NCBI GenBank assembly: GCA_964510315.1
Contig: CAZEAP010000004.1
Location: 67,092-131,091 of the forward strand
Direction: 5' to 3'
Length of the DNA stretch: 64,000 nucleotides
Source: an uncultured candidatus Brocadiaceae bacterium
GTDB lineage: Bacteria; Planctomycetota; Brocadiia; SM23-32
Shown: piece by piece, positions 1 to 64,000 of the stretch
Layout: every line of letters begins with the position of its first letter
Position numbering within the stretch: the first letter of the stretch is position 1
The notes under the pieces: generated by a model
Told to the model about the DNA's origin: nothing
The model's database searches: none
Seen by the model: the letters and a program-made list of their open reading frames with translations, nothing else
Position numbers and translations under genes: made by a program

Positions 1-1140
1 AGCACAGTTCTGGTGCGCGTCGACTTCAACGTGCCCCTCGACGACGAGACCGGGAAGATCACCAATGACCTGCGCATCCGTAAAGCCCTGCCCACCATCG
101 AGTTCGCCCGGGAACGCGGCGCAAAGCTCATCCTCATGAGCCACCTGGGCCGCCCGGGGGGAGAGCCCGACCCGAAGTTGAGTATGCGGAAGGTCGCCCG
201 CCGACTCGGCGAACTGCTGGGGGAGGAAGTGGCCTTCGCGCCGGACTGCGTCGGTGAGGAAGCCGAACAGGCCGTCGCCGGACTCGCCGAAGGAGAGCTG
301 CTGGTTCTGGAGAATACCCGGTTCCACCCGGAGGAGAAGGCCAACGACGCCGATTTCGCCGGGCAACTCGCGGCTCTCGCGGACATCTACATCAACGACG
401 CCTTCGGGACCGCCCACCGCGCCCATGCTTCCACCGCCGGAGTGGCCGAATACCTCCCCTCCGCGGCGGGGCTCCTCATCGAGAAAGAGATCGGTTATCT
501 CTCCCGCGCTGTGGAGGACCCCGGTTCGCCCTACGTTGCGATAATGGGCGGGGCAAAGGTCTCCGACAAGCTCCCGGCCATCCGGAACCTGCTGCCGAAG
601 GTGGATTTCCTGCTGGTCGGCGGGGCCATGGCCTATACCTTCCTCCAGCAGCAGGGCCTCTCCGTCGGGAACTCCATCGTGGAGGAGGACCTGTTGAAGG
701 ACGCCGGAGAGTTGCTCGCCGCTGATGGAGCCAAGATATGCCTGCCGGTCGACCACGTCTGCGCGCAGGAAATCGAAAGCGGCGCGGAGGTGCGCACCTT
801 CGAGGTGGAGATCCCGAACGGATGGATCGGGCTGGACATCGGTCCCCGGACGGCCGGAGCCTGGGCGGAAAAGATCGCCGGCGCTGAACTGGTCACCTGG
901 AACGGCCCGGTAGGCTACGCCGAGATCGAGGAGTTCGCCGAAGGAACCCGCCGGCTGGCCCGCGCCATGGCCGACTCCGAAGCCACCACCATCGTGGGCG
1001 GCGGCGAGACCGCCGAAGCGGTCGAAAAGATGGGACTGGCCGACCAGATGAGTCACGTCTCCACCGGGGGAGGGGCCGCACTGACCTTCCTCAGTGGCGA
1101 GGAACTCCCCGGCCTGACGGCCCTCCGTTCAGGAGCGTGA
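1..1140 (+). CDS. pgk: Phosphoglycerate kinase (5' end outside window)
   Basis: VRVDFNVP, SHLGRP, NDAFGTAHRAHAS, GGAKVSDK, HVSTGGGA motifs; frame open from base 1. Confidence 0.98.
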   Translation, partial: STVLVRVDFNVPLDDETGKITNDLRIRKALPTIEFARERGAKLILMSHLGRPGGEPDPKLSMRKVARRLGELLGEEVAFAPDCVGEEAEQAVAGLAEGELLVLENTRFHPEEKANDADFAGQLAALADIYINDAFGTAHRAHASTAGVAEYLPSAAGLLIEKEIGYLSRAVEDPGSPYVAIMGGAKVSDKLPAIRNLLPKVDFLLVGGAMAYTFLQQQGLSVGNSIVEEDLLKDAGELLAADGAKICLPVDHVCAQEIESGAEVRTFEVEIPNGWIGLDIGPRTAGAWAEKIAGAELVTWNGPVGYAEIEEFAEGTRRLARAMADSEATTIVGGGETAEAVEKMGLADQMSHVSTGGGAALTFLSGEELPGLTALRSGA

Positions 1141-1826
1141 CCGTGCAGATAAAGATCGCTCCGGGCATCCTGGACGCCGACCTGACCTGCCTGGCCGATT
1201 CGGTGGCCGAACTGGAGGCCGCCGGGGCGGACCTGCTGCACTTCGACGTGGCCGACGGGCACTTCGTTCCCAACATCATGTGCGGCCCTCGCCTGGTGGC
1301 CGCCGTTGCCGAATGCGCCGACATTCCCGTCGGCGTCCACCTGATGATCACCGATCCGCTGCGCTACGCGCCGGCTTTCGTGGAGGCCGGGGCGGACATC
1401 GTGCTTTTCCACGCCGAAGCGGTTGACGATCTTCCCGGAGCGGTGGAGGCCGTCCGGGACCTGGGCGCGGAGGTGGGCGTGGCGCTGAAGCCGGGCACGC
1501 CCCCCGAGGCCGTTCAGGAAGTGGCCGGCCGACTGGACTGCCTGATGGCAATGACCGTGGAGCCCGGCTTCAGCGGGCAGAGCTTCATGGAGTCCGGGTG
1601 CCGGAAGATACCCGTGTTGCGCAGGACCTTCGGATCGGGTACAGATATCTACGTGGACGGCGGCATCAACCCGGAGACAGGGGCGGTGGCCGTCCGCTAC
1701 GGAGCTAACGTGCTGGCGGCGGCCTCGGCCGTCTTCGATGCCGACCTGCCCCCCGGCGGTGCACTGAAACGGCTGCGCGACGCCGCCGTGGAAGCGCTGG
1801 AAAAAGGGCAATTGCCCGAGCACTGA
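1137..1826 (+). CDS. rpe: Ribulose-phosphate 3-epimerase
   Basis: LHFDVADGHFVPN, HLMI, MTVEPGFSGQ, VDGGIN; GTGA overlap with pgk stop. Confidence 0.96.
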   Translation: MTVQIKIAPGILDADLTCLADSVAELEAAGADLLHFDVADGHFVPNIMCGPRLVAAVAECADIPVGVHLMITDPLRYAPAFVEAGADIVLFHAEAVDDLPGAVEAVRDLGAEVGVALKPGTPPEAVQEVAGRLDCLMAMTVEPGFSGQSFMESGCRKIPVLRRTFGSGTDIYVDGGINPETGAVAVRYGANVLAAASAVFDADLPPGGALKRLRDAAVEALEKGQLPEH

Positions 1827-1846
1827 AAACTCAGCATCTCCCCCAC

Positions 1847-2659
1847 ATGCTGCATCCAAACCGGAAGAAAAAGGACATGCCCGACGGGCTGTTCGTCAAG
1901 TGCGGCGGCTGCGGGGAGATGGTCTATCGCAAGAACGTGGAGGAGCTGCTCCAGGTCTGCCCCGAGTGCGGCTATCACTTCCGCATCGGCGCGAGGGAGC
2001 GGGTGGAACTCCACGCCGACGAGGGCTCTTTCGCGGAGTTCGACGGCGACCTGCTGCCCTGCGATCCCCTGAACTTCGTCGCCGCCAAGGCATACGACGA
2101 CCAGCTCGAGGGCTACACCGAGAAGAGCGGCCTGAACGAGGCGGCCGTCTGCGGCACCTGCCGAATTGAGGGGCACCCCGCGGTGCTGGTGACGATGGAC
2201 TTCCGCTTCAGCGGGGGCAGCATGGGCAGCGTGGTGGGCGAGAAGGTGACCCGGGCGGTGGAGCGGGCCATGGAGCGGGATTTGCCCCTGGTGACCGCGG
2301 CGGCATCCGGGGGGGCCCGGATGCAGGAGAACGCCCTCTCGCTGATGCAGATGGTCAAAACCTGCGCCGCTCTGGAACGCTTCGACGCGGCCGGGGGCGT
2401 TTACCTCAGCGTCATGACCCATCCGACCACCGGCGGCGTCTGGGCGAGCTGGGCGGCAATGGGGGACGTCCTTATCGCCGAGCCCGGCGCCACTATCCGG
2501 TTCGCGGGCCCGCGCGTACTCCAGGAGACGATCAAGGGCGAGCTGCCCGAGGGATTTGCCACCGCCGAGTTTCTGCTCGAGCACGGTTTCATTGACCTTG
2601 TGGTGGAGCGGAAGGACCTTACCGGCACCATCGGGCGTCTGATCGAATACCTGACGTGA
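1847..2659 (+). CDS. accD: Acetyl-CoA carboxylase carboxyltransferase beta subunit
   Basis: N-terminal CxxC-x15-CxxC zinc finger, GGSMGSVVGEK, SGGARMQE, PTTGGVWAS. Confidence 0.95.
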   Translation: MLHPNRKKKDMPDGLFVKCGGCGEMVYRKNVEELLQVCPECGYHFRIGARERVELHADEGSFAEFDGDLLPCDPLNFVAAKAYDDQLEGYTEKSGLNEAAVCGTCRIEGHPAVLVTMDFRFSGGSMGSVVGEKVTRAVERAMERDLPLVTAAASGGARMQENALSLMQMVKTCAALERFDAAGGVYLSVMTHPTTGGVWASWAAMGDVLIAEPGATIRFAGPRVLQETIKGELPEGFATAEFLLEHGFIDLVVERKDLTGTIGRLIEYLT

Positions 2660-2683
2660 GCCCCGGCCCGGCCCCCGCCCGAC

Positions 2684-2712
2684 TTGACAGGTGGCGCGCT
2701 CCGGCGTAGTTT
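2684..2712 (+). promoter_or_regulatory. Sigma70-type promoter for sugar phosphate isomerase gene
   Basis: TTGACA (2684-2689), 17-nt spacer, TAGTTT (2707-2712). Confidence 0.6.
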
Positions 2713-2761
2713 GGCAGATACACACCCGGACAATTACCCCGCGGAGAAGCGAGGAGATCAA

Positions 2762-3598
2762 ATGTACTTTTCGGGCATCGCTGATGAGGCGGGCGAAGAC
2801 ATCCAGACCCAGATAAGGGCGCAGAAGGCCCTTGGCTGGCATCACATCGAACTGCGAAACATCGATGCTGTCAGCGTGGCCGACCTGTCCGATCGCGTCT
2901 TCGACGAAGTGGCCGAGCGCCTCAGCGAGGCCGGCCTGGCCATCTCCTGCTTCGCCTCCCAGCTCTGCAACTGGTCGCGCCCCATCATCAAGAGCCCGGA
3001 GATCGACCGGCACGAGCTGGAGCGGGCCATTCCCCGGATGCAGCGGGTCGGCTGCCGCTACATCCGCACCATGAGCTACCCCAACGCCGGCTGGCCGGCG
3101 GACGAGTGGCGAGAGGAAGCCCTGGCCCGACTCACCATGCTGGCCCGCATTGCAGAGGACGGGGGCGTGTGCCTGGCCCACGAGAACTGCAACGGCTGGG
3201 GAGGACTCGGCCCCGAGCAGTCCCTCCGCATGCTGGAGAGCGTGGACTCCCCCGCTCTCAAGTTGCTGTGGGACACCGGGAACCCCGTCTCTCACGGGCA
3301 GGACCCATGGGAATACTACGAGGCCGTCAAGGAGCACGTCGTCTACGTGCACATCAAGGACGGAGTGCAGGAGAATGGACAAACGCGCTACACCTACCCC
3401 GGCGAAGGAGAGGGAAGGGTGGCGGACGTGCTGAGGGACCTGATCGAGCGAGGCTACGAGGGCTGCGTCTCCATCGAGCCCCACCTGGCAGCCGTCGTGC
3501 ACGAGGGCAAAGGGGCTTCGGAGGCGGAGAGCGCTTACGAGTGTTACGTCGAGTACGGCCGCCGCCTTGTGGACCTGGTCGATAAGGTGAAACAGTAA
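2762..3598 (+). CDS. Sugar phosphate isomerase/epimerase (xylose isomerase-like TIM barrel)
   Basis: HEN, WDTGN, YVHIKD, SIEPH metal-binding pattern; GGAG RBS before ATG 2762. Confidence 0.88.
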   Translation: MYFSGIADEAGEDIQTQIRAQKALGWHHIELRNIDAVSVADLSDRVFDEVAERLSEAGLAISCFASQLCNWSRPIIKSPEIDRHELERAIPRMQRVGCRYIRTMSYPNAGWPADEWREEALARLTMLARIAEDGGVCLAHENCNGWGGLGPEQSLRMLESVDSPALKLLWDTGNPVSHGQDPWEYYEAVKEHVVYVHIKDGVQENGQTRYTYPGEGEGRVADVLRDLIERGYEGCVSIEPHLAAVVHEGKGASEAESAYECYVEYGRRLVDLVDKVKQ

Positions 3599-3689
3599 AG
3601 CCCCGCACCGGCGCAGGCATCTGGCGGGGCTCAGGCAACTTGCGCGGCCATGTCACTACTCCAAGGGGGTTCCAGAGCGGAGGCTTCCG

Positions 3690-4586
3690 ATGCTGTCCAG
3701 CGTTGACCCGATAGGGAAGATTCAGCAGATCTACAGGGAGGGAGAGCGCCCCGTTCCCTACCCCATCTTCATGAGCGTGTTCAATGAGCTTCTAATCGAC
3801 GAGGTGGAAGTCGAGCCCAAAAAACCTTCCGAGGAGCTGAAGGAGAAGTTTCGGGCCGTCTGCATGGCCGTCCACGCCGGCGTTGCCGACCCGCTTGACC
3901 GGGGCGACCAACGGATCGAGGAGTTCTACGAGAAGATTCATCCCGTCTGGAAAGATGCGTTGGCCTCGGAGGAGTTCCAGAAATACGACCATATCCTGGC
4001 GGGCAAAATGCGGCAGAAGTTCCAGGGCAAGGCCGGCTCCGAAGAGGAGCAAGAAGTCCAGGCGGCTCCCGCCGGCTCTGAGAAGCTGTTCGAAAAGCTC
4101 GGCCTGGCCGAGGGTGCCGAAGCCGCCGCCGAGGAAGCCGCGCCGGCGCCCGGCGTGTCGCGTTTCGACACCATGGGGGAACTCGTCGCTGCCGCAAAAG
4201 AGGGTGAGCCACCTATCGACTTCGCTCCCCGTGGAGCCGAACGCGTCTGGGCACGATACGCCATCGAAGACCACGAGGTGGAAATCCGGCTCGCCCGCGC
4301 TGAGGAGAAACTTTACGTCGTGCTCCGGACCGACGTTGGCTACGATGCAATACCCGAGGCCGAAGTGCGGGTCACCGACTATGCGGCCGCCATGGGCTAC
4401 GTGCGTGCCATTGGCTTAACCTACCTCCGGCAGGACGATGACCTGGTCTGTACCCTGAAGGTCGCGCAGGACAGCCTCAGCATCGCATCCGGTCTCCCCG
4501 CCGATAGCTCCGATGAGGACGTGTTGGTCCAACTTCAAAGGTCGCATCGCGAACTCGGTGAACTCGTGGAGAACCTGGGAGGCTGA
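3690..4586 (+). CDS. Hypothetical protein
   Basis: 298-aa ORF with GGAGG RBS and coding-like codon use; no family recognised. Confidence 0.75.
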   Translation: MLSSVDPIGKIQQIYREGERPVPYPIFMSVFNELLIDEVEVEPKKPSEELKEKFRAVCMAVHAGVADPLDRGDQRIEEFYEKIHPVWKDALASEEFQKYDHILAGKMRQKFQGKAGSEEEQEVQAAPAGSEKLFEKLGLAEGAEAAAEEAAPAPGVSRFDTMGELVAAAKEGEPPIDFAPRGAERVWARYAIEDHEVEIRLARAEEKLYVVLRTDVGYDAIPEAEVRVTDYAAAMGYVRAIGLTYLRQDDDLVCTLKVAQDSLSIASGLPADSSDEDVLVQLQRSHRELGELVENLGG

Positions 4587-4636
4587 GGCCCGGCCGCCCG
4601 CACGCCACTCAACTCCCCTTTCGCTGGAAGCAACCC

Positions 4637-5914
4637 ATGCCCTCGCGCGTGAGCATAATATCAACCGGCCAGGAGCTGGTCCTCGGGCGCACGCCGGACA
4701 CCAACGCCGCTTTCCTGGCCTCCGAACTGTCCGGCAGGGGATTCGAGGTGCTCCGCCTGGCGGCCGTCGGCGACACGCCCGGCGCCCTGCGGGCGGAGCT
4801 GCTGCACTGCATGCAGGAGGGCGACCTGGTGATTGTCACCGGCGGCCTGGGCCCTACAGGTGACGACCACACCTGCCAGGAGGTGGCCGACGCGCTCGAC
4901 CGTGAATTGGTGATGGACCAGGAGGCCCGCCGGGCCCTGACCGATCGACTCGAGCGTATCGGCGTTCAGGTCACCGCCGCTCAACTGAACCAGGCCCGCT
5001 TCCCGGCCGGGGCGAGCACCTTCCCGAATCCGCGGGGCACGGCGCGGGGATTTGCCTGCGCCGCCGACGACACCCGGGTCGTGGTCATGCCCGGGGTGCC
5101 CTCCGAGATGAAGGCCATGTTCGGCGCGAGCGTGCTCCCGTTCCTCACCGCGAAGTTCGGCTCCGAACCCGCCGTTGCCTCCGAGTCGGTCCACATCTTC
5201 CCCATCTCCGAACCGGAGGCCGACCGGCGGCTGGAGGGGATGACGGAGGCCGGCCGGAACCCGTCGGTCGGCATAACCGTGCGCGACGGGGTGATTACGA
5301 TCGGCCTGCGGGCCGTCGGCGACCATGGTGAACACGCGGAGGAACTGCTCGAACGGGACCTGGAGTTCCTCGAGGACCGTTTTGGTGACCTGATCTTCGG
5401 ACGCGGGGAGACTACGCTGGCCGGCGCTCTCAGCCGGGAGCTGGAGCGGGCCGGGCGGACCGTAGCCGTTGCCGAGTCGATCACCGGGGGGCTCATCGGC
5501 CACATGCTGGTGAACGTGCCCGGGATATCGCGCTTCTTCCTGCTGGACGTGGTCGCATATTCCAATGACGCGAAAGTCCGGCAACTGGAGGTGCCCCGCG
5601 CCGAGATCGAGCGGCACGGCGCCGTAAGTCCCGAGGTCGCCGAGTCCATGGCTCGGGGCGCCTGCGCCGCCGCGGATGCGCAACTCGCTCTGAGCACCAC
5701 CGGTATCGCCGGACCCACCGGCGCCACCCCTCAGAAGCCCGTAGGACTGGTTTATTTCGGGGTCTGCCTGGAAGGGGAGGTCAGGGCCCTTAAGCTCAAC
5801 ATCCGGGGCGACCGCCGGCGGGTGAAGGATCGCGCGGCGAAGCACGCCCTGAACATGGGTCGCCTGGCGCTGCAGAATGGGGTAGACTTTCTGGAACAGT
5901 ACCCTAAAATATAG
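4637..5914 (+). CDS. cinA: CinA family protein (molybdopterin-binding domain plus NMN deamidase domain)
   Basis: GQEL..G...DTNA, TGGLGPT.DD, PGVPSEM, AESITGG, STTGIAGP. Confidence 0.93.
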   Translation: MPSRVSIISTGQELVLGRTPDTNAAFLASELSGRGFEVLRLAAVGDTPGALRAELLHCMQEGDLVIVTGGLGPTGDDHTCQEVADALDRELVMDQEARRALTDRLERIGVQVTAAQLNQARFPAGASTFPNPRGTARGFACAADDTRVVVMPGVPSEMKAMFGASVLPFLTAKFGSEPAVASESVHIFPISEPEADRRLEGMTEAGRNPSVGITVRDGVITIGLRAVGDHGEHAEELLERDLEFLEDRFGDLIFGRGETTLAGALSRELERAGRTVAVAESITGGLIGHMLVNVPGISRFFLLDVVAYSNDAKVRQLEVPRAEIERHGAVSPEVAESMARGACAAADAQLALSTTGIAGPTGATPQKPVGLVYFGVCLEGEVRALKLNIRGDRRRVKDRAAKHALNMGRLALQNGVDFLEQYPKI

Positions 5915-6017
5915 AGGCCCGCGAGACAACCGTTTTTGGCATGGCTGGAAGGACACCGGCCCCGCCCGTCGGTCGGCGGGCCGATATGGCCGAATCCGGC
6001 ACGAAAGGAATCCTGCG

Positions 6018-6671
6018 ATGGCGGCGGAAGAAAAGGACGACGGGTACGTCCGTTTCTACTGCGACTCCTGCGGCAAAAGGCTGAAGATAAAGAACACCTA
6101 CGACGGGGGGCACGTGGTGCGGTGCCCGAGCTGCGGCCAGCAGGTGAACGTGCCCCTGGCCAACATACAGGCGGTCGCTGACGCAACCCTCATGGACGAG
6201 ACCGGCAAGCCGGGGCAGCTCCAGCTCGACCCGGAAAAGCTGATGGAACGTCTGCGGGGAAGTGACACCGAGCGCGATGGGCCCGGTTCTCCCGGCTCGA
6301 CCCCCTCCCTGAGGGAGGGCCCGTGGTCGGCTGAGAAGGCCTTCGGGCGCATGGAAGAGCTGGATCACCTGATGGAGGCCGTCGTCAGAACCGAACAGGA
6401 GGCACTCGGGGACCTCCAGCGGCTCTATCGCAAGACGGACCTGAACCCCAGTCAGCGTGCCCAGTACGTCAGAGACGCCGGCGAACATCGAAGGAATCGG
6501 CTGAAGGAACTGGTCCAGAACCGCATCCAGGCGGTCAAGCAGGAAGTCCGTTCCATGGAGCCGAGGCACGAGAACCTCAACAAAAGCGAACTGAGACACC
6601 TGAAACGGCTCAGGAAAACCCTGGAAGCCATGCGCTTCTACAGCCGCTTCGTCCTGAGGATCGAGTTTTGA
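6018..6671 (+). CDS. Hypothetical protein with N-terminal zinc ribbon
   Basis: CDSC...CPSC followed by helical, charged C-terminus. Confidence 0.75.
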   Translation: MAAEEKDDGYVRFYCDSCGKRLKIKNTYDGGHVVRCPSCGQQVNVPLANIQAVADATLMDETGKPGQLQLDPEKLMERLRGSDTERDGPGSPGSTPSLREGPWSAEKAFGRMEELDHLMEAVVRTEQEALGDLQRLYRKTDLNPSQRAQYVRDAGEHRRNRLKELVQNRIQAVKQEVRSMEPRHENLNKSELRHLKRLRKTLEAMRFYSRFVLRIEF

Positions 6672-6797
6672 GTTTCCAGGGAGCGCGGGGGCGCCCCTCG
6701 TCGCGGCTTTCATTCGTTGCCGCACACGCCCAGATGAGTTACCATCGGGCATCCGCGGTTTAGCGATTTTCGAGTCCGGGTACTCTTGGAGGAATCC

Positions 6798-7679
6798 ATG
6801 AACTTCTGGGAATACGTGCTCCACGTTCACAGGACGGGTGACTGGCAGAGTCTGGTCCTCTTCTGGGGGCCCATCGTGGCCTTCGTTCTGTTCGTCTGGC
6901 TTCTGCTCCGCCTGGCCCGTAGCCGCCGGCTTGCTTCGAGGGCTCACGAGATGATGCGGGACATGCTCGAGGAGGTGCGGGGGCTCAACGAGGAGTTGAC
7001 CGAACTGGAACGCCGCATGGAGAGGCGGCTGGATACCCGGGCCGGGGAACTGGACGAGCGAATGACCAAGAAACTGGACAAACGCAGCGACCTGCTGCAG
7101 GAGCGCATCGAGGAGCGCGTCGGCTCACTTACCGATTCGATCAGCGCCCTCGACGGCCGAGTCACCCGGGCCGACGACCAGATAGACGCCTTCCGGGCCA
7201 AGCTGGAAGACGTCGAGGCCCGCATCCCCAACCTCTTCGACAAGCTGGAGGAGTTCCGGGGCACTCTCGGCCGAAGCTTCCGCGCCGAACTCTCCAGCGT
7301 GCTGAACTCCTTCGACAATTCCCTGGCGGCCGTCCTCCAGCAGATGAAGAGCGACCTGGAGGTCGGGATCGACCGGATTGAGAGCATCGAGGGCATGGTC
7401 CGCAGCAGGGAACAAGCGGAACAGAGCCTGCTCACGACCGGCGAGCCCCCTGAAGTGCCGGCACCCTCCGAAACCGAAGAAGAAGAGTTCGAAGAGTGGG
7501 AGAAAGAGGCGAAGGAGCTTGCCGAAGGGCCCGAGGAGACGGCCCTCGATGAAGAGCTGACGAGCATGGCGGAGGCCCCCGAGGAAAAGCCCGAGGCGGA
7601 GGAAGAAATCGAGGACTACCCCGGTGAACTCGGAGAGGTGCCCGAGCCGTTCGAGGAGGAAGAGGAGGAAGAGGAATAG
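6798..7679 (+). CDS. Membrane-anchored coiled-coil protein with acidic tail
   Basis: One hydrophobic segment (LVLFWGPIVAFVLFVWLLL), long heptad-like helix, poly-Glu C-terminus. Confidence 0.75.
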   Translation: MNFWEYVLHVHRTGDWQSLVLFWGPIVAFVLFVWLLLRLARSRRLASRAHEMMRDMLEEVRGLNEELTELERRMERRLDTRAGELDERMTKKLDKRSDLLQERIEERVGSLTDSISALDGRVTRADDQIDAFRAKLEDVEARIPNLFDKLEEFRGTLGRSFRAELSSVLNSFDNSLAAVLQQMKSDLEVGIDRIESIEGMVRSREQAEQSLLTTGEPPEVPAPSETEEEEFEEWEKEAKELAEGPEETALDEELTSMAEAPEEKPEAEEEIEDYPGELGEVPEPFEEEEEEEE

Positions 7680-7724
7680 GGGGCCCTGTGCACTGAACCG
7701 AACGAAGAGATTCCCGCCACAAGC

Positions 7725-7975
7725 CGGGACCGTGGCGCGGGCATCCCTGCCCGCAGTGGGGGGGGGCATCCTGCCCCCGCTTTGCTCCCTCCCAGCAGGA
7801 AATGGCCGGGCCAGGATGGCCGTACATGTTCAGCGTCGGCGCCGCGGAGCGGCGCGGTCGTGCAGGCCGGGGCACGCCCCGGCGCGTAAACTTCAGCCCC
7901 GGTGCTGGGCCGGATAAGCCGCTAACCAGGGCTAAAGCCCCGGCCTCCATCACAGGGCCCCTGCGGGGCCGATCG
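7725..7975. repeat. Degenerate REP-like palindrome cluster between convergent genes
   Basis: CGTGGCGCGGGCATCCCTGC (7731-7750) is the near reverse complement of 47670-47689; CCGGGGCACGCCCCGG, CCAGGGCTAAAGCCCCGG and GCCCCTGCGGGGC resemble hairpins at 47-49 kb. Confidence 0.55.
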
Positions 7976-8202
7976 GGTTCCGGTAGGCTGGCGGACATTT
8001 GGGAGCCCGTTGGTCGCTGACCTCCTGGCTCGCACAAATAGTCAAACGCAACGAGACGGCACCGCTCGACAGCACGCTAAACACGTACAAGCCCGCCTGT
8101 GGCGCACCAGCTTCGCTCGCCAAGGATGCGCTCGCCCAGAACGACAGCGGGGGCCGATGCTCGGGCGGACCGGGCATGGTTTTTATAGAGCAACCGCGGA
8201 CT

Positions 8203-9084
8203 TCAGCCGCCGGGGGGCCCGGGGCTCAGCCGCGCCAGGGTCTCGAAGTCTTCGACCGTCAGCTCCTCGACCCTCGTCCGCGCCTGTCCCGACCATCCCC
8301 GCAGCATGCGTTGGGCCGTCGGGCGGTCCCAGGCCAGGCTCAGCGCCTTCCTCACCGTCTTGCGGCGGTAGTTGAAGACGGACCGCACCGCGGCGGCGAA
8401 CGCCTCGTAGTCCTCGCCACGCCGTCGCCGGGGCCGCCGGATCAGCTCGACAACGGTCGAGGAGACGCCCGGCTTCGGCCAGAAGGCCTGCGGCGGCAGG
8501 GAGAACAGCTCCCTCACCTCCGCCCAGTAGCGCACGAACACTGTCAGGGGACCGTAGTCCTTGGTTCCCGCCTCGGCCGTCATGCGCTGGCCGACTTCCC
8601 GCTGGAGGGTAAGGACCATCCTTTCCGGCCGCAGTTCCCACTCCAATAGATTGACCACCGCCGGCGAGCTGATGCTGTAGGGCAGGTTGCTCACGACCGC
8701 GGGCGGTGGCTCGGCCTCCCCCGGGGCGGCCGCAAGTGCCTCGGTGACCCGGGGATTGATCCGGTGCTTGCTCTCCAGGAAGTCACACCGCAGGACCGTC
8801 ACGTTGGGATACTCCCCCAGGCGTTCTCGGGCGATCGCGTGGAGCCGTCGGTCGATCTCCACCGTCACCACCCGCCCGGCCCGCCGGGCCAGCCGGGCCG
8901 TGAGCCGGGCGAGCCCGGTGCCGACCTCCAGTACGGCTTCCCGCGGACCGAGGTCGGCGGCCGCGACGATCTTCTCCATGGCCTCGGAGTCCACCAGGAA
9001 GTGCTGCCCCAGGGACTTCTTCGCCCAGACCTCCCGTTCCTTCAGCACCTCCCGCGGATGCCGCTGTTCCCACCCCTCGCGCAT
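8203..9084 (-). CDS. rsmA: 16S rRNA adenine dimethyltransferase (KsgA/RsmA)
   Basis: KKSLGQHFL, LEVGTGLA, VSNLPYSIS, F.P.P.V.S; start taken at ATG 9084. Confidence 0.96.
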   Translation of the reverse strand: MREGWEQRHPREVLKEREVWAKKSLGQHFLVDSEAMEKIVAAADLGPREAVLEVGTGLARLTARLARRAGRVVTVEIDRRLHAIARERLGEYPNVTVLRCDFLESKHRINPRVTEALAAAPGEAEPPPAVVSNLPYSISSPAVVNLLEWELRPERMVLTLQREVGQRMTAEAGTKDYGPLTVFVRYWAEVRELFSLPPQAFWPKPGVSSTVVELIRRPRRRRGEDYEAFAAAVRSVFNYRRKTVRKALSLAWDRPTAQRMLRGWSGQARTRVEELTVEDFETLARLSPGPPGG

Positions 9085-9192
9085 GTGTCCTCCTGGAGCA
9101 TCTCCCGCTTCCTGCCGACTCTCCGCCGGGACCGCCGGCGAATGTACGGCACGCCGTCCGCGTGCGCAACCACCGGCGGGGGAGTCGACATG

Positions 9193-9221
9193 TTGCGGCC
9201 GGCGCGGCCCCGTTTTAGAAT
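9193..9221 (+). promoter_or_regulatory. Possible sigma70 promoter for glycosyltransferase-vWA operon
   Basis: TTGCGG (9193-9198), 17-nt spacer, TAGAAT (9216-9221). Confidence 0.45.
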
Positions 9222-9250
9222 GCCTACCTCGCTTGGCGGAGAGCCTGCTC

Positions 9251-10360
9251 ATGCTGCGCATCCTTGCGCTGGAACCGTATTACGGAGGATCGCACCGCGC
9301 CTTCCTGGACGGCTGGCGCGAGCACAGCCGCCACCGGGTGGAGCTTCTGACCATGCCCGCCCGGAAGTGGAAGTGGCGGATGCGCGGCGCCGCCCTCACC
9401 ATGAGCGAGACGTTGAGGGACCGCGGCCTGGATTGCGACCTGATGCTGGTCAGCGATTTCCTGGACCTGGCCGCCCTCAGGAGCCTGCTGCCGGCCGAAT
9501 GGTCTGCGGTGCCCGCCGTCGCGTACTTCCACGAGAACCAGATAACCTACCCCCTGCCGCCGGAAGACGAGCGGGATTACCAGTTCGGCTTCACCAACCT
9601 GACCACCTGCCTGGCCGCCGAGAAGGTGCTGTTCAACTCCGGATACCACCGGCGGGCCTTCCTGGAGGGGGCCGCGCGGCTGCTGGAGAAGATGCCGGAC
9701 TTCGTGCCCGAGTGGGCGCCGGAGCGGATTCGAGAGCGTTCGGAGGTCGTGCCCGTCGGCGTGGACCTGGCCTCCATCGACGCCCGTCGCCCACAGGCCG
9801 AACCCCGCACGGGACCGCTTACCGTGCTGTGGAACCATCGGTGGGAGTACGACAAGGGGGGCGAGGAGTTTTTTGACGTGATCCTGGAACTCCACCGTGA
9901 GGGCCTGCCTTTTGAGCTGACGGTGCTGGGCCGGAGCTTCCGGTCGGCACCGCCGGTCTTCGAACGGGCCCTGGCCCAACTGGAGGAACGGCTGAGAGTC
10001 GGCGGTTACCTGGAGTCCAGGGCCGATTACTGCCGGGCGCTGCTGGAGAGCGACGTCGTCGTCTCCACCGCCCTGGAGGAGTTCTTCGGCATATCGGTGG
10101 TGGAGGCGGTCTACGCCGGCTGTCTGCCTCTGCTGCCGGAGCGGCTCAGTTACCCGGAGATACTGCCGAGCGAATACCATCGGAGCTGCCTCTACGACGG
10201 CCGCGCCGATTTGAAAGAGCGCCTCAGCTACTGGATCAACCATCCAGAGGAAGCCCGGCGCATGGACCTCCGCTCCCACGTGCGGCGTTTCGGATGGGAC
10301 AGGGTGGCCCCCCGGCTCGACGCCGTGGCGATGGATGTTCGGGAAGGGGGCCTTCGATGA
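9251..10360 (+). CDS. GT-B glycosyltransferase, DUF3524/GTDC1-like (GT4-related)
   Basis: LEPYYGGSH, RKWKWRMRG, YFHENQ, WNHRWEYDK, EFFGISVVEA. Confidence 0.85.
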   Translation: MLRILALEPYYGGSHRAFLDGWREHSRHRVELLTMPARKWKWRMRGAALTMSETLRDRGLDCDLMLVSDFLDLAALRSLLPAEWSAVPAVAYFHENQITYPLPPEDERDYQFGFTNLTTCLAAEKVLFNSGYHRRAFLEGAARLLEKMPDFVPEWAPERIRERSEVVPVGVDLASIDARRPQAEPRTGPLTVLWNHRWEYDKGGEEFFDVILELHREGLPFELTVLGRSFRSAPPVFERALAQLEERLRVGGYLESRADYCRALLESDVVVSTALEEFFGISVVEAVYAGCLPLLPERLSYPEILPSEYHRSCLYDGRADLKERLSYWINHPEEARRMDLRSHVRRFGWDRVAPRLDAVAMDVREGGLR

Positions 10361-12504
10361 TCGAGCTGGCCAGCCCCGGCTTCTTGTGGGCGCTCCCCGC
10401 GGTGCTGCTGCCCATACTGATTCATCTGCTGTTCCGGCGGCGCCACCGGCCCGTCCAGTGGGCGGCCATGCAGCACTTGCTCCGCGCCGAACGGGCGGTC
10501 CGGCGCAGCATCCGGTGGCGCCACATCCTGCTGCTTCTGCTGCGGGCGGGCGCGGTTCTTCTGGCGGTGCTGCTGTTCTGCCGCCCCGGCCTCGCACGGC
10601 CCCTGCCCGGGGAGCCGGAGGGCGGGGAAGTGTTCGTTTTGCTGGACGATTCGGCCAGCATGGGCCAGCGGCTGAAGGGGGGCAGCCCGTTCCAGACGGC
10701 CGGCCGGTTCCTGGAGGAACTGGCCGGGCGCGTGTCCCGACGGGCCGGGCGGCTTACCCTCTTCGTCGCCGGACGTCCGGAGGCCGTCCTCGGCGACGAT
10801 CCTCCTCCGGGGCCTTCCGAGCTTCGGGAGCGGGTGGAGGAGCTGGGCACCTCGGCCGCGGGGCTGCGCCCCGGGGAATCGCTCCCCCGGCTTGGCCGGG
10901 CGGCCGGCGAGCAGGGCGCCGCCGAACCGGAGTTCTACGTGGTGACGGACCTGCGGTCGGAGGATTGGGGCTCCGAGCGGCTGAACCCCCGGGCCGCCGC
11001 CGCGCTTCGTGACCTCCAGAGCTATGGCCCCGTCCGGGTGGTGGACGTGGGGGCGGAGCCCGGACCGAACTTTGCCGTCGAGGAGGTGCTCACGGCCGGG
11101 CGGTTCCTCTACGCCGGCGCGCCGCTGACTTTGAACGCCCGTTTGGTGAACCGGTCGGCAGGCCGGCTCCCACCGGGGCGGCTGGACGTGCGGCTCGCCG
11201 GCCGGCGCCTTTCCCCGGTGAGGCACCCCGGCGTTCCCCCGGGCGAGCGACGCGAGGCGCTGCTGGAGGTCTCCGTGCCCGACGCCGGAACCCACGCCCT
11301 GGAAGTCTCACTGCGCGGGGAGGACTCGCTCGCAGCGGACGACCGCCGCCTGTTCTCCTTCGAAGCCGAGCAGGAAGTGCCCGTGCTCATCCTGGAGGGC
11401 CGACCGGGCGCCGGTGCCTACCTGCGGGCGGCACTCCGGCCGGGCGGCGACGGACCGGGACTCCGCCCGGAGGTCCGCACCACGGCGCAGGGCGTGCCGG
11501 ATTCGCTGGAGGACTACGCGGCGGTATTCCTCTGCGACGTTCCCAGCCCGACTCTTTGGGCCGACCGGCTGGACGCCTATGTCCGTAACGGCGGCCGGCT
11601 GGTGGCGTTCCTGGGCCGGGGGGTGCGCCAGCGGGCATGGGAGGCAACGCTCCTGAACGAGGAGGACGGCCTGTTGCCGGCCCGGATCACCGGGCGGGTT
11701 CGGCGCCCGCCTGAGCGCCCCGCGCGCCTGGGGCGGCTGGATTTCTCTCACCCCCTGCTGGCCCCGTTCTCCGGCTGGGAGGCGCTCTTCAAGGCGGCCG
11801 AATTCCGGGAGTTCTGGCGGATCGAACCCCTGCGCGACGCCCGTGTGCTGGGTAGCTGCGAAGCCGACCCCCCTGCCCCCGCGATGCTGGCGAGAGTGAC
11901 GGGAGAGGGAAGGATGGTGCTGTTCGCCGCCCCCGCGGACGATCTGTGGAACGACTGGCCACGCTCCGAGACGGCGCGGGTCAGCTACCTGGCACTCATG
12001 CTGTGGCTGGTGGAGCAGGGCGAGGCGGGGGCCGATGCGCTCAACCTGCAGGGCGGGGAGGGGCTTCGTCATACGGTGGAGGCCGGCTACCGTTCGGAGG
12101 CGCGCCTCCGGCTGCCGGGCGGCGAAGAGGAAGCAACTCTCAGGGGGCGGCCCCTGGAGGACGGGCGCCTGGTCTTTGAGACGGGACCGATACGCAGGGC
12201 CGGCGTCGGCAGGCTGACCCTGCTTACCTCGGAAGAACAAACTCGCGTGGTTTTTTTCGTCGTGAATCTGCCTCGCGGGGAGGGCCGACTCGCCCGCACG
12301 GACGCCGAGCTGCTGGAGCGGGCGGACGTGGAGGGTCGCCTCCGGGTGGTCCCCTACGGGGACGACCGCGCGGCGCGGGCCCCCGCACCGGGGCGGAGGG
12401 ACCTCTGGCCGGCGATCGCCGCGTTCCTCGCCGGGGTGTTGTTCGTGGAGAGTCTCCTGGCCTCCCGGTTCGGCCGGCCGACCGAAGAAGGAGGCGCAGC
12501 TTGA
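10357..12504 (+). CDS. BatA-like N-terminal anchor plus vWA domain membrane protein
   Basis: LPILIHLL.RRR...V.W.AM..L start, MIDAS-like DDSASM, C-terminal TM; ATGA overlap. Confidence 0.85.
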   Translation: MIELASPGFLWALPAVLLPILIHLLFRRRHRPVQWAAMQHLLRAERAVRRSIRWRHILLLLLRAGAVLLAVLLFCRPGLARPLPGEPEGGEVFVLLDDSASMGQRLKGGSPFQTAGRFLEELAGRVSRRAGRLTLFVAGRPEAVLGDDPPPGPSELRERVEELGTSAAGLRPGESLPRLGRAAGEQGAAEPEFYVVTDLRSEDWGSERLNPRAAAALRDLQSYGPVRVVDVGAEPGPNFAVEEVLTAGRFLYAGAPLTLNARLVNRSAGRLPPGRLDVRLAGRRLSPVRHPGVPPGERREALLEVSVPDAGTHALEVSLRGEDSLAADDRRLFSFEAEQEVPVLILEGRPGAGAYLRAALRPGGDGPGLRPEVRTTAQGVPDSLEDYAAVFLCDVPSPTLWADRLDAYVRNGGRLVAFLGRGVRQRAWEATLLNEEDGLLPARITGRVRRPPERPARLGRLDFSHPLLAPFSGWEALFKAAEFREFWRIEPLRDARVLGSCEADPPAPAMLARVTGEGRMVLFAAPADDLWNDWPRSETARVSYLALMLWLVEQGEAGADALNLQGGEGLRHTVEAGYRSEARLRLPGGEEEATLRGRPLEDGRLVFETGPIRRAGVGRLTLLTSEEQTRVVFFVVNLPRGEGRLARTDAELLERADVEGRLRVVPYGDDRAARAPAPGRRDLWPAIAAFLAGVLFVESLLASRFGRPTEEGGAA

Positions 12505-14837
12505 ACGCGTGGACGACCGCCCTCCGAAGCCTCAGCGGGATCACGGGAGCCACCGAGCGAGTGCGCCTTCGCTTCACCTGGGAGGGCATGCCGGAGGGAC
12601 TCCCCGCCCTCGGCGCCATCCTGTTGGCAATCGGCGTGCTTGCGGCGCTTTACCACTTCTACCGGCGGGAGCGGGGAGGGGCCTTGCGGTGGGTCCCCTT
12701 CGCGCTGCGCGTTCTGGCCTTCGTTCTGCTGGGAGCCCTCTTGCTGCGTCCGTCGATATCCAGGGACCTGGAACGAACGCTTCCCGGCCGGGTGGTGGTC
12801 CTTGCGGACCGGTCGGCCAGCATGTCGGTGCGGCGGGAGCCCATGGGCGGGAACACGGCCCGGGCCTGGGCCGCGGCACTGTCCCTCCCGCCCGAGGAGG
12901 TCCCCGAGGAGCTGAGCCGCCACGAGATCGTGCGCAGAATCCTTGCGCCCGGGGGCGGGGGTCTGCTGGAACGGCTGAGCGAGCGCCACGAGGTGGGCCT
13001 GTTTACCTTTGCCGAGGACGCCCGCCGCGCGCTCCGGGTGGGCCGCGGGTCGCCCGGACCCGAGCCGCCCCGGTGGGCGGCCACCGGGCGAGCAACGGAC
13101 CTGGCCGGTGCGCTTCGGCGGGCCCTGGAGGCTGAAGGGCGTCTGGCGGCCGCGGTGGCTCTCACCGACGGCCGCGACACAACGGGAGGCGATCCGACGG
13201 CGGTCGCCCGGGAGGCCGCAAAGCGCGGCGTGCGGCTGCATTTCGTCGGCGTCGGCAGCCCGGAGGTCCGCCCCAACCTGGCCGTGCGGGCCCTGGCCGG
13301 CGGCGACTACGCCGTCAAGGGCCAACCCCTCCGGCTGCGGGCGCTGGTCAGCTCCCGCGGCTACCCCGAGCGCGAAGTCGTGCTGACCCTGAGCGCGACC
13401 GACCCCGACACGAGCCGCACGCGGGAGGTGGCCCGCCGGAAACTGAGGCTGGGCGAGGGTGAGTCACGGCAGGTGGACCTGGAGCCGGTTCCCCGCCGTG
13501 CGGGGCGCACCATCTACTCCGCGCGCGTCGCTCCGCTGCCCGGGGAGTGGCGGGAGGAGGACAACGAGGCTGTCCGCGAAGTGACTGTAAAGGAACAGAA
13601 GATTCGCGTGCTGGTGGTCGCCGGTGCGCCCTCGCGCGACTACCGTTTCCTCAAGGCCCTTTTCCGGAGACATCCCGACTTCGAACGCCGGCTGGAACTG
13701 GGCCCGGAGGGCACGGCGGACCGCCGGGACGGCACGGGGGACTGGGACGTGGTCCTGCTGCTGGACCCGGCGCCCGGGCAACTGACGCCGGAGCGAACCC
13801 GGGAGCTGGCCGCTCTGGTGGATCAAGAGGGCGGGGGGCTCGCCTTCGTGGCGGGTCCTTCCTACAGCCCTGAACGTCTCCTGGACCCAGGCATGGAGCC
13901 GCTGCTGGAGATGTTGCCCGTCGTGCCGGACCGCGACGGCCTCCGACGCCTGGTCGGGTGGACGGGCTTTGCCACCGAAGAGCACCCTATCGAGGCGACG
14001 GCGGAGCATCCGATTCTGGACGTCCTGCCGGGGGAAGATATCCGTGCTCTCTGGGAGCGGATGCCGCCACTCTACTGGGCGCTGCCCACGGCGGGGAAGA
14101 AGCGTGGGGCGACCGTGCTGCTCAGGGTGGCCGACGGGGAAGGCGGCACCATGCCGCTGGCCGCGGTGCAACCCTACGGGGCGGGACGGGTCTTTTTCTG
14201 CGGCTCCCCCGGCACCTGGCGCTGGCGCCGAGCGGGCATCCCCCTCTACGAGCGGTTCTGGCTGGGGGCCGTGCGCTACTGCGCCGGCGGCAGGGCCGCC
14301 CGGCAGAAAGGGGTTTCCCTGCTGCTGGAGCAGTCGGAGTTCGCCCCCGGGGAGGCGGTCAGGATTCGGCTCCGCATTCAGGAGGGTGCGCCCCTTCCTC
14401 CCGGTGGGGAGGCCGCCCGCGTCAAGATCACCGGACCCGAGGCGACCGAGGCCACGCTCAGGCTCCGGCCGGCGGAGGTGCCCGGCGTTTACGAAGGGGT
14501 GTTCTACCCCGAGCGCTTCGGCCGGTTTTCACTCGTCTGGGAAGAACCGGAGGGGGCGGGGGCGACGGAGCGCTTCACGGTGCGGCGGCCGGAGGCGGAG
14601 TTCGAGGAGGTCCGACCGGCGGTCGACCTGATGAAGCGACTGGCCGAACTGAGCGGGGGACGCTACTTCGCTCCCGGGGAACTGGACGAACTTCCGGCGG
14701 CGATACCCGACCGCACCCGCCGGACGGTCCAGCCCGGTCCCCCCCGGCCGGCGTGGGACAAGGTCGGCGTGCTGGCGGCGCTGCTGGGCTGCCTGGCCGC
14801 CGAGTGGCTGCTGCGCAAGCGACTGGGCATGCTCTGA
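12501..14837 (+). CDS. vWA domain membrane protein with glutamine amidotransferase-like domain
   Basis: N-terminal TMs, DRSASM, LTDGRD, TWRWR, MKRLAELSGGRYF, C-terminal TM LAAEWLLRKR. Confidence 0.82.
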   Translation: MNAWTTALRSLSGITGATERVRLRFTWEGMPEGLPALGAILLAIGVLAALYHFYRRERGGALRWVPFALRVLAFVLLGALLLRPSISRDLERTLPGRVVVLADRSASMSVRREPMGGNTARAWAAALSLPPEEVPEELSRHEIVRRILAPGGGGLLERLSERHEVGLFTFAEDARRALRVGRGSPGPEPPRWAATGRATDLAGALRRALEAEGRLAAAVALTDGRDTTGGDPTAVAREAAKRGVRLHFVGVGSPEVRPNLAVRALAGGDYAVKGQPLRLRALVSSRGYPEREVVLTLSATDPDTSRTREVARRKLRLGEGESRQVDLEPVPRRAGRTIYSARVAPLPGEWREEDNEAVREVTVKEQKIRVLVVAGAPSRDYRFLKALFRRHPDFERRLELGPEGTADRRDGTGDWDVVLLLDPAPGQLTPERTRELAALVDQEGGGLAFVAGPSYSPERLLDPGMEPLLEMLPVVPDRDGLRRLVGWTGFATEEHPIEATAEHPILDVLPGEDIRALWERMPPLYWALPTAGKKRGATVLLRVADGEGGTMPLAAVQPYGAGRVFFCGSPGTWRWRRAGIPLYERFWLGAVRYCAGGRAARQKGVSLLLEQSEFAPGEAVRIRLRIQEGAPLPPGGEAARVKITGPEATEATLRLRPAEVPGVYEGVFYPERFGRFSLVWEEPEGAGATERFTVRRPEAEFEEVRPAVDLMKRLAELSGGRYFAPGELDELPAAIPDRTRRTVQPGPPRPAWDKVGVLAALLGCLAAEWLLRKRLGML

Positions 14838-14851
14838 AGAAAGCCCTCTTC

Positions 14852-15607
14852 TCACGCTTCGCGGGGGTCTTCGGGGTAGGTGACCTCGAGGAGGGTGAGT
14901 CCTTTGGCCGGTGCGGTGGGTCCGGCGGCCGGGCGGCTGCGCGCTTCCAGAACGCCGGCGAACTCCTCGACGGAAAGCTTCCCCAGCCCCGCCCGCCGGA
15001 GCGTCCCGACGATGATGCGGACCATGTTGTAGAGGAATCCCTCGCCTTCGACCAGGTAGTGCACTTCGTCGCCGTCCTCGCGGATCTCGCTGCGGAGGAC
15101 GCGGCGCACCGCACCCGAAGCCTCCGAGTGTTCGCTGGCGAAGCTGGTGAAGTCGTGCTCTCCCTCCAGCAGGGCCGCACATTCGGCCATACGGCCGAGG
15201 TCCAGCGGACGCCATTCCCTCAGCACGTAGCGGTCGCGAAGGGGCCGGGGTGTGGAGGAGCGGAGGATGCGATAGCGATAGAGCTTCGAGCGCGCCGAGC
15301 GCTGGGCGTCGAAATCACCGGGCGCTTCGCAGCAGTGCAGCACGGCAACGTCGTCGGGGAGCCAGAAGTTCAGCGCAGGCGCGAAGCGCTCGGTCGCCAG
15401 TTCCGAGGAGGTGCCGAAGTGGGCCGTCTGCCCCTCGGCGTGCACGCCGGAGTCGGTTCGTCCGGCTCCGGTGACGCGGATGTTCTCCTGCGTGGTCTTG
15501 AGCAGGGCATCCTCCAGCACTCCCTGCACGGTGCGGCCCTCGGCCTGGAGCTGCCAGCCCAGGAAGTCCGTGCCGTCGTATTCGATGGTGATCATGAGCC
15601 TGCGCAC
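14852..15607 (-). CDS. truA: tRNA pseudouridine(38-40) synthase
   Basis: IEYDGTDFLGWQ, GAGRTDSGVHA, FLYNMVRIIVG, TAPAKGL; GTG start at 15607 inferred. Confidence 0.96.
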   Translation of the reverse strand: MRRLMITIEYDGTDFLGWQLQAEGRTVQGVLEDALLKTTQENIRVTGAGRTDSGVHAEGQTAHFGTSSELATERFAPALNFWLPDDVAVLHCCEAPGDFDAQRSARSKLYRYRILRSSTPRPLRDRYVLREWRPLDLGRMAECAALLEGEHDFTSFASEHSEASGAVRRVLRSEIREDGDEVHYLVEGEGFLYNMVRIIVGTLRRAGLGKLSVEEFAGVLEARSRPAAGPTAPAKGLTLLEVTYPEDPREA

Positions 15608-15716
15608 GGCGTTGGCACCTGTGGCGTATGGAGACGCAAGGCGTGGGTGTTGGGGGCCGCGGGTGAATCTATCGGAGGCGGCCGGCGGCGTCAAGACGGC
15701 ACGCCCGGAGTTTTGT

Positions 15717-15745
15717 TTGCAGGGGATGGGGGGCGATTCTATAAT
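15717..15745 (+). promoter_or_regulatory. Sigma70 promoter for proS-like/DUF4416/ndk operon
   Basis: TTGCAG (15717-15722), 17-nt spacer, TATAAT (15740-15745). Confidence 0.65.
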
Positions 15746-15812
15746 GCGCCCTCCCGGCGGTCGCGGAGCCGGCCACGGGGGTTTCCGGCTTCCCTCAGCC
15801 CCGAAAGACCGT

Positions 15813-16808
15813 ATGCGCTGGTCCGAGACCTTCATTCCCACGCTCCGCCATGCACCGGCCGACGCCGTCGCCGTCAGCCACAAGCTCATGGTGCGTGCCG
15901 GTTTGGTCCGGCAGATGGCCGGCGGCTCTTACGCCTACCTGCCGATGGGGCTGCGCGCGCTGAGGAAGGTCAGCGGCATCGTGCGGGAGGAGATGAACCG
16001 CCTGGGCGCGCTGGAAGTGCGGATGCCGGCCCTGTGGCCGGAGGAGATGATGCGCAAGACGGGCCGCCTGGAGAGCTTTGCCGATGACCTCCTCCGGCTT
16101 GAGGACCGACGGGGGCGGCCACACCTGCTGGCGCCCACCCACGAGGAGGCGGCCGTCGCGCTGCTCCGGGACGACGTTCAGAGCTACAAGAGCCTGCCCC
16201 TCACGGTGTATCAGATTCAGACGAAGTTCCGGGACGAGCCGCGGCCGCGCTTCGGCCTGGTGCGCACCCGCGAGTTCCTCATGAAGGACGCCTACAGCTT
16301 CTGCGCCGATGGGGACGGGCTGGACGCCGGGTTCATGGGTTCCGACGGCCGGGGCCGGCCCTTTCTTATGGGCTGTTACGGGCTGGGAATGGATCGCATC
16401 CTGGCGGCCGTCGTCGAGACCGCGGCCGACGAGCAGGGCATCGTCTGGCCGCCCGCGGTGGCGCCCTGCGAGGTGATTGTCATAGCGCTGGGACCCGCGG
16501 AACAGGCCGTGCGGCGCGCCGCCGAGGAAGCATGTCGCACCATGGAAGAGGCCGCCCTGGACGTGCTGCTGGACGATCGGGACGCAAGTCCGGGGGTGAA
16601 GTTCAACGACGCCGACCTGCTCGGCTTCCCGCTTCGGGTCGTGGTCGGCCGGCGGTTCATGCAGCAGGGAACGCTCGAACTGCAGGTGCGCCGGGACGGA
16701 ACCCGGGAGGACGTGGCGCCGGAGCGACTGTCGGCGGCGGTGCGCGCCCGGCTGGAAAGCCTGTCGGCGACGCGCTCCGACGTGAGGACGAGAGCAGGGA
16801 CAAACTGA
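15813..16808 (+). CDS. proS: Prolyl-tRNA synthetase-like protein with large in-frame internal deletion
   Basis: Motif 1, PTHEE, motif 2 (FRDEPRPRFGLVRTREFLMKD), motif 3 (MGCYGLGMDR) and anticodon domain present; only 331 aa, no editing domain, no SHEF or GIEVGHIF segments. Confidence 0.85.
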   Translation: MRWSETFIPTLRHAPADAVAVSHKLMVRAGLVRQMAGGSYAYLPMGLRALRKVSGIVREEMNRLGALEVRMPALWPEEMMRKTGRLESFADDLLRLEDRRGRPHLLAPTHEEAAVALLRDDVQSYKSLPLTVYQIQTKFRDEPRPRFGLVRTREFLMKDAYSFCADGDGLDAGFMGSDGRGRPFLMGCYGLGMDRILAAVVETAADEQGIVWPPAVAPCEVIVIALGPAEQAVRRAAEEACRTMEEAALDVLLDDRDASPGVKFNDADLLGFPLRVVVGRRFMQQGTLELQVRRDGTREDVAPERLSAAVRARLESLSATRSDVRTRAGTN

Positions 16809-16829
16809 AACTGACGGGGAGCAAGGGCG

Positions 16830-17375
16830 ATGGGTGAAACGCAAAGGCCGAGGCCGGTCAACCTTGTCTGCGCCGTGCTGGCGGGCAAAAAGCAGTGGCT
16901 GCGGAAGGCGAGGGACCGGCTGGAGAGAAGCTTCGGCCCGGTGGACCTGGAGAGCCCGACCTGGCCCTTCGAGCACACCGATTACTACACCGACGAGATG
17001 GGCGAAGAGCTGCTGCGCCGGATATTCAGCTTCAAGGAACTCATCGCGCCGGACAACCTGGTGGCCGCAAAGCACACCACCAACCGGCTGGAGAAGGAGA
17101 TCGCCGAAGAGGTGGCCGGGGGGCCTCCGCGGCCGGTGAACCTGGACGCCGGCTACGTCAGCCTCTCCAAGCTGGTGCTGGCCACCACGAAGGACTACAC
17201 TCACCGTGTCTACCTGGGCGGCGGCATATACGCCGAGTGCACCCTCCGCTGGCGAGGCGGGGCCTTCCAGCCCTGGGAATGGACTTACCCGGATTACCGC
17301 ACCGAGGAGTATCGGGAGTTTTTCGCCAGGGTGCGGGACTGCTGCCGGGAGAAACTGGGCGAACGAAGGAGGTAA
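16830..17375 (+). CDS. DUF4416 family protein
   Basis: TDYY..EMG, R.VNLDAGY, LVLATTK...HRVYL..GIYAE, WTYPDY. Confidence 0.85.
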   Translation: MGETQRPRPVNLVCAVLAGKKQWLRKARDRLERSFGPVDLESPTWPFEHTDYYTDEMGEELLRRIFSFKELIAPDNLVAAKHTTNRLEKEIAEEVAGGPPRPVNLDAGYVSLSKLVLATTKDYTHRVYLGGGIYAECTLRWRGGAFQPWEWTYPDYRTEEYREFFARVRDCCREKLGERRR

Positions 17376-17384
17376 CAGGCAAGA

Positions 17385-17855
17385 ATGGAGCGGACGCTGG
17401 TGTTTTTGAAACCGGATGCCGTCAGGCGCCGCCTGGTGGGCGAGATCATCGCCCGCTTCGAGCGGAAGGGATTCAGTATGCTCGGGCTGAAAATGGTGCA
17501 GCTCAGCGAACGGTTCGTCCGCAACCACTACGGGCAGCACGAGGGGGAGCACTTCTATGAGCCCCTGGTGCGTTACGTCACCAGCGGGCCCGTGGTGGCG
17601 CTCGTTCTGGAGGGAAAGAACGCGGTCACGGTGGTGCGCAGAATGCTGGGCGAAACCTTCGGTTCGGGTTCGGCACCGGGAACCATCCGCGGGGACATGG
17701 CCCTGAGCGACCGCTTCAACCTGGTGCATGCCAGCGACAGCTCCGAGGCGGCCCGCCGGGAGATAGAGCTTTTCTTCGAAGAGGCCGAGCTGTTCAGCTA
17801 CCCTGAGGAAGCCACCCGATGGATATACGATCAGAGCGGCCCCGAGCCGATTTGA
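17385..17855 (+). CDS. ndk: Nucleoside diphosphate kinase
   Basis: ERTLVFLKPDAV, GTIRGD, N.VHASDS catalytic His. Confidence 0.97.
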   Translation: MERTLVFLKPDAVRRRLVGEIIARFERKGFSMLGLKMVQLSERFVRNHYGQHEGEHFYEPLVRYVTSGPVVALVLEGKNAVTVVRRMLGETFGSGSAPGTIRGDMALSDRFNLVHASDSSEAARREIELFFEEAELFSYPEEATRWIYDQSGPEPI

Positions 17856-17877
17856 GCAAAAAGGCAGGAGGAAAACG

Positions 17878-18726
17878 ATGAACGGGAGCAAGAGAAACTG
17901 GAGAGACGCCGGTCTGCCGACCTTGATCGGGATGCTGTTGGTGTGCTTCGGGTTGGTCGCTGCCGCCGGCTGCGCCGAGAAGCCCACCATTGCCCCCGGC
18001 CCCCGCGCACTTACCGAGCCGCCGGACCTGGAGGCGGTGAAGCAGCAGCTCATGCTGGAGAACACCAGGTGGAAGACCCTCAGCGCCAGGTGCATGGTGA
18101 ACATTCGGAGCGACTACATCCGCGCGCCGCGCTCCCAGGCGGCGCTCGGCACGGGCCGGTTGGAGATAGGCAAGCCGGGCAAGATCCGCCTCAGGGTGCC
18201 TGAAAAAGGTCCGGCACAGCTAAAGCTGGTGGGCGACGGGCAGGACTACAGCGTGGAGATGCCGATCTTCGGCCTGCGCTATAGCGGAAGCTACGGGGGA
18301 GCCCTGCCGCGGCAGGGCAACCGGGTGCTGCTGATGCCCGACGACCTGGTGAAGGCGTTCGACTGGAGCAAGCTGTTCACCGATAAAGTCCAGGTGCCCC
18401 GTCAGCAGGGCTTCAGCTACGTCATTGATTCCCTGAAGCCGGTTACCGAACCGGAGCCGGCGCTGCGGCTGGTCAACAGCCTGACCCTTAGCTGGGACAG
18501 CCAGACGCCCGTGGTGTTGACACGCTACGAGCCGGATGGCTCGCTGCGGTCGGAGATGCGCTACTTCCGGTGGGACACCATCCAGACCGGGGAGAACAAG
18601 AGCACAAGGATCCCCTCCCGCCTCTGGGTCGGCTACATGCCGGGGCGGACCGCGACGCTGATAGGACTCCGCGACATCGTGCTGAACGAGCGGTTGGAGG
18701 GCGCGCCGTTCGGGCCCGCTCGTTGA
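17878..18726 (+). CDS. Probable lipoprotein, possibly LolA-like beta fold
   Basis: Signal peptide ending AAGC (lipobox), beta-rich body; fold assignment is inference. Confidence 0.7.
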   Translation: MNGSKRNWRDAGLPTLIGMLLVCFGLVAAAGCAEKPTIAPGPRALTEPPDLEAVKQQLMLENTRWKTLSARCMVNIRSDYIRAPRSQAALGTGRLEIGKPGKIRLRVPEKGPAQLKLVGDGQDYSVEMPIFGLRYSGSYGGALPRQGNRVLLMPDDLVKAFDWSKLFTDKVQVPRQQGFSYVIDSLKPVTEPEPALRLVNSLTLSWDSQTPVVLTRYEPDGSLRSEMRYFRWDTIQTGENKSTRIPSRLWVGYMPGRTATLIGLRDIVLNERLEGAPFGPAR

Positions 18727-18733
18727 GGGGCCG

Positions 18734-19024
18734 CTACATCTGGGGCAGCCCCGGGAGGGTGATCCAGCCCAGCCCGTGGGCCAGCAGGATCACTATGACG
18801 GCCAGCACGATCACCATCAGCAGTTTCCGGAAGAGCCCGCTCCCGCCGGCTGTGCCCGCCTTCGGGGCGGTCTTCTTGTAGTCCCGGTATTCGGCGGCGC
18901 ACTCCCTGCTGCAAAAGGCGCCGTGCTCGGTCTTGAAGGCGCATTCGTCGCACACAGGCTTGTGGCACTGGATGCAGCGGAACTGCGCGGGCCTGTCATG
19001 GCAGACTACACACTTTGTCTCCAT
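18734..19024 (-). CDS. Small B-box-like zinc finger protein with C-terminal TM helix
   Basis: CVVCHDRPA..RC..C.KPVC.EC......FC...C; GGAGG RBS before ATG 19024. Confidence 0.75.
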   Translation of the reverse strand: METKCVVCHDRPAQFRCIQCHKPVCDECAFKTEHGAFCSRECAAEYRDYKKTAPKAGTAGGSGLFRKLLMVIVLAVIVILLAHGLGWITLPGLPQM

Positions 19025-19056
19025 CCGGCGCACCTCCCGATAGGGGAACATACCTC

Positions 19057-20427
19057 TCAGAGGATGTAACGGGTCAGGTCCTCGTCCTCCACCAGATCGG
19101 CAAGTTTGGAATCCACGTAGTCCCTGTCGACCACGACGTGTTCGGGGGCGATGTCGGGGGCGTCGAAGCTGATGGTCTCCAGCAGCTTCTCCATCACCGT
19201 CTGGAGTCGCCGGGCCCCTATGCTCTGGGCGGTGCTGTTGATCTGCTCGGCGTAGTCGGCGACCCGCTCCAGGGCCTCCGGGGTGAACTCCAGCTCTATG
19301 CCCTCGGTCTGCAGCAGGGCGCGGTACTGCTTGGTCAGGGCGTTGCGGGGCTCCTTGAGGATGCGCACGAAGTCGCTCCGGGTCAGCTCATCCAGTTCCA
19401 CCCGGATGGGGAAGCGGCCCTGAAGCTCCGGGATGAGATCGCTCGGCTTACTCACGTTGAAGGCTCCGGCGGCCACGAACAGGATGTGGTCGGTGCGGAG
19501 CATACCGTGGCGGGTGGGGACGTTGCAGCCCTCCACGATGGGCAGCAGGTCCCTTTGCACGCCTTCCCGGCTGACGTCCGGCCCCTGGGCTTCTCCGTGG
19601 GAGCCGGCGATCTTGTCCAGCTCGTCCACGAAGATTATGCCCTGGTTTTCGGCTTTCCACAGGGCCTTCCGCGTCACCGAGCGGCGGTCCACCAGCTTCT
19701 CGCTCTCCTGGTGTATGAGCACTTCGTATGCCTCCTCGACGCTCATTCGACGGGTGTCGGTGCGGGCGGGCAGCATCTCTTCCAGGAAGCTCTGCATGTC
19801 CACCCCCATCTCGTCCCCGCCGAAGGCCACCCCCTGCATGACCATCGGCTTTTCGCTGACCTGTATCTCCACTTCGCGGTCGTCCAGCTTCCCCTGGTGC
19901 AGCATCTCGCGCAGCCGCCGGCGGGCCCTTCGGCGCTGCTCGGCCCTTTCGGGCTCCTGAGTTCCCGCGCCGGGTTCATAGAGGAGGTCCAGCAGGCGTT
20001 CCTCGGCGTGTTCTTCGGCCTGGGGCCGGACCTCTTTCATCATGGCGGAACGCACCATGTTGACCGAGAGGTCGACCAGTTCCCTGACCATGCTCTCGAC
20101 GTCTCTGCCGTGGTATCCGACCTCGGTGTAGTGGGAGGCCTCAACCTTGACGAAGGGGGCGTTGGCGAGGCCGGCCAGTCGGCGGGCTATCTCGGTTTTT
20201 CCCACCCCGGTGGGGCCGATCATGATGATGTTCTTCGGCAGGACCTCGCGGCGCATTTCCTCGGCGAGCTGCTGGCGGCGCCAGCGGTTCCGCAGGGCAA
20301 TGGCCACCGAGCGCTTCGCTTCGCCCTGTCCGATGATGTACTCGTCGAGCTGTTGGACGATGGCTCGCGGCGTCAGGCCCTCTACGGCAAGGTCTCGACC
20401 CGTATCTGGCGATTTGTGTAGACGCAT
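19057..20427 (-). CDS. hslU: ATP-dependent protease ATPase subunit HslU (start uncertain)
   Basis: LTPRAIV..LD.YIIGQ, GPTGVGKTE, VQRDLLPIVEG, QGRFPIRVEL, IGARRL. Confidence 0.97.
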   Translation of the reverse strand: MRLHKSPDTGRDLAVEGLTPRAIVQQLDEYIIGQGEAKRSVAIALRNRWRRQQLAEEMRREVLPKNIIMIGPTGVGKTEIARRLAGLANAPFVKVEASHYTEVGYHGRDVESMVRELVDLSVNMVRSAMMKEVRPQAEEHAEERLLDLLYEPGAGTQEPERAEQRRRARRRLREMLHQGKLDDREVEIQVSEKPMVMQGVAFGGDEMGVDMQSFLEEMLPARTDTRRMSVEEAYEVLIHQESEKLVDRRSVTRKALWKAENQGIIFVDELDKIAGSHGEAQGPDVSREGVQRDLLPIVEGCNVPTRHGMLRTDHILFVAAGAFNVSKPSDLIPELQGRFPIRVELDELTRSDFVRILKEPRNALTKQYRALLQTEGIELEFTPEALERVADYAEQINSTAQSIGARRLQTVMEKLLETISFDAPDIAPEHVVVDRDYVDSKLADLVEDEDLTRYIL

Positions 20428-20936
20428 ATGTCGGCTGCGATTTCGAGTGCTTTCCGGACCACGGCCTCCGGCTCCAGGTCGGTGTTGTTCAGCAGTGCCC
20501 TTGCGGCGGCCACGGCCATGGGGCCGCCCGAGCCGGTTCCGAGGACGCCGTCGTCCGGCTCCACCACCTCGCCGCTCCCGTTGATCAGCAGGCTGTGCTC
20601 GGCGTCAACGGCGGTCAGCAGGCTCTGCAGCGGCCGGAGCATCTTGTCGGTGCGCCACTCTTTGACCAACTCGTGGGCGCTGCGCAGCAGGTTCCCGCCG
20701 TAGCTCTCCAGCTTGCCGCTGAAGCGGTCCAGCAGTGTAAAAGCGTCGCCTGCCGCGCCGGCGAAGCCCACGATGACCCGGTCCTGATGGAGGCGGCGGA
20801 TCTTCACCGCCGACGCCTTCAGGACGGTGTCGTTGAGCGTAACCTGGCCGTCGCCTCCGAGGGCGACCGACCCGCCGCGACGGACCGAGAGGATGGTGGT
20901 GCTGCGCAGGCGCGGCTGACGGCGACCGGTCCCCAT
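20382..20936 (-). CDS. hslV: ATP-dependent protease peptidase subunit HslV
   Basis: STTILSVRR, GDGQVT, GFAG..GDA, GSGG..A.AAA, DICVYTN. Confidence 0.96.
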   Translation of the reverse strand: MGTGRRQPRLRSTTILSVRRGGSVALGGDGQVTLNDTVLKASAVKIRRLHQDRVIVGFAGAAGDAFTLLDRFSGKLESYGGNLLRSAHELVKEWRTDKMLRPLQSLLTAVDAEHSLLINGSGEVVEPDDGVLGTGSGGPMAVAAARALLNNTDLEPEAVVRKALEIAADICVYTNRQIRVETLP

Positions 20937-21008
20937 GACTTCCTCCCGCTGAGCCCTCGGGACCGACATTATCTTCGTTGCCCGCGCCATTTGCAAGCAG
21001 CCCGGCCC

Positions 21009-21542
21009 TCATCCCCCCAGGGACAGAAGCGCGTTGAGGCCCCCGACCCTGCGCTTGTTGACCCGTTCGGGCTGCGCCCTGCGCACGGTCCACCGGTCCC
21101 CGATCTTCTCCATTCGCACGATCCACTCGCTGGTGGCTCTCCTCGTCCCGTGCCGGGTGTGGTGCGTGGACTGCACCGAAACCCTCACGGAGGCGGTCAG
21201 TTCCTGGACGTCCCACTCGCGGGGCATCAGCCAGGCCCGCCGGACGGGGTCCTCTTTCAGGGCCCTCTTCAGCGCCTTGCGTAAACCGCTTCGGTCCATC
21301 GCTCCCGACCGGAAATGGGGCGAGACATGTTGCAGGACCGCATCCGCGTCCCCGGCCACCAGGCCGTCCCGGACTTCTCCCATTACGTTGGATATACGGC
21401 GCTGCGGGCCGGGGAGGATGAGGACCTTGGCCCCCCACAGGGTGATGGAGGCGGCGATGATCAGCAGGACCGAGAAGCCGGGGTGCGCCCGCGCCCAGTA
21501 GACCACCGCCTCCGCGCGAGATTTCAGGCCGTGCTTGCCCAC
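21009..21542 (-). CDS. Membrane-anchored hypothetical protein, possible NTF2/SnoaL-like domain
   Basis: N-terminal TM then helix-plus-strands pattern ending W.V..A. Confidence 0.6.
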   Translation of the reverse strand: MGKHGLKSRAEAVVYWARAHPGFSVLLIIAASITLWGAKVLILPGPQRRISNVMGEVRDGLVAGDADAVLQHVSPHFRSGAMDRSGLRKALKRALKEDPVRRAWLMPREWDVQELTASVRVSVQSTHHTRHGTRRATSEWIVRMEKIGDRWTVRRAQPERVNKRRVGGLNALLSLGG

Positions 21543-21575
21543 TCTGGCGTCTCCTCGGAGAAGGCATCGCTTCCG

Positions 21576-23888
21576 TCAGGGGGCCGCGTAGCAGGCCCTC
21601 AGGGCGGCGTTGACGATGTCCTCAACGTCGGGAAGGTACTCCTTCTCCAGCACTTCGGACTGGGGCGAGATGGCGTCTTCGGAGCCTATCCGCTCCACCG
21701 GCGCGTCCAGGTAGTCGAAGGCTTCCGACTGGATGCGGGAGGCCACCTCTGCGGTGAAGCTGCCGGTGCGGCAGGCCTGGCAGGCCACAACGCAGCTCCC
21801 CGTCTTGCGGACGGAGTTCAGCACGGTCTCGGTGTCCAGGGGGATCAGGCTCCGCAGGTCGATCAGTTCGGCCTCGATCCCGTGCTCGGAAGCCAGTGCC
21901 CGGCCGGCCTCCGTCATTACGTGGGCCATCCAGCTCCACGCAACGATGGTGACGTCCCCGCCCTCGCGGCGGACGGCGGCCTTTCCCAGCGGGACCAGGT
22001 AATCTTCGTCGGGCACCTCCTCCCGGTTGTTGTAGAGGGCCTGGGATTCCACGAACAGGACGGGGTTGTCGTCACGGATGGCGCTTTTCAGCAGGCCCTT
22101 GGCGTCGTAGGGGGTCGAGGGGCAAACGACGTACATGCCGGGCGTGTGGGTGGCGTGGGCCTCCAGGGCCTGGGAGTGCTGACCGCCGTAGCCCTTGCCC
22201 GCCCCCACCGAGCTGCGGATGACGACGGGCACGGTGGTCTGCCCGCCGCTCATGTAGTGCCATTTGGCCGCCTGATTGAACAACTGGTCGCCGGCCTGGA
22301 ACTCGAAGTCGCTGTACATCAACTCCGCCACCGGGCGGAGGTCGGTCATTGCGGCCCCCACGGCCGAGCCGATGATGGCGGCCTCGCTGATGGCCGTGTT
22401 GAAGACGCGCCGGCGGCCGAATGCCTCCAGCAGACCTTTGGTCACCTTGAAGGCCCCTCCGTAGTCGGCCACGTCCTCCCCGTAGAGCACCACCCGCTCG
22501 TCCCGCAGCATCTCCTCGATGAATGCCTCTCGCAGGGCTTCCTTGAAGGTGATGGTGCCGTCCTCACGTTCCGGCCACGGTGGCTCCTCCAGGGTGGAGG
22601 GTTCGGAGAACGGCTCCGGAACTTCCTCCACGAACGAATCGGTGAACACGTAGCGTGTCACCTCGGAGGCGTCGGGGTCGGCGGCCCGGGCGGCACGGAC
22701 GGCGGCCTGCTCGTGGCGCTCGTTGACGGTGGCCTGCAGTTCCTCCAGTTCATCCTCGTCGGCCACGCCGGCCTCGACGATCTGGCGCCGGAGGGTCGTG
22801 ACCGGGTCGCGCTCCCGCCAGGCCTTCTCCTCCTCCTTCTCCCGGTATTCGGTCCGCGGGTCACTGAGGCTGTGTCCCTGGTAGCGGTAGCAGATCAGCT
22901 CCCGCAGCACGGGGCCTTCGCCCCGGCGGATGATCTCCGCCGCGCGGGCGATGCTGTCGCGGACGGCCAGGACGTCCATCCCGTTGACCACCTCGGCGTG
23001 CATCGCGTTCTCCCGGTCGAAGGCGGCGGCGCGGCGGGCCAGGAAATCCACCCCGGTCACCTCCCCCCGCTGCTGGCCGGTCATGCCGTACTGGTTGTTG
23101 ACGATTACGTAGACGATGGGCAGCCCGAAGGGCCTGTCGGCCAGCTCGTTGCTGAACTGCGCCATGCAGCCGAAGTTCAGGCTTTCCAGCACCACGCCGT
23201 TGCTGTAGGCCCCGTCCCCGGCGAAGCACAGCACCAGGGACTCGCTTTCCCGGTACCGGCAGCTCAGGGCGGCGCCGGTGGCGATTCCGAGCGAGCCGCC
23301 GACGATGGCGTTGGCGCCGAGGTGTCCGCTGGAGAAGTCGGCGATGTGCATGCCGCCCCCACGCCCCCTGCAGTAGCCGTCTTCCTTGCCGAAAAGCTCC
23401 GCGACCGTCCGGTAGACGTGCTCGTCCCTGGCCAGCCGGCGCAGCTCTTCCCCGCTGGCCGCGGAGGCTTCTTCGGAGCCGACCCACCGCCGAAGCTCCT
23501 CTTCGCCGCGGCCTTTGATGGCGAGGTAGCCCTTGGCGATGGCGTCCCCGTGCCCCCTGTGGGTGCTGGTTATGTAGTCGGTCCACCGGCTGGCGCTGCA
23601 GGCACCGACGCTGGCGGCTTCCTGGCCGATGGACAGGTGGGTGGGCCCCCGGTATTGGAAGCCCATCTCCCGGAGCGGCCCGAAGGACTGCATGCGCAGG
23701 GCGAGGATCATCTCCTCGAACGCGCGGATGCTCATCATCCACTCCAGCAGGTCGAGGGCGTCGCCGGGGGAGAGGGTGCCGGCTTCCAGCTCGTCCTCCA
23801 GGGAGCCGTCGTATTGGAAGACGGGAATGTTGGGGAATGCGAGTTCGTCCGGCTCGAACTCCGGCATGACGGAGATTTCGCGAACCAC
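21576..23888 (-). CDS. Fused 2-oxoacid/acetoin dehydrogenase E1 alpha-beta (TPP-dependent)
   Basis: HLSIGQEA, THRGHG, GDGA...NNQY TPP motif, YRYQGHS, then beta motifs GEDV, NTAISE, GGQHSQ, IDLRSL; GTG start after GAGG. Confidence 0.92.
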   Translation of the reverse strand: MVREISVMPEFEPDELAFPNIPVFQYDGSLEDELEAGTLSPGDALDLLEWMMSIRAFEEMILALRMQSFGPLREMGFQYRGPTHLSIGQEAASVGACSASRWTDYITSTHRGHGDAIAKGYLAIKGRGEEELRRWVGSEEASAASGEELRRLARDEHVYRTVAELFGKEDGYCRGRGGGMHIADFSSGHLGANAIVGGSLGIATGAALSCRYRESESLVLCFAGDGAYSNGVVLESLNFGCMAQFSNELADRPFGLPIVYVIVNNQYGMTGQQRGEVTGVDFLARRAAAFDRENAMHAEVVNGMDVLAVRDSIARAAEIIRRGEGPVLRELICYRYQGHSLSDPRTEYREKEEEKAWRERDPVTTLRRQIVEAGVADEDELEELQATVNERHEQAAVRAARAADPDASEVTRYVFTDSFVEEVPEPFSEPSTLEEPPWPEREDGTITFKEALREAFIEEMLRDERVVLYGEDVADYGGAFKVTKGLLEAFGRRRVFNTAISEAAIIGSAVGAAMTDLRPVAELMYSDFEFQAGDQLFNQAAKWHYMSGGQTTVPVVIRSSVGAGKGYGGQHSQALEAHATHTPGMYVVCPSTPYDAKGLLKSAIRDDNPVLFVESQALYNNREEVPDEDYLVPLGKAAVRREGGDVTIVAWSWMAHVMTEAGRALASEHGIEAELIDLRSLIPLDTETVLNSVRKTGSCVVACQACRTGSFTAEVASRIQSEAFDYLDAPVERIGSEDAISPQSEVLEKEYLPDVEDIVNAALRACYAAP

Positions 23889-23935
23889 GGAAAGTCCTCT
23901 CTGTGCTGGATTTGCCTGGGGTCCCGGCATGCTCC

Positions 23936-24901
23936 TCATCGGCGGTTCCGCCCGTCGCGGAGCCGCCGTTCGAGGCGCCCGCCGAAACGATTCTTATAGC
24001 CGACCAGTCCCGAAGATGCAATGCGCCGCGCGACGCGCGGGGCCGCAAGGCGGCTGCCGGGGTAGGCGGCGGTGGAGGCCCGGGATGGGGGCCTGAACCG
24101 CAGGTCGGGCGGATAGCCTTTGCCCTCGTCCCGGGCGAGCGAGATCGCCTCCTCCGGGCATCCGGAGACGCAGACGCCGCATCCCATGCAGCTTTCCCAG
24201 TCGACGGCGGCCGTCCCGTCGACGCGGACGGCCTCGAACGGACAGGCATCCTCGCATGCGCCGCAGCCCACGCAGAGCGCCTGGTCCACCCCGGCGACGT
24301 AGCCCGAGGAAGCCATCATCCGGGAGCCGTAGCGGACCATCGCCTCGATCCCTCCGCAGCAGCACTTGCAGCAGTTACAGATGGCATAGAAGCGGTCCAT
24401 CATGGCATCCTTGAACCACGCGCTGTGAACGTGTCCGCGCTCATGCTCCTCCGCAAGGAGCCGGAGGGCCTCCGCCTGGGACAGGCGCCGGCTCTCCCGG
24501 GGGTGATGTTCCAGCAGGAAGTCCACGAACGGCCGTCCGACGACCATGCACACCTGCGTCGGCCGGCAGGGCTCGGGGCGGGCGTGCCGGCAGCAGCACT
24601 CGTACACGGCGATGTCCGGCGGCCCCTTCAGCACGAGCTTCCGAGCCGTGGAGTACGGGATGATCTGCTCCAGGTCCCGCAGGGGGATCTCCTTCTCCAG
24701 GGTGACGATCGCCCGGCTCTGCCCGTGGGTAAGCACCTTGCCGTGGTAGCGCTCGGCCAGCCAACTTCGCCCGCGCGAGCCGAGGCGTGGCATGATCCAG
24801 TTGACCAGAAGACGGAGGTACTGCTTCGTCCATCGCCCGTAGACGTAGCCGTGCAGGGGCTTGAGACTGAAGAACCCGCGCAGCCCGATCTTGCGCATCA
24901 T
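23936..24901 (-). CDS. 4Fe-4S dicluster (ferredoxin-type) protein
   Basis: C.CR, ICNCCKCCC, CxxCxxCxxxCP twice; start at ATG 24901 inferred; C-terminus may be extended. Confidence 0.85.
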   Translation of the reverse strand: MMRKIGLRGFFSLKPLHGYVYGRWTKQYLRLLVNWIMPRLGSRGRSWLAERYHGKVLTHGQSRAIVTLEKEIPLRDLEQIIPYSTARKLVLKGPPDIAVYECCCRHARPEPCRPTQVCMVVGRPFVDFLLEHHPRESRRLSQAEALRLLAEEHERGHVHSAWFKDAMMDRFYAICNCCKCCCGGIEAMVRYGSRMMASSGYVAGVDQALCVGCGACEDACPFEAVRVDGTAAVDWESCMGCGVCVSGCPEEAISLARDEGKGYPPDLRFRPPSRASTAAYPGSRLAAPRVARRIASSGLVGYKNRFGGRLERRLRDGRNRR

Positions 24902-25117
24902 CCGCCGGGTCGAGGGGAGCAGCAGCCGTCCACGCTCCGCATACAGCAACAGCCCCACCAGGGACGCCGCAGGACACAGTCTGACGCTCCACGCTGGAGG
25001 CAGGCGCTCTGAAGTGCGTTCGTGGGCCGGGAAAGCGGTGAGTGGGCGCACCCGACGGGCGTGACGCAACGCACGTTGGGACGCGCGCAAGGGAGCGAAT
25101 CAACCGAAGGCCGCGCC

Positions 25118-26356
25118 TCAGGCGCCTTTGCGCTTCTGCCGCCCCAGCAGGGGGCGATCGCCCTTGACGACCTCCGGGCTGACCATGTAGGTGTAGCCCT
25201 TGGGCCGGGAGGGCAGATCGAAGAGTGGCTCCAGCATGAGGTTCTCCATCACCGAGCGCAGCCCCCGGGCGCCGGTTCCCTTTTGCTGGGCGGCGCACGC
25301 TATCTCCTGCAGCGCCCCTTCGGAGAACTCCAGCTCCGCCCCTTCCATCTCGAAGTACTTCTCATACTGCCGCACCAGCGCGTTCTTCGGCTCCACCAGT
25401 ATGCGCACCAGCTCTTCCTCCCCGAGGGGATTGAGGGGGGCGATCACGGGCAGCCGGCCGACCAGCTCGGGTATGAGGCCGAACTTTATCAGGTCGTCGT
25501 CGGTGACCTTGTCCAGCAGCCGGCTGAGGTTGGCCTCGTCATCGCCGCCGCGTCTGCTGAAGCCGATGCTCTGCTCGTTGGAACGCTTCGCCACCAGTTC
25601 GTCGATGCCGTTGAAGGAACCGCCGCATATGAAGAGGACGCGGCTGGTGTCGATCTGGATGTATTCCTCTTCGGGATGCTTGCGCCCGCCGTGGGGCGGC
25701 ACGTTGGCGATGGTGCCTTCCAGCATCTTCAGCAGTCCCTGTTGGACGCCCTCTCCCCCGACGTCCCGGGTGATGCTGACGTTGTGGTAGGTCTTCCCGA
25801 TCTTGTCGATCTCATCCACGTAGATGATGCCCTGCTCGGCGCGTTCCAGCTCGAAGTCGGCGGCCTGGATCAGCTTCAGCAGGACGTTTTCGACATCTTC
25901 CCCCACGTAGCCGGCCTCGGTGAGTGTGGTGGCGTCGGCGATGGCGAAGGGGACGTCAAGCGTCCTGGCCAGCACGCGGGCTATCAGCGTTTTGCCGCAG
26001 CCGGAAGGGCCGATCAGCAGGACGTTGCTCTTCTCCAGCTCCACCTCGCTGGCGTCGCCGTGCAGAAGCCGCTTGTAGTGGTTGTGGACGGCGACGGAGA
26101 CGGTTTTCTTGGCCCGCTCCTGGCCGATGACGTACTCGTCCAGGTTGCGCTTTATCTCGGTGGGGGCGGGCACCCTGAAGACCTGTCCGCCTTCGGAGGG
26201 CTGGGAGCGCTTCTGCTTGATGATCGAGTAGCAAAGCTCGACGCAACTGTCGCAGATGAAGGTGTTGTGCCCGCCCTGGATGAGGCGGGAGACGGCTCCG
26301 TAGCTTTTCCCGCAGAACGAACAGGTCTCTTTGTAGTTTTCCCGATCCTTGCCCAT
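25118..26356 (-). CDS. clpX: ATP-dependent Clp protease ATP-binding subunit
   Basis: CSFC zinc finger, GPSGCGKT, SITRDVGGEGVQQ, GARGLR. Confidence 0.98.
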   Translation of the reverse strand: MGKDRENYKETCSFCGKSYGAVSRLIQGGHNTFICDSCVELCYSIIKQKRSQPSEGGQVFRVPAPTEIKRNLDEYVIGQERAKKTVSVAVHNHYKRLLHGDASEVELEKSNVLLIGPSGCGKTLIARVLARTLDVPFAIADATTLTEAGYVGEDVENVLLKLIQAADFELERAEQGIIYVDEIDKIGKTYHNVSITRDVGGEGVQQGLLKMLEGTIANVPPHGGRKHPEEEYIQIDTSRVLFICGGSFNGIDELVAKRSNEQSIGFSRRGGDDEANLSRLLDKVTDDDLIKFGLIPELVGRLPVIAPLNPLGEEELVRILVEPKNALVRQYEKYFEMEGAELEFSEGALQEIACAAQQKGTGARGLRSVMENLMLEPLFDLPSRPKGYTYMVSPEVVKGDRPLLGRQKRKGA

Positions 26357-26400
26357 TTGGCTCCGTCCCTATTGGGGGCGGTCGGCCGAGGGCCGCGTCC

Positions 26401-27054
26401 TCACTTCTCACGCGGCGAGGCCAGCACCTCATCCACCAGGCCGTAGGCCAGGGCCTCTTCGGCCGACATGTAGAACTCCCGGTCCGCGTCCTCCTGGATC
26501 TTCTCCAGCGGCTGCTCGGTGTGGTCGGCGAGTATCTGGTTGATCCATTCCTTCAGCTTGACCATCTCTTCGGCATGGATGCTGATGTCGGCGGCGGTGC
26601 CCTCCATGTCGCCCCACGGCTGGTGGAGCATCACCCGGGCGTGGGGCAGGGCGAACCGCTTGCCGGGCGCGCCACCGGCCAGCAGAACGGCCGCCATGCT
26701 GAAGGCGTGGCCCACCACGTAGGTGGCCACGTCGCACTGCACAAGCTGCATGGTGTCGTAGATGGCCAGTCCGCTGGTGATCAGCCCGCCGTTGCAGTGG
26801 ATGTAGAGGTCGATGTCCTGTTTCTTGTTCTCACTCTGGAGATAGAGCACCTGGGCCACCGTCAGGTTGGCCACCGTGTCGTTCAGGACGCTGCCGATAA
26901 ACACGATGCGGTCTTCCAGCAGGCGACTGAAGATGTCGTAGCCCCTCTCCCCCTGGGTGGTCTTTTTCACCACGGTGGGGACGATGGTGCTGTCATAGCG
27001 CTGAGCGGCCTGAGCGGCCTTTCGCAGGATTTCAGATTCCGGAACGTTTTGCAT
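26401..27054 (-). CDS. clpP: Clp protease proteolytic subunit
   Basis: DIFSRLLEDR, AFSMAA (Ser), MLHQP (His), DREFYM (Asp). Confidence 0.97.
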   Translation of the reverse strand: MQNVPESEILRKAAQAAQRYDSTIVPTVVKKTTQGERGYDIFSRLLEDRIVFIGSVLNDTVANLTVAQVLYLQSENKKQDIDLYIHCNGGLITSGLAIYDTMQLVQCDVATYVVGHAFSMAAVLLAGGAPGKRFALPHARVMLHQPWGDMEGTAADISIHAEEMVKLKEWINQILADHTEQPLEKIQEDADREFYMSAEEALAYGLVDEVLASPREK

Positions 27055-27101
27055 TCTGTTACTCCCTGCCGAGTTCCCCGTCTGGGGGCGCCCGGACGCT
27101 G

Positions 27102-28490
27102 TCAATCGGCGGGAACTTCACCGCCGTATTTTTCGGAGAATTCCTCGGTGGACACTTCACGTACTGTAGCATTGTCGAGGAGGAAATCCAAGACCTTGCT
27201 CTCCCGCATGTCGTGTCGCAACTGCCTGACGAACCCTTCTTCTTCCAGGTAGCTGCGGGCCTTCTCCGGCCGCCAGCCCTGGCGGGAGGCGAAGGCGCGG
27301 ATCTGGCTGTCCACCTCGGATTCGGTGACCAGAATGCGCTCCTGCTCGGCGATCTCCCGCAGCAGGAGGGATATCTTCAGCTCCTCCTCGACGGCTTCTC
27401 GGGTGCGGTCGGCGTTTTCGGCGGCCTGACGTTCGGCCTCCTCCCGGGGGATACCCTGGCGAAGCATTCTGACGAGTTGGCGTGCCTGCTGGTCCCTGCT
27501 GGCTCTCTCTGCCAGGGCGGGGGGCACCTGCAGGTCCAGTCTCTCCAGAAGTGCGCGCTTCAGCATCTCCTCGGTTATCTCTTCGGTTCTTTCCTCCACC
27601 GCTTGCTGCAGTCTTTCTTTGACCATGGAGATGATTTCGTCGGCGCTGTCCATGCCGATCTTTTCGGCCAGCTCCTCGTCGACCTCCGGCACCTCGCGGC
27701 GCATCACGGACTCGATGGTCAGGTGGAGGTCGGTGCTTCGGCCGGGCTCTATATCCAGGTCCGGCCACTCGCTCAGCCGGTCCTCCTCCGCCTTCCCGGT
27801 CAACTCGATTTCGTCGCCGGCCTCCGCGCCGATGAGGGCCCCTTTGACGCCTTCCACGGCGAAGGGCCCCACCTGCTCCTGCCGCGGTCGGAAGCCCACC
27901 GAATCGCTCCAGTCGGCCTCCGGCACGCCGACGGTGGCCTCCACGTAATCGTCCCAGTCGATGCCCGCCCCGCTGGCCTCCTCCCAGGTGGCGAAGCGCC
28001 CGGCGAACTGTTCCAGTTGGGACTGCAGCATCTCTTCGGTGACCTCCAGGGCGGGCACTTCCACTTCGAGGTCCTTATACTGGTCCTCGTGGATTTCGAC
28101 CTCCGGCATCACCTCGCAGCGGAATTCGAACTCGGCCGGTTCGCCCGGCTGCCAGTCCACCTCCTCCAGGTCGGGGGCCTCCGTTTCGGAGACGACGTTG
28201 AGGTCGTTCCCTTCCACCGCCTCGGCGTAGCCCTCGCTCACCATCGTGGCGATCACGTCGCTGCGCACCCGTGCTCCGAGGCGCTTCTCCACCAGCCCGA
28301 TCGGTGCCTTGCCCTGGCGGAAACCGGGCAGGGCGACCGTCTCCTGGACGGAGCTGAGTTCCTCCTGATAGCGTTCCTGAAGGTAATCGGCATCGGCCTC
28401 GATGCGTATGGTGCACTCACAGGGGCTGGTCCTCTCGACACTGACCTCGGGCCCCTGTTCCTGCGCAGTATCTTCCGTTCCTTCTGACAT
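27102..28490 (-). CDS. tig: Trigger factor
   Basis: PGFRQGKAP ribosome-binding loop; tig-clpP-clpX order. Confidence 0.93.
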   Translation of the reverse strand: MSEGTEDTAQEQGPEVSVERTSPCECTIRIEADADYLQERYQEELSSVQETVALPGFRQGKAPIGLVEKRLGARVRSDVIATMVSEGYAEAVEGNDLNVVSETEAPDLEEVDWQPGEPAEFEFRCEVMPEVEIHEDQYKDLEVEVPALEVTEEMLQSQLEQFAGRFATWEEASGAGIDWDDYVEATVGVPEADWSDSVGFRPRQEQVGPFAVEGVKGALIGAEAGDEIELTGKAEEDRLSEWPDLDIEPGRSTDLHLTIESVMRREVPEVDEELAEKIGMDSADEIISMVKERLQQAVEERTEEITEEMLKRALLERLDLQVPPALAERASRDQQARQLVRMLRQGIPREEAERQAAENADRTREAVEEELKISLLLREIAEQERILVTESEVDSQIRAFASRQGWRPEKARSYLEEEGFVRQLRHDMRESKVLDFLLDNATVREVSTEEFSEKYGGEVPAD

Positions 28491-28608
28491 CTGGGCGGCC
28501 CGGCAAAGGATGTGACGGGAGACGTATAGACAAAAACGAGGGACTTTACGTCCCTCTATGAATCAGGGTACCCGATGCCGGCCTTTCAAGTCAAGTACGT
28601 CCGTCGCC

Positions 28609-28880
28609 GGGTCCTGTCAAGAGTTCGGTCTAAAAAGGCGCGGGTGCTGCCGCCGGGGACCAGGCCGCAGCACCGGCGTTGTAGCTTTCGCCAGAGCAGG
28701 TAGACACATCGGTCCAGGCTGCGGGCGCTGGGCTTGCCATATGGCAGCACCTCTGGCGGGGAAGATGCCCACCTGGCTTATCTTGCGGTTCAACTCCCGG
28801 ATAAACCTCTCTATCGGATTTGTTGCCTTAACTCGTCGCCGGTCCTCGGCCCGCGCATTCAGGTAGGTGAGGCTGTCCTA
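28609..28880 (-). mobile_element. IS256-family remnant (transposase C-terminus plus one terminal inverted repeat)
   Basis: Minus strand reads SLTYL...RRVKATNPIERFIRELNRKISQVGIFP, then after a frameshift SLDRCVYLLW; GGGTCCTGTCAAGAGTTCGGTCTAAA at 28609 resembles IS256 ends. Confidence 0.72.
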
Positions 28881-29131
28881 AATACGGATTCACGAAGCTG
28901 CAACATCCCGTCCGGGGGCGGCAAAACGTTCGACTTGCCTCCGAGTGCGGTGGCAGGCCACCGCTCTGCCGTTGGCGGGGCTCCCGGGGTGTACGCCCTC
29001 CTCCGCCCCTGTCAACATCCGGGCGCGCGCGGCGGCTCGGATGCTTGATAGGGGGCTCCATAGTGGGTAGACTCCGGGAAGAGCAAAGGAGCGGGCCGGG
29101 ACACTACTGCGGGGATGCGACCGGAGAACGC

Positions 29132-30208
29132 ATGACCGACGAACTGAGCCACAGGGAGCGGGTGAGGCTCGCGCTGGAGCACCGGGAGACGGACCGCGTG
29201 CCGATCGCCATGGTCTGCTCCGGCATCAACGCGCCGGCGCGGGCGGAGCTGGAAGGCTACCTCGACCGCGAGCGGGGCATTACGGTCGAGCAGTACCTGG
29301 CGCCGTTGATCGACATAAAGGGGGTGGGACCGGCCTATGTCGGGCCGGCGCTGCCGGAGCGGACCGATGTCTGGGGCGTCCGCCGCCAGCCGGTCAGCTA
29401 CGGGTCGGGGCACTACGAGGAGATCGAGCACTATCCCCTGGCCGACGCCGAGACGGTCGACGATATCATCGCCCACACGTGGCCGGAGCCCGACTGGTAC
29501 GACTACTGCGTGATGCCGGAGCGGATTGCGGCGGTCCAGGAGTCAGGTCCGTTCTGCCTTATGGCGCAGAACGGCAACATCTTCGAGACCTCGTGGTATA
29601 TGCGCGGTTTCGAGCGGATATTCATGGACCTGGCGCTCCGGCCGGGGCTCGCCCACGCCATCTTCGAGCGGGTCTGCGACTTTTACTGCGAGCATTTCCG
29701 GCGGCTTCTGGAGGCGGCCGAGGGCGAGATCGACCTGGTCTTCACGGCCGACGACATCGGCGGGCAGAACGGACTGCTGATGTCGTTGGACATGTGGGAG
29801 GAGAACCTCAAGCCCTACCACGCCCGGCTGAACCGCGTGATCCACGGTTTCGGCGCGAAGGTCATCTACCACTCCGACGGATGCGTTACCGACGCGGTGC
29901 CCGGGCTGATCGAGATGGGCATCGACGTGCTCCAGGCCCTGCAGTTCGACGTGAAGGGCATGGAGCCGACCGACCTGAAGGAGCGGTTCGGGGACCGGTT
30001 GTGCTTCGAAGGGGGCGTCAGCGTGCAGCACACCCTGCCGTTCGGCACGCCGGAGGAGGTGAAGCAGGAGGTGCGGGAGAGGATCGAGGTGCTTGGCGCC
30101 GGCGGGGGTTACATCTGCGGCCCCTCCCACGCCATCCAGGCCGGCACTCCGCCGGCGAACATCGTCGCACTGTTCGACACGGCGGCCCGTCACCGGCCCG
30201 GGAACTGA
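29132..30208 (+). CDS. Uroporphyrinogen decarboxylase (URO-D/MtaA) family protein
   Basis: RERV..AL.H.E.DRVP, D.WG, DDIGGQ, HSDG, GGVSVQ..LPFGTPEEV, SHAIQ. Confidence 0.9.
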   Translation: MTDELSHRERVRLALEHRETDRVPIAMVCSGINAPARAELEGYLDRERGITVEQYLAPLIDIKGVGPAYVGPALPERTDVWGVRRQPVSYGSGHYEEIEHYPLADAETVDDIIAHTWPEPDWYDYCVMPERIAAVQESGPFCLMAQNGNIFETSWYMRGFERIFMDLALRPGLAHAIFERVCDFYCEHFRRLLEAAEGEIDLVFTADDIGGQNGLLMSLDMWEENLKPYHARLNRVIHGFGAKVIYHSDGCVTDAVPGLIEMGIDVLQALQFDVKGMEPTDLKERFGDRLCFEGGVSVQHTLPFGTPEEVKQEVRERIEVLGAGGGYICGPSHAIQAGTPPANIVALFDTAARHRPGN

Positions 30209-30219
30209 GGGACCCGCCC

Positions 30220-31062
30220 TCAGCGGGCCTCCTGCTGTTCGGCGGCGGCGGAGAGGGTAATGGAATCCCCCTTCTCGCAGCCGAGCCGCTCCGCGGCCGA
30301 TCCCTTGTTGACGGCCACCTCCAGATAGCCGCTGCTGCCGATCAGGGCCACCAGCTCGCCCTCCGGACGGTCGGCGTACGCCCTGGCCAGCCCCTCCATC
30401 CGCTGGCGCTTCACCCGCACCTCGACCTTGTCGGGCGGCACGCCGAGGCTTCTGCGCATGGTGCCTTCACGCATGTTGGTGATGAGGTTGCCGAACTGGT
30501 CGATGTAGATGATCTCGCCCCGCAGGCTGCCGTCGGCCGTCCGGACCGGGTTGGGCAGTTGGAGGCGGTGCATGTGGCTGGCCGTCGGCCCCAGCTTCGA
30601 GGGCTCCAGGCCCTTCGCCAGATGAGCGGCCACCGGCGCGAAGACGTCCCGCCCGTGGAACGTGGTGCTGGTCTCCTCCAGGAAGTAATCCCGGGCCGTC
30701 ACCCTGCGGACCTCCTCCCGCCCGCCCTCGTCGGCGATCACGCTCAACAGGCCGTTGTCCGGGGCCAGGAAAACCTGGTCGTTCGTCCGCATGTAGAGCA
30801 CGGCGCGCTCGGTTCCCACCCCGGGGTCGACCACGCAGGTGAAGATGGTCTCGGGCGGGAAAAACCGGTAGGAGGCGGCCAGCACGAAGGCCGCTTCGGC
30901 GATGTCCTGGGGGACGATGTTGTGGGAGAGGTCAATGATGTCGGCGTCGTCGCAGATGCCCCGAATGACGCCTTTCATCACGCCGACGTAGCTGTCCTTG
31001 AAACCGAAGTCCGTCAGCAGCGCGATTGGTGGAGCGGTCTTGTGGAAGGTGAACCGAGCCAT
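30220..31062 (-). CDS. SAM hydroxide adenosyltransferase (DUF62; chlorinase/fluorinase superfamily)
   Basis: LLTDFG..D.YVGVMKG, VVDPGVGT.R, PDNGLL, TFHGRD.FAP, ID.FGN. Confidence 0.93.
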   Translation of the reverse strand: MARFTFHKTAPPIALLTDFGFKDSYVGVMKGVIRGICDDADIIDLSHNIVPQDIAEAAFVLAASYRFFPPETIFTCVVDPGVGTERAVLYMRTNDQVFLAPDNGLLSVIADEGGREEVRRVTARDYFLEETSTTFHGRDVFAPVAAHLAKGLEPSKLGPTASHMHRLQLPNPVRTADGSLRGEIIYIDQFGNLITNMREGTMRRSLGVPPDKVEVRVKRQRMEGLARAYADRPEGELVALIGSSGYLEVAVNKGSAAERLGCEKGDSITLSAAAEQQEAR

Positions 31063-31670
31063 AGAGCGCTCTCAAAGCCTCTCGAAGTGACCTGAACCCG
31101 CACCCCCCTGGTCTTCCGAAGGATAATTCTAATCGCGGGGGACGTCCTTTTCAAGGCGGGGGCGTCGGCGGCCCACCTCCATCCACAGCCCGCCGGCGAC
31201 GGGGGCAAGCCCCGGGCGCCCTTGCCCGCCTCCGGCGTACCCCCGGCTATATCCTTATCCTTATGCCCGTTCGGGGCGCCGCCGTCACAACGCCAAAGGC
31301 ATATTCGGCGGGGATGGACGCTAACGGCATGGGGCCATCCCGGTCCGGCTCTGACGGGTCCCTTTGCGGCCGGCCGGAGAGAAGCTCCCCAAAACCGGGG
31401 ATGACTCAAGGAGGCCCGTCACCGCTGCAAGCAAGGGCTCCCGTGCTGAACCCCCGTTGAGGCCATGGGGCTCAAAACGGACGAACCTCCGCAGACTTGA
31501 AGACACGGGAGGGACACCGATGGACACTGGTCTACACGGAGAGACGATCAACGGACCTGTGTGAATCTTCTTTCCTTCGGACCCAAACCGCCCGCCCCGC
31601 GGCGGGCAAGCCTGGTGGTCTTTACCCGATGCGCCTGCCCGTTCCCTTCATCTCCGCGCTCAGAGCTGCG

Positions 31671-32435
31671 TTACAGGCCCATGTCCCGCAGCGCCTGCAG
31701 GCTGCGCCCGGGCACCTCGAAGCCCAGACCGTCGCTGCCCCCTTCCTCCACGACGAACCACCTGGTGTTCTGGTTCCGCTCGATGACTTCGAAGACGGTT
31801 TCCCAGTCCACATCGCCGTCGCCGAGGACGCCGCCCTCGGGCTTGTTGTGGTCCTTCAGGTGGATGGAGCGGGCACGGTTCGGAAACCGCTTGAGCATCG
31901 CGATGGGATCGCCGCCGCCACCCATGCAGTTGCCGATGTCCAGCTGCATGATGACCTCCTCGCTGGTCTGGTCGAACAGCCGGACCCATGCCACTTCGCC
32001 CTCGACCTCCTCGAAGTCGAACCCGTGGGCGTGGTAGCCCACGAACATGCCCTCCTCGGCGACCTTCTCGGCGGCGTCGTTGAGGATGTCGGCCAGCTCG
32101 CGGATGGTCTCCACCGAGGACATGCGCCGGGGATCGGCGGCGATAACCAGGCAACGGTTGCCCAGGATGCGGTTGAACTCCACCGTCGTCTCCAGGTTGT
32201 CCTTCAGCGCGACGGTTGCCAGGTGGATGCCGCAGCAGACCAGGTTGGTGTCGTCGTACATCGCGCGGATATCTTCGGCGGAGTGGCCCATCCACTCCAG
32301 CGCCTCGCCGGTGTAGCCCCACGGCTCGGCGCCCACGTAGCCTGTGTCGGCAACCTTCCGGAGCGTGGCCGGCAGGTCCTGCTTCACCTCGCCGCGCACG
32401 GCGAACAACTGCAGTGCAATCGGTATGTCGTCCAT
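31671..32435 (-). CDS. Sugar phosphate isomerase/epimerase TIM-barrel protein
   Basis: LQLFAVR, YHAH, QLDIG, IHLKD, VVEE. Confidence 0.9.
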   Translation of the reverse strand: MDDIPIALQLFAVRGEVKQDLPATLRKVADTGYVGAEPWGYTGEALEWMGHSAEDIRAMYDDTNLVCCGIHLATVALKDNLETTVEFNRILGNRCLVIAADPRRMSSVETIRELADILNDAAEKVAEEGMFVGYHAHGFDFEEVEGEVAWVRLFDQTSEEVIMQLDIGNCMGGGGDPIAMLKRFPNRARSIHLKDHNKPEGGVLGDGDVDWETVFEVIERNQNTRWFVVEEGGSDGLGFEVPGRSLQALRDMGL

Positions 32436-32644
32436 CCTCGGTCCTTCCCCTCAGCCCGTAGAGCAAATGCCCCGCCGCCCCGCGCGACGGTTCGTGGGAT
32501 TTTAAGCACTGGGCGCATCCCGTCAAGGGAGGAGGGGCAACTCGCTGCCTACTTCCGGCATTCCGCCGGTAACCTTGTCTTTTGCGCGCGGGGTACGTAA
32601 CCTGAGCCTTCCTCTCCCGCGACCAGATTTGAAGGGATGTCGCC

Positions 32645-34168
32645 GTGAAAGCCAGGAACGTACTGCTCATCCACACCGACCAGCAGCGTTGGGACAGCCT
32701 CGGGTGCATGGGCAATCCCTGCGTGCGCACGCCCAACATCGACCGGCTCGCCTCCGAAAGCAGCGTCTTTACCCGGCACGTGGTCTCCAACGCCGTCTGC
32801 ATGCCTTCGCGGGCCACGCTGATGACGGGCCTGTATCCTCCGGCCCACAACGCGTGGAACAACGGCGTGCCGCTGAACCGGCGGGTGTATGCCGACACGT
32901 CCGAGCCGCCCGGCAGCCACGTGCCGCCCCCGCTTACTCCGGAGCCGCCGACCATGGCGGACGTCTTCGCGGCGGCCGGCTACGATACGGTGTCCTTCGG
33001 CAAGCTCCACCTCACGCCGTTCCTTGCGCCCGCCTCCCGGGCCTACCCGGAGTCCAGCGCCTGCTGGGCGGAAGGGTCGCTCGACGACTGGCACGGGCCC
33101 TACTACGGGTTCCGCTACGTCGATCTACTCCCGGGCCACGGGGAGGGCCTGTGCCGGCTCGGGCACTACGGGGTCTGGCTGGAACGGGAGCATCCGGAAG
33201 TGCGGGAGCGCGTGCTGGCGCACCGAAGCGAGCGTCCCCGGCCGGTCCCGCCGGTGGGCGACCTCTACGAATCGCTGCTTCCTTCGGAGCTTCACCACTC
33301 GGCGTGGCTTGGGGAGCGGTTCTGCCGATACCTCGAGCGGGAACGTCCGACCGACAGGCCCTTCTTTGCGTTCGTCGGCTTCCCCGATCCGCATCATCCT
33401 TTCACGCCGAGCGCCGACGTGCTGGAGCAGTTCCGCGACTGTCCCGTGCACGAACCCACCGATCTGGAGGGCCGGTGCCTGCGGGGCTCGCCGGCCGAGG
33501 CGAAGCTGCGCGGCGAGGGCATCTCCACACCAATGGAACAGGTGCCGGAGGAGCAGCGAAACACGATCATCCGGCATACCTACGCCATGGTCTACCAGAT
33601 CGACATGGCCGTCGGGCGGATGCTCGACGCTCTCCAACGGGCGGGGCTGCGCGAGAAAACCATCGTGATCTTCACCAGCGATCACGGGGAGTTCCTCTGC
33701 GACCACGGCTTGTTGCGCAAGGCGTTGTTCGCCTTCGACACACTCCTCCGGGTGCCCTTCGTCATACGGGCACCGGGAGCCGGGCTGCCGGCGCGGGTGG
33801 ACGCGCCGATGAGCAACGCCGACGTGCTGCCCACGCTGGCCGCCCTGACGGGCATCCAGCCGCCGGCCTACCAGCAGGGCCGCGATATTCGCCGCATCTT
33901 GCGGGAAGGCGAATCGCACCACGCCCTCAGCTTCATCGCCGACGGGGATCCGGCGCACCTCAACTACACCGTGTACGACGACCGGTATCGCCTCACCTGC
34001 TATCCCAACGCGGACTGGGTGGAGATGTTCGATCACCGGGAAGACCCCGCGGAGACGGCGAACGTCGCCGGGGAACGAGCCGCGGACCGGCGTCGGCTCC
34101 TCGGTGTACTCAGGGAAACCATGCCCGCGTGCTGGAATCCCATCCTCGCCCGGTGCGCCGCGTGGTGA
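32645..34168 (+). CDS. Formylglycine-dependent (Cys-type) sulfatase
   Basis: TDQQRWD, CMPSRATLMTG signature, GKLH, DPHHP, TSDHGE. Confidence 0.93.
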   Translation: MKARNVLLIHTDQQRWDSLGCMGNPCVRTPNIDRLASESSVFTRHVVSNAVCMPSRATLMTGLYPPAHNAWNNGVPLNRRVYADTSEPPGSHVPPPLTPEPPTMADVFAAAGYDTVSFGKLHLTPFLAPASRAYPESSACWAEGSLDDWHGPYYGFRYVDLLPGHGEGLCRLGHYGVWLEREHPEVRERVLAHRSERPRPVPPVGDLYESLLPSELHHSAWLGERFCRYLERERPTDRPFFAFVGFPDPHHPFTPSADVLEQFRDCPVHEPTDLEGRCLRGSPAEAKLRGEGISTPMEQVPEEQRNTIIRHTYAMVYQIDMAVGRMLDALQRAGLREKTIVIFTSDHGEFLCDHGLLRKALFAFDTLLRVPFVIRAPGAGLPARVDAPMSNADVLPTLAALTGIQPPAYQQGRDIRRILREGESHHALSFIADGDPAHLNYTVYDDRYRLTCYPNADWVEMFDHREDPAETANVAGERAADRRRLLGVLRETMPACWNPILARCAAW

Positions 34169-34182
34169 ACCGTGTCGGACGC

Positions 34183-34191
34183 TGCTACAAT
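34183..34191 (+). promoter_or_regulatory. Possible extended -10 promoter for glycyl radical enzyme operon
   Basis: TGCTACAAT (TGn plus TACAAT) about 100 nt before ATG 34291. Confidence 0.4.
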
Positions 34192-34290
34192 GAAGTACAC
34201 GGCCCGAGGCTTTGTAATTGGAGACCATAGCGGCCTGTTGAGAAGCCGGACCCGATCCCCGTTCCTGAGCAGGCTCCTGGAGGAGTGCGT

Positions 34291-36456
34291 ATGTCGCGTC
34301 CGGCGTCCCTGGCGGTACCCGGTCTTGCGGATGTTCTGGAGCTGCGTCTGCCGGCCGAGCTGAAGTCCCTCCGCGACACGGCCCGCAGACGCCAGCAGCA
34401 AGAGCACGGCCGGTGCGTCGAGCTGACACTCATCGACGCCCGTAGCTGGGCGGAACACACCGACGACGAGCCGTGGCTGATGTGGCGCGCCCGAAGGACC
34501 GCCGCGCGCCTGGAGGGAATGCCCATTCACCTGGAGCCGGGCGAGACGATCGTGGGCAGGCCCCTGCTGCGAACCCCCGCCGCGGCGGAGGAAGGTCCGC
34601 TGGATGAGGCCCGAAAGGCACTCGAATCCATGCCGCCGTTCCCCGGCGGCGATCCAGGTCATTTCCACCCCGACTACGAGAAGCTGTTCCATCTCGGTAT
34701 CGGCGGCATACTCGACGAAATCCAGGAACGCGCCGCCGCCGAAGGGGAACAGCGGGTTTTCTACGATGCCTGTCGCGTCGCGATGAACGGCATGGCGACC
34801 TACGTCCTCCGTGTCGGAGAGGCATGCTCCGGCATGGCCGAGTCGGACCGCGAGCACGAAGCGACGTGGCGAGACCTCGCCGAGATGTGCCGCCGCCTGG
34901 CCTCCGAGCCGCCCGCCACGTTCCACGAGGGCCTTCAGCTCATGTTCCTGGCTCAGATAGCTCTGTGGTTCGGGGACGGGCACGCACTGACCAGTCCGGG
35001 ACGCGTGGACCGGACGCTGCGGGGTTTCTACGAGGCCGATTTGGCCGCCGGCAGACTGACGCATCGCGAGGCGCTGGAGCTGCTGTGCTGTCACTTCATC
35101 CAGATGAACCGCATTCTCTGGCCCGGCTCCGCCATAGCGGTGCTGCTCGGAGGGCGGGACGCCGCCGGGCGGGACGTAACCAACGAGCTGACCTACCTGT
35201 GCCTGGCCGCTCGCGCCGCTACCGGGCTCGTCTATCCGACGGTCGCAGTTGCCTGGCACGAGGGCACGCCGGATGAGCTGATGGACTTCGCGGTCCGGAT
35301 GCTCGGAACCGGAATCGGCGATCCGGCCCTCTTCAACGACGAAGTCATCGCGGAGGGCCTGCGCGACCACGGCGTCGCGGAGGGTGACCGCCACAACTAC
35401 GTCAACTCCACCTGCGTCGAGATCAAGATCGCCGGCGCCTCCAACATCTGGGTGACCCAGCCTTACTTCAACTGCCCCGCGGCGCTGCTGGCGGTCATCG
35501 AGCGGGCTGCCGAGGAGCCGGAGAAGGGGCCGGCGACGTTCGATGAGCTTTCGGCGCAGGTCAAGGACGAACTGGCGAGGAGAATCGCCGAGGCGGCCGA
35601 ACGCCTGGACGACCTCTGGCGCCGCAGGGCCAGGCACGGCTGCTTCCCGCTGGCAAGTTGCCTCATACGAGACTGCCTGCGGGAGGTCAGGGACTACGAC
35701 CGGGGCGGGGCGCGCTACAACTGGGTCGAGAACTCGTTCGTCGGGCTCGCCAACCTTGCGGACGGTCTGCTGGCGGTCAAAAGGCTTGTCTACGAGGACG
35801 GGGAACTGACCCCGGCGCGCCTTCACGAGATACTTGAGGCGGACTTCGAGGGCCACGAAGCCCTGCGACAGAGGATCCTTCACGAACTTCCCAAATACGG
35901 CAATGACGTTGACGAGGTCGACCGGCTGGCCGTCGAGTTCGCCGAGTTCCTTATCGAGCGCACCGAGAGACACACGGTCGGCCCGCATCGCTACGTGCCG
36001 GGATTCTTCTGCTGGGTTCAGCACGAACGGCTCGGCTCGGGGACCGGCGCCACCCCGGACGGGCGCAGAGCGGGGCTGCCGCTGGCCAACGGGGCCGGGG
36101 CGGCCCAGGGCAGGGAGATGAACGGGCCCACGGCGGCGGTCCTCTCAGCGACGAAGTGGAGCCACCAAGCCGTCCTCGGCGGGCTGGTGCACAACGCCCG
36201 GTTCGCACAGTCGATGTTCCGCACCGAGTCGGACAGACGGGCGGTGCGCGACGTGCTGGAGACCTACCTGCGTCGGGGAGGCTTCCAGGTGCAGGTGAAC
36301 GTCGTCGGAACCGAGGACCTTCGTGATGCCCAGCAGCATCCGGAGCGCCACCCCCACCTGCTGGTCCGGGTTGCGGGCTACTCCGACTACTTCACGCATC
36401 TGAATCGCAACATGCAGGACGAGATCATCCGCCGCACCGAGTTCGAAGCAATCTGA
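34291..36456 (+). CDS. Glycyl radical enzyme (PFL-like superfamily, unassigned subfamily)
   Basis: C-terminal LVRVAGYSDYF glycyl motif, active-site STCVE, TPDGRRAG.PL. Confidence 0.92.
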   Translation: MSRPASLAVPGLADVLELRLPAELKSLRDTARRRQQQEHGRCVELTLIDARSWAEHTDDEPWLMWRARRTAARLEGMPIHLEPGETIVGRPLLRTPAAAEEGPLDEARKALESMPPFPGGDPGHFHPDYEKLFHLGIGGILDEIQERAAAEGEQRVFYDACRVAMNGMATYVLRVGEACSGMAESDREHEATWRDLAEMCRRLASEPPATFHEGLQLMFLAQIALWFGDGHALTSPGRVDRTLRGFYEADLAAGRLTHREALELLCCHFIQMNRILWPGSAIAVLLGGRDAAGRDVTNELTYLCLAARAATGLVYPTVAVAWHEGTPDELMDFAVRMLGTGIGDPALFNDEVIAEGLRDHGVAEGDRHNYVNSTCVEIKIAGASNIWVTQPYFNCPAALLAVIERAAEEPEKGPATFDELSAQVKDELARRIAEAAERLDDLWRRRARHGCFPLASCLIRDCLREVRDYDRGGARYNWVENSFVGLANLADGLLAVKRLVYEDGELTPARLHEILEADFEGHEALRQRILHELPKYGNDVDEVDRLAVEFAEFLIERTERHTVGPHRYVPGFFCWVQHERLGSGTGATPDGRRAGLPLANGAGAAQGREMNGPTAAVLSATKWSHQAVLGGLVHNARFAQSMFRTESDRRAVRDVLETYLRRGGFQVQVNVVGTEDLRDAQQHPERHPHLLVRVAGYSDYFTHLNRNMQDEIIRRTEFEAI

Positions 36457-36521
36457 AGGGGCCGCGCGGTGCGGCGCGCCTGCCCCGGCGGCTCCATCGA
36501 GAAGCAGAGGGCTGTCAGGCA

Positions 36522-37376
36522 ATGAATGAAGTCGGTCGAAACATTCTTCTCACCGGAGGCTCGGGGCTCGTCGGGAGGGCTCTCGCCCGCTCGCTGCGGC
36601 GGACCCACGAGGTCACGCATTTCGACGTGGTCGATCCCGACGACGCGCTGCCGTGCGTCGTGGGTGACCTGCGCGACAGAGAGGCCCTCGACGCCGCGTG
36701 TCGGGGCAGGGACGCAGTGATCCACGCGGCCGCCCTGCACGGAAGGAAGTGGGCCGAAGCGGGGGATGACGTGGGCTTCGAGGTCAACGTGGTGGGCACG
36801 AAGAACGTGCTGGAGGCCGCCGCCGAGAACGATGTGGAACGCGTCGTGTTCACCTCCTCCATCTGGGCGACCGGTCACGGGGACAGTCCGCCGTACCTGC
36901 CCATCGACGAAGAGCTTCCGCGCCAACCCGCCGAACTTTACGGCCTCACCAAAAAACTCGGCGAGAAGATGTGCGCCTATTGCACGAGCAGGCACGGTGT
37001 CAGCACCATCTGCCTCCGGCCCGGCGGCATCCTGCCGGCCGACGCGCCTCCCGAGCGCCGGGTGGGCCTGCTGTCGGCGGCTGTGGACGTGCGCGACGTT
37101 GCCCGTGCGCACCGGCTGGCTCTGGACGCGTCGCCGTCACTGACGCACGAGGTCTTCATCATCACGGCCGACACCCCGCTGGCCGAGGTTGAACCGGAGG
37201 AGTACTCCGCCGACCCCGGGGGAGTTCTGGGCAGCCGGATCCCCGGACTGGCCGAGGCGGTCGCCGCGGGCCGACTGGAGTTGCCCGTCTTCCGGGAGTG
37301 GTACACCATCGAGAAGGCGCGCCGGATGCTGGGATACGCGCCCGACCACAACTTCGACATCGCGGACTACGCCTGA
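36522..37376 (+). CDS. NAD-dependent epimerase/dehydratase (extended SDR)
   Basis: TGGSGLVG, HAAA, FTSS, YGLTK. Confidence 0.92.
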   Translation: MNEVGRNILLTGGSGLVGRALARSLRRTHEVTHFDVVDPDDALPCVVGDLRDREALDAACRGRDAVIHAAALHGRKWAEAGDDVGFEVNVVGTKNVLEAAAENDVERVVFTSSIWATGHGDSPPYLPIDEELPRQPAELYGLTKKLGEKMCAYCTSRHGVSTICLRPGGILPADAPPERRVGLLSAAVDVRDVARAHRLALDASPSLTHEVFIITADTPLAEVEPEEYSADPGGVLGSRIPGLAEAVAAGRLELPVFREWYTIEKARRMLGYAPDHNFDIADYA

Positions 37377-37386
37377 GGGAGAAACG

Positions 37387-38121
37387 ATGAGACTGGGAGG
37401 CAAGACGGCGCTGGTTACCGGGGCGAGCCTCGGCATTGGTCGGGCCATAGCGCTCGCCTGCGCGGACGCGGGGGCGGACGTGGCCGTCACGGGACGCAGC
37501 GCCGACAGGCTCCGGCCGGTGGCCGAGCGGATTCGCGCCAGGGGTCGCAGGGCGCACGCGATGGAATGGGACGTCAGCGACGTTGCGGCTGCGCCGGACC
37601 GGCTGGAGGAGACAAAGGATGTGCTGGGCGGGCTCGACGTCGTCGTCAACAACGCCGGCGTGCTGCGGCGCGACGGTTCGGGCTTCCCCGACCTCACACC
37701 GGAGGAGTGGGACTACGTGATGGGGGTCAACCTCAGGGGCCTCTACTTCGTCTGCCAGGCCGCCGACAAAGCCATGCGGGAGACCGGCGGCGGCGTCATC
37801 ATCAACATCGCTTCCGACGCCGGCCTTCGGGGCGAGGTCCATCCCTACGGCATCTCCAAATGGGGTGTGGTCGGACTCACGAAGGGGCTCGGAAAACGAT
37901 GCGCCGACCACGGCGTCCGCGTCAACGCCATCGCCCCCGGTCCGGTGGCCACCCGGATGATGGGCTGGGCGGAGGGGGATTCGCTGGAGCGGGAGGGGCT
38001 TCCGCTCGGACGGCTGTCGCGTCCGGAACAGATCGCGGATGTCGCCGTATTCCTCGCTTCGGAGGAGTCGGCCGCGATGTTCGGCGAGGTGGTCGTGGTG
38101 AACAGCCGCACCGCGCTTTGA
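37387..38121 (+). CDS. Short-chain dehydrogenase/reductase
   Basis: TGASLGIG, NNAG, YGISK, VNAIAPG. Confidence 0.93.
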   Translation: MRLGGKTALVTGASLGIGRAIALACADAGADVAVTGRSADRLRPVAERIRARGRRAHAMEWDVSDVAAAPDRLEETKDVLGGLDVVVNNAGVLRRDGSGFPDLTPEEWDYVMGVNLRGLYFVCQAADKAMRETGGGVIINIASDAGLRGEVHPYGISKWGVVGLTKGLGKRCADHGVRVNAIAPGPVATRMMGWAEGDSLEREGLPLGRLSRPEQIADVAVFLASEESAAMFGEVVVVNSRTAL

Positions 38122-38269
38122 GGCGACGAATGGGCGGAGGCGATGTGCAATTCCCTGGAGGTCCCTCTTCCGGTTGCTCCCCGTTGATTCGCCCCGAGGA
38201 GCCTCGCATAATGCGAGAGCGGTCGGATCGGAAGGCGGTTCTGCAGCCTCTCAAAAGGGGAACAGCGGG

Positions 38270-39634
38270 ATGGGTTTCAGGGTAGGCATCTGCGGACTGG
38301 GCCATTTTGGGCGTCGTTTCGTCGAGCTTTTCCAGGCTCACCCCCTCTGCGATGAGGTGGTGCTGGCGGAGCTGCGGGAGGACGTCCTCAGCGACGTTGC
38401 CGAGGAACACGGCGTCGAGCGCACGTGCAAGGACCTCGAACAGTTGTGCGCGACCGACGTGGACGCGGTGGCCATCTTCACCCAGCGCTGGACACACGGG
38501 CCCCAGGCGCTCAAGGCGCTCAGGGCCGGCAAGCACGTCTACTGTGCCGTGCCGGCCGCGGTGACTACGGAGGAGCTGGGAGAGCTGGTGGAGGCGGTCG
38601 AGGAGACCGGCCTGACCTACTGCCTGGGAGAGACCAGCTTCTACCGCCCGCAGGCCACCTGGTGCCGGCGGAAGTTCGCCGCCGGGGACTTCGGTGAGTT
38701 CGTCTACGGGGAAGGCCAGTACCACCATCACATGGCCCACTGGTTCTACCTGCCGTTCTACGACGCCAACGGGCCGGAGTGGAAGCAGTTCGCCAGTGTG
38801 CCGCCGATGTGGTATCCCACCCATTCGGTTTCCCACGTGCTCAGCGTCACCTTCAGCCGGTTCACGAAGGCATCCTGCTTCGGCCGGGTCGACCAGCACG
38901 AGGACGGCCTCTTCGACCCGCACCTGAGCTACTTCGACAACCCGTGGAGCAACCAGTCGGCGCTGTTCCAGACCGCCGACGGGGGCATGGCGCGCATCAA
39001 CGAGTTTCGCCGCACGGGGGCCGGGGAGAGCCGGCAGAGCATCATCGGAACCCGGGGGGCCTACGAGGAGCAGTGTAACCCCCGGCGCGGCGAGGTGACC
39101 GTGCAGCAGCAGATCGACGGCACCGAAGCGGACGCGAAGGAAACCGCCGCCAGTCAGGCGGTCTGGACCGAAATCCGCTGGGAGCAGGACCCCCACGGGC
39201 CCGACGGCAGCTACGATTACGTCAACGCCCAGCACTACATCCATCTCCACAAGGAGGACGTCACCTGCATCCACCGGCTGGACGGCGTGGAGATCACCGA
39301 GGAGAACCTGGGCGACCTGCCGCGAGAATACCTGGGCCGCCGGCACCGGGGGGTTTCCACGGTCCATGAAGTGCAGCGCCTGCCGGAGGAGTTCGTCGGC
39401 CTGCCCAACGGCCACTGCGGATCCCACCAGTTCCTGGTGCAGGATTTCATGGAGGCCATGGACACCGGCAAGCTGCCGCCGAACCACGTATGGCTGGCGG
39501 CTCGCTACAACGCGCCCGGTATCGTCGCGCATGAGTCCTGCAAGCGTGGCGGGGAGATGCTGGAGATTCCCGACTTCGGCAGCCCCCCGGAGGACGCCGA
39601 ATGCATCGACCCGCTGGTCGTGTTGCGCGACTGA
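38270..39634 (+). CDS. Gfo/Idh/MocA family oxidoreductase
   Basis: GICGLGHFG, GKHVYCAVP, YGEGQYHH, YPTHS, GHCGSHQFL. Confidence 0.9.
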   Translation: MGFRVGICGLGHFGRRFVELFQAHPLCDEVVLAELREDVLSDVAEEHGVERTCKDLEQLCATDVDAVAIFTQRWTHGPQALKALRAGKHVYCAVPAAVTTEELGELVEAVEETGLTYCLGETSFYRPQATWCRRKFAAGDFGEFVYGEGQYHHHMAHWFYLPFYDANGPEWKQFASVPPMWYPTHSVSHVLSVTFSRFTKASCFGRVDQHEDGLFDPHLSYFDNPWSNQSALFQTADGGMARINEFRRTGAGESRQSIIGTRGAYEEQCNPRRGEVTVQQQIDGTEADAKETAASQAVWTEIRWEQDPHGPDGSYDYVNAQHYIHLHKEDVTCIHRLDGVEITEENLGDLPREYLGRRHRGVSTVHEVQRLPEEFVGLPNGHCGSHQFLVQDFMEAMDTGKLPPNHVWLAARYNAPGIVAHESCKRGGEMLEIPDFGSPPEDAECIDPLVVLRD

Positions 39635-39720
39635 CGCGGAGACCGAAAGCGGACCTTTGCGGCCCCGGAGCGCCGGCCATGCAGAACTTCGTCATCTTCA
39701 ACCCGGACCAATGGCGCGGC

Positions 39721-39810
39721 GACTACCGGCTGTAGCTTGCGGGGAACCGGTGCGGAGATAGGACCCGGTCATGATCCCGAGGGACTATCCCCGCGTGTGA
39801 GGGGGAACCG
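39721..39810. CRISPR. Relic type I-E-like CRISPR repeat (one near-intact repeat plus a degenerate partial one 61 bp upstream); no cas genes
   Basis: GGACTATCCCCGCGTGTGAGGGGGAACC (39782-39809) with CCCC/GGGG hairpin; GGGGAACCG ends at both 39749 and 39810. Confidence 0.5.
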
Positions 39811-39879
39811 CGCAGGCCTGCCGGGGTTGGGGTTGCCCTGACGGGCAAGCTTCGTACTCCGCTCCGCGGCTGTTCTCCC

Positions 39880-39907
39880 TTGCCTCCCCTGCCATGATTT
39901 TTATAAT
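39880..39907 (+). promoter_or_regulatory. Sigma70-type promoter for mod operon
   Basis: TTGCCT (39880-39885), 16-nt spacer, TATAAT (39902-39907). Confidence 0.5.
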
Positions 39908-39975
39908 ACGAACAGTGTACCGACGGCCTTACTGCACAGATGGGGTCCCAGGTTGGTATATGGAGAAGGGCTCAC

Positions 39976-42810
39976 ATGGCACGCGGAAAAAGAAAAGGCA
40001 AAGAGAGCTGGCCCGAGGACTACAGGCATCCGGAGGCCGACAGCCCGATGCGGCCGGAGGTGGGGACGCAGGCGCAGTTCCGGAAGAAGAAGGAGCCGCA
40101 GACGTACCGGTACGACTCCTCGCTTGCGCCGGAGATGAACTGGGACGGGCAGAATCCGGCGCGCGAGCTGGGCGAATGGCTTCTGGCCTGCGTGGAGGAG
40201 GCATCGGCCCTCGAGCCGCCTCACCGATTCCCGGAGCCGCGCACTTTCCGGTCGTCGGACGGCGGGATCGTCGAGAGCGTGGACGGGCTGCACGAGGCCG
40301 TCGCCAAGCTCAAGGCCCTGGGTGAGCCCTTCCTGAACTGGGCGGGCAAGGCGGAACGGCTTTCCTTCGACGTGCCGACGCTGCCCCTGTTCGTGCACGA
40401 GCGGCTGAGTACCCACGCCATTATTGAGACACTCAAGGGCCATCGGAAAGACGAGGGCGCGCAGCAGTTGGAGCTCTTCGCTGACCCGCAGCACCCCGTC
40501 TCAGACCAGGTGCTGAAAGCCTACGAGTATCGGGACGACTGGGTGAACCGTCTGATCCTCGGCGACAGCCTGGTCGTGATGAACTCCCTGCTCCACTACG
40601 AGGGGATGGGCGGCCAGGTGCAGATGATCTACATGGACCCGCCCTACGGGGTGAAGTTCGGCAGCAACTTTCAGCCCTTCGTGCGCAGCCGGGACGTGAA
40701 GCACAACGATGACGATTCGCTGACCCGCGAACCGGAGATGGTCCAGGCCTACCGTGACACCTGGGAACTGGGGCTGCACTCCTATCTGTCATACATGCGT
40801 GACCGTCTGCTCCTTTGCCGCGAACTGCTGCACCCGTCGGGCAGTGTGTTCGTCCAGATCGGGGACGAGAACGTGCAGCATGTTCGCGAGGTCTTGGATG
40901 AAGTCTTTGGACCCGACAACTTTTGCTCGCTGATAGCATTCGTGAAGACAGGTGGTTTCAGCCCTACTTTGCTTCCAAACGTTGCGGATTATCTCCTCTG
41001 GTATGCGAAGGACAAAGAACGTGTGACATACCGGCAGCTTCATCAGAGGAAGGACCCGGGCGAAGAGGGAGCCACTCAGTACACGTATGTCGAAGACCCT
41101 GACACCGGTGAAGTGCGCTCAATGACCCAAGAAGAGAGGCAAAACCCAAGCGTGGTCGCATCGACCCATCGGGTTCTCTGCCACGACAACCTGACTGGTC
41201 AGGGGGCATCGGGGAACACGGACCCGTTCGAATGGGAGGGAAAGGTCTTCGAACTGCCTGCCAATAGCCATTGGAAGACGACGACCGAGGGACTGCAGCG
41301 TTTGGCCGAAGAAAACCGGTTGATAGCTATGGGTGACACCCTTCGGTACAAGCGGTATCTCGATGACTTCCCCGTATATCCAATTTCGAACGTATGGACG
41401 GACACGGCGATCAGCGGTTTCGCGGAGAAGAAGACCTACGTCGTCCAGACGAACCCGTCCGTTGTCGAGAGATGTATGCTCATGACAACGGACCCAGGCG
41501 ACCTCGTGCTCGATCCCACCTGTGGAAGTGGCACGACGGCCTATGTTGCTGAGGAGTGGGGCCGGCGCTGGATTACAACTGACGTCAGCCGGGTGCCCCT
41601 GGCGCTGGCGCGGCAGCGGCTACTGACGGCGACTTTGCCCTGGTACCGGCTTCAGGAAGAAGCACGCGGTCCAGCTGGAGGCTTTATCTACGAGCAGAAG
41701 CAAGACGACATCGGGCGCGAGATAGGAGGGATTGTCCCTCACAAGACGCTCAAGGCCATCGCCAATGCCGAGGAACCGGACTACGAGGTGCTTGTTGACA
41801 AGCCTGAGCGAGACAGTGGCGTCACGCGAGTTAGCGGGCCCTTCGTTGTAGAAGCGACGATTCCCACACCTGTCGACTGGGACGCCGACGGCGAGGAGGA
41901 CTCCGGTGTGAATATGGCGGAGCGAGGGGCGTTCCTCGACAGAATGCTCGAGGTGTTGCGGAAGAGCCCCGTCCTCCACCTGGAGGGTAACCGGGCGGTG
42001 ACGCTCAAGAACGTGCGTCTGCCGGCCAAGTCGCTTTCGCTCTCCGCCGAGGCAATGGTCAGCCCGAAGGACCTGGGGCCTCCGGAGACGCTGGAGGACA
42101 TGAAGGAGCAGGCACTGGACGATGCCGGCGGACGGCTGCCGTTCAACGATCAACCGGTGGCCATCGTGTTCGGCCCCGAGAACGGCGCCGTCAGCGAGAA
42201 GCTCGTCTTCGAAGCGGCCCGCGAGGCCCACGTCAAGGACTACGCCCACCTGTTCGTGATCGGGTTCGCCATCCAGCCGAACGCCCGCAAGCTGGTCGAG
42301 GACTGCGCAGAGGCCGTCGGCGTTCCCGCCAGCTACGTGCAGATGACGCCCGACCTGGTGATGGGCGACCTGCTGAAGAACATGCGCTCGAGCGAGATCT
42401 TCAGCGTCTGCGGCCTGCCGGAAGTCGAGGTGCGCGCGGCCGGCGACGGCAAGTACGAGGCCGAGCTACTGGGCATGGATACGTTCGATCCGGCCACGAT
42501 GAAGACCGAGCACCGGGACGGCGACGACGTGCCGGCGTGGTTCCTGGACACCGACTACAACGGCCTCTGCTTCCACGTCTGCCAGGCATTCTTCCCGCGC
42601 ACGCGGGCCTGGGACAGCATCAAGAAGGCGCTGAAGGGCACGCACGATCCCGAGGTCTGGGACCACCTGGCCGGCACGAGGAGCGCACCCTTTGAGGCCG
42701 GAGAGCACGGCCAGATCGCCGTGAAGGTCATCGACGACCGCGGGAACGAGCTGTTGGTGGTCAAAGATCTGGAGGATGCGCGCACCGAAGGAGAGAAGGA
42801 TGGAGCGTGA
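39976..42810 (+). CDS. mod: Type III R-M methyltransferase (Mod), beta-class amino-MTase with long C-terminal extension
   Basis: IYMDPPYG (motif IV) before DPTCGSGTT (motif I); upstream of Res helicase. Confidence 0.9.
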   Translation: MARGKRKGKESWPEDYRHPEADSPMRPEVGTQAQFRKKKEPQTYRYDSSLAPEMNWDGQNPARELGEWLLACVEEASALEPPHRFPEPRTFRSSDGGIVESVDGLHEAVAKLKALGEPFLNWAGKAERLSFDVPTLPLFVHERLSTHAIIETLKGHRKDEGAQQLELFADPQHPVSDQVLKAYEYRDDWVNRLILGDSLVVMNSLLHYEGMGGQVQMIYMDPPYGVKFGSNFQPFVRSRDVKHNDDDSLTREPEMVQAYRDTWELGLHSYLSYMRDRLLLCRELLHPSGSVFVQIGDENVQHVREVLDEVFGPDNFCSLIAFVKTGGFSPTLLPNVADYLLWYAKDKERVTYRQLHQRKDPGEEGATQYTYVEDPDTGEVRSMTQEERQNPSVVASTHRVLCHDNLTGQGASGNTDPFEWEGKVFELPANSHWKTTTEGLQRLAEENRLIAMGDTLRYKRYLDDFPVYPISNVWTDTAISGFAEKKTYVVQTNPSVVERCMLMTTDPGDLVLDPTCGSGTTAYVAEEWGRRWITTDVSRVPLALARQRLLTATLPWYRLQEEARGPAGGFIYEQKQDDIGREIGGIVPHKTLKAIANAEEPDYEVLVDKPERDSGVTRVSGPFVVEATIPTPVDWDADGEEDSGVNMAERGAFLDRMLEVLRKSPVLHLEGNRAVTLKNVRLPAKSLSLSAEAMVSPKDLGPPETLEDMKEQALDDAGGRLPFNDQPVAIVFGPENGAVSEKLVFEAAREAHVKDYAHLFVIGFAIQPNARKLVEDCAEAVGVPASYVQMTPDLVMGDLLKNMRSSEIFSVCGLPEVEVRAAGDGKYEAELLGMDTFDPATMKTEHRDGDDVPAWFLDTDYNGLCFHVCQAFFPRTRAWDSIKKALKGTHDPEVWDHLAGTRSAPFEAGEHGQIAVKVIDDRGNELLVVKDLEDARTEGEKDGA

Positions 42811-43114
42811 GGAACTGCGAACCGAGCTGAAGCGCCGCCTGGAGGATGCCTTCGGGGACCGACTGCAAGGCGTGGTGCTGTACGGTTCCGAGGCGCGGGG
42901 AGAGCCCCGGCAGGACAGCGACATCGACGTGATGGTGTTGCTGGAGGGGCCTATCAACCTGTGGGAAGACCTCAAGACGGGCATCGAGGCCACCTATGAC
43001 CTGACGTTGGAGTTGGGGCGGCCTGTGCATCCGGACCCGGTGGACGCGGCGGAATACGAAAAAGGGGAGTTTGCGCTTTATCGCAACGTGAAACGGGAAG
43101 GAATCGTGCTGTGA
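42800..43114 (+). CDS. Minimal nucleotidyltransferase (MNT) antitoxin
   Basis: LYGSEARGE...DSDIDVMV; overlaps mod stop and HEPN start. Confidence 0.92.
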   Translation: MEREELRTELKRRLEDAFGDRLQGVVLYGSEARGEPRQDSDIDVMVLLEGPINLWEDLKTGIEATYDLTLELGRPVHPDPVDAAEYEKGEFALYRNVKREGIVL

Positions 43115-43509
43115 GCCATGAGTCACAGGATCTGTGGGCGCGTGCGGTGGAGGCATTAGGCGTTGCGCAGAGGGAGGCAGCGCTGAGCCCGGACGCCTCG
43201 GCGTCGCGTGCTTACTACGCGGCCTTCCATGCCGTATCCGCCCTCTTTGCCACGAGAGGCGAGAGCTTCAGGCGACACTCGGCAGTGGAAGCGGCCGTGC
43301 ATCGCGACCTGGTGCGCACGGGGGATTTGAGCAAGGAGTTGGGCGCGGCCTACAGCGCGTTGCTGAGGTTGCGCGAGGTGGGAGATTACGGCGGGGCACG
43401 CCACGTGAGGGCCGACCAAGCACGCGAGGCGGTGGGCGATGCCCGGAAGATTCTTGCGGCGGTCAGTGAGCTGAAACCGGATGAGTTCCACATGCCGGAA
43501 AAGGAGTGA
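43111..43509 (+). CDS. HEPN domain protein (toxin partner of MNT)
   Basis: SRAYYAAFHA, RRHSAV, LREVGDY. Confidence 0.9.
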   Translation: MSHESQDLWARAVEALGVAQREAALSPDASASRAYYAAFHAVSALFATRGESFRRHSAVEAAVHRDLVRTGDLSKELGAAYSALLRLREVGDYGGARHVRADQAREAVGDARKILAAVSELKPDEFHMPEKE

Positions 43510-43513
43510 AGGC

Positions 43514-46500
43514 ATGGCCGACTTCGAGGTGCCGGAACCGATCCTGAATACCCCTTACGAGGAGCCGCAGCAGTACTGGTTCATCCGTGAGGGCGAGTCG
43601 CCGGAGCAGCGCGAGGGCAGACGGCCTTCGGTGGTCTATCCGCCGAGTGACACGCCGGTGAAGTGGAGCATCGAGCCGGAGATTCTGCAGCGCTCCGAGG
43701 ACTTCGCTCCCGGTTACGAGATGGTGCTTGTCAACCTGGTCCGGGAGCGGCGCAAGCAATGGCGGGCCGACGGGTGTCCTGGAGTGACGCGAGTCAGCAA
43801 GGAACTGATGGAGTGGTGGCACCGGGCCGGCCGGAAGACGCCGCTCTGGTTCGCGCAGCTCGAGGCGGCCGAGACGGTCATCTTCCTCACCGAAGCCCGG
43901 CAGGATTACCTGCAAGGCATCGACGTTCCGCTGGACGAGCCCAACCCGAGCCAGAAAGAGGAAGGCATCAAGGCTTTCCTTCGGTATGCCCTGAAGATGG
44001 CAACCGGCGCGGGCAAGACGACGGTGATGGGGATGCTGGCGGCCTGGAGCATCTTGAACAAGGTGAACAACCGGTCGGATGCTCGGTTCTCCGACGTGGT
44101 CCTGATCGTCTGCCCCAACATCACGATCAAGAACCGGCTGCAGGAACTGGACCCCGAACAGGGCGACGCCAGCCTGTACCGCACGCGCGACCTCGTGCCG
44201 CCGCACCTGATGCCCCAGCTCAGCCAGGGCAAGGTCATCGTAACGAACTGGCACCTGTTCCAGTTGCAGGACCCCAGCGCCGGCGACCCCGCCAAAGTGA
44301 AGAAGATCGGCGTCAAGGTAGAGAAGCTGGACACCGTCTACATCCGTGACCGAACAGACACCTATCGCGGCTATCGCTACCTCACGTTGGAGGACTACGA
44401 GCAGCAGGTGGCGACGGGGATGCTGACGGTGCGGGAGGAGTATCGCGACAGCAGCGGCAACCTGGAGAAAGCCGACGTCGTGACCACGAAGTACGTGGAG
44501 AGCGACACCGCGTGGGACCGGCGCGTGCTGGGCCAGGAGATCGGCGGCAAGCAGAACATCCTGGTGATGAACGACGAGGCCCATCACGCCTACCGTATCC
44601 GGCGCGGGGAGGAGGAAGAGGAGACCGAGGAAGAGACCTTCGGGGAGGAGAGCGAGGCCGAGGAGTTCTTCACCGAAGCGACGGTATGGGTGGAGGGCCT
44701 GGACCGCGTCCACAAGATGCGGGGCATCAACTTCTGCGTGGACCTGTCGGCGACGCCTTACTACCTGGGCCGTGTGGGCCAGGAGACGAACAAGCCTTTC
44801 CCGTGGGTCGTGAGCGACTTCGGGCTCACTGACGCCATCGAGTCGGGGCTCGTGAAGATACCGCAGCTCGCGCTGCAGGACCCGAGCGGCGAGGAGCGGG
44901 CGGCTTACTTCAACCTCTGGAAGTGGATTCTGGACCAGCTCACGTCTCGCGAGAAGGGCGGCACGAAGGGCAGTCCGAAGCCGGAGGCGGTGCTGAAGTA
45001 CGCCCACCATCCGATTGCGATGCTCGGCGGTCAGTGGGAGGAGACGCGGCAGGTATGGAAGCGCAACGAGGACGACGACCGCCCGCCGGTCTTCATCATC
45101 GTGTGCAAGAACACGAAGATCGCCGAGGTGATCTACCAGTGGCTGGCCAACGGCGAAGCGCCCGAGGGGATTCCGACGTCCGGGATCGACGCGCTGCGCA
45201 ACACGGACGGCCGCGAAAACACGGTCCGGATCGACTCGAAGGTGGTGCACGAGACGGATAGCGACCACGCGAAGAGCGACCTGGACGCCTGGATGCGGCT
45301 GACGCTGGACACGGTGGGCAAGGAGCAGTGGCCGACTGACTCGCAACGCAGGCCCATCTACCCGGAGGGATTCGAGGAGTTGGCGAACAAGCTGGGCAAG
45401 CCACTACATCCGCCGGGACGGGATGTCCGTTGCATCGTGAGCGTCGGCATGCTCACGGAGGGATGGGACTGCAACACGGTGACGCACATCGTGGGGTTGC
45501 GGCCCTTCATGTCACAGCTTTTGTGCGAACAGGTTGTCGGCCGCGGCCTGCGGCGCACGAGTTATGAGGTGGCCGAGAACGGGAAGCTCACCGAAGAGGT
45601 GGCGCAGATCCTGGGTGTGCCGTTCGAGGTCGTGCCCTACAAGGCCGCGCCGGAGGGGCAGCCCGCGCAGGTCAAGGAGCGGAAGCATGTGCACGCGCTG
45701 CCCGAGAAGGCCAGGTACGAGATCACGTTCCCGCGCGTGGACGGCTATACGCAGGCTATCCGGAACCGGGTTACTGTGGACTGGGATGCGTTGCCGCGGC
45801 TTCGGCTCGACCCGGCCCAGATCCCGCCGGAAGTGCGGATGAAGGCGACCGTGCCGAGCAACGAGGGCCGGCCATCTCTGTTCGGCCCTGGCGGCGAAGT
45901 CCAGATTGACCTCAATCCGTACCGCGAGGGGCGCCGAATGCAGGAGCTTGCGTTCGAAATGGCTGCGGCGATGACGAAGGAACTGGCGAACAACCCCAGG
46001 TGCAACGTGCCGACGCACGTGCTGTTCCCCCAGACGCTGGGCATCGTGCAGCGGTACTTGGCAGAGAAGGTCGATCCCGTGCCGCCCGCCGAGAGAATTG
46101 ATGTTGCCCTCTCGCCGTACTACGGGTGGGCTGTGGAGCGGCTGCGCGACGCGATCCGCGCGGACACGGGAGCCGGCGAGCCGCCGGAGGTGCCCCGTTA
46201 CGAGCAGCACCGCGGCCCGGGCTCAACGGACGAGGTGGACTTCTGGACCAGCCGGGAGGTCTGGACGCCGCAAAGGAGCCACGTCAACTACGTGGTCGCC
46301 GACACGCGGCGCTGGGAGCAGTCGGCCGCCTACCACATCGACAAGCACGATGCGGTGGATGCCTACGTCAAGAACGCGGGTCTGGGATTCGCCATCCCCT
46401 ACGTGCACAACGGCGAGCCGCATGACTACGTGCCCGACTTCATCATCCGGCTGAAGACGGATGGCGACGAGGAGCGCTACCTGATCCTGGAGACCAAGGG

Positions 46501-46666
46501 GTTCGACGAGTTGGAGGGCGTGAAGCGCGAGGCGGCCAAGCGATGGGTAGAAGCCGTCAATGCGGATGGTGCCTTTGGTCACTGGGACTACGCGACCGCT
46601 CACAGCCCTGGTGTCGTGATAAGTCTTCTTGACGAAGCAGTCAGAGCGGGCCTCGACGCGGGCTGA
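43514..46666 (+). CDS. res: Type III R-M restriction subunit (SF2 ATPase plus PD-(D/E)xK nuclease)
   Basis: MATGAGKT, NDEAHH, LSATP, VGMLTEGWD, QVVGRGLR, YVPDF...LETKG. Confidence 0.92.
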   Translation: MADFEVPEPILNTPYEEPQQYWFIREGESPEQREGRRPSVVYPPSDTPVKWSIEPEILQRSEDFAPGYEMVLVNLVRERRKQWRADGCPGVTRVSKELMEWWHRAGRKTPLWFAQLEAAETVIFLTEARQDYLQGIDVPLDEPNPSQKEEGIKAFLRYALKMATGAGKTTVMGMLAAWSILNKVNNRSDARFSDVVLIVCPNITIKNRLQELDPEQGDASLYRTRDLVPPHLMPQLSQGKVIVTNWHLFQLQDPSAGDPAKVKKIGVKVEKLDTVYIRDRTDTYRGYRYLTLEDYEQQVATGMLTVREEYRDSSGNLEKADVVTTKYVESDTAWDRRVLGQEIGGKQNILVMNDEAHHAYRIRRGEEEEETEEETFGEESEAEEFFTEATVWVEGLDRVHKMRGINFCVDLSATPYYLGRVGQETNKPFPWVVSDFGLTDAIESGLVKIPQLALQDPSGEERAAYFNLWKWILDQLTSREKGGTKGSPKPEAVLKYAHHPIAMLGGQWEETRQVWKRNEDDDRPPVFIIVCKNTKIAEVIYQWLANGEAPEGIPTSGIDALRNTDGRENTVRIDSKVVHETDSDHAKSDLDAWMRLTLDTVGKEQWPTDSQRRPIYPEGFEELANKLGKPLHPPGRDVRCIVSVGMLTEGWDCNTVTHIVGLRPFMSQLLCEQVVGRGLRRTSYEVAENGKLTEEVAQILGVPFEVVPYKAAPEGQPAQVKERKHVHALPEKARYEITFPRVDGYTQAIRNRVTVDWDALPRLRLDPAQIPPEVRMKATVPSNEGRPSLFGPGGEVQIDLNPYREGRRMQELAFEMAAAMTKELANNPRCNVPTHVLFPQTLGIVQRYLAEKVDPVPPAERIDVALSPYYGWAVERLRDAIRADTGAGEPPEVPRYEQHRGPGSTDEVDFWTSREVWTPQRSHVNYVVADTRRWEQSAAYHIDKHDAVDAYVKNAGLGFAIPYVHNGEPHDYVPDFIIRLKTDGDEERYLILETKGFDELEGVKREAAKRWVEAVNADGAFGHWDYATAHSPGVVISLLDEAVRAGLDAG

Positions 46667-46989
46667 GGCCGAAGTCCCCCATCGTAGCACCCTTTCAGTG
46701 TGCCCCTTGCTTCCCTCACGAGTTCCTTCTTTCGCGATTTCTTCGCTTCCTCCTCGCCGAATGGTCGCTTTCGGCCACCGTGGCGCGGATTTTTCGGTTC
46801 TCAGAGGGCTTCTGGTGGGGCCAGAGACCGGCGAGAGGAATCGGTTGCCCCTGTAGTGCCCAACCCGGACACGCCCCGGGCGCCGAACGGCTACAATAGC
46901 CGCGCTCAACGGTCCTGCTAACCGCGGAGGACGCAGAGTTACGCAGAGTTAACGACGGAGGGACAACGAACGACGAACAGGATTCCCCC

Positions 46990-47058
46990 AACGGCTGGAC
47001 AACCCGGCAACACAACATCCGGGAACCCTGTGCTGCCTACTGACTACTGACTACTGAC
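46990..47058 (+). repeat. 69-bp direct repeat, copy 1
   Basis: AACGGCTG(G/A)ACAACCCGGCAACACAACATCCGGGAACCCTGTGCTGC(CTACTGA)3C; one mismatch to 48455-48523. Confidence 0.97.
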
Positions 47059-47064
47059 CCTCAC

Positions 47065-47356
47065 AAAAATGATCGGCAAAAGCAGGGCGCCCTGAAAGGG
47101 CGCGACATATTCGTTCAAGACATGTCGCCATGTACCGGACGAGGCCCGGCTGCCCGGCGTATGTCTCGCCCCTACAGGGCTCAACTATTTGGGGGTGGAC
47201 CTGTACCCCCAGGGCTATGCCCTGGGCTGTGTATGTCACGCCCCTGCGGGGCTGCGATGTGTGATATACCGCGTTGCCCGGGTCGCTCTGGACGCTGAAC
47301 ACGTACGGCCAGGATGGCCCGGCACTGACTACTGTCTACTGACTACTGTCTACTGA
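47065..47356 (+). repeat. REP/REPIN-like hairpin cassette, copy 1, ending in 5 heptamers
   Basis: GCGCCCTGAAAGGGCGC, GCCCCTACAGGGC, CCCAGGGCTATGCCCTGGG, GCCCCTGCGGGGC; about 260 bp near-identical to 48645-48906. Confidence 0.93.
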
Positions 47357-47393
47357 CGTACCCGTTTACCGTGGACGCTTTGGGAGCGGTCCA

Positions 47394-47690
47394 CTGCCCG
47401 GCATCCGGCCACTGGGCTCTGTAAGAGCCCGACATACCAGCCCAGGGCGGAGCCCTGGGAAAAATGATCGGCACAAAAAGCCAGGGCGCCCTGAAAGGGC
47501 GCGACATATTCGTTCAGAAAGACATCTCGCCGTGTACCTGCCCGGCGTATGTCTCGCCCCTACAGGGCTCAACTATTTGGGGGTGGACCTGTACCCCCAG
47601 GGCTATGCCCTGGGCTGTGTATGTAACGCCCCTGCGGGGCTTCCATGTGTGATATCCCGCGCACTCCGAGCAGGGATGCTCGCGCTACAG
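47394..47690 (+). repeat. REP/REPIN-like cassette, copy 2, with both inverted arms
   Basis: 66-bp module 47394-47459 (GGGCTCTGTAAGAGCCC, CCCAGGGCGGAGCCCTGGG) identical to 48579-48644, followed by the shared cassette from 47460. Confidence 0.93.
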
Positions 47691-47696
47691 GGCCGG

Positions 47697-47850
47697 CTAC
47701 TGACTACTGACCACTGACCACTGACTACTGGCCACTGGCCACTGTCTACTGTCTACTGACCACTGACCACTGGCCACTGGCCACTGTCTACTGACTACTC
47801 TCTACTGACTACTGTCTACTGACCACTGTCTACTGACTACTCTCTACTGG
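47697..47850 (+). repeat. Heptamer tandem array, 22 units of C(T/C)ACT(G/C)(A/T/G)
   Basis: Counted unit by unit; ends 9 nt before ATG 47860. Confidence 0.98.
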
Positions 47851-47859
47851 AGTAAAGCC

Positions 47860-48390
47860 ATGAACGGAGGCAAGCCGAGGGTTTCGCGACGTCAGCTCGT
47901 CGCCAACCGACGTAACGCAACAAAGGGCGGTCCCAAAACGCCGGAGGGCAAAAAGAAGTCCAGCCGCAACGCGCGTAAACACGGCATCTTCGTCGAAGCC
48001 CTCACCAACGACGACCGGGAGGAGCTGAGCGACCTCCACGAGCGGTTCGCCGAGGACCTCCAGCCGACCGGTTCCGTCGAGGAGACCCTGGTGGAGAAGC
48101 TGGCGGTCTGCTACCTGCGGCTCCAGCGCTGCGCCCGGGCGGAGGCCGAATACCACCACGCCACGTGGACGCCCGTCCCCCCGAAAAAGCGCCGCAGGTG
48201 CCTGAACCCCGGCAGCTACTTCAAGTCCGGCCCCTTCAGCCGGATCGTCAAGCTGGTGCAGCGATACGACACCTCGATCACCAACCAGTTCCTGAGGGTG
48301 CTCCACGAGCTGGAGCGGCTGCAGCGGATCCGCCGCGGCGACAACGTCTCGCCCCCGGTGACGGCCGACGTGCACGTGACCGGTTCGTGA
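47860..48390 (+). CDS. Hypothetical protein of the 'ANR.NA..GP.T.EGK..S..NA.KHG' type
   Basis: 176-aa ORF with GGAG RBS and coding-like codon use; N-terminal motif recalled from uncharacterised proteins of planctomycetes/acidobacteria. Confidence 0.85.
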   Translation: MNGGKPRVSRRQLVANRRNATKGGPKTPEGKKKSSRNARKHGIFVEALTNDDREELSDLHERFAEDLQPTGSVEETLVEKLAVCYLRLQRCARAEAEYHHATWTPVPPKKRRRCLNPGSYFKSGPFSRIVKLVQRYDTSITNQFLRVLHELERLQRIRRGDNVSPPVTADVHVTGS

Positions 48391-48454
48391 GTCGTCAACG
48401 GGGGTCACCACGAAGAGCACGAAGGGACACGAAGAACGAAGGAGGAGGAGGACG

Positions 48455-48523
48455 AACGGCTGAACAACCCGGCAACACAACATCCGGGAACCCTGTGCTG
48501 CCTACTGACTACTGACTACTGAC
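48455..48523 (+). repeat. 69-bp direct repeat, copy 2
   Basis: Matches 46990-47058 with one mismatch. Confidence 0.97.
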
Positions 48524-48578
48524 TACCGTCTTTCGTTCAGGTTGACAGACATGTCGGCATGTACCGGACGAGTCCCGG

Positions 48579-48902
48579 CTGCCCGGCATCCGGCCACTGG
48601 GCTCTGTAAGAGCCCGACATACCAGCCCAGGGCGGAGCCCTGGGAAAAATGATCGGCAAAAGCAGGGCGCCCTGAAAGGGCGCGACATGTTCGTTCAAGA
48701 CATGTCGCCATGTACCGGACGAGTCCCGGCTGCCCGGCGTATGTCTCGCCCCTACAGGGCTCAACTATTTGGGGGGTGGACCCGGGTCCCCAGGGCTACG
48801 CCCTGGGCTGTGTATGTAACGCCCCTGCGGGGCTGCGATGTGTGATATACCGCGTTGCCCGGGTCGCTCTGGACGCTGAAAACGTACGACCAGGATGCCC
48901 CG
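48579..48902 (+). repeat. REP/REPIN-like cassette, copy 3
   Basis: 66-bp module plus about 260-bp cassette matching copies at 47394 and 47065. Confidence 0.93.
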
Positions 48903-49056
48903 GCACTGTCTACTGTCTACTGACTACTCTCTACTGACTACTGTCTACTGACCACTGTCTACTGACTACTGTCTACTGACTACTGGCCACTGGCCACTGT
49001 CTACTGCCTACTGGCCACTGGCCACTGACTACTGACTACTCTCTACTGACTACTGA
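48903..49056 (+). repeat. Heptamer tandem array, 22 units
   Basis: Counted unit by unit (first unit GCACTGT); same unit family and orientation as 47697-47850. Confidence 0.98.
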
Positions 49057-49489
49057 TTGCTGACCCCCGGTTACGAAACGAACCCATTTTCCCGCAGGGC
49101 ATACGCGGGGAAGCACTTACGACACAAAATCCAAATCGGCGTACGGAGCCGGATGTATACGCGAAACCACAGAAAGGACACTTTTGGCTTGCCGCGTCCG
49201 GACGGCCGGGCGGCGGCCATGGCCTCCCGGCAGGACCTTCAGCCGCGGGAGATCGACGTCCGGCGGCTGCAGGAGCATCTGGTAGAGATCGGGAACCTGC
49301 CGGCCGCCGTATCCTCTCCGAATACCGGTGCGACCTGCGCGGCCTGTTCGCGCGTCACGCCGAGTGGGTTCTGGGCCAGAGGACGGAAGAAGGCTGATGC
49401 GGTTGCCCGGCAGGGCCGCTGCTATTACACTGCGAGGCCGGATCCGCGCAAATCAATAATTGACCGAGCAGGTCACGGAAGGAGAGAGG

Positions 49490-50230
49490 ATGGGAATCGG
49501 ATACCAGGACACGCCGCTGATTCCGGGGACGAACTGGCACGTGCACGACGGCGAGCGGCCCCAGCCGCCCGTAGCCAGCCCCACAAACCTTGGCGAGATC
49601 GGCCCGGTCCTGCCCCCGGGGGATGCGGTGGTGCTGTTCGACGGCTCGGACCTGGAGCAGTGGGAGTCGGCCAAAGACGGCGGAGCGGCGGAGTGGGAGA
49701 TCATTGGAGACGCCATGCGGGTCGTCCCCGGCACGGGGGGCATCCGCACCAGGCGCAAGTTCGGCGACATACAGTTGCACGCGGAATGGGCCGCGCCGGC
49801 CGAGGTGAAGGGCGAGAGCCAGGGCCGCGGGAACTCCGGCGTCTTCCTGATGGAGCGTTACGAGATACAGGTGCTGGACTGCTACGAGAACCCCACTTAT
49901 CCCGACGGCACCACCGGCGCCGTTTACGGGCAGTATCCGCCGCTGGTCAACGCGTGCGTCCCGCCGGGGAAGTGGAACACCTACGACATCCTCTGGGAGG
50001 CGCCGGTCTTCGAGGGCGAGGAGGTGGCGAAGCCCGCCTTCGTTACCGTCCTTCAGAACGGCGTTCTGCTGCACAACCACGTCAGGCTCATGGGGCCGAC
50101 CGGCCACAAGATCGTCCCCGAATACACCCCGCACGAACCCGAGGGAAGCATCTCCCTGCAGGACCATGGGGACCTGGTGAGCTTCCGCAACATCTGGGTC
50201 CGCGAACTCAAAGGCTACGACCAGGGCTAA
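49490..50230 (+). CDS. DUF1080 (3-keto-disaccharide hydrolase-like) protein
   Basis: LFDGSDL..W, FGD.QLH.EW, GNSGVFL..RYE.QVLD, W..YDI, LQDHG..V.FRNIW; GGAG RBS. Confidence 0.93.
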   Translation: MGIGYQDTPLIPGTNWHVHDGERPQPPVASPTNLGEIGPVLPPGDAVVLFDGSDLEQWESAKDGGAAEWEIIGDAMRVVPGTGGIRTRRKFGDIQLHAEWAAPAEVKGESQGRGNSGVFLMERYEIQVLDCYENPTYPDGTTGAVYGQYPPLVNACVPPGKWNTYDILWEAPVFEGEEVAKPAFVTVLQNGVLLHNHVRLMGPTGHKIVPEYTPHEPEGSISLQDHGDLVSFRNIWVRELKGYDQG

Positions 50231-50307
50231 CGGGCCGCGCGTTCCGACGATTCCGATTGACGCCGGGACCCGTTCTTGCTGAGGGGATTCTCCGGGGAAG
50301 TGGCGCC

Positions 50308-50500
50308 GATGAGGCAGCCCCCACCGGCCGAACTTCTCACCACGTTCAGCGTCGAGCCCTTCGGCGGGAGCATCGTGCGACTGGCCGACGTCGACGGGCA
50401 AGAGGAGATGCTTATCCCCCGGTGCCCCGGTCAGTTCAAATCCCAACTCTATGCCGACCGGGATGACGTTACCGAACAGGACCAGAAGCTCCACTATGCG
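50308..50500 (+). pseudogene. Possible 5' fragment of a larger secreted/FG-GAP-like protein
   Basis: VRLADVDG.EEML....GQFKSQLY looks like a degenerate DxDGDG..E loop; frame decays quickly. Confidence 0.3.
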
Positions 50501-50591
50501 GGGCCACAACATGCTGCACGAGGAGGGAGAGCACAGGCGAGGGAGCCTGCCTGACAGGGTAGTTGCAGGCGGTAACTCCCAAACCCTCGGC

Positions 50592-51362
50592 TCAGGGCCG
50601 TCCTATTCCCGCCGGGGGACCACCGCTTCCACGAGGGTCTGGCTGTCCTGCGCCCCTGTCGTCGTCTTCGTCCTCTTCCTCTGTGTGGCCGGGTTTTCCG
50701 CGGGGGATTCCGGCCGGGGGTCCGACTGAAGCGACGTCGTCCGGGCCCCGCCCGCGCGCAACCCGCAGAGCTGAGAGGGCGGCCTGTCGTCCTATCAGGG
50801 AGGATTCTCTTGCATGCTGAAGCGCTTCCTGTGCTTGCTCCGGAGCGCGTGCCGCAGCCTGCTCCAGCGCTTTCAGATGGCTTTGTGTTCCGGCCTCGAC
50901 TTTTTCCAGGGCCTTGTCGATGCCGGCGCCCGCGCTGCGGGCCTGCTCCAGTTGCGCGAGCGTATCCTGCACTGCCTGCCCGTATTCGCCGGCCAGCACC
51001 CCGGCGTATCCATCTGAGTTGGGTCCCTCCAGGCCGGTCATTTCTTCCACTCGCCCTTGCGCTTGCTTCCAGCGGAACTCAGCCCGTCTGAACGGACCCT
51101 TGATTCGAGCAAACGCGACAGCTTCGTGGGCCTTCCGTCTCCCATGCCGGGAGAGGTGGATACTCTCCCTGATGGCTGGTCTGGCCTCTTCGGGAACCTC
51201 CTCGAGCAAGTCACTCAGCACCGAAATATGTTTTTCTGTGGCCGCATCCAGACGCTTCAGCGCCTCCTCCGTGCCCGCTTCGGACGGTCCCGTGGCGATG
51301 GCCGCGACGGCAAGCACCGCCGGCAGAGATAGGATGCCCAGGGCAACTACTGTCCGCTTCAT
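50592..51362 (-). CDS. Secreted helical-repeat protein, DUF5667-like
   Basis: Signal peptide; two copies of KH..VL..L.E..PE.A..A; Gly/Pro-rich tail. Confidence 0.7.
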   Translation of the reverse strand: MKRTVVALGILSLPAVLAVAAIATGPSEAGTEEALKRLDAATEKHISVLSDLLEEVPEEARPAIRESIHLSRHGRRKAHEAVAFARIKGPFRRAEFRWKQAQGRVEEMTGLEGPNSDGYAGVLAGEYGQAVQDTLAQLEQARSAGAGIDKALEKVEAGTQSHLKALEQAAARAPEQAQEALQHARESSLIGRQAALSALRVARGRGPDDVASVGPPAGIPRGKPGHTEEEDEDDDRGAGQPDPRGSGGPPAGIGRP

Positions 51363-51565
51363 AGCACACCCCCCTTTCAAGCTCTAAGACCGACTGACCT
51401 TTCCGTTGCCTCATCCTGCAACATTAGTTCTATGGTTCAATGGTGCAAATGCCGCGCCGGAAGCAGATCGGGCGTAGCGCCCCTGCCACTTCGTAGTGTG
51501 CCTCGGGAGCCGCGTACGGGGGGAGCTACGGGCTCCGGGAGGATGTTCCCCAATGCTCTGAGAGG

Positions 51566-51760
51566 ATGATCTACCGCGCCATGCCCACTACCTCTCAGGG
51601 CCACACATACCAATGGTGGACCGGGCATGACGAGATATACGCCACGGGGGCCTGGCTCATCTTCGGGTTCCAGGACAACGCCAACTACCACCATGCGGGG
51701 TTCGACGACACCCGTCTACACCTCATAAGGGTCGCCCCGAGCCGGCCGGACTGGCTCTGA
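51566..51760 (+). pseudogene. Possible C-terminal fragment of a lectin/beta-jelly-roll domain protein
   Basis: 64-aa aromatic-rich frame (WLIFGFQDNANYHHAGFD) with no recognisable full gene. Confidence 0.3.
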
Positions 51761-51851
51761 AGGCGGCAGTCGGCGGCGAGTCGCCCTTTTCGGAGCTTTT
51801 TCCCTCTCCGCGTGGGTGGGAACCATGTCCTGGCAAGCTAACGTAACTCGG

Positions 51852-51880
51852 TTGACTTGACGCGATGAATGCGATAGGTT
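51852..51880 (+). promoter_or_regulatory. Sigma70-type promoter for pheA-tpiA operon
   Basis: TTGACT (51852-51857), 17-nt spacer, TAGGTT (51875-51880). Confidence 0.5.
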
Positions 51881-51962
51881 GATGAAGACACTGTATGCTT
51901 TGCGGTGTCCGGTCCGTTTCCTGCCGTCATTCCATCCTTAATCCGTGTGGGACCTGCGGCCC

Positions 51963-53027
51963 ATGGATCTGGATGAACTCCGCGCCAAGATCGACGAACT
52001 GGACCACCGGATCGTCCGGCTGGTCAACGAGCGAGCCCGGGTCGCCCAGGAGATCGGCAAGCAGAAGGTCTCCGCCGACACCGCCGCATACATCCCCGCT
52101 CGTCACGAGGGCGTATATCAGAACGTCGTGGACGCCAACGAGGGCCCTCTGCCGGATGACTGCCTCCGGGCGGTTTACCGGGAGATCATGAGCGGTTGCC
52201 TCTCGCTGGAAAAACCGGTGAAGGTAGCCTTCCTGGGACCGGAGGGGACCTTCACCCACAGCGCGGCCCGGGGGAATTTCGGCGAATCGGTTCGCTACGC
52301 GCCCGCCCCCAGCATCGACGAGGTGTTCGGCGAGGTGGAACGGGGCCGGGCTGACTACGGGGTGGTGCCGGTGGAGAACTCAACCGGCGGCGGCATCCAC
52401 GAGACGCTCACCCGGTTCCTCAACAGCTCGCTGAAGGTCTGCGCCGAGATCGTCCACGAAATCCACCATGCGCTGATGGCCAACTGCCCGGCCGGGAAAG
52501 TGAAAACCATCTACAGCCGCGGACAGGTATTCCGTCAGACGCGTCGGTGGCTTCAGACTCACATGCCCGAGACCGAGTTACGAGAAGTCTCCAGCACCAG
52601 CGCGGCGGCCCGGATGGCCGCCGAGGAGCCCGGCGCCGCCGCCATCGGCAACGCTTCCCTGGCGGTTGCCCACGGGCTGGAGGTGCTGGCCGACCACATC
52701 GAAGACTATTCCCATAACGTGACCCGCTTTTTCGTGCTGGGCGAGGAAACGAGCGGACCCACAGGGGACGACAAGACCGCCGTGCTGTGCAGCGTGCGGG
52801 ACGAGGTGGGGGCGCTCCATGATCTGCTCGCCCCGTTTAAAGAACACGAAATCAACATGACGAAGATCGAGTCCTTCCCTTCGCCCGACGCGGCGTGGCA
52901 GTACTACTTCTTCATAGACTTTCTGGGACACCCGCAGGAAGAGCGCACCCGCCGCGCGCTGGAACAGATGCAAAGAGAATGCGTGTCGTTTGAAGTGCTC
53001 GGGGCCTTTCCGCGCGCCCGCGATTAG
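51963..53027 (+). CDS. pheA: Chorismate mutase/prephenate dehydratase (P-protein)
   Basis: LDELRAKIDELD, FLGPEGTF, VPVENSTGG, N.TRF, MTKIES.P. Confidence 0.97.
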   Translation: MDLDELRAKIDELDHRIVRLVNERARVAQEIGKQKVSADTAAYIPARHEGVYQNVVDANEGPLPDDCLRAVYREIMSGCLSLEKPVKVAFLGPEGTFTHSAARGNFGESVRYAPAPSIDEVFGEVERGRADYGVVPVENSTGGGIHETLTRFLNSSLKVCAEIVHEIHHALMANCPAGKVKTIYSRGQVFRQTRRWLQTHMPETELREVSSTSAAARMAAEEPGAAAIGNASLAVAHGLEVLADHIEDYSHNVTRFFVLGEETSGPTGDDKTAVLCSVRDEVGALHDLLAPFKEHEINMTKIESFPSPDAAWQYYFFIDFLGHPQEERTRRALEQMQRECVSFEVLGAFPRARD

Positions 53028-53052
53028 AGACTTTTGCCTCCGGGAGCAGACG

Positions 53053-53811
53053 ATGAGAAAGCTCTTTGTCGCCGGAAACTGGAAGATGAACCTGGACGGC
53101 CAGCAGTGCCGGGAGCTGGCCGACGCACTGAAGAAGCAGATCGGGGACGTCGAGCAGGTCCGAACGGCCGTCTGCCCGCCTTTCGTCTACATCCCCCCCG
53201 TCGTCGATGCGCTGCAGGGCAGCAAGGTCGGCGTCGGCGGCCAGAACATGTATGTGGAAGCCGACGGGGCATACACCGGTGAAATCAGCGGTCCCATGCT
53301 GCTGGACATCGGCTGCCGCTACGTCATCCTCGGCCACTCGGAGCGGCGTCACATCCTGGGGGAGAGCGATGATTTCATCAATCAGAAGGTCCACAAAGCG
53401 CTCCAGTGCGGGCTGGAGCCGATCCTCTGCCTGGGGGAGAAGCTGGAGCAACGGGAGGCCGGCGAGATGGAGAAGGTGGTCGCCGGGCAACTGAAGGACG
53501 GCCTGAAGGACGTATCCCCGGAGCAGGTCTCGAAGGTCACCCTGGCCTACGAGCCGGTCTGGGCCATCGGCACCGGGGAGACGGCCACGCCGGACCAGGC
53601 CGAGGAAGCTCACGCATACCTGCGGAGCGTGCTGGCCGATCTATACGGCGATGAGGTGGCCGAGAACACAATCATTCAATACGGCGGCAGCATCAAACCG
53701 CACAACGCGGCGGACCTGATGAATATGCCCAACGTGGACGGCGGGCTGGTGGGCGGGGCAAGTCTCAGCGCCGAGACGTTCGTGCCCATCGTGCAGTCGG
53801 TTATGGACTGA
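53053..53811 (+). CDS. tpiA: Triosephosphate isomerase
   Basis: AGNWKMN, GHSERR, AYEPVWAIGTG, YGGS, LVGGASL. Confidence 0.99.
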   Translation: MRKLFVAGNWKMNLDGQQCRELADALKKQIGDVEQVRTAVCPPFVYIPPVVDALQGSKVGVGGQNMYVEADGAYTGEISGPMLLDIGCRYVILGHSERRHILGESDDFINQKVHKALQCGLEPILCLGEKLEQREAGEMEKVVAGQLKDGLKDVSPEQVSKVTLAYEPVWAIGTGETATPDQAEEAHAYLRSVLADLYGDEVAENTIIQYGGSIKPHNAADLMNMPNVDGGLVGGASLSAETFVPIVQSVMD

Positions 53812-53831
53812 CCAAACGGAAGGCACCGGAA

Positions 53832-54356
53832 ATGGATCCCGAACAATTCCGCAGCAGGCTGAAGAAGGGCCTCATCATCGCCGTGTTCTTCGCGCTGGGC
53901 CTGGTATTCCACAGGATGGGCTGGCGCACGGGGCTGGTGATATACCTGTTCCTCGTGGCCGCCGTCTCGATACTGACCATCCTGATCCAGAGCGGCCGTG
54001 GAGGCGGGCTGGCCTCCTCACTCGGAGGCCTGGGAGGGGACTCGGTCCTGGGAGTCCATTCCGCCAGTCCCATAGCCCACGCCACTTACGTGCTGCTTGC
54101 CCTGTTCGTGTTTCTCTCCATGCTGGCGGCCCGCATGGAGCCGCCACAGGCGGCGGGAGGAGGGGTGCTGGAGACCACGAGGGAGAGCGCGCCCCCCGCC
54201 GAGGAACCGGCGCCCCCAGGGGGGGCCGTGCCGTCGGAGCCGGGGGAGGTTGCTCCGCCGCAGCCGGCCCCTCCGGCAGAGGGAGCCGCGCCGGCGCCCT
54301 CACCGGAAACCGCCACCACGGAACCATCCACTGAAGAGACGGGCGGCAATGATTAG
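53832..54356 (+). CDS. secG: Preprotein translocase subunit SecG
   Basis: ILIQSGRGGGLASSLGG motif, flanking TMs, position after tpiA. Confidence 0.85.
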   Translation: MDPEQFRSRLKKGLIIAVFFALGLVFHRMGWRTGLVIYLFLVAAVSILTILIQSGRGGGLASSLGGLGGDSVLGVHSASPIAHATYVLLALFVFLSMLAARMEPPQAAGGGVLETTRESAPPAEEPAPPGGAVPSEPGEVAPPQPAPPAEGAAPAPSPETATTEPSTEETGGND

Positions 54357-55236
54357 AAGCATGACCGGGTTCGGCTATGCCGAGAAGATATGCGACGGGT
54401 GGTTCCTGCGGGTGGAAACCCGGACGGTCAATCACCGGGAACTGCAGGTCACCTTCCGGATGCCGGAGCCCTTCCGGCTGAAGGAGGTAGCTCTCCAGAA
54501 GGTCCTCCAGCAGGAACTCCACAGGGGTCACGTCTACTTCTCCCTGGTTTGCGAGCGGCAAGAGGCGGAGGGGCGGGTCCACATTGACGAGGAGACCGTC
54601 TCCCACTACCTGCGCTCCCTGAAGGCCCTCTCCGCTGAGCAGGGAGTGCCCCTGCAGGTGGACCTGGCCTCCATCCTCCGCCTCCCGGGCACGCTGCAGG
54701 AGGCAGCGGTGGACGAGGAGCTGCGCGAAACCCTTTGGGACGAGGTGGTGGAGGTGACCCGTGATGCCCTCGACGCCCTGGTGGAGATGCGCAGGAACGA
54801 AGGGGAGAACCTCCAGGTGCAGCTCCGGCAGCTATGCGATGAGATGAGCGAACTGATCGACGACATCGAGAAGGAACAGGAAGGCTTCGTGCCCGCCTAC
54901 AGAGACCGCCTGAGGGAAAGGCTCAACCGGCTGCTGGAAGGCACCGACGTGGAACTCAACGCGGAGGTGGTCGGAAGGGAGGCGGCGGTCTACGCGGATC
55001 GCTGCGACGTGAGCGAAGAGATCGCCCGCCTCCGCAGCCATATCGATCAGTTCCATGAAACCCTCGGGGGAAGCGAGGAACCGGCGGGGCGAAGGATGGA
55101 GTTCATCGGGCAGGAGATGCTGCGGGAGGCGGGCACCATCGCCTCCAAAGTGCCGGCGGGGCGCCAGGTCGTTCAGGTGCTGGACCTGAAGACCGCCGTT
55201 GAACGGCTGCGGGAGCAGGTCCGCAACGTAGAATGA
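54349..55236 (+). CDS. yicC: YicC/YloC family endoribonuclease
   Basis: MIRSMTGFG, DVSEEIARL.SH, GRRMEFI.QEM.RE..T, REQV.NVE. Confidence 0.95.
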   Translation: MIRSMTGFGYAEKICDGWFLRVETRTVNHRELQVTFRMPEPFRLKEVALQKVLQQELHRGHVYFSLVCERQEAEGRVHIDEETVSHYLRSLKALSAEQGVPLQVDLASILRLPGTLQEAAVDEELRETLWDEVVEVTRDALDALVEMRRNEGENLQVQLRQLCDEMSELIDDIEKEQEGFVPAYRDRLRERLNRLLEGTDVELNAEVVGREAAVYADRCDVSEEIARLRSHIDQFHETLGGSEEPAGRRMEFIGQEMLREAGTIASKVPAGRQVVQVLDLKTAVERLREQVRNVE

Positions 55237-55271
55237 TCCCGCCGGCCCCACAGAGCGGGACGGCCGATTAG

Positions 55272-55889
55272 ATGAACCAACGGGAAACCGAAAGAGAACT
55301 GCTGAACCCGCGACAGGTCTTTGTTATCTCCGGGCCCAGCGGTGTCGGCAAAAACACCCTGGCCGACCGCCTCTGCGAGGAGGGACGGGCGGTGAGGGCG
55401 GTCACCGCCACGACGCGGCCGCCACGTCCCGGTGAGCGTGAGGGAGAGGATTACCTGTTCGTCAGCGAGGAGAAGTTCCGCCGATGGATGAAGGAAGGAC
55501 TCCTGCTGGAACACACTCGCTACGTCGGACATTGCTACGGAACCCCCGTGAAGTCGGTGAATCGGGCCGCCGCCTCCGGCCTGCCGGTCATCCTCACCAT
55601 CGACGTGGACGGCGGGCTACAGATAAAGAGCCGGTGGCCGGAGGTTACGTTGATCTTCCTGGCTCCGCCCTCCCGGGAGGAGTTGCGCCGACGGCTGGAA
55701 CAGAGGGGGCGCGACGACGAAGAGAGCATCCGGCGCCGACTCCGGCGCGCCGAACAGGAGCAGGAATACGCGCAACGCTACGACTACCGCGTGGTCAACG
55801 ATGACCTGGAGGAGGCGCTCCGGGAAGTCAGCGACGTCATGTCCGGGCGCTACGCCACCGAGAAGGGCGCACCTCAGTCGGAAAGGTGA
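55272..55889 (+). CDS. gmk: Guanylate kinase
   Basis: SGPSGVGK, TTRPPRPGE.EG.DY.F, YGTP, IFL.PPS. Confidence 0.97.
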   Translation: MNQRETERELLNPRQVFVISGPSGVGKNTLADRLCEEGRAVRAVTATTRPPRPGEREGEDYLFVSEEKFRRWMKEGLLLEHTRYVGHCYGTPVKSVNRAAASGLPVILTIDVDGGLQIKSRWPEVTLIFLAPPSREELRRRLEQRGRDDEESIRRRLRRAEQEQEYAQRYDYRVVNDDLEEALREVSDVMSGRYATEKGAPQSER

Positions 55890-55893
55890 GAAG

Positions 55894-56145
55894 ATGAGAG
55901 AAAGCGAAGAAGGACGAATCGAGGAACTCAGCCACACGTTGGGAGGCCGCTACAAGCTCACCACCCTGGTGCAGAAACAGGCACGCGAGTACGTCCGCGG
56001 CGGCGGCGCCTTTATGCCCAGCGTCCGCAACCTGGACGAACTGTTCCGCTACATCCTCAATGAGATAGAAGAGGGCCGCATCAAGCTCCTGTTGCCCGGC
56101 GAAATTGAACAGCGACAGGCCGAAGAACAGCAGGAAGAAGATTGA
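55894..56145 (+). CDS. rpoZ: RNA polymerase omega subunit (divergent)
   Basis: GGRYKL..LVQK.AR, EI.EG.I; between gmk and coaC. Confidence 0.8.
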   Translation: MRESEEGRIEELSHTLGGRYKLTTLVQKQAREYVRGGGAFMPSVRNLDELFRYILNEIEEGRIKLLLPGEIEQRQAEEQQEED

Positions 56146-56177
56146 GAACCCGACGTCCCCAGGAGAGAACATCCGTC

Positions 56178-56732
56178 ATGAACCAGAATGCCGGCAAAAA
56201 CATCATCCTCGGAATCACCGGCAGCATCGCTGCCTACAAAAGCGCTTCGGCGCTGAGAGGCCTCATGGAGCGCGGCCACCAGGTGCAAGTCGCCATGACT
56301 CCCGCCGCCCAGCAGTTCGTCACCCCTACTACCTTTCGCTCACTCTCGGGGCGGCCCGTCGTCACCCGGCTTTTCGCGGATGAGGACCAGGTGGGCCTCC
56401 GCCACGTGGAGCTGGCCGAATGGGTCGACACCCTCGCCGTGGTTCCCGCCACCGCGAACTTCATGGGCAAGGTGGCCAATGGAATCGCCGATGAGATACT
56501 CAGTTGCACGTGGATGGCCTCCGACTGTCCAAAGGTAGTTGCGCCGGCCATGAACGACAGCATGTGGACGAGCCCGCCGGTCGAGCGCAACTACGAGTAC
56601 CTTCGGCTCCAGACCGGCGTCCACTTCGTCGGGCCCGTCAAGGGTACGCTGGCCAGCGGGAAAGAGGGCATGGGGCACCTGGCGGCCGTCGAGGACATCG
56701 TCGAAGTGATTCACTCCGTCTCAGTGGGGTGA
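56178..56732 (+). CDS. coaC: Phosphopantothenoylcysteine decarboxylase (stand-alone CoaC domain)
   Basis: GITGSIAAYK, HVELA, PATAN, APAMN..M, G.LA.G..G.G; ends with no CoaB domain. Confidence 0.9.
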   Translation: MNQNAGKNIILGITGSIAAYKSASALRGLMERGHQVQVAMTPAAQQFVTPTTFRSLSGRPVVTRLFADEDQVGLRHVELAEWVDTLAVVPATANFMGKVANGIADEILSCTWMASDCPKVVAPAMNDSMWTSPPVERNYEYLRLQTGVHFVGPVKGTLASGKEGMGHLAAVEDIVEVIHSVSVG

Positions 56733-56740
56733 AGCGACAC

Positions 56741-57211
56741 ATGCAGAATCCATCCCCGGCCCCGGACCTCAGGATGCTGGTCCGCCGCAAGGAGGGCTGC
56801 GAGGACCTGCCGCTGCCCCGCTACATGAGCGAAGGCGCCAGCGGCATGGACCTGCACGCCGCGGTCGATGAAGAACTCCTCATCCCCCCGGGCCGGGTGG
56901 AGCTGATACCTACCGGCATCCACATCGCGCTGCCCGTCGGCTATGAGGCGCAGGTGCGCCCCCGGAGCGGGCTGACGCTCAAACGCAGGGTCACCGTCCT
57001 GAACAGCCCGGGGACGGTGGACAGCGACTATCGGGCCGAGGTCGGAGTGATACTGGCCAATTTGGGAGAGGAGCCCTTCACGGTGAAGCGCGGCATGCGC
57101 ATCGCCCAGATGGTCATCGCCCGCACCTGCCGCGCCGAGGTCATCGAGGTGGACCAATTAGACGAGACCGAGCGCAACCTCGGCGGCTTCGGCTCCACGG
57201 GCCTCCATTGA
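56741..57211 (+). CDS. dut: dUTP diphosphatase
   Basis: GASGMDL, RPRSGL, NSPGTVDSDYR, RIAQ, RNLGGFGSTG. Confidence 0.98.
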   Translation: MQNPSPAPDLRMLVRRKEGCEDLPLPRYMSEGASGMDLHAAVDEELLIPPGRVELIPTGIHIALPVGYEAQVRPRSGLTLKRRVTVLNSPGTVDSDYRAEVGVILANLGEEPFTVKRGMRIAQMVIARTCRAEVIEVDQLDETERNLGGFGSTGLH

Positions 57212-57415
57212 CGGAGCAATAAGGGGCTGTTGCAGAACCCTGTTCGTGACGAGGCCGAGCGAGAAGCCCGAGGGCAAGGCGGCAGGGCCAAAACCCCCGG
57301 AGGACAAGGGGCACAGATGGACTCGGAGGGGGGAAGCCGGCCTTATCCCCGGTTGCCGCACTTGCGCCTCTATCGGCGGCGGGGCAGGAGAATCCCGCCG
57401 GTTCCGTGTGGCCGT

Positions 57416-58723
57416 TCAGTCTTGCTGGCGTTTGTCGATGACGCGGACGGCCTTTCCCTCGTAGCGGGGGAGGGAACCCGGCTCGACAAGAGTTATCTCG
57501 GTGCTGAGGCCGAGCGCCTCGCTGAGACCTTCCTGGATCTCCTGCTCCCGCCGTCGGAGGGTCTTCATCTCGTCGGAGAGCATCTGTTCGGTGACCTCGA
57601 TCTTCACCTCCAGGGTGTCCAGCGCGCCCTCACGGTCCACGATGATCTGGTAGTTGGGCGTGGTGTCGTCCATCTCCAGGAACGCATGCTCAATCTGGGT
57701 GGGGAAGATGTTGACGCCGCGGATGATCAGCATGTCGTCGGTGCGCCCGGTGACCCGCGCCATGCGCCGGGAGGTGCGTCCGCAGGGGCAGGGCTCCTCG
57801 ATCAGGCGGGTGATGTCCCGCGTCCGATAGCGGAGGGCCGGCTGGGCCTCGCGCGTAAGGTTGGTGATGACCAGTTCCCCCTCCTCACCGGGCGGCAGCA
57901 CCTCGCCGGTGTCCGGATCGATGATCTCCGCCAGGAAGTGGTCCTCGAAGATGTGCAGCCCCTCCCGCTGGCGGCATTCGCCGCTGACGCCGGGACCGAT
58001 CAGCTCGCTGAGGCCGTAGTTGTCGTAGCCGGCCAGCCCGTAGGTCTGTTCCATCTGACGGCGCATGCGGTCCGACCAGGGCTCGGCGCCGAAGCAGCCC
58101 ACCCGGAGGCTGGTGTCCTCCCGGAGGTCGATGCCCATCTTCTCGGCCGTCTCGCAGAGGTAGAAGGCGTAGGAGGGGGTGCAGACGATGTGGGTGGTGC
58201 CGAGGTCCTGGATGAGCCGCAGGTGGCGGCGGGTGTTGCCGGCGGCGGCGGGGATGACCTGGGCGCCGATGCGCTCGATGCCGTAGTGCAGGCCGAAACC
58301 ACCGGTGAACAGCCCGTAGCCGAAGGCCACCTGCACGACCGATTCCGGCCGAACCCCGGCCATGGTGAGGAAGCGGGCCACCAGGTCCGCCCACGTCTCC
58401 AGGTCGCGACGGGTGTAGGCGACCACGGTGGGCTGCCCTGTGGTGCCGGAGGAGGCGTGGATGCGCACCACCTCCCGGTGGGGCACGGCCAGGAGCCCGT
58501 AGGGATAGTTCGCCCGGAAGTCGTCCTTCTCGGTCAGGGGCAGCCGGCGGACGTCCTCCAGTGAGCCGATGTCGTCGGGCTCGACGCCGGCCTCCTCGAG
58601 CCTCTCCCGGTAGAAGGGTATGTGCGCGCGGGCCCTGCGGAGGGTGTTGCGCAGGCGTTCGAGCTGGAGTTCGCGCAGCTCCGCGCGGGGCATCGATTCG
58701 TACAGGGGGTCCCACATATCCAT
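57416..58723 (-). CDS. paaK: Phenylacetate-CoA ligase family, copy 2
   Basis: [39 protein letters not shown]. Confidence 0.93.
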   Translation of the reverse strand: MDMWDPLYESMPRAELRELQLERLRNTLRRARAHIPFYRERLEEAGVEPDDIGSLEDVRRLPLTEKDDFRANYPYGLLAVPHREVVRIHASSGTTGQPTVVAYTRRDLETWADLVARFLTMAGVRPESVVQVAFGYGLFTGGFGLHYGIERIGAQVIPAAAGNTRRHLRLIQDLGTTHIVCTPSYAFYLCETAEKMGIDLREDTSLRVGCFGAEPWSDRMRRQMEQTYGLAGYDNYGLSELIGPGVSGECRQREGLHIFEDHFLAEIIDPDTGEVLPPGEEGELVITNLTREAQPALRYRTRDITRLIEEPCPCGRTSRRMARVTGRTDDMLIIRGVNIFPTQIEHAFLEMDDTTPNYQIIVDREGALDTLEVKIEVTEQMLSDEMKTLRRREQEIQEGLSEALGLSTEITLVEPGSLPRYEGKAVRVIDKRQQD

Positions 58724-58738
58724 GTCGCTGCTCCGACT

Positions 58739-59170
58739 CTACTCGCCGAGGACGTCGACCTTCGCCATGACGCTGAAGCCGGCTTCGTCGAGGGACTCGA
58801 CGGCGGCGTCGTTCTCCTCGAAGCGGAAGATGAGGGCCGCCCGGCCGGTGCGAACCGAGGAGAAGGCGTACATGTATTCGACGTTGATCTCGTCCTCCTC
58901 CAGTGCCTGGAGGATGTTGTCGAGCCCGCCGGGTTTGTCCTCCACCTCGACGGCGAGGACGTCGTTGGTTATGACGGTGAAACCGGCGGCCTTCAGGGCG
59001 TCGCGGCCGGCTTCGGGATCGTTGACGATCAGCCGGAGGATGCCGAAGTCGGCGGTGTCGGCCAGGCTGAGGGCCAGGATGTTGATGTCCATTTCGGCCA
59101 GCGCGCTGGTGGCGGCGGCCAGGCGACCGGCCCGGTTCTCCATAAAGATGCTGATCTGCTGGACGAACAT
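58739..59170 (-). CDS. Tandem ACT-domain protein
   Basis: QISIFMEN..GRL, D.PGGL..IL, INVEYMYAF; typical paaK neighbour. Confidence 0.92.
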   Translation of the reverse strand: MFVQQISIFMENRAGRLAAATSALAEMDINILALSLADTADFGILRLIVNDPEAGRDALKAAGFTVITNDVLAVEVEDKPGGLDNILQALEEDEINVEYMYAFSSVRTGRAALIFRFEENDAAVESLDEAGFSVMAKVDVLGE

Positions 59171-59181
59171 TTTCGGACCTC

Positions 59182-60483
59182 CTACTGACTTTCCCTCTGG
59201 TCGATTACGCGTTTGGCCTTGCCGAGGCTTCGCTCGATGCTGCCGGGCTCCATCAGGCGCACGTGCACGCGCAGCCCGAGGACGTTTTCGATCTTGGTGC
59301 GCACCTGCCGCTCGAACTCCTCCATCTCCCTGACCTTGTCGGAGAAGAAGTCCTCCTCCACCTCGACGCGGACCTCCATGTCGTCCATCGCGCCGGTGCG
59401 GTCAACCACGAGCTGGTAGTGCGGCTCGGTGCCCTCGATGCCCAGCAGTATGGACTCGATCTGGCTGGGGAAGACGTTGACACCGCGGATGATCAACATG
59501 TCGTCGCTCCGCCCGGTGACCCGGTCCATGCGGCAGGTCGTCCGCCCGCAGGAGCACGGCTCGTAGCGGAGCCGCGTGAGGTCGCGTGTGCGGAAGCGGA
59601 CCACGGGCATGCCCTTTTTGGTGATTGTGGTGAAGACCAGCTCGCCCTCCACGCCGGGCTCGACGGGCTCGAGGGTCTCCGGGTCGATGATCTCCGGCAG
59701 GAAGTGGTCCTCGAAGATGTGTAGGCCGTCCTGGGCCTCGCACTCGCTGGAGACGCCGGGGCCGATGATCTCGGTGAGGCCGTAGATGTCGTATGCCTTC
59801 ACGCCGAGGCGGTCCTCAATCTCCAGGCGCATCTGGTCGGTCCACGGCTCGGCCCCGAATATGCCGACGCGCAGGTCGGTCTCGTTCAGGTCCACTCCCA
59901 TCTGGTCGGCGACCTCCAGCAGGTACATGGCGTAGCTGGGGGTGCCCATCCAGACGGTGACGCCGAAGTCGTCGATGAGGGTGACCTGCCGCTCAGTGTT
60001 GCCGCCGGAGATGGGGATGACCGTGGCGCCCAACCGTTCCAGGCCGTAGTGGGCGCCGAGCCCGCCGGTGAACAGCCCGTAGCCCCAGGCCACCTGGCAG
60101 ACGTCCTGCGGGGTGACCCCGATCAGGTGGAAGGTCCGAGCCATCACCTCGCTCCACAGGTCGATGTCGTCCTCGGTGTAGCCGGCGACGATGGGTTTGC
60201 CGGTGGTGCCGCTGGAGCAGTGAGTGCGCACGATCTGCTCCAGCGGTCGGGCGAACAGCTCGAAAGGGTAGTTGTCGCGGAGGTCGTTTTTGACCGTGAA
60301 GGGCAGCTTGCGGATGTCCTCGAGGCGCACCAGGTCCTCTTCGGTGACCTCCTTTTCCCTGAACGCCTCGGCGTAGAACGGCACGTTCTCACGGGCGTAC
60401 TTCACCGTCCGGCGCAGCCGCTCAAGCTGGAGTTCCTCCAGCTCCTCGCGGGGCATATAGTCCTTGTCCCAAAGTTCCTGCAT
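59182..60483 (-). CDS. paaK: Phenylacetate-CoA ligase family, copy 1
   Basis: [39 protein letters not shown]. Confidence 0.93.
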
Positions 60484-60499
60484 GTCCTCCTCCTGCAGC

Positions 60500-60976
60500 T
60501 CAGTCCTCGAAACGGCGTCCCGCCTCGAAGGCGGCGATATTGGCTTCGATGGTCCCTTCCGGCAGACAGTCGGCGATGGCGCGGCGCCAGTGCTCCGGCT
60601 CGATGTCCAGCCGCATGGCCAGTCGGCCGAGGGCGGCCATGTTCCGGGAGCGGGCCAGTTCCAGTTGCCCGGCCAGCGCGGGTGGCACGTCGATGAGGAC
60701 GCCTCCGTCGCACAGCCGCGGCGCCGCGCGCCGCCCCTCCCCTTCCTCCAGGGCGATGATGAAATCCGCCCCGTAGTGCGGGGAAAGGGGCGAGTGCACC
60801 TTCGGCCCGAAGCGCACCTGGCTGACGACGCTGCCGCCGCGCTGCGACATGCCGTGAACCTCGCTCTGTTTCACGTCGTGGCCGGCGCGCAGAAGCGTCT
60901 CACCCAGCACCTGGCTGGTCTTCAGCACGCCCTGCCCGCCGACGCCCACTATCAGGACATTCGTCGTCTCGCTCAA
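60500..60976 (-). CDS. iorB: Indolepyruvate:ferredoxin oxidoreductase beta subunit (short)
   Basis: [19 protein letters not shown]; TTG start overlapping iorA stop. Confidence 0.9.
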
Positions 60977-62754
60977 CTGACTTCCTCCGTCGGCTCCACG
61001 GCGTCGAACCTGCACACCTCGAAACAAAGGCCGCAGCCGGAGCAGTAGACCTGGTCGATCTCCACGTGCCCCTCCGCCTGCCGCAGCGCCGGGCAGCCGG
61101 TGCGCAGGCAGGCGCCGCACTCGGTGCACCTCTCCGGGTCTATCCGGTAGGGGGCGCTCCTGGCCTCCCGGTTCAGCACCAGGCAGGGCCGCCGGCAGAT
61201 GATCACGCTGAACTCATCGCGCTCGATGCTGTCGCGCAGGCCCTCCTCCAGACCCTCCCGGTCCCAGGAGTCGATGCTCTTGACGTCTTCGACCCCGAGG
61301 CCGCGGCAGACCTCGGCCGGGTTGACCACCGGGGCCGGCTCTCCGTCCAGCCGCATCCCCGTGCCGGGATGGGCCTGGCCGCCGGTCATGGCGGTGGTGC
61401 GGTTGTCGAGTATCAGCAGCGTGCCGCGCGAGCCGTTGTAGACGGCGTCCACCACGCCGGTCAGCCCGGAGTGGAAGAAGGTGCTGTCGCCGATGACGGC
61501 CACCACGTCGCGTGCCTGCTCCGGCGGCACCACCCTCTCGATGCCGAGCGCGTTGCCGATGCTGGCGCCCATGCAGACGCAGGTGTCCAGGTTCGAGAGG
61601 GGCGGCAGCGCGCCGAGAGTGTAGCAGCCGATGTCGCCGGTGGCAAGCAGCTTCAGCTTCTTCAGCACGTGGAAAACGCTCCGGTGCCCGCAGCCCGGGC
61701 ACAGCACGGGGGGCCGGGGCGCGGGAGCGTCTTCGGGCGCTTCCGGCGGGGTGTAGCGCTCCCCGGAGATGATGCAGCGGACGCGGTCGGGGTTCAACTC
61801 GCCCAGGCGGAACTCCGCCTGCTTGCCCCGGGCGCGGATGCCGGCGGAGCGCAGATTGTTCAGCATGAAGTCGGTCAGCTCCTCGACCACCAGCAGGTCC
61901 TCCACCTGCCGGCCGAACTCCCGGATGGCCTCCAGCGGCAGCGGCCAGCACATGCCCACCTTGAAGACGGGGACCTCGGGGGCTGCCTCGCGGACGTACT
62001 GGTAGGCGATGCCGGCGGCGACGATGCCCAGCGGGGCGCCTTCCGCCTCGCCGACCGTTCGGTTCAGGTCGGTCCCTTCGGAGAAATCCCGCAGTTCGGC
62101 GAGTTTCTCCTCCAGCGCGGCGTGGCGCTTCCGGGCGTTGGCGGGCACCATGACGAACCGCTGGATGTCCCGCTCGAAGGCGTACTCGCGGCTGAAGTCC
62201 TCCGGTTCTCGGGGGATGACCACGCCCTTGCTGTGGCAGATGCGCGTGGTGAGCCGGAGCAGCACGATGGACTCGAACCGCTCGCTGAGCCGGAAAGCCC
62301 GGCGGGCGAACTCATAGGCCTCCTGGCTGGAGGAGGGCTCGAGCATCGGCAGCCCGGAGAAGCGGGCGTAGTGGCGGTTGTCCTGCTCGTTCTGGGAGGA
62401 GTACATCCCGGGGTCGTCGGCCGTCACCAGCACCAGTCCGCCCTTCACGCCGATATATGCGCCGGTCATCAGGGGGTCGGCGGCGACGTTCACGCCGACG
62501 TGCTTCATCGTGGCCAGGGAGCGGGCGCCGGCGAAGGCGGAGCCGAGGGCCACCTCAAGGGCGACTTTCTCGTTGGGGGCCCACCGGGCGACCACGTCTT
62601 CCGGCTTCAACGAAGCCAGGGTCTCCAGTATCTCCGTGCTGGGCGTGCCGGGGTAGCCGGTGGCCATCTTGACCCCGGAGTGGATGGCGGCGGTCGCCAC
62701 CGCCTCGTTGCCGGACAGCAGTTGCCGGGTGGAAGTGCTGGTCTGGGTGGTCAT
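60973..62754 (-). CDS. iorA: Indolepyruvate:ferredoxin oxidoreductase alpha subunit
   Basis: SGNEA, YPGTPSTE, NEKVALE, SSQNEQD, PVLCPGC, GDIGCY, GDSTF.H, C-terminal 2x[4Fe-4S]. Confidence 0.96.
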   Translation of the reverse strand: MTTQTSTSTRQLLSGNEAVATAAIHSGVKMATGYPGTPSTEILETLASLKPEDVVARWAPNEKVALEVALGSAFAGARSLATMKHVGVNVAADPLMTGAYIGVKGGLVLVTADDPGMYSSQNEQDNRHYARFSGLPMLEPSSSQEAYEFARRAFRLSERFESIVLLRLTTRICHSKGVVIPREPEDFSREYAFERDIQRFVMVPANARKRHAALEEKLAELRDFSEGTDLNRTVGEAEGAPLGIVAAGIAYQYVREAAPEVPVFKVGMCWPLPLEAIREFGRQVEDLLVVEELTDFMLNNLRSAGIRARGKQAEFRLGELNPDRVRCIISGERYTPPEAPEDAPAPRPPVLCPGCGHRSVFHVLKKLKLLATGDIGCYTLGALPPLSNLDTCVCMGASIGNALGIERVVPPEQARDVVAVIGDSTFFHSGLTGVVDAVYNGSRGTLLILDNRTTAMTGGQAHPGTGMRLDGEPAPVVNPAEVCRGLGVEDVKSIDSWDREGLEEGLRDSIERDEFSVIICRRPCLVLNREARSAPYRIDPERCTECGACLRTGCPALRQAEGHVEIDQVYCSGCGLCFEVCRFDAVEPTEEVS

Positions 62755-62919
62755 GGAATCCTGGGGATTCTCTCTGAAGGGGACGGTCTGGCATTCGGTG
62801 GTCCGCGACAGACGTACCGCGACCCGGTCCATTATGGCGGATTGGCGCGGCACTGCAAACGGACCGCCGGCCGGGGCGGGCCCGGCCGGCCGGTTTACCG
62901 TTTTAGGAACGGCTTCGGG

Positions 62920-64000
62920 TCAGTCGCTTTCGGGCTTGGAGCCCCCGTGGCAGTATTCCACCCATTCGGGGTCCATCGGCTGGGTCATCAGTGAGACCAC
63001 CACGGCCACCACCAGTGCGATGGGCAGGGCCACGACGATCGGGTCCACGACCGGCCAGTTGGGGGAATCGGCCAGGATGCTGGGCTTGCCGCCGGTCAAT
63101 TTCTGGACCACGCCGATGGCGCCGGCCTCCTTGGCCTTCACCAGCAGCAGCCACAAACCGCTGACGCAGAAACCTACCAACATGCTGGCGATGGCGCCGG
63201 CCCGCGTCATGCGCTTCCAGAACAGCGCACCCAGGTAGGTCGGCAGGAAGGCCGAGGCGCACAACCCGAAGAAGATGGCCGTCGCACGGGCGATGATGTA
63301 ACCGCCGCGGGCCTTGTAGCCGAAGGCGACGGCGATCACCACGCCGATGATGATGCCGACCCGGGTGACGGTAACGCTCTTGCCGCGACTGCCGGTGAGC
63401 GTTTCGTAGACGTCACGCCCTATGCTGGTTCCCAGCGTATGTAGCTGGCTGGAAAGGGTGCTCATCGCCGCGGCCAGCAGGGTCAGCAGGAAAAGCAGAC
63501 CGAACCAATCCGGGAGGGCCCGGGTAATGTAGGTCGGGATTATCTGGTCGGGGTTGCCCTTCGCGTAAACGATGCTGATGCTTCTGCCCTGAGCCACCCG
63601 GCTCTCCGGCCCGGTGCCGCCGGCGGAGGCGTCCAGGTAGGGCGTTTCCTCGTCCAGGAGGACGGGAACCATCTTCGGGTTGCCCTCCTCGTCGAAGACG
63701 TGCTCCCAGGAGCCGTCCTCGCCCTGGCGGGCCAGGTGCAGGACCATCTCCCCTTCGCCCTCGTCCAGGACCTTGGCCACCGTTCCGTTGAAGACGGGAC
63801 CGTAGCGGGCGAAGTAGGCGTTCGAGAGGCTGCCAACCGTGAAGGCCACCCCCGTCATGATGAGGATGAAGATACCGCCGACCAGCACGGCGCGGTTCAG
63901 TTCCTTCTTGCTGCGCACCGTCATGAAGCGCACCACCAGTTGCGGCAGCGCCAGCACGCCGATGCCGACTCCCAGCGTGATGGTGGAGACGACGATCCAC
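62920..64000 (-). CDS. Sodium:solute symporter family protein (5' end outside window)
   Basis: LALPQLVVRF, AAAMSTLSS, multiple TMs, G.FWKR.T..GA. Confidence 0.92.
   Translation of the reverse strand, partial: WIVVSTITLGVGIGVLALPQLVVRFMTVRSKKELNRAVLVGGIFILIMTGVAFTVGSLSNAYFARYGPVFNGTVAKVLDEGEGEMVLHLARQGEDGSWEHVFDEEGNPKMVPVLLDEETPYLDASAGGTGPESRVAQGRSISIVYAKGNPDQIIPTYITRALPDWFGLLFLLTLLAAAMSTLSSQLHTLGTSIGRDVYETLTGSRGKSVTVTRVGIIIGVVIAVAFGYKARGGYIIARATAIFFGLCASAFLPTYLGALFWKRMTRAGAIASMLVGFCVSGLWLLLVKAKEAGAIGVVQKLTGGKPSILADSPNWPVVDPIVVALPIALVVAVVVSLMTQPMDPEWVEYCHGGSKPESD

Follow-up and report, generated by a model that had tools for sequence, protein, structure and literature searches.

A proS gene missing a large internal segment in frame: probably a one-off deletion allele

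What becomes of a prolyl-tRNA synthetase (ProRS) gene that has lost the segment between two of its signature motifs and still reads through in frame? An open reading frame of this kind lies at 15813-16808 on the plus strand of the stretch of DNA analysed here (64 kb, hereafter the window). The initial annotation had offered two answers: a real deletion that left a tRNA-binding paralogue, possibly devoid of aminoacylation, or an assembly collapse. Judging from the sequence, its surroundings and its relatives, we suggest a third. The gene is best explained as a one-off deletion allele of proS and not as a new protein family.

Architecture and catalytic capacity of the shortened protein

The internally deleted proS gene has a natural start and a natural stop (TGA), and its frame is unbroken. 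It encodes 331 aa containing ...KDAYSFCADGDGLDAGFMGSDGRGRPFLMGCYG..., in which ProRS motif 2 abuts motif 3 nearly directly, an arrangement first described in the initial annotation and borne out by translation, profiles and alignments. All three class II signature motifs are kept. Motif 2 (FRDEPRPRFGLVRTREFLMKDAYSF, aa 139-163; 16227-16301, plus strand) and motif 3 (GCYGLGMDRILAAVVE, aa 187-202; 16371-16418, plus strand), as placed by alignments, lie in invariant columns, and R140, E142, R144, R151 and F155 of motif 2 occupy columns that are invariant or nearly so. The anticodon-binding domain (aa 220-312; 16470-16748, plus strand) is complete, covering positions 1-93 of 94 of HGTP_anticodon (PF03129; E = 7.9e-17). 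Of the class II core as modelled by Pfam (tRNA-synt_2b, PF00587), the 331-aa protein covers profile positions 3-75 of 179 only. Furthermore, Pfam gave no match in this protein to the INS editing domain (tRNA_edit, PF04073), which is present in all of the nearest relatives.

Several comparisons delimit the missing segment. With the NCBIfam ProRS models, profile positions 1-174 are aligned before the match jumps; with an HMM built from 120 relatives, the window protein corresponds to positions 1-174 and 422-569 of 572, with 175-421 absent; and with Pseudomonas aeruginosa ProRS (PDB 5UCM), it matches residues 9-184 and 435-567. Among 118 relatives, the distance between the leucines that flank the gap is mostly 251-253 aa, which would put the deletion at about 252 codons (~756 bp) and the parent protein at about 583 aa. 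The earlier figure of ~240 aa was therefore right in describing a large gap and somewhat low in sizing it. Lost with the gap are the INS editing domain, a Cys-rich insert and the core strands GGxxSHEF and IEVGHIFKLGTKYS. Alignment with full-length and INS-less ProRS indicates that the loss includes ~55 residues right after motif 2 (Y..M..AY..I...GL....VEA..G..GG..SHEF) as well as the ~20 residues preceding motif 3 (IEVGHIFKLGTKYS). A complete class II core needs both GGxxSHEF and IEVGHIFKLGTKYS between motifs 2 and 3, and the 331-aa protein has neither; the initial remark that the SHEF and GIEVGHIF strands were missing is upheld by the alignment and by the HMM gap. Profile scores differ among models. 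The protein scores above the cut-off of TIGR00409 (365.3 vs 306.7) and below those of NF006625 (417.7 vs 558) and of NF008979, the model for INS-less ProRS (362.5 vs 550).

ProRS that are naturally short provide a useful standard for judging this loss. INS-less ProRS (NF008979; ~440 aa, for example that of Rhodopseudomonas palustris, PDB 2I4L) and mini-ProRS resemble the window protein in the absence of the editing domain, but they keep the ~55 residues after motif 2 and the ~20 before motif 3, whereas the window protein is without both. Specifically, the alignment shows GGxxSHEF and IEVGHIF in two INS-less ProRS of 433 and 438 aa (P0078 and P0118), and both core segments are also kept in natural mini-ProRS of 362-388 aa (P0306, P0322, P0340, P0346 and P0389), which came to light when 1.84 billion representatives were searched exhaustively. 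The earlier statement that editing-less forms retain the core strands is thus true even of the smallest among them, and all natural ProRS that we examined, down to 362 aa, carry the strands absent from the window protein. The five mini-ProRS are without INS and the CxxC...CxxC insert while keeping GGxxSHEF and IEVGHIFKLGTxYS, and their size appears to mark the lower limit of the bacterial-type family.

The floor of the active site in class II synthetases is an antiparallel sheet, which is completed by the strands lying between motifs 2 and 3. Because these strands are gone, a loss of aminoacylation is to be expected, and we infer that the window protein could neither make prolyl-adenylate nor charge tRNAPro. 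An AlphaFold2 model of the 331-aa protein has a pLDDT of 91.3 and a pTM of 0.88. In a Foldseek comparison with ProRS structures, its query-normalised TM-score was 0.89, with 2I4L as the best match, and its target-normalised TM-score was 0.68 for 2I4L and 0.52 for 2J3L; what the model depicts is a ProRS with a hole. Given such a confident model, the remnant may still fold. The high pLDDT is driven by the alignment of homologues, however, so that it is no evidence of stability or function, and we rejected it as support for either.

The locus, its relatives and the age of the deletion

If the short gene were a paralogue, it would be expected at a locus apart from the canonical gene and conserved in several genomes. 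In the window, the gene order is truA(-), proS, DUF4416, ndk, orf282, a ~95-aa ORF (-) and hslU(-). The same order is found in three relatives (L002, L003 and L004), where proS encodes 576, 576 and 568 aa, respectively. The neighbours of proS are equal in length between the window and these relatives, and proS alone differs. This synteny with full-length proS makes the window gene a positional orthologue, and the canonical proS locus is occupied by the short gene itself.

The ancestral locus is marked by its divergent neighbour truA, a pseudouridine synthase gene at 14852-15595 (-). On the other side, and all on the plus strand, are the DUF4416 gene (16830-17375), which is second in the operon and holds the same place in L002, L003 and L004, ndk (nucleoside diphosphate kinase; 17385-17855), and orf282 (17878-18726), a conserved 282-aa ORF with no Pfam match that is the last of the co-oriented cluster. 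Gaps of 21 nt (proS to DUF4416), 9 nt (DUF4416 to ndk) and 22 nt (ndk to orf282) separate the four genes, in agreement with the earlier view that proS heads an operon with ndk. The promoter reported in the initial annotation was also recovered. A sigma-70-like TTTGCA-18 nt-TATAAT at 15716-15745 (+), upstream of proS, matches at 10 of 12 positions; two promoter-like sites were found against 0.3 expected by chance, and proS of L002 is preceded by a similar TATAAT context.

Strict conservation with L002, L003 and L004 covers window positions 14852-20427, that is, truA(-), proS-DUF4416-ndk-orf282, the small ORF (-), hslU(-) and hslV(-). In this clade, the uncharacterised DUF4416 protein and the 282-aa protein always accompany proS and ndk. 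The DUF4416 gene of L003 (ENA ERZ25039549, contig_10295, 7756-8308) is broken into ORFs of 69 and 104 aa, probably reflecting a frameshift error or a pseudogene of that assembly.

Other parts of the window hold features of a different kind. At 39940-46666, a 956-aa DNA methylase (N6_N4_Mtase) precedes a ResIII-type helicase/nuclease of 1061 aa, forming a type III restriction-modification-like pair; this stretch, whose GC content is 0.61-0.65 (~0.67 elsewhere), is possibly an acquired island. At 57416-62853 (-), two tandem paralogous ligases of 435 and 433 aa (AMP-binding and AMP-binding_C_2; phenylacetate-CoA-ligase-like) adjoin a 626-aa indolepyruvate/pyruvate:ferredoxin oxidoreductase-like gene, in what looks like a cluster for the fermentation of aryl acids or aromatic amino acids. 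Finally, a glycyl-radical enzyme of 723 aa (PFL-like and Gly_radical) is encoded at 34285-36456 (+). Its PFL-like match starts at profile position 156 of 647, and the N-terminus is short or divergent.

The shortened form of ProRS is a singleton. In a database of 5.8 billion protein clusters, it is the sole member of its cluster (P0001), and the next 119 matches are 433-580 aa long. The match ranked second is a full-length protein whose N-terminal half shows 73% identity; over the retained residues, identity to the seven nearest relatives (P0002-P0008) is 62-68%. Similarly, when 1.84 billion proteins were searched through their 50%-identity representatives, the deleted architecture was not shared by any of the 150 closest. 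The initial annotation had proposed looking for the same junction in related genomes, and it was not found among the 119 cluster matches and the 150 representatives. Conservation in several genomes is thus absent from a form that is a single cluster member and unique among those representatives.

With a nearest relative that is ~68% identical, synonymous sites would saturate, making dN/dS unsuited; tests of conserved sites and of relative rates were used instead. Across 103 positions with at least 90% conservation, the window protein deviates at 4. The relatives deviate at a mean of 2.4 (sd 2.0), and 32 of 119 have at least 4 deviations. Mean identity to an outgroup is 0.521 for the window protein vs 0.524-0.533 for P0002-P0006, P0009, P0010 and P0012. 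In addition, motifs 2 and 3 keep their ATP-binding arginines. Since there is neither relaxed constraint nor an acceleration in rate, the deletion is either very recent or absent from the real genome. As a rough estimate, a neutral-decay model would place it in the final few percent of the terminal branch. An evolutionary history this close to zero argues against an established, neofunctionalised tRNA-binding paralogue. With the ancestral proS locus occupied, the form a singleton and no sign of independent evolution, the term paralogue, as used in the initial annotation, does not fit this gene.

The junction and its competing explanations

The deletion junction, at which ~252 codons are gone, lies at 16320-16330 (+) and coincides with a presumed microhomology, CTGGACGCCGG (L170-D171-A172-G), of which CTGGACGCC at 16320-16328 encodes L170-D171-A172. 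The junction is seamless and has no filler sequence. The sequence that spans it reads GACGGGCTGGACGCCGGGTTC, and the protein reads ...FRDEPRPRFGLVRTREFLMKDAYSFCADGDG-LDA-GFMGSDGRGRPFLMGCYGLGMDR... across it. The initial annotation had suggested that L-D-A might flank the lost segment on both sides, and our comparisons make this plausible. At the right-hand site, the closest relative L002 reads GCG CTG GAC GCC GGA TAC, in which CTGGACGCCGG is identical to the window junction. At the left-hand site, relatives have ...ADEAG-LD-xAY; G-L-D is common there, with L-D in 26 of 118 and L-D-A in 6 of 118. As no undeleted allele of this lineage was found, the left-hand repeat is a reconstruction from relatives. 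Two of the relatives, P0007 and P0008, have L-D at both sites. The two HMM matches to the window protein also overlap by 4-5 residues, at L-D-A-G-F. A scan of 15700-16900 for repeats found none related to the junction. A GC-rich palindrome, GGCCGGGGCCGGCC, followed by CTTTCTT, lies at 16347-16360 within the coding sequence, ~20 nt downstream of the junction, and was flagged as terminator-like. It is absent at the equivalent place in L002, and a role for it in replication slippage would be speculation.

An intact frame might suggest that the gene is functional. In L003, however, whose proS is full length, 34 of 41 pairs of direct repeats of at least 9 nt within that gene are in frame (~83%), as are 19 of the 21 pairs at spacings of 300-1200 nt. 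This excess of in-frame repeats arises from codon bias in GC-rich genes. The unbroken frame pointed out in the initial annotation therefore carries little weight.

We propose a history that begins with an ancestral, single-locus, bacterial-type proS. Its host is an uncultured bacterium of high GC content, and the closest relatives of this host carry Planctomycetota or Brocadiia annotations. One deletion of ~756 bp would have occurred between short direct repeats, CTGGAC[GCC] (Leu-Asp-Ala), through replication slippage or microhomology-mediated end joining. Because both repeats stand in the same codon phase, the frame would have been kept automatically. The product would keep motifs 1, 2 and 3 along with the anticodon-binding domain, and would lose INS and the GGxxSHEF/IEVGHIFKLGTKYS strands. 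Such an in-frame event would let transcription and translation proceed as far as the natural stop, 21 nt ahead of DUF4416, and the remnant would be a young pseudogene with an open frame, from which RNA and protein are still made. It probably persists, and is still expressed, because it stands at the head of the proS-DUF4416-ndk operon.

This history presupposes that the deletion exists outside the assembly. A Logan contig of SRR7048227 (12,389 nt) is 100% identical to window positions 7844-20232, including the junction. The two assemblies probably derive from one read set, so their agreement represents independent software and not independent data. Nevertheless, the Logan assembly was made with k=31, and a repeat of 9-11 nt cannot collapse a de Bruijn graph of that k, which means that junction-spanning molecules exist in the reads. 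Going by how assemblers behave, an alternative path of 756 bp at comparable depth would break the contig, and the contig is unbroken at the junction. Furthermore, pgk, cinA, clpX, tig, tpiA, pheA and yicC in the window all have full Pfam profile coverage; with other housekeeping genes intact, there is no general assembly problem in the window. The assembly collapse considered in the initial annotation is therefore unlikely, given the shortness of the microhomology and the identical junction in the Logan assembly. When the middle 251 aa of the closest relative's protein were searched against the 5.8 billion clusters, no undeleted allele or stray fragment of this lineage was found. The best fragments of the middle segment (P0122 and P0126) were set aside as coming from other organisms, being 56% and 69% identical, respectively, where they overlap the window protein.

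A subtler artefact would be that the dominant genome carries a full-length proS (~583 aa), and that the junction belongs to a haplotype in the minority or to library chimeras, formed for example by template switching at the microhomology in the amplification step, and was taken by both assemblers. ProRS is essential, the deleted form is a singleton, and the rest of the gene is without decay, as if the deletion lacked a history; the same reads may also underlie both assemblies. Yet a Logan contig that passes through the junction needs repeated junction-spanning 31-mers, and a 756-bp path of equal depth should have broken a contig that is continuous over 12.4 kb. In addition, contig numbering that exceeds 57,000 points to an ordinary metagenome and not an amplified single cell, and the search for the missing segment brought up no piece of it that belongs to this lineage. 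We regard this origin as unlikely, if well short of negligible. The explanation that we prefer, with a confidence that barely exceeds an even chance, is that a real and recent microhomology deletion of the ancestral proS left a dead remnant, with a second ProRS encoded elsewhere. Since ProRS is essential, a deleted genotype that is viable and dominant must have another proS elsewhere in its genome, and a second proS is what we predict. An HMM search of all six-frame ORFs found neither a second ProRS nor a relocated middle segment in the 64-kb window. In a scan of GTDB genomes with the window protein, the best among the matches listed were 49-61% identical, and the genome to which the window belongs was not among them.

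Alternatively, the 331-aa protein could be a functional, non-catalytic derivative of ProRS that binds tRNAPro, or that heterodimerises with another ProRS and modulates it. Its frame, promoter, start and stop are intact, its anticodon-binding domain is complete, and its confident AlphaFold2 model comes close to ProRS by query-normalised TM-score. However, the form is conserved in no other genome searched, it sits at the ancestral locus and is not a duplicate, and its intact frame is expected by chance. The ATP-binding residues are kept at a normal rate even though such a derivative would not need them, which fits recency and not a new function. Moreover, a 2022 review of duplicated synthetases gives a single ProRS paralogue, the full-length ProRSx, and this has a full catalytic core (PMC9437257). 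A functional derivative of this kind is very improbable in our view. We have strong doubts, too, about the narrower proposal that the remnant, which comprises the motif-1 dimer interface, motifs 2 and 3 and the anticodon-binding domain, yields a stable product and serves as a non-catalytic binder of tRNAPro or as a modulator of a second ProRS; if true, a synthetase would have been converted in situ, at its ancestral locus, into a tRNA-binding paralogue. Finally, the short form could be the only ProRS and still charge tRNAPro, alone or as a split enzyme with the missing segment encoded elsewhere. The presence of motifs 1, 2 and 3 and of the anticodon-binding domain would be in keeping with activity, as would the score above the TIGR00409 cut-off. 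But the match to the Pfam class II core stops at position 75 of 179, the scores fall below the cut-offs of both NF006625 and NF008979, every natural ProRS examined keeps the lost strands, and the missing segment is encoded nowhere in the window. An active short form is hardly credible against this evidence.

Known systems and wider meaning

The window gene is most readily compared with bacterial-type ProRS that carry INS (TIGR00409 / NF006625; PDB 5UCM, 2J3L and 5ZNJ). It resembles them in motifs 1-3, anticodon-binding domain, locus and operon, and differs in being without ~252 residues, roughly 185-434 of 5UCM (INS, Cys-rich insert, GGxxSHEF and IEVGHIFKLGTKYS). ProRSx, a duplicated ProRS of Streptomyces that charges tRNAProA (PMC9437257), offers a likeness as a ProRS-derived extra gene product. 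However, ProRSx is a genuine duplicate whose catalytic core is complete, and it is found throughout a group of species and works with a dedicated tRNA (PMC9437257), whereas the window gene is neither a duplicate nor conserved and is without the core. Scans of the window for tRNA genes and Rfam families found no dedicated tRNA gene and no leader RNA. More generally, evolution is known to have produced class IIa synthetase scaffolds that do not aminoacylate, as exemplified by HisZ and the POLG2 accessory subunit. These are conserved families with loci and signatures of their own, whereas the window gene is a singleton allele at the parental locus.

Our findings have implications for how such genes are annotated. 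The remnant passes the TIGR00409 equivalog cut-off, and annotation pipelines and marker-gene completeness estimators would count a working ProRS where half of the core is gone. On the strength of its sequence, the window gene should not be filed as a functional ProRS despite the one cut-off that it passes. Nor is an intact frame evidence of function in cases of this kind, since microhomology deletions in GC-rich, codon-biased genes are mostly in frame. For the biology of the lineage, the consequences depend on the deletion being real and dominant. In that case, a second ProRS would be predicted in the lineage, for example one that is archaeal or eukaryote-like, and the locus would capture the displacement of an essential synthetase gene at its first step.

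Follow-up and report, generated by a model that had tools for sequence, protein, structure and literature searches.

Glycyl radical enzymes and the layout of the locus

Several described systems of glycyl radical enzymes (GREs) offer themselves for comparison with the locus studied here. For glycerol dehydratase (GD), a review of the GRE superfamily from June 2026 names Cys433, Glu435 and His164 alone as active site residues, His164 being the one proposed to protonate the leaving hydroxyl. The YbiW/PflD sugar-phosphate isomerases ('anhydroglycolysis') are likewise of the CxE type and act in the cytoplasm, outside any microcompartment, where they break a C-O bond of a sugar derivative. C-S lyases and DHPS enzymes bind the sulfonate by an Arg-Gln-Arg triad, and in the system of HpfG and HpfD (PMC11489063) a GRE dehydratase precedes a dehydrogenase whose substrate is the carbonyl product.

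The locus lies in a window of 64,000 nucleotides, the whole stretch of DNA that was analysed, from a bacterium of a microbial mat, and contains a compact GRE gene beside a sulfatase gene and two SDR genes. The order on the plus strand is sulfatase, GRE, extended SDR, classical SDR and Gfo/Idh/MocA, with a TIM-barrel gene divergent upstream:

2684-3598: second AP_endonuc_2 gene of the window (Pfam AP_endonuc_2)
29045-30208, plus strand: URO-D/MtaA-like protein, 387 aa (Pfam URO-D)
31671-32435, minus strand: xylose-isomerase-like TIM-barrel protein, 254 aa (Pfam AP_endonuc_2)
32645-34168, plus strand: sulfatase, 507 aa (Pfam Sulfatase, PF00884, 162 bits)
32798-32812, plus strand: CMPSR formylglycine motif of the sulfatase, residues 52-56 (translation)
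34291-36456, plus strand: GRE, 721 aa (Pfam PFL-like, PF02901, 348 bits; Gly_radical, PF01228, 85 bits; both above the gathering scores)
35404-35430, plus strand: Cys loop NSTCVEIKI of the GRE with Cys375 and Glu377, single Cys (translation, alignment)
36367-36381, plus strand: glycyl radical motif RVAGY of the GRE with Gly696 (translation, Pfam Gly_radical)
36522-37376, plus strand: extended SDR, 284 aa (Pfam Epimerase, 106 bits)
37387-38121, plus strand: classical SDR, 244 aa (Pfam adh_short, 170 bits)
38184-38212: promoter-like site ahead of the Gfo gene, within the 148-nt gap after the classical SDR
38270 (likely start)-39634, plus strand: Gfo/Idh/MocA-type oxidoreductase, 454 aa (Pfam GFO_IDH_MocA, N-terminal domain only)

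The genes named in a preliminary description of this DNA are all present, co-oriented and intact, with three starts slightly corrected, and the divergent upstream gene it called a sugar isomerase encodes the xylose-isomerase-like TIM barrel, which has a weak IolE-like match in NCBIfam. The GRE starts with an ATG that is preceded by the ribosome-binding site GGAGGAG, and the true start of the classical SDR is at 37387, a long open reading frame from 37189 not beginning at a real start. Gaps of 122 nt (sulfatase to GRE), 65 nt (GRE to extended SDR) and only 10 nt (extended to classical SDR) separate the genes, no terminator-like site was found on this strand from the sulfatase through the classical SDR, and this stretch appears operon-like by its layout; the GRE is predicted to be co-transcribed, most probably, with the cytoplasmic sulfatase upstream and the two SDRs downstream. 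Genes for an activase and for a microcompartment are absent from the 64-kb window, as the preliminary description had stated: no open reading frame carries a CxxxCxxC radical-SAM motif, the activase comparison matched ferredoxin motifs only, and the similarity search for shell proteins gave no match.

The GRE and the assigned families

Both Pfam domains place the protein in the GRE superfamily, and its AF2 model (pLDDT 86.9, pTM 0.91) has the common GRE fold, with TM scores of 0.87-0.88 to propanediol dehydratase (PD), GD and choline trimethylamine-lyase CutC at 24-26% identity in Foldseek, the best structural matches all being eliminases. Cys375 and Glu377 align with Cys433/Glu435 of GD, C489/E491 of CutC and C431/E433 of PflD; N372, S373, C375, V376 and E377 do not vary among 57 family members, nor does the RVAGY glycine motif. 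A His of the GRE (His124, the predicted proton donor) aligns with GD His164, and another His with GD His281. Translation confirms the single-Cys STCVE loop, and together with the His aligned to GD His164 this CxE motif places the enzyme among the eliminase/isomerase-type GREs rather than with pyruvate formate-lyase, in line with the earlier assignment. Its compactness, noted before, is genuine but modest: the 721 aa compare with 765-850 aa in characterised relatives, some 40 residues being missing at the N-terminus and some 27 in loops.

The GRE falls by a wide margin below the cut-off of every NCBIfam equivalog or subfamily model. Candidates that were tried and rejected are pyruvate formate-lyase (TIGR01255, score 89 bits, cut-off 994; the GRE has a single Cys in place of the adjacent Cys-Cys pair), glycerol/1,2-propanediol dehydratase (TIGR01774, 400 against 678; polar pocket residues replaced), CutC (TIGR04394, 281 against 1050), trans-4-hydroxy-L-proline dehydratase HypD (NF043068, 283 against 1100), the C-S lyases and DHPS enzymes IseG/IslA, HpsG and HpfG (NF048011, 274, and NF048009, 289, cut-off 1000) and the YbiW/PflD isomerases (NF007437, PRK09983; 315 against 1109). 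Identity is about 25% to the glycerol and propanediol dehydratases, CutC and PflD alike, with no preferred relative; no solved GRE structure exceeds about 26%, and the June 2026 review includes no such enzyme. No curated family accepts the protein, and the preliminary view of it as unassigned holds.

With GD (1R8W) and the PD enzymes (5I2G, 9RCO) the GRE shares the fold, the Gly motif, the Cys-x-Glu loop and both His residues (GD His164 and His281), and by analogy the logic of radical 1,2-elimination is probably the same. The GRE is, however, 65-120 residues shorter, has neither an activase gene nor microcompartment genes beside it, and differs in its pocket. Of the polar GD/PD residues, which we take to be Ser282, His446-Asp447, Tyr640 and Ser642 (or Val696), the first is Ala or Gly in the family (Ala232 in the window) and the others are Val388-Thr389, Phe573 and Trp575, the replacements being invariant or nearly so across the family. 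Could the enzyme nevertheless be a dehydratase that works without a microcompartment on 1,2-propanediol, glycerol or ethylene glycol, small diols which the fermentation of fucose or rhamnose would supply, while the SDRs convert the aldehyde? The three dehydratase structures are among the best structural and sequence matches, the two His residues are kept, and some loci of related enzymes contain GH95 (a fucosidase family), an L-rhamnonate-pathway-like hydrolase, ALDH and Zn-ADH. The missed TIGR01774 cut-off and the family-wide pocket replacements, however, speak against it, and CutC and PflD match equally well. The second GRE that is often found in tandem and the lack of shell genes do not fit either; we regard a small diol as quite unlikely.

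YbiW/PflD gives similar match scores (274-280 bits, TM 0.86-0.87), and at the position of its His578 the GRE also has His, where GD, PD and CutC have Asn. In contrast to YbiW/PflD, the NF007437 cut-off is missed, no His-Asp pair follows the Cys loop, and the partner genes are SDRs, sulfatases and a second GRE rather than those of an aldolase, a kinase or a PTS.

Another possibility, raised in the preliminary description, is that the GRE cleaves C-S or C-N bonds as a lyase, with a sulfonate or an amine as its substrate. The CxE loop is indeed common to CutC, IslA/IseG and HpsG, but the CutC, HpsG and HpfG models reach only 274-289 bits against cut-offs of 1000-1050, and because the C-S lyase and DHPS dehydratase models lie that far below theirs, a sulfonate substrate is not favoured. 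The strand with the second triad Arg in IseG/IslA reads F573-C574-W575 in the GRE (placed by offset, not by direct alignment), and the annotated GRE neighbourhoods contain no gene for a sulfite reductase, a sulfonate or amine transporter or a microcompartment. Where HpfG and HpsG act on a sulfonate (DHPS), the genes found here are those of sulfate-ester hydrolases and carbohydrate enzymes. Such a lyase seems extremely improbable.

Family distribution and gene partners

The compact GREs that include the window enzyme, referred to as GRE-A, are orthologues of 54-72% identity from about 50 independent loci in MAGs of at least eight phyla; no cultured organism was among the family members in the searched data. 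GRE-A collapses to one full-length representative at 50% identity (916 bits, the next relatives scoring at most 671) and is nested in a large group of compact GREs, both being uncharacterised. The family is real, and so is its link to the two SDRs. Its neighbourhood is variable overall, and many orthologues have none of the partners described below. Commonest among these partners, and unnoticed in the preliminary description, are a second compact GRE, the activase and URO-D-like genes. The second GRE, a paralogue, occurs in about 11 of the roughly 50 loci, and a genuine activase (TIGR02494, score 355 bits, cut-off 174) adjoins the orthologues in 8 of them; like the two SDRs, both are position-specific partners. 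URO-D-like genes occur within six genes of the GRE in seven other independent loci, with five such genes surrounding the GRE in L055, and the URO-D/MtaA-like gene of the window is possibly an associated gene.

The extended SDR carries the motifs TGGSGLVG (GxxGxxG) and YGLTK (YxxxK); among its best PDB matches are the uronate dehydrogenases 6MFH and 3RFT, whose size class it shares, and short extended SDRs of the NAD-dependent epimerase/dehydratase type. The classical SDR (TGASLGIG, NNAG, YGISK) resembles glucose 1-dehydrogenase, FabG and KduD, and neither protein reaches an NCBIfam equivalog cut-off. The extended SDR is found near the GRE in eight other independent loci and immediately adjacent to it in 6 of 47 other loci; the classical one accompanies the GRE in six loci besides the window, at position 1-2 in 5 of the 47, and its orthologues (59-76% identity) follow GRE and extended SDR in L002, L003, L005, L007 and L029. 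Loci with one or both SDRs belong to Planctomycetota, Lentisphaerae, Spirochaetales and Poribacteria, the close orthologues being 54-76% identical. Judged from this gene order, in which they come right behind the GRE, both SDRs are genuine conserved partners of it. Of the neighbours that had been expected to travel with the GRE, the two SDRs do so in several phyla, whereas the sulfatase is not above background and the Gfo gene has no convincing orthologue. As in the HpfG/HpfD system, a GRE eliminase gene lies beside genes of NAD(P)-dependent dehydrogenases, an arrangement which by analogy suggests that the carbonyl product may be processed at once.

Lacking a signal peptide and preceded by an in-frame stop, the sulfatase is, by its sequence, predicted to be a cytoplasmic Cys-type S1 formylglycine sulfatase. 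It stays below the substrate-specific models (arylsulfatase, 203 against 481 bits; choline sulfatase, 158 against 433), and no close characterised relative was found. The sulfatase, Gfo and TIM-barrel families are all abundant in such genomes.

These three genes bear on the question of how far the unit extends. The true unit may be a partial one, in which GRE, extended SDR and classical SDR belong together (elsewhere GRE, second GRE and activase), and sulfatase, Gfo and TIM-barrel genes are unrelated members of numerous families; we consider this a real possibility, although not the probable one. In its favour, only 5 of about 50 loci have a sulfatase no more than three genes away from the GRE, a rate no higher than in the outer flanks, and matching at the level of orthologues gives 3 of 211 neighbouring genes (within three genes) against 2 of 219 further out. 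Several sulfatases are scattered in the flanks of L001, L003, L018 and L025, and the window itself holds two AP_endonuc_2 genes. On the other hand, the sulfatase of the window is cytoplasmic and shares the strand of the GRE, ending just 122 nt before it, a 48%-identical orthologue directly adjoins the GRE in L004, and sulfatase, AP_endonuc_2 and GRE genes come together in three different layouts (window, L035, L044). Extended SDR orthologues without any GRE are found beside sulfatases (L079, L081) and beside a heparinase II/III-like lyase (L080), which may indirectly favour the sulfatase link. Membership of the sulfatase in the GRE unit, as first proposed, is not borne out by these counts, and its link to the GRE is weakly supported by the gene neighbourhoods.

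The Gfo/Idh/MocA gene, of which only the N-terminal Rossmann domain matches Pfam, gives one weak match at the other GRE loci, none of which has a convincing orthologue, and it has its own promoter-like site; its proposed place in the pathway was not upheld and its membership of the unit is doubtful. The TIM-barrel gene is a possible member, AP_endonuc_2 genes being near the GRE in L001/L035, L022, L034 and L044.

Other GRE loci provide a carbohydrate context. In L004 the GRE and the sulfatase are accompanied by GH95; in L044 GRE, RidA/chorismatase-like, sulfatase and AP_endonuc_2 genes are all co-directional; in L035 the closest GRE orthologue lies beside Gfo, sulfatase and AP_endonuc_2 genes; LacI and AraC regulators also occur. 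The non-phosphorylative L-fucose/L-rhamnose pathway consists of a dehydrogenase, a lactonase, a sugar-acid dehydratase, a 4-dehydrogenase and an FAH-type hydrolase. One locus of Lentisphaerae (L038) resembles it, with GntR, an FAH-type hydrolase, ALDH, three SDR-type genes and Amidohydro_2 (a lactonase family) around two GREs. The best match of its hydrolase is 2,4-didehydro-3-deoxy-L-rhamnonate hydrolase (217 against an equivalog cut-off of 500), and no classical sugar-acid dehydratase of the enolase or IlvD type was found within 10 kb, the two GREs standing in its place. In contrast to that pathway, the window contains no FAH-type hydrolase, lactonase or ALDH.

Proposed reaction and its meaning

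Since the active-site residues differ from those of every characterised eliminase, we infer the chemistry from the CxE motif, the His residue and the fold alone. On this basis the GRE may be a CxE-type radical 1,2-eliminase that takes part in breaking down, in the cytoplasm, a substrate derived from a sugar and perhaps originating in a sulfated glycan, a reading to which we would give about an even chance; in kind, a dehydratase/lyase or a ring-opening isomerase is proposed. An activase encoded outside the window would install the radical on Gly696, from where it would be handed to Cys375, and the Cys375 thiyl radical would take an H atom from the substrate at a carbinol carbon. With Glu377 deprotonating the hydroxyl on that carbon, the ketyl radical would expel the oxygen substituent of the neighbouring carbon, probably protonated by His124, and return of the H atom from Cys375 would yield a deoxy-carbonyl product.

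The cytoplasmic route would serve a small compound derived from a sugar, for instance a monosaccharide, a sugar acid or a polyol, which a sulfated glycan may have supplied. Its steps might be, in this order, desulfation, an oxidation or reduction with NAD(P), and a single radical elimination, sensitive to oxygen, at a C-O bond that is not activated. Of the earlier proposal of a radical elimination on a desulfated sugar or polyol combined with redox steps, the elimination and the redox partners are supported by the CxE motif, the His residue and the conserved SDRs, while the desulfation is weakened with the sulfatase link. A 6-deoxyhexose (fucose or rhamnose) or a uronate derivative as the substrate is a tentative suggestion, and rather unlikely in itself.

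A bolder thought, which we hold to be very unlikely, is that GRE-A and its tandem paralogue catalyse a radical reaction new for GREs on O-substituted sugars, such as the beta-elimination of a sulfate ester or ether substituent next to the carbinol carbon. Desulfation or ether cleavage would in that case proceed anaerobically and independently of formylglycine, and the co-conserved SDRs would reduce the deoxy-keto sugars so formed. If true, the family would provide a route for the anaerobic breakdown of sulfated or otherwise modified glycans in mats, sediments and aquifers.

The glycyl radical enzyme gene and its surroundings

The window, from the metagenome of a microbial mat, has a GC content of about 66%. 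All the genes which the preliminary description had listed are present in the stretch from 31.6 to 39.7 kb, with a glycyl radical enzyme (GRE) between a sulfatase gene on its 5' side and two short-chain dehydrogenase (SDR) genes on its 3' side.

Genes of the cluster and their Pfam matches
31671-32435, minus strand: xylose-isomerase-like TIM barrel protein (AP_endonuc_2)
32645-34168, plus strand: sulfatase (Sulfatase)
34291-36456, plus strand: GRE (PFL-like and Gly_radical)
36522-37376, plus strand: extended SDR (Epimerase)
37387-38121, plus strand: classical SDR (adh_short)
38270-39634, plus strand: Gfo/Idh/MocA protein (GFO_IDH_MocA)

The starts of the classical SDR and Gfo genes were revised by reading the translations; the GRE gene starts with ATG, preceded by a GGAGGAG ribosome-binding site, and encodes 721 amino acids. 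From the sulfatase through the GRE and the extended SDR to the classical SDR the intergenic gaps are 122, 65 and 10 nt, and no terminator-like site was seen on the plus strand along this stretch, while the Gfo gene, 148 nt further on, is preceded by a separate promoter-like site. No RNA runs containing the window GRE gene were found. The sulfatase contains the formylglycine motif CMPSR; since its translation shows no signal peptide and that of the Gfo protein no Tat signal, the cluster products are all taken to be cytoplasmic and a periplasmic pathway is ruled out. A motif scan and tblastn detected no radical-SAM ORF, activase, second GRE or microcompartment shell gene in the 64 kb, bearing out the earlier statement that the window has neither activase nor microcompartment genes; the absence of a shell gene from the window rules out a microcompartment-associated enzyme. 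The activase would have to be encoded elsewhere in the genome, outside the window.

Several other genes of the window deserve mention. Three genes 5' of the GRE (30220-31062, minus strand) lies a gene resembling SAM hydroxide adenosyltransferases or (R)-S-adenosylmethionine hydrolases (Pfam SAM_HAT_N and SAM_HAT_C; NF058624 at 209 bits, below cut-off). Directly 3' of the cluster (39940-46666, plus strand) come the two genes of a type III restriction-modification system, encoding a DNA methylase (956 aa) and a Res-type helicase/endonuclease (1061 aa) and separated by two small genes, one of them with a HEPN domain (43111-43509). Two large membrane proteins are encoded in tandem at 10294-14837 (plus strand), the first having a BatA 'aerotolerance regulator' domain at its N-terminus and the second matching no Pfam family. 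The minus strand of 57416-62853 carries an indolepyruvate/2-oxoacid:ferredoxin oxidoreductase-like gene (TPP and 4Fe-4S domains) and at least one phenylacetate-CoA-ligase-like gene, with a second such gene and an ACT-domain gene between them, both recognised by translation reading only; together these genes agree with a host that lives by anaerobic fermentation.

An eliminase-like enzyme outside the characterised clusters

The GRE has the Cys loop NSTCVEIKI, in which Cys375 stands alone, as had been noticed before, and is followed by Glu377; the glycyl radical motif RVAGY (Gly696) lies at the C-terminus. All curated NCBIfam models score far under their cut-offs.

Scores of the window GRE against NCBIfam models
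TIGR01774, PFL2/glycerol dehydratase subfamily: 400 (cut-off 678)
NF007437, PflD-type: 315 (cut-off 1109)
NF048009, HpfG: 289 (cut-off 1000)
NF043068, HypD: 283 (cut-off 1100)
TIGR04394, CutC: 281 (cut-off 1050)
TIGR01255, PFL: 89 (cut-off 994)

The single Cys and the TIGR01255 score of 89 against 994 rule out PFL, and scores below cut-off together with differing pocket residues exclude membership of the glycerol dehydratases (GD), propanediol dehydratases (PD), CutC, HypD, HpsG/HpfG or PflD. The preliminary description had proposed a candidate new anaerobic pathway for the sulfatase, the GRE and three oxidoreductases, to be given up if the GRE fell inside a characterised cluster or its neighbours were not conserved with it. 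Measured by this the outcome is mixed: the GRE was found outside every characterised cluster, and part of its neighbours are conserved with it. Solved structures give no closer assignment: CutC, glycerol dehydratase, propanediol dehydratase, PflD and YbiW match about equally (265-290 bits), and a confident AlphaFold2 model built from 57 family members (pLDDT 86.9, pTM 0.91) superimposes on PD (9RCO, 5I2G), GD (1R8W) and CutC with TM 0.87-0.88 at 24-26% identity, none being preferred.

The pocket was compared by residue-level alignments and by conservation within the family. His164 of GD, which the 2026 review of the GRE superfamily names as proton donor to the departing hydroxyl, is kept as His124, His281 as His231, and the pair Cys433 and Glu435 as Cys375 and Glu377. 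Other positions differ: Ser282 of GD/PD is Ala or Gly at position 232 in the window GRE and its family, His446-Asp447 is Val388-Thr389, Tyr640 is Phe573, Ser642 of GD (Val696 in PD) is Trp575, and Asn645 is His578, a position where PflD likewise has His. These retained and altered GD residues together suggest an eliminase-like enzyme with a pocket of its own kind. Dehydration of a small diol, as in GD and PD, would agree with the retained residues but not with the altered ones, and we regard it as improbable. The window GRE very probably belongs to an unassigned family of GRE eliminases.

The similarity network suggested in the preliminary description was replaced by family and superfamily searches. 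A search among 5.8 billion proteins gave over 120 clusters 58-72% identical to the window GRE, with members 716-760 aa long and none named more closely than 'PFL family'; the labels of their MAGs are Brocadiia/Planctomycetota, Lentisphaerae, Poribacteria, Chloroflexi, Armatimonadetes and Roseibacillus. Scans of genomes and metagenomes extended the range to Kiritimatiellota, Spirochaetales, Sumerlaeia and Anaerolineales. A search for sequences identical to the window GRE had no match. Cluster look-ups for ten representatives returned metagenome sequences only, with 'formate C-acetyltransferase' as the best label. The family was found in at least eight phyla, among uncultured bacteria only, in mats, sediments, aquifers, lakes and sponges, and is strongly conserved (54-72% identity across phyla). 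Within a sequence library reduced to 50% identity, one full-length sequence (916 bits) represents it; after a score gap follow dozens of compact GREs of 685-740 aa (35-45% identity, 671 to about 350 bits), which share the loop [N/H]STCVEI[T/K] and the motif RV[A/G]GYSDYF and also match the N-terminal 120 residues, while canonical GREs (780-830 aa) align only from residue ~120 onwards and reach 374 bits or less. Because of this single representative, the gap and the compact GREs below it, the window family is a tight, probably isofunctional one within a large uncharacterised compact clade. The compact GREs (hits P0123-P0189) form dozens of 50%-identity clusters, all metagenomic and none named, and they look like an extensive part of the superfamily that is still unexplored. 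As a kind, such an enzyme is already known; the family, the compact clade, the pocket and the gene partners we did not find described. The June 2026 review of the superfamily lists no enzyme of this kind and states that entire GRE clades still are without experimental validation, and literature searches that combined GREs with Planctomycetes, sulfatases, Lentisphaerae, Kiritimatiellota, Poribacteria, Armatimonadetes or fucoidan brought up nothing about this family.

Partners of the enzyme in other genomes

The comparison of about 50 independent GRE loci used tblastn searches with a set of neighbour proteins, clustering of called genes, Pfam and gene distance from the GRE (numbers such as L003 denote loci, paired numbers one locus). 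Among the five neighbours which the preliminary description had joined to the GRE, two are conserved with it. The extended SDR adjoins the GRE in eight loci besides the window, immediately so in six, and the classical SDR lies 3' of the extended one in six (59-76% identity); that the enzyme works with the two SDRs is likely. The Gfo and TIM barrel genes essentially are not conserved: no convincing orthologue of the 454-aa Gfo gene was found at other GRE loci, where Gfo genes of a different 345-aa type occur in seven, and TIM barrel genes recur in four. Other loose partners are 2-hydroxyacid dehydrogenases (six loci), a RidA/chorismatase-like protein of 363 aa (five) and Amidohydro_2 (five). 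The sulfatase recurs at the family level only, within three genes of the GRE in five loci (L001/L035, L004, L005/L037, L030, L044), a frequency no greater than in the outer flanks when gene distances are compared.

A second compact GRE, about 30% identical to the window GRE and with the loop GGGCTET and the motif RIGGYS, directly adjoins its orthologue in about 11 loci (L003, L005/L037, L006, L007/L038, L026, L041, L042/L043, L050, L052, L053/L055, L061). The pair often comes with a single activase, and L052 has five consecutive GRE genes with one activase. A true GRE activase is present at eight loci; the order is paralogue, GRE, activase in L041, where the activase gene occupies 10174-11109, and paralogue, activase, GRE in L042, where it occupies 7047-7982. 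A scan of the genome collection, for which the activases of five orthologous loci were aligned, recovered at least 80 loci; among the matches listed, all stood beside other GRE types (24-46% identity) and none was in a MAG carrying the window GRE family.

URO-D/MtaA-like genes, of which the window has a copy at 29045-30208 (plus strand), are a further loose partner, lying within a few genes of the GRE at seven other loci (L012, L018, L020, L034, L041, L053/L055, L060); no corrinoid protein was seen beside them. L055 has five such genes around the GRE, activase and paralogue, interleaved with two PhyH-type Fe/2-oxoglutarate dioxygenase genes (1735-2535, 4331-5257). The dioxygenases need oxygen, yet their genes lie directly 5' of the oxygen-sensitive unit of GRE, activase and GRE, and the two may represent aerobic and anaerobic routes to one substrate.

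Substrate, reaction and biological meaning

The contexts of the GRE are all carbohydrate-like and cytoplasmic. That the enzyme is a C-S or C-N lyase is very unlikely, even with its CxE loop. The closest orthologue (72% identity) is flanked by Gfo, sulfatase and TIM barrel genes and two further sulfatases; L044 has GRE, RidA-like, sulfatase and TIM barrel genes in one direction; and in L004 the GRE is followed by a 48%-identical sulfatase and by GH95, a fucosidase family. In L037, paralogue, GRE, extended SDR and SDR are surrounded by sulfatase and FGE-domain proteins, very large proteins joining HZS_alpha and FGE-sulfatase domains flanking the locus (4011-7820, 13841-18223). L040 reads LacI, GRE, extended SDR, SDR and polyol-type Zn-ADH, with an anSME-like radical-SAM/SPASM gene nearby (1-1110, minus strand); this gene and the HZS_alpha/FGE proteins of L037 are further ties to sulfatase maturation. 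The Lentisphaerae locus L038 comprises GntR, 2-hydroxyacid dehydrogenase, FAH-type hydrolase, ALDH, both GREs, three SDR-type genes and Amidohydro_2, a set like the non-phosphorylative deoxyhexose pathway, but without its usual sugar-acid dehydratase; the best model for the hydrolase is 2,4-didehydro-3-deoxy-L-rhamnonate hydrolase (217 bits, below cut-off). Best PDB matches of the extended SDR include uronate dehydrogenases and other short extended SDRs. On balance we lean slightly towards a sugar-derived substrate, while a 6-deoxyhexose or uronate derivative, the most specific candidate, is given a low probability.

It is also conceivable that the unit is limited to the GRE and the SDRs and that the remaining neighbours are there by chance, a reading to which we give appreciable weight, short of preferring it. 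The window has a second AP_endonuc_2 TIM barrel gene (2684-3598, plus strand) and a 3-keto-disaccharide-hydrolase-like gene (49460-50230, plus strand) elsewhere, and where 'sugar' families are this common in the host genome, chance adjacency to any gene comes easily. On the other side stand three close loci with the extended SDR and no GRE, the only new ones that a scan for orthologues of this SDR brought to light. In L081 two sulfatases precede the extended SDR orthologue and an SDR, in L079 the orthologue lies between an ABC transporter and two sulfatases, and in L080 it adjoins a heparinase II/III-like lyase and a Gfo gene. The SDR pair is tied, independently of the GRE, to sulfated, uronate-containing or deoxy-sugar glycans, and these loci are the best argument for placing the window sulfatase on the same route, an assignment which we make tentatively and at somewhat less than even chances.

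The gene encodes a GRE with every catalytic motif, a CxE loop and, at the place of the general acid, a conserved His; together with the genes of two SDRs that look active it makes up an operon-like unit. In the reaction we propose for this putative eliminase, the thiyl radical of Cys375 would take a hydrogen atom from the carbinol carbon of the substrate and Glu377 would deprotonate the hydroxyl; the ketyl radical would expel the vicinal oxygen substituent with the help of His124, and return of the hydrogen atom would give a deoxy-carbonyl compound. The SDRs would act before or after the radical step, and the sulfatase might supply the free sugar.

In the last decade, newly assigned GRE families (CutC, HypD, IslA/IseG, HpsG/HpfG, YbiW/PflD) each revealed a new anaerobic pathway, and the window GRE represents one clade still without experimental assignment. 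By its context it would belong to the breakdown of carbohydrates, perhaps sulfated glycans, a metabolism in which we know of no radical step; the organisms concerned, Planctomycetota, Lentisphaerota and Kiritimatiellota, are major degraders of glycans in anoxic habitats. For biochemical work there is a concrete set of targets: the GRE itself, the two SDRs and the activase of an orthologous locus. The evidence is genomic and the neighbourhood variable, but the family is well defined, widespread and open to testing in the search for a new anaerobic activity.

Follow-up and report, generated by a model that had tools for sequence, protein, structure and literature searches.

Within the window, by which we mean the whole 64-kb stretch of DNA analysed here, the open reading frame at 47860-48390 is flanked by two copies of a composite non-coding module, both in the same orientation (Table 1). 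The initial annotation had described such an ordered module on both sides of the gene, and all of its parts were found, in that order and on the + strand; its statement that no transposase, integrase or cas gene is visible at the locus also stands. The parts were further said to be near-identical, which is true of the 69-nt blocks, with their single mismatch, and of the cassettes at 95-99% (47065-47361 matches 48645-48941 at 95% over 298 nt, and the cassette head 47394-47476 matches 48579-48661 at 99%), but not of the purine-rich stretches, which are alike in style and different in sequence. The left side holds two cassettes and the right side one full and one partial cassette, arranged like a recombinant of the left pair.

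Table 1. Features of the locus (positions in the window)
Feature	Position	Strand	Remarks
Left purine-rich short repeats	46925-46985	+	ACGCAGAGTT x2.1, then ACGAAC-type repeats
69-nt block, copy 1	46990-47058	+	99% to 48455-48523; CTGACTA x3.7 at end
Hairpin cassette A	47058-47357	+	contains Acido-Lenti-1-like motif; terminal ACTGACT/ACTGTCT x4.9 at 47324-47357
Acido-Lenti-1-like motif, cassette A	47208-47253	+	30.9 bits
Hairpin cassette B	47394-47696	+	83-nt head 47394-47476, then diverged A-like body
Weak Acido-Lenti-1-like match in cassette B head	47415-47459	-	22.8 bits
Acido-Lenti-1-like motif, cassette B	47596-47641	+	33.1 bits
Left heptamer array	47697-47852	+	22 units ACTGNYY; 14- and 42-nt higher-order periods
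Protein gene	47860-48390	+	176 aa, basic, all-helical (model); very large uncharacterised family
Right purine-rich short repeats	48400-48454	+	CACGAAGAG x2.8
69-nt block, copy 2	48455-48523	+	CTGACTA x4.1 at end
Right hairpin cassettes	48532-48904	+	partial start 48532-48587; 83-nt head copy 48579-48661; A-like 48638-48904
Acido-Lenti-1-like motif, right cassette	48789-48834	+	34.2 bits
Right heptamer array	48905-49065	+	23 units; circularly permuted relative to left array
Family box TTACGAAACGAACCCATT	49071-49088	+	consensus TTGCRAAACGAACCCAWT, 1 mismatch
Small hairpin 3' of box	49091-49109		

Each array had been counted at 22 units, a figure that fits the left one, whereas the right has 23 in a circularly permuted arrangement (the final 75 nt of the left one and the opening 75 nt of the right one match at 96%), and all copy and unit numbers are given as assembled, since arrays of ~155 nt and 300-nt repeats of 95-99% identity are error-prone in short-read assemblies. 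TRF reports a 42-nt higher-order period in the arrays, and the left one does adjoin the gene as first described, although it runs on into a GGAG Shine-Dalgarno sequence (47849-47852) some 10 nt 5' of the ATG. None of the parts recurs in the other 61 kb of the window; two cassette 26/27-mers occur three times each, all within the locus, and the heptamer array pattern 34 times, with 0 expected in both cases from dinucleotide shuffles of the window. The repeats look recently duplicated or homogenised, in agreement with the initial annotation. CRISPR arrays are made of identical 24-48-nt repeats that alternate with unique spacers and are accompanied by cas genes, and the repeat map of this locus has neither that alternation nor a cas gene.

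The gene itself is no orphan, as it had been called, since its family comprises ~41,060 clusters at 50% identity. The protein bears the N-terminal motif ANRRNA..GPKT.EGK..S.NA.KHG, is modelled as five helices with no sheet, and has its nearest relative at 63% identity. The family has no significant match in Pfam, NCBIfam, PHROG, PADLOC or PDB (the best PADLOC match, to Cas8g at E 0.036, is at chance level), no remote homology emerged from a PDB profile search, from Foldseek against PDB and BFVD or from scanning 25 members against Pfam at permissive settings, and neither Pfam, NCBIfam nor the permissive Pfam scan finds a transposase or recombinase domain in the 176-aa protein. Identity as a small terminase (TerS) was considered and rejected (PHROG TerS E 0.08; Foldseek HK97 TerS E > 4; BFVD TerS E of at least 0.3; tblastn without a phage match).

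Homologues from many lineages also have flanks rich in repeats, and members of the family commonly carry tandem repeats 5' of the gene, with sequences that vary from locus to locus and periods from 6 to ~390 nt. Near boxes (described below) and gene flanks the density of short tandem arrays is 5-6 times that in the rest of the same loci, coding and non-coding DNA being pooled, and no robust k-mer is common to the arrays of different loci. Strong bracketing of the gene by repeats is seen at 2 of 15 loci, the window and one (L004) of 14 homologue loci on genome contigs, and L004 has direct repeats of its own, 150-320 nt long and unrelated in sequence to those of the window. The non-coding modules are lineage-specific, and a box is the sole shared part.

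This box is TTGCRAAACGAACCCAWT, and no fewer than 23 of 26 homologue loci have it 7-700 nt past the stop codon; it is a non-palindromic element of ~22 nt (WTTTTGCRAAACGAACCCAWTTT) and is co-oriented with the gene in all but one of the box-bearing loci of the homologue-first set. The window carries a single copy in 64 kb, 681 nt past the stop and 3' of the right-hand module, and so shows the same pairing of a gene with a normally co-oriented box at most ~700 nt beyond its stop. Exact AAACGAAYC on the gene strand within 1.5 kb past the stop is present at 13 of 15 loci against ~0.01 expected per locus, with no further copies in those 15 loci or in the window, and with up to 3 mismatches the box is found at 20 of 21 loci, to which five further loci, one of them inverted, can be added. 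It follows the gene across contigs of GC 0.51 to 0.67 and is retained by distant homologues of 31-40% identity and GC 0.51-0.59 (L015, L018, L031, L034 and L157-L160), while another distant homologue, L162, has it inverted. Compact loci have the box 7-60 nt from the stop, and the window, L004, L001 and L009 have long repeat-rich DNA between the two. A motif-first scan gave the protein family as the only strongly recurrent neighbour of the box (21 of 80 loci), the box being upstream or inverted in about 7 of those 21. We found no description of this gene-plus-site pairing in the literature, where a search by sequence gave nothing relevant.

Several known kinds of element were compared with the box and rejected: a sigma-70 promoter (no conserved -10, and zero information content beyond +19; a promoter scan of the locus also found none), a sigma-54 or ECF promoter (by eye, neither the spacing nor the -24 element agrees), a micro-ORF start (the candidate start codon is not conserved), a tRNA- or tmRNA-fragment attachment site (none by ARAGORN, and the equivalent of T-loop A58 is missing), a known Rfam family (box-bearing loci give only group II introns and tRNAs) and an attC, MITE end or terminator hairpin, because an inverted partner (at least 10 of 13 bases, within 150 nt) accompanies fewer than 10% of boxes, namely 5/65 downstream and 0/65 upstream. 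An association with phages was likewise rejected, the 10 viral matches to a 16-mer being about the chance expectation. One instance of the box falls in the flank of a Soil-1 alignment and looks coincidental, and among the k-mers compared between tandem arrays only ACGAA, 3' of the gene, stood out, partly owing to the box itself.

Not every box accompanies a gene. About 70% of those in the motif scan lie without a family gene within 1.5 kb, which means that the box may be a general element beside which the gene merely tends to sit, and decayed gene remnants near such boxes amount to 2 weak matches. The same grammar is seen in islands that lack the gene (L092, L048, L072, L077, L104 and L113) and are rich in varied 6-12-nt tandem arrays; one stretch of L092 is 91% identical to 48405-48437 of the window.

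The reading we prefer, to which we would give a probability of about one half, is that the locus is an instance of a widespread and so far undescribed gene-plus-site module, whose two parts would be the gene for a small basic helical protein and a box shortly past its stop codon, usually on the same strand, and that the leader has been duplicated in situ. In this genome the gene's non-coding leader, consisting of the 69-nt block, REP-like hairpin cassettes with Acido-Lenti-1-like motifs and the ACTGNYY heptamer array, would have been copied in place, probably through unequal recombination, template switching or slippage, with the copy landing between stop codon and box. Because the right-hand module lies there, the bracketing repeats fall within the gene-to-box unit and do not delimit a mobile element; they are best read as marking the ends neither of a transposon, nor of an integron cassette or a guide-RNA system, and would instead have arisen when a segment inside the unit, rich in repeats and prone to slippage, was duplicated. 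Such a module duplication is in itself an ordinary mutational event. We infer that the 176-aa protein binds nucleic acid with the box as its cognate site, and the short tandem arrays may possibly be cognate sites as well; since the box is occasionally inverted, DNA is a more likely target than RNA, and the pair would serve autoregulation or site-marking. Gene-less boxes would then either be used in trans or be what remains where flanking repeats have recombined and the gene has been lost.

An RNA-based system, in which leader and downstream module are transcribed as structured or repetitive RNAs that act with or on the protein or its translation, whether as tandem Acido-Lenti-1-like hairpins, as a heptamer "sponge" or as a repeat RNA of the type III toxin-antitoxin kind, is in our judgement unlikely. 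Its main attraction is the likeness of the cassettes to Acido-Lenti-1 (RF01687), the seed of which takes in Koribacter versatilis and Rhodopirellula baltica (PMC2864571) and has members that occur in multiple copies, frequently in tandem, in Lentisphaera araneosa (PMC2864571, supplementary file 183), and sometimes near group II introns in Lentisphaerae according to the original authors (Weinberg et al. 2010, PMC2864571). The three + strand copies in the window align over the full length (1-46) with both stems paired and recur in tandem ~390 and ~1190 nt apart, with E 1.7e-5 locally for the best and 5e-4 to 4e-3 window-wide (n=3). They share with the family a two-hairpin 46-nt motif with a conserved GGCU linker and a ...CU end, a multi-copy habit (in the family often tandem at 70-200 nt spacing) and, in R. 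baltica, a planctomycete among the seed. They differ from it in being embedded in ~300-nt cassettes and in their scores (34.2, 33.1 and 30.9 bits), all of which fall short of the 37-bit gathering cut-off, so that membership by score is not reached. The motif has no match elsewhere in the window, even at the permissive Rfam threshold, and the copies are too similar to reveal covariation; cassette A has a fold z-score of -2.5, and scores of about -2.4 are obtained on both strands, which speaks against the RNA reading. The proposal of the initial annotation that a structured non-coding RNA is paired with a nucleic-acid-binding protein is partly supported by these two-hairpin motifs, but the motif is absent from the 14 homologue loci, and for that reason it is the box and not this motif that we regard as the family's conserved partner.

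The heptamer array abutting the Shine-Dalgarno sequence also speaks for RNA, as TAACTGA direct repeats have been proposed as regulators of translation (MacGregor 2015, PMC4679880). Like the TAACTGA repeats, cyanobacterial STRRs and long simple-sequence repeats, the window has tandem intergenic heptamers with an ACTGA/ACTG core, in forward orientation and up to tens of units, that end a few nt before a start codon and for which slippage is the supposed origin; the window departs from the TAACTGA arrays in its mixed ACTGNYY unit with a 42-nt higher-order period, its high-GC Planctomycetota MAG host, its second array 3' of the gene and its single locus per 64 kb as against a genome-wide network. 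The co-orientation of box and gene in >80% of loci and the frequency of tandem repeats 5' of the gene likewise favour an RNA, whereas the variation of those repeats across loci is unlike a single RNA-protein complex. Type III toxin-antitoxin systems (ToxIN, CptIN, TenpIN) consist of an endoribonuclease of ToxN/AbiQ fold encoded after ~34-45-nt tandem repeats and a terminator. The window resembles them in the tandem repeats directly 5' of a ~170-180-aa gene and the family in its defence or toxin-antitoxin neighbours, yet the protein is all-helical and not of ToxN fold, PADLOC gives no significant match, the repeat period is not conserved across loci, the units measure 7 or ~300 nt and no + strand terminator precedes the gene, and we rejected membership.

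That these are genome-wide intergenic repeats of REP/BIME or STRR type, gathered here by chance and only incidentally linked to the gene, we consider quite unlikely. The multi-copy habit of Acido-Lenti-1 would fit, as would the absence of its motif at the homologue loci, and among the long simple-sequence repeats of prokaryotes those with a 7-nt unit are the most frequent (Mrazek 2007, cited in PMC4679880). Against this stand the confinement of every part to the locus within the window and the return of repeat-rich flanks at homologues from many different lineages.

A true mobile or excisable cassette, in other words a non-autonomous element mobilised in trans through the composite direct repeats as its recombination sites, was the first proposal of the initial annotation and is decidedly unlikely. 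In its favour are the 95-99% direct repeats around the gene, the variable genomic contexts of homologues, often beside toxin-antitoxin, Abi, defence, integrase, transposase or other mobile-element genes, the occurrence of boxes near contig ends 1.6-2 times more often than under uniform placement, and group II introns that begin directly after two boxes, homing to the box as to other repeated or mobile sites. It is opposed by the right-hand repeat, which lies within the conserved gene-to-box unit instead of bounding it, by repeats that depend on the lineage and rarely bracket the gene, by the synteny of L008 and L011 (flanks 88-93% identical, unit 83.5%), and by the near-absence of the family from mobile replicons, which comes to 3 of 72,556 plasmids (weak matches, without the box) and, by tblastn, no phage. 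The locus has no terminal inverted repeats, no attC-like pairing and, within 64 kb, no recombinase nearby. An excisable or amplifiable cassette survives in a weak form only: homologous recombination between the modules would delete the gene, and gene-less islands such as L092 do exist.

Nor does any of the classical repeat-associated elements accommodate the locus. IS and MITE elements have terminal inverted repeats, target-site duplications and a transposase acting in cis or in trans; here no terminal inverted pair bounds the unit, and no inverted box lies upstream in 21 loci. REP-RAYT systems have palindromic REPs in inverted pairs around an HUH/Y1 (IS200/IS605-like) transposase, and the likeness, one gene amid clustered hairpin repeats and a motif that also occurs gene-less, is by analogy only, since the window has direct and not inverted modules, a non-palindromic box at a copy number of 1 in 64 kb and a protein without HUH/Y1 motif or fold (no Pfam or NCBIfam match, and an all-helical model without a PDB match). 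An attC site has inverted cores, R'' (RYYYAAC) and R' (GTTRRRY), in a bulged hairpin of 57-141 nt and depends on the IntI integrase. With integron cassettes and CALINs the family shares a small gene followed by a conserved site, gene-less arrays of sites, toxin-antitoxin genes nearby and a site targeted by group II introns, but the box lacks the inverted cores and reads ACCCAAT, with AAT in place of the essential AAC, the gene has a promoter-like region of its own, and neither IntI nor any other integrase is near the locus. Finally, mis-assembly of the metagenome as the source of the duplication or the long arrays is highly improbable, for although such repeats are difficult for assemblers, the tandem repeats of L002 contain an N-run and homologue contigs often break near the box (e.g. 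L034), the two modules differ in structure, carry specific mismatches and are anchored in unique sequence within a 135-kb contig, and bracketing of this kind is also seen in L004, an independent MAG.

Beyond the gene-plus-site module with its duplicated leader, it is conceivable, and we put it forward tentatively, that the protein family and the 22-nt box form an unrecognised cross-phylum system in which the protein binds specifically, boxes are seeded without the gene, and the complex destabilises its surroundings. The box-bound complex might do so by stalling replication or by nicking, and this would explain why tandem arrays and local duplications have piled up around boxes and gene. RAYT-REP and Tus-Ter would be loose counterparts. 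As in tus-TerB and small terminase-pac, an asymmetric site of ~22 nt stands beside a gene and has copies elsewhere, with weak repeated TerS hints from PHROGs, PDB and BFVD in the latter case, although all similarities are non-significant (E of at least 0.08), phage context is lacking and the likeness concerns the pairing of gene and site, not fork arrest or DNA packaging.

What is new here is a very large unannotated family that is almost always followed by the same 22-nt box. If protein and box are a cognate pair, environmental bacteria would possess a new and widespread gene-site system, heptamer and STRR-type arrays that have so far gone unexplained would gain a possible cause, and there would be a starting point from which to annotate thousands of "hypothetical" genes together with their flanks.

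The gene at the centre of the locus, which encodes a basic, all-helical protein of 176 aa, is followed in its homologues by a conserved box (consensus TTGCGAAACGAACCCAAT, read on the gene strand 3' of the stop codon), and we consider, with a probability of about 0.5, that the conserved unit is gene plus box, the leader having been copied in place with the copy lying between stop codon and box. Of 15 homologue loci, 13 have an exact AAACGAAYC at most 1.5 kb after the stop codon, against ~0.01 expected per locus, with no other copy in those 15 loci or in the window, and allowing up to three mismatches finds the box in 20/21. Distant homologues (31-40% identity, GC 0.51-0.59) carry it 7-140 nt after the stop, inverted in one (L162), and because of such occasional inversion the predicted nucleic acid-binding protein and the box, its putative site, may act at the DNA level. 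In the window the box directly follows the right-hand array, so the right-hand module lies between gene and box.

Features of the window and of related loci (positions refer to the window unless a locus, L, from another genome or metagenome is named)
Feature	Position	Strand	Remark
Type III restriction-modification methylase (N6_N4 methylase, 956 aa)	39940-42810		upstream of locus
Res (ResIII + endonuclease, 1061 aa)	43481-46666		upstream of locus
Purine-rich short repeats	46925-46985	+	left module
69-nt block, left copy	46990-47058	+	left module
Hairpin cassette A	47058-47357	+	left module
Acido-Lenti-1-like motif 1	47208-47253	+	permissive Rfam search
Hairpin cassette B	47394-47696	+	left module
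Acido-Lenti-1-like motif 2	47596-47641	+	permissive Rfam search
Array of 22 heptamers	47697-47852	+	left module
Family gene	47860-48390	+	176 aa
Purine-rich repeats	48400-48454	+	right module
69-nt block, right copy	48455-48523	+	right module; 1 mismatch
Partial cassette + A-like cassette	48532-48904	+	right module
Acido-Lenti-1-like motif 3	48789-48834	+	permissive Rfam search
Array of 23 heptamers	48905-49065	+	right module
Box	49071-49088	+	immediately 3' of right array
3-keto-disaccharide hydrolase gene	49460-50230		downstream of locus
KTSC-domain gene	L018 3799-3996; L159-L161 2305-2496
Gene-less box islands	L048, L072, L077, L092, L104, L113
Group II intron	L051: RF02005 758-981	-	box, then intron
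Group II intron	L111: RF02005 2081-2301; RF00029 424-498	-

The initial annotation described two co-oriented composite modules flanking the gene, and this description is borne out in order and orientation, while the purine-rich repeats differ in sequence between left and right. Cassette A and its right-hand copy are 95% identical over 298 nt, and the 83-nt head of cassette B and its copy 99%. The arrays mix ACTGACT, ACTGACC, ACTGTCT and ACTGGCC, with higher-order periods of 14 and 42 nt, and are circular permutations of each other, a probable signature of unequal exchange; in line with the recent duplication or homogenisation proposed earlier, high identity and permuted arrays would indicate a recent duplication or ongoing exchange. 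The left array does abut the start region, entering the GGAG Shine-Dalgarno and ending ~10 nt, rather than 9, before the ATG. These arrays (unit ACTGNYY) are a variant of the TAACTGA repeats of Beggiatoaceae, cyanobacteria and Bacteroidetes, which end just before start codons, reach up to 43 copies and have a proposed, experimentally untried role in translation (PMC4679880); the same paper cites Mrazek 2007 for heptamers being the most frequent long simple-sequence repeat among prokaryotes. The non-coding leader, repeat-rich and slippage-prone, would have been duplicated in situ in the source genome and its duplicate placed between stop codon and box, and recombination between the two module copies would delete the gene, so that a module with the box at its end would remain, just as the gene-less islands are laid out.

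The cassettes resemble the two-hairpin motif Acido-Lenti-1 (RF01687), but below threshold: the three plus-strand matches reach 30.9-34.2 bits where the gathering cut-off is 37 (E 5e-4 to 4e-3 at whole-window scale), two weaker ones lie on the minus strand at the locus, and the permissive Rfam search returned none in the rest of the window. In the published seed, which includes Rhodopirellula baltica, the motif is multi-copy and frequently tandem, and the authors remarked on its nearness to group II introns (PMC2864571). Because the motif is missing from 14 homologue loci, it is specific to a lineage rather than being the partner of the family. An RNA-based system, which these hairpins would favour and the inverted box would not, is a doubtful account of the locus.

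Somewhat less probable still is that the repeats are incidental, genome-wide ones. The array pattern has 34 matches in the window, the stretch by which the source genome is covered, and two cassette 26/27-mers have three each, all at the locus, with none predicted from dinucleotide shuffles of the window. Around boxes (within 300 nt), and likewise around family genes (within 800 nt), tandem arrays of period 6-12 reach 5-6x the density found in the remainder of the same loci, coding and non-coding DNA being pooled. When homologue flanks were checked for similar repeats, as initially suggested, the common partner proved to be the box and not the repeats, although one gene (L004) is also bracketed, by 150-320-nt direct repeats unrelated to the window's, with the box again beyond the right-hand ones. 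Two loci (L006, L034) have two tandem boxes each, and L002, the closest named homologue, carries upstream three or more copies of an 88-nt repeat in tandem, at ~100-nt spacing, with a run of N among them (4569-4668). The leaders of L008, L011 and L034 (e.g. L034 4700-4960) contain ~21-nt box-like repeats CTGCGAAACGCACTC with TATAAT, and CAGATGAAC decamers followed by the inverted complement CATCTGTGG TTCCAAACGTTT, all of which can fold jointly into a long hairpin; L003 and L004 have related CATCTGCGTT decamers. At L004 3186-3943, a gene for a four-helix-bundle protein (23S rRNA intervening-sequence type, read from translation alone) has CGCCCACGGA decamers 5' of it, near-complementary TCCGTGCCCG decamers inside it and, 3', a fragment similar to the HsdR N-terminus.

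The box also occurs on its own. A metagenome scan with an 18-mer gave at least 80 loci (GC 0.41-0.70), in which conservation is limited to positions -3 to +19, a non-palindromic element of ~22-24 nt with nothing -10-like 3' of it. Among the matches listed, only the family recurs strongly as a neighbour (21/80 loci), followed by small XRE-type HTH genes (3-5 loci), and ~70% of boxes, on short metagenome contigs, lack a family gene within 1.5 kb and show hardly any recognisable remnant of one. XRE-type HTH genes ending in FIDENGGGPGVRLRK, with the box 20-30 nt on, were seen in L051, L055, L058 and L063 and in the viral contigs L020 and L028. Many gene-less boxes form multi-box islands interleaved with different 6-12-nt tandem arrays; an intergenic one (L092 377-1200) holds five boxes, some variant, with duplicated modules and CCTCGAC-type repeats. 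Its purine-rich CACGAAGGA 9-mers are 91% identical to window 48405-48437, and L113 has ACTGGCC-type heptamers in opposite orientation. In L051 and L111, group II introns of D1-D4-6 type begin GTGCGCC directly after ...AAACGAACCCAAT; since the box stands at both insertions and the upstream flanks differ, it serves as an intron homing site.

A mobile cassette using the repeats as recombination sites, as initially envisaged, is unlikely: no terminal inverted repeats were found at the unit, no inverted box upstream of the gene in homologue loci, no attC-like partner of the box in general and no recombinase, and the right module lies inside the gene-to-box unit. The reported lack of transposase, integrase and cas genes held for the genes around the locus that were compared with Pfam (34.3-53 kb). 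Immediately upstream is a type III restriction-modification pair (39940-46666), no feature was detected in the 250 nt that separate Res from the first repeat (46667-46920), and no tRNA is present in the window; a glycyl-radical enzyme gene (PFL-like + Gly_radical domains, 34285-36456) is unconnected with the finding. L008 and L011 are syntenic, their flanks being 88-93% identical and the unit 83.5%; in that lineage the unit is vertically inherited and changes more rapidly than its flanks. Neighbours of homologues otherwise vary (toxin-antitoxin pairs, AbiEii, AIPR, PDDEXK, one integrase, one transposase, housekeeping genes), and horizontal spread of some form is likely for so patchy a family, though not by way of the bracketing repeats.

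Mis-assembly of the repeats is very improbable as the source of the arrangement. Proximity of boxes to contig ends (within 100-300 nt) is 1.6-2x more frequent than uniform placement predicts. Contigs begin or end exactly at a box in L034 (5757-5841) and L042 (1-160), the 153-kb L034 contig terminating after the second of its two, which suggests that assemblies break at the box.

Far from being an orphan, as first described, the gene has 427 relatives by word-indexed search and, in a full HMMER scan with a profile of 25 members, 41,060 clusters at 50% identity with E <= 1e-3 (23,339 with E <= 1e-10). Where relatives are named, they belong to Planctomycetota MAGs labelled Brocadiaceae or Brocadiia; the family is nearly missing from plasmids (3 weak matches in 72,556 records) and no match was found in phage records. 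Searches of Pfam, NCBIfam, PHROGs and PADLOC gave no significant match to the protein, and a permissive Pfam scan of 25 members gave nothing consistent. The AlphaFold model of the protein (pLDDT 79, five helices including a long helical hairpin) has none in PDB or BFVD, and small-terminase proteins recur among non-significant matches (structure searches; PHROGs at E 0.08). Among the residues that do not vary are K40, H41, E74, R90, E95, Y136 and R153. XRE-HTH genes neighbour members in L157, L158 and L162; a KTSC-domain gene (63-65 aa) stops 4 nt before the start of longer members (294-297 aa) and may form with them a conserved two-gene operon in that subfamily; and upstream of the family gene L015 (799-3458) and L016 (968-3485) share a similar, divergent four-gene cluster with a PDDEXK_1 nuclease.

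Compared with known systems, the locus falls into none except the generic heptamer-array class, besides its sub-threshold Acido-Lenti-1 resemblance, and neither the family nor the box was found described in the searchable literature or in Pfam, NCBIfam, PHROGs, PADLOC, Rfam or PDB. The duplication as such is nothing unusual; what appears new is the module of gene plus box.

Follow-up and report, generated by a model that had tools for sequence, protein, structure and literature searches.

ACTG-core heptanucleotide arrays joined to Acido-Lenti-1-like hairpin modules in an uncultured planctomycete

Heptamer repeats with an ACTG core are already described, both as the STRR1 and STRR3 of cyanobacteria, with the units CCCCAGT and CAACAGT, respectively, and as the TAACTGA repeats of Beggiatoaceae. 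The REP and BIME sequences of proteobacteria have a cognate RAYT (a Y1 transposase) and hundreds of dispersed copies, and are not known to carry heptamer arrays. TAACTGA direct repeats occur in marine Beggiatoaceae, cyanobacteria and Bacteroidetes (MacGregor 2015, PMC4679880), in arrays of 2-43 copies that lie mostly just upstream of start codons (PMC4679880). As relayed in that paper, heptanucleotides are the commonest class of bacterial long simple sequence repeats (Mrazek 2007, via PMC4679880). In Xanthomonas and Nostoc, GGGNATC repeats form arrays of 2-26 units (PMC4692102). Phase-variable contingency repeats can also stand upstream of genes, examples being AGAT repeats within the 5' UTR of uspA2 (cited in PMC4679880) and a 5'-UTR repeat of H. 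influenzae (PMC12721329). The Acido-Lenti-1 RNA motif is represented by RF01687 (Weinberg 2010, PMC2864571). Here we describe a locus that extends the long-known STRR/TAACTGA-type class to an uncultured high-GC planctomycete, and in which the heptamers are physically joined to modules resembling Acido-Lenti-1, another orphan motif.

The window, that is, the whole 64-kb stretch of DNA that was analysed, contains five period-7 arrays, all on the + strand and within one 2.2-kb locus, and no further period-7 array was found in the window beyond these five. They are non-coding and lie between res (end at 46666), ORF176 (47860-48390) and a DUF1080-type gene (49490-50230). The features of the locus are as follows.

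46925-46989, + strand: purine-rich short repeats (ACGCAGAGTT x2, ACGAAC-type) before module A1; TRF 46931-46951, period 10
46990-47058, + strand: module A1, a 48-nt hairpin-containing body followed by a 3-unit array at 47038-47058; 99% identical to 48455-48523 (family D8)
47059-47322, + strand: module B1, a composite of 'TATGTC + hairpin' motifs; Acido-Lenti-1-like match at 47208-47253
47087-47103, - strand: terminator-like hairpin GCGCCCTTTCAGGGCGC whose tail is T-rich; every B module has one at its left end, the paralogues being at 47486-47502 and 48667-48683
47323-47357, + strand: 5-unit array ending module B1; junction CCAGGATGSCCCGGC then ACTG, same as at array 2
47394-47476, + strand: module C1, 99% identical to 48579-48661 (family D5); minus-strand Acido-Lenti-1-like match at 47415-47459, Rfam 22.8 bits
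47460-47696, + strand: module B2, B-type by alignment, with a 14-nt deletion and the last ~50 nt divergent; Acido-Lenti-1-like match at 47596-47641
47697-47850, + strand: heptamer array 1, 22 units with a 42-nt higher-order repeat
47848-47851, + strand: putative Shine-Dalgarno GGAG, read from the sequence; supplied by the final unit of array 1, with the ORF176 ATG 8 nt downstream
47860-48390, + strand: ORF176, conserved hypothetical protein of 176 aa; 427 homologues at E<1e-3
48391-48454, + strand: purine-rich repeats CACGAAGRG x3 directly after the ORF176 stop; TRF 48409-48435; counterpart of the 46925-46989 tract
48455-48526, + strand: module A2, closing with a 3-4-unit array at 48503-48526 (TRF, repeat families)
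48547-48661, + strand: partial B fragment at 48547-48587, then module C2 at 48579-48661 (families D5 and D6); minus-strand Acido-Lenti-1-like match at 48600-48644
48641-48902, + strand: module B3; Acido-Lenti-1-like match at 48789-48834, 34.2 bits
48903-49064, + strand: heptamer array 2, of 22 units as far as 49056 and then a degenerate 23rd
49065-49094, + strand: conserved 3' motif CCCCGGTTACGAAACGAACCCATTTT that accompanies ORF176 homologues

The five arrays were delimited with TRF, which gave 3.7-22.9 copies and period-7 scores of 45-166. The short arrays were placed at 47033-47058 (3.7 copies), 47324-47357 (4.9 copies) and 48498-48526 (4.1 copies), array 1 at 47697-47849 (21.9 copies, 82% matches) and array 2 at 48905-49064 (22.9 copies, 81% matches). 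TRF scores of 152-217 put the arrays far beyond chance. A regular expression in the phase used by the first-pass annotation found exactly 22.0 units in array 1 and the same number in array 2. Its report of two 154-nt arrays (47697-47850 and 48903-49056) and three short ones is correct. The general unit of the arrays is ACTGNCY, and five unit variants are mixed inside one array. The invariant ACT core that had been reported holds across the units of both arrays: positions 1-3 (A, C and T) and the C at position 6 are essentially invariant, variation is confined to positions 4, 5 and 7, and ACTG is found in 40/44 units, the remaining four being ACTCTCT. With one letter for each unit type, array 1 reads A B B A G G T T B B G G T A X A T B T A X, then ACTGGAG, and array 2 reads T T A X A T B T A T A G G T C G G A A X A, then ACTGATT and GCTGACC. 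Block sharing between the two was likewise confirmed, with units 14-20 of array 1 recurring as units 3-9 of array 2, and units 5-7 as units 12-14; the longest exact string in common is 59 nt (47783-47841 = 48912-48970), at different offsets. Array 1 can also be described as a 42-nt unit repeated 3.5 times with 87% identity, and both long arrays score higher in TRF at period 14 than at period 7.

These arrays resemble the cyanobacterial STRR as tandem 7-nt units that are intergenic, differ in copy number from array to array and are marked by an ACTG/CAGT core on one strand, but differ in their high-GC planctomycete host, in having five unit variants per array and in the hairpin-bearing modules attached to them. 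The core is identical to that of TAACTGA, which is ACTGATA in another phase, and array 1 shares the proximity to a start codon; it shows the BOGUAY pattern of a forward array a few nt upstream of a start codon. In BOGUAY, however, the TAACTGA arrays have 2-6 copies of a single unit type and usually lack a canonical Shine-Dalgarno, whereas the window has 22 units of mixed type, the last of which creates a GGAG. With the long simple sequence repeats and GGGNATC repeats they have in common the heptamer period, a broad range of copy numbers, enrichment in non-coding DNA and under-representation between divergent genes, but the GGGNATC repeats are G4-forming and prefer four units, while the ACTG arrays are without G-runs. 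The likeness to REP/BIME lies in clustered short GC-rich palindromes, intergenic and in both orientations, with a conserved short sequence by the stem, but no RAYT or transposase Pfam match was found among the window ORFs scanned, and REPs are not known to have heptamer arrays. As in contingency repeats, a tandem repeat may stand between promoter and start codon so that its copy number could tune expression, although the source organism here is not a host-adapted pathogen. The assignment to an STRR-like class made earlier agrees with the literature, in which heptanucleotide tandem repeats are documented (PMC4679880, PMC4692102).

From the equal number of units the first-pass annotation had argued for a constraint on length, a tempting idea that can now be removed as unsupported. 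The equality itself hinges on the choice of boundaries. Array 2 runs into a degenerate 23rd unit, TTGCTGA, to 49064, and the last unit of array 1 (CTACTGG) is also degenerate and part of the GGAG ribosome-binding site. Module B1 is ~93% identical to module B3 and has a common array junction, yet it ends in 5 units instead of 22, and the 22-unit arrays follow unlike junction sequences (modules B2 and B3). Lengths are also broad elsewhere. We surveyed 196 ACTG/CAGT-core period-7 arrays at 120 loci in at least eight phyla, including Acidobacteriota, Planctomycetota, Chloroflexota, Verrucomicrobiota, Bacteroidota and Cyanobacteria, and found 3-38 copies with a median of 5.5 and no mode at 22. Among the 33 ACTG-core arrays of at least 10 copies in other genomes, the probability that two random arrays have the same rounded copy number is 0.087. 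The periods of 14 and 42 nt and the shared blocks are the signature of slippage and unequal exchange rather than of a measured length, and the equal length of arrays 1 and 2 looks like a coincidence.

On balance, we regard the arrays as probably STRR-like hypermutable tracts that were expanded by slippage and unequal exchange, whose length is unconstrained and whose role in a leader is incidental. They are heptanucleotide simple-sequence repeats in a 2.2-kb repeat-rich intergenic island, and would grow, shrink and swap blocks by slipped-strand mispairing; unequal recombination or gene conversion between the paralogous arrays would also move blocks. Both arrays may accordingly be hypervariable. 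The invariant ACT and C6, together with the same core across phyla, nevertheless indicate some sequence constraint beyond pure slippage.

The arrays are not free-standing, as each closes a larger repeated non-coding module of type A or B, and the arrays that end successive modules have 3, 5, 22, 3 and 22 units. The module set is segmentally duplicated on either side of ORF176. Within the locus there are ten copies of 'TATGTC + hairpin', and six terminator-like hairpin sites were found versus 1.8 expected, all on the minus strand. The matches to Acido-Lenti-1 (RF01687) score 30.9, 33.1 and 34.2 bits for the + strand, against 22.8 bits for the minus strand; none at the locus attains the gathering threshold of 37 bits; likewise, over the whole window no Rfam family was found at its gathering score. 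These matches nonetheless span positions 1-46 of the 46 in the model with both stems paired. In RF01687 a conserved CUG..UAUGU linker connects an 8-bp hairpin to a 5-bp one; a two-hairpin motif of this kind, with a CUGUGUAUGU linker, is present in the B and C modules, and both are multi-copy and intergenic. They differ from the family in their sub-threshold scores, in their occurrence in Planctomycetota and on both strands, and in the heptamer tail, which the published motif does not have. The Lentisphaera seed sequences of RF01687 are likewise tandem, with units of ~200 nt preceded by 'UAUGCC + hairpin'. Relatives of the hairpin motif in Kiritimatiellia and Gemmatales MAGs score 30.1-35.1 bits against RF01687, and in the Kiritimatiellia MAG the related hairpin motifs end in another repeat, ATCTGCG x3. 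An 18-mer of module B gave only distant relatives among the genome contigs, and a 23-mer search of metagenome contigs found nothing. Some heptamer arrays elsewhere are without the hairpin motif, and no Acido-Lenti-1 match was found in 18 acidobacterial heptamer loci, so heptamers and hairpin motif represent two repeat classes that are independent of each other.

ORF176, with its 427 homologues, is a real gene. Its AF2 model (pLDDT 85) is made up of helices throughout, including a long helical hairpin, and the N-terminus is basic. The protein had no match in Pfam, NCBIfam or PADLOC and no sequence match in the PDB, a Foldseek comparison of the model with the PDB gave nothing below E = 0.98, and against PHROGs the only matches, to small terminase, were at E = 0.08. 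No relatives were found in viral contigs, plasmids or phages, and its protein-search cluster has a single member from a single contig; for the trigger factor, the nearest relative is 65% identical at the protein level. ORF176 homologues are regularly flanked by short direct repeats. In 10/14 ORF176 loci the motif (T/C)GC(G/A)AAACGAACCCAT follows the gene on the same strand, at 9-681 nt past the stop. This distance is normally 9-41 nt but is 681 nt in the window and 514 nt in L136, with different repeat modules in between, so the modules look like insertions. Loci L139 and L140 have flanks that are 92-96% identical and unrelated repeats beside the ORF176 homologue; the turnover of short tandem repeats there is rapid. 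L129, L130 and L131 are one locus in three assemblies and showed no repeat variation. At the locus of the closest ORF176 relative (L134), an ACTG array lies just after the gene on the same strand, in the layout of the window, that is, purine-rich 10-mers and then ACTG heptamers. Given this locus, the ACTG arrays beside ORF176 may have been retained rather than be there by accident.

More specific roles were also considered. ORF176 as the specific partner of the ACTG arrays is contradicted by their distribution, as arrays of at least three units lie near only 2/14 of its loci. Heptad operators or centromeres of the omega/ParR type have a ribbon-helix-helix protein as their binder, in which two helices come after an N-terminal beta-strand; the ORF176 model has no strand and the protein no Pfam match. 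A link to phase variation in the adjacent Type III R-M system was rejected because the arrays are outside mod and res.

More generally, the arrays could be multivalent tracts to which a DNA- or RNA-binding protein attaches, either coated as a filament or acting as a sponge, so that size would matter; ORF176, an S1/Csp-type RNA binder and a nucleoid protein are the candidates. We consider this unlikely. It would account for a fixed ACT core and C6 beside variable positions 4, 5 and 7, and for the recurrence of the ACTG core across phyla; the basic N-terminus and long helical hairpin of ORF176 and the direct repeats that flank its homologues are in keeping with it, and earlier authors have proposed binders for the TAACTGA and Nostoc heptamers. 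ORF176, however, has no recognisable DNA-binding fold or family and, with ACTG heptamers near so few of its loci, is not their specific partner. A paralogous module with 5 units versus 22 and the lack of strand bias relative to genes also speak against binding tracts.

Array 1 ends 9 nt before the ORF176 ATG on the same strand, a placement that array 2 does not have. If our preferred reading of a hypermutable tract is correct, array 1 would be transcribed as the 5' leader of ORF176 with the GGAG supplied by its last unit, and a change in copy number would alter the length of the leader and the distance to the promoter, acting as a rheostat at most. No sigma-70-like promoter was found between array 1 and the ORF176 ATG. 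The first-pass annotation had noted TGA in all three frames, which on the + strand holds for each of the five arrays, and on the - strand both long arrays have TAG in each frame; no ATG, GTG or TTG is present on the + strand of any array. The + strand of the long arrays is 34-36% C and 16% G. Their minimum free energy is -33 to -36 kcal/mol, compared to -61.7 +/- 10 for random 154-nt windows, although, owing to TGGCCA palindromes, their folding is more stable than that of their shuffled versions (z = -4.5 to -6.8). This last result weakens the idea of an unstructured RNA. Stops in all frames were also dropped as a property that defines the class, as ACTGCCC arrays are stop-free on both strands. 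We infer that array 1 would be a stop-rich, start-free and weakly folded leader, and incidentally so.

The same properties could be taken to mean that the arrays were selected as sense-strand RNA elements, array 1 as a translation barrier or insulator and unstructured standby leader and array 2 as a C-rich, G-poor Rho-loading or 3'-UTR tract. The spacer or translation barrier put forward in the first-pass annotation may apply to array 1. The stops in three frames, the missing + strand start codons, the C-rich and G-poor + strand with folding that is weak against the genome background, and the Shine-Dalgarno from the last unit all fit such elements, as do other arrays that abut start codons, such as those of BOGUAY and, in L005, an array of 27-30 units that reaches right up to the apt ATG. 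We find this quite unlikely, since all-frame stops are no property of the class and the arrays fold better than their shuffles. In addition, arrays in co-directional gene gaps are sense in 35 cases and antisense in 31, and this absence of a strand preference, with an orientation to genes of about 50:50, argues against a general sense-strand RNA function.

A broader reading, to which we give comparably little credence, is that the ACTG arrays and GGTT-terminated triple repeats form one cross-phylum class of intergenic cis-elements with a fixed grammar that is actively generated or maintained. In this grammar the purine- or G-rich arm would precede the C-rich one and the elements would never stand between divergent genes, and they may undergo wholesale replacement between 95%-identical genomes. 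They may be generated or maintained by a mobile element, a template-slipping enzyme or a conserved recognition factor. If this were true, the 22-unit arrays of the window would be run-away expansions of the C-rich arm.

It is very unlikely that the equal 154-nt lengths are an artefact of assembly, in which longer true arrays collapsed to a similar size. Read lengths and k-mers in common use are of a size near 154 nt, blocks common to both arrays could mislead an assembly graph, and many of the surveyed ACTG arrays are at contig ends (e.g. L024, L038 and L114-116), that is, assemblers break there in MAGs. The order of variants inside each array, however, makes long k-mers unique, arrays of 189-265 nt were assembled in k141 MAGs, and the 135-kb contig has no Ns at the locus. 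Collapse is also not expected to equalise two arrays of different internal structure.

Finally, it is highly unlikely that we are dealing with mobile but non-autonomous elements, SINE- or MITE-like, with 3' tails of short tandem repeats added by a template-slipping polymerase or reverse transcriptase as the first-pass annotation had partly envisaged. In favour of such elements, every module closes with an array of variable length, the related Kiritimatiellia hairpins end in a different repeat, ATCTGCG x3, modules stand as apparent insertions between ORF176 and the 3' motif, orthologous sites have unrelated repeats, and Acido-Lenti-1 has been noted near group II introns in Lentisphaerae. The slipping enzyme, however, is without direct support, as the window ORFs scanned have no reverse transcriptase, transposase or integrase Pfam match. 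No obvious target-site duplications were seen on reading the module junctions by eye, all copies in the window are in one locus, heptamer arrays elsewhere do without the hairpin motif, and we know of no bacterial precedent.

The wider survey matters more than the two arrays, and the side observations made in it may be more interesting. The ATCTGCG palindromes are covered by no Rfam family. A literature search by sequence (ATCTGCGGTT and AACCGCAGAT) yielded primer matches only. Arrays of the hairpin type show a strict arm polarity (33:0) and avoid divergent promoters. If a shared factor or mechanism is behind the core, the polarity and the avoidance of divergent promoters, the 35-year-old question of the purpose of STRR would become directly testable. 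The ATCTGCG triple repeat is widespread, and GGTT-terminated triple repeats (ATCTGCG, ATCCGTG, ATTCGCG and similar) occur in the same neighbourhoods as ACTG arrays.

Five period-7 arrays were detected by Tandem Repeats Finder, all inside 47033-49064 and with the unit always on the + strand; no further array of the ACTG-type heptamer unit was found elsewhere in the 64-kb window.

Period-7 arrays (Tandem Repeats Finder).
47033-47058, + strand: heptamer array, 3.7 copies
47324-47357, + strand: heptamer array, 4.9 copies
47697-47849, + strand: heptamer array 1, 21.9 copies
48498-48526, + strand: heptamer array, 4.1 copies
48905-49064, + strand: heptamer array 2, 22.9 copies

The first-pass annotation had described two long arrays of 22 units that share reshuffled blocks, and this observation was confirmed as a whole. 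The count of 22 is exact in the phase used there, the block identities are correct, and TGA occurs in all three + frames of every array. The longest exact string common to arrays 1 and 2 is 59 nt (47783-47841 = 48912-48970). ATG, GTG and TTG are absent from the + strand of all five arrays, and the minus strand of the long arrays has TAG in all three frames. The equal length of arrays 1 and 2 depends on the choice of boundaries. Array 2 has a degenerate 23rd unit beyond unit 22, and array 1 ends in a degenerate unit that makes GGAG. No inverted partner of the window's arrays was found.

These arrays add a member to a known repeat class. TAACTGA repeats of up to 43 copies occur in Beggiatoaceae, cyanobacteria and Bacteroidetes, where most are placed immediately before start codons (PMC4679880). 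In another phase TAACTGA is ACTGATA, with the same core as the arrays in the window. GGGNATC repeats comprise 2-26 units and are under-represented in divergent gaps (PMC4692102), and reporter expression responds to the heptamer repeats close to recF and recO of Nostoc (bioRxiv 10.1101/2022.06.06.494920).

The heptamer arrays are the + strand 3' ends of larger repeated modules.

Repeated modules and their hairpins.
46990-47058 = 48455-48523, + strand: module A, 99% identical, terminal 3 units
47059-47322, 47460-47696 and 48641-48902, + strand: module B in three copies (B1 to B3), terminal 5, 22 and 22 units
47394-47476 = 48579-48661: module C, 99% identical, between A and B modules
47087-47103, 47486-47502 and 48667-48683, minus strand: paralogous terminator-like hairpins (GCGCCCTTTCAGGGCGC with T-rich tail), one at the left edge of each B module

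The locus order is [A-B1-C-B2-array1] ORF176 [A-b-C-B3-array2], a segmental duplication flanking a small gene. Modules B and C contain ten 'TATGTC + GC-rich hairpin' units on both strands. Five of the ten, when combined with an upstream hairpin, align over the full length of the Rfam Acido-Lenti-1 model; their scores of 22.8-34.2 bits fall slightly short of its gathering score, 37. Against the same model, relatives from one Kiritimatiellia and one Gemmatales MAG reach 30-35 bits, and its published Lentisphaera seed sequences are likewise composite and tandem. The terminator-like hairpins point to possible minus-strand transcription of the B modules. Such transcription would oppose the orientation of the Rfam model for three of the Acido-Lenti-1-like matches.

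The equal length of 22 units had been read as a length constraint, and this claim found no support in paralogue lengths, internal structure, a survey of other genomes or repeat turnover. B1 and B3 are ~93% identical and have a common junction (CCAGGATGSCCCGGC/ACTG), but they end in 5 and 22 units, respectively; B2 also ends in 22 units, at a junction unlike that of B1 and B3. Period 14 outscores period 7 in both long arrays, array 1 has a higher-order period of 42 x 3.5 at 87% identity, and the blocks common to the two arrays sit at different offsets. As judged from sequence, these higher-order periods and offset blocks are what slippage and unequal exchange leave behind. In the matches listed from other genomes, the 196 ACTG-core arrays ranged from 3 to 38 copies, with a median of 5.5 and no peak at 22 units; for a pair of arrays with 10 or more copies each, the probability of equal rounded length was P = 0.087. 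The orthologous ORF176-related loci L139 (3812-3943) and L140 (3836-4046) have flanks that are 92-96% identical. The repeats 3' of their ORF176 homologues are unrelated in sequence and period, representing a complete replacement; one locus has CGAACGT and GCATTCG heptamers and the other CGTCCT and GAGGAC hexamers.

The best-supported reading is that the arrays represent a putative hypermutable simple-sequence tract with drifting length, embedded in Acido-Lenti-1-like modules and probably co-duplicated with them. The main fact left unexplained by a drifting tract is that the ACT core and C6 are constrained and recur across phyla. Because of this fact we assign a low probability, rather than none, to protein binding and to active generation of the arrays.

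Array 1 is a leader-like tract before ORF176: every frame contains stops, and start codons are absent. It folds with an energy of -33 to -36 kcal/mol, versus a genome background of -61.7 +/- 10. The GGAG from its final unit lies 8 nt upstream of the ORF176 ATG, and no sigma-70-like promoter was found between array 1 and ORF176. Array 1 is presumably transcribed, and its copy number may tune expression.

ORF176 (47860-48390) is a genuine gene, with 427 homologues at E<1e-3; identity is 30-63% among the best 120 of the 427. The 12 ORF176 loci in GTDB genomes all carry the label Brocadiaceae, Brocadiia or Planctomycetota. AlphaFold confidently predicts an all-helical protein (pLDDT 85). ORF176 had no match in Pfam, NCBIfam, PADLOC or PDB and no structural neighbours, and no relatives were found in viral contigs, plasmids or phages. 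The family has a conserved N-terminal motif, ANRRNAxKxGPKTxEGKxxSxxNAxKHGI, and its members occupy non-syntenic settings flanked by long non-coding gaps rich in short tandem repeats. A DNA motif is also conserved.

49065-49094, + strand: conserved DNA motif (T/C)GC(G/A)AAACGAACCCAT, downstream of ORF176

This motif was found downstream of the gene on the same strand in 10/14 ORF176 loci, usually 9-41 nt from the stop codon. It lies 681 nt past the stop in the window, immediately 3' of array 2, and 514 nt past the stop in another ORF176-related locus (L136). Repeat modules fill this gap in both loci, so that they and array 2 appear to have been inserted into, or to have expanded within, an otherwise short spacer. 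L134, the closest ORF176 relative at 64% amino-acid identity, is arranged like the window: its stop codon is followed by purine-rich 10-mers and then by six ACTG heptamers on the same strand. The minus strand of the motif would begin a mini-ORF, MGSF(C/R)...

A scan for (ACTGNCY)x4 over 185,579 species-representative genomes returned at least 120 loci, and the matches listed include Acidobacteriota, Planctomycetota, Chloroflexota, Verrucomicrobiota, Bacteroidota, Cyanobacteria, Latescibacterota and others. Among these matches the arrays are mostly intergenic (inside long ORFs in 24/169), and those in co-directional gaps are sense in 35 cases and antisense in 31, indicating no general strand preference. 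Some directly adjoin start codons. In a Planctomycetaceae MAG (L005, 5716-5927), a 27-30-unit ACTGCCG/ACTGACC array touches the ATG of apt (adenine phosphoribosyltransferase) without a Shine-Dalgarno sequence, and a second array of 17-19 units, 1 kb off, adjoins a 23S-rRNA-IVP-family gene. ACTGCCC arrays contain no stops, which shows that stops in all frames are not a universal trait. Among the matches listed (L001-L120), 33/165 arrays (one fifth) have an inverted partner of two units no more than 80 nt away, strictly 5' of the ACTG strand (33 vs 0 on the 3' side; control 4). The 26 placeable hairpin-type arrays listed lie in 19 co-directional, 7 convergent and 0 divergent gaps, against a background of 219:83:110. 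Long ACTG arrays often sit at extreme contig ends in MAGs (L024, L038, L114, L115 and L116); short-read assembly thus breaks at such arrays, and the lengths published for them are probably too low.

A triple direct repeat, ATCTGCGnnn ATCTGCGnnn ATCTGCGGTT, was seen in L145-L264, with ATCTGCG-type triples also in other loci (L121, L123, L125, L128/L136, L130, L139 and L140). An inverted triple (AACCGCAGAT...) often precedes it by 15-40 nt, forming a long interrupted palindrome, and an inverted partner accompanies 43/145 copies. The bare 17-nt pattern is expected to match ~140 times by chance; the triple or inverted context shows most matches to be genuine. They spread over Verrucomicrobiota, Planctomycetota, Acidobacteriota, Cyanobacteria, Chloroflexota, Spirochaetes, Patescibacteria and archaea (Methanoperedens, Methanosarcinales). 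Rfam and the literature gave no family or match for these triples. The sister units ATCCGTG, ATTCGCG, CTTGGCG and CATCGGCG have the same grammar and the GGTT end as well. CTGCGGTT would equal the 3' strand of 16S rRNA helix 45. These triples, arm polarity, divergent-gap avoidance and the ORF176 family with its 3' motif may be worth separate study.

The remaining window is ordinary chromosome (pgk, clpP, tig, a PFL-like gene, pheA, tpiA, gmk, dut) of an uncultured planctomycete whose trigger factor shares no more than 65% identity with any database entry. Many long high-GC3 ORFs at 1697-9876, 15795-23999 and 29479-34230 are without any Pfam match, as is typical of poorly sampled Planctomycetota; several of them have unusually low GC3 (0.49-0.60) and may not be genuine genes. 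A restriction-modification system with an embedded gene pair lies just upstream of the arrays.

39940-46666: Type III restriction-modification system (mod 39940-42810, res 43481-46666)
42776-43114 (MNT) and 43111-43509 (HEPN): toxin-antitoxin-like pair embedded between mod and res
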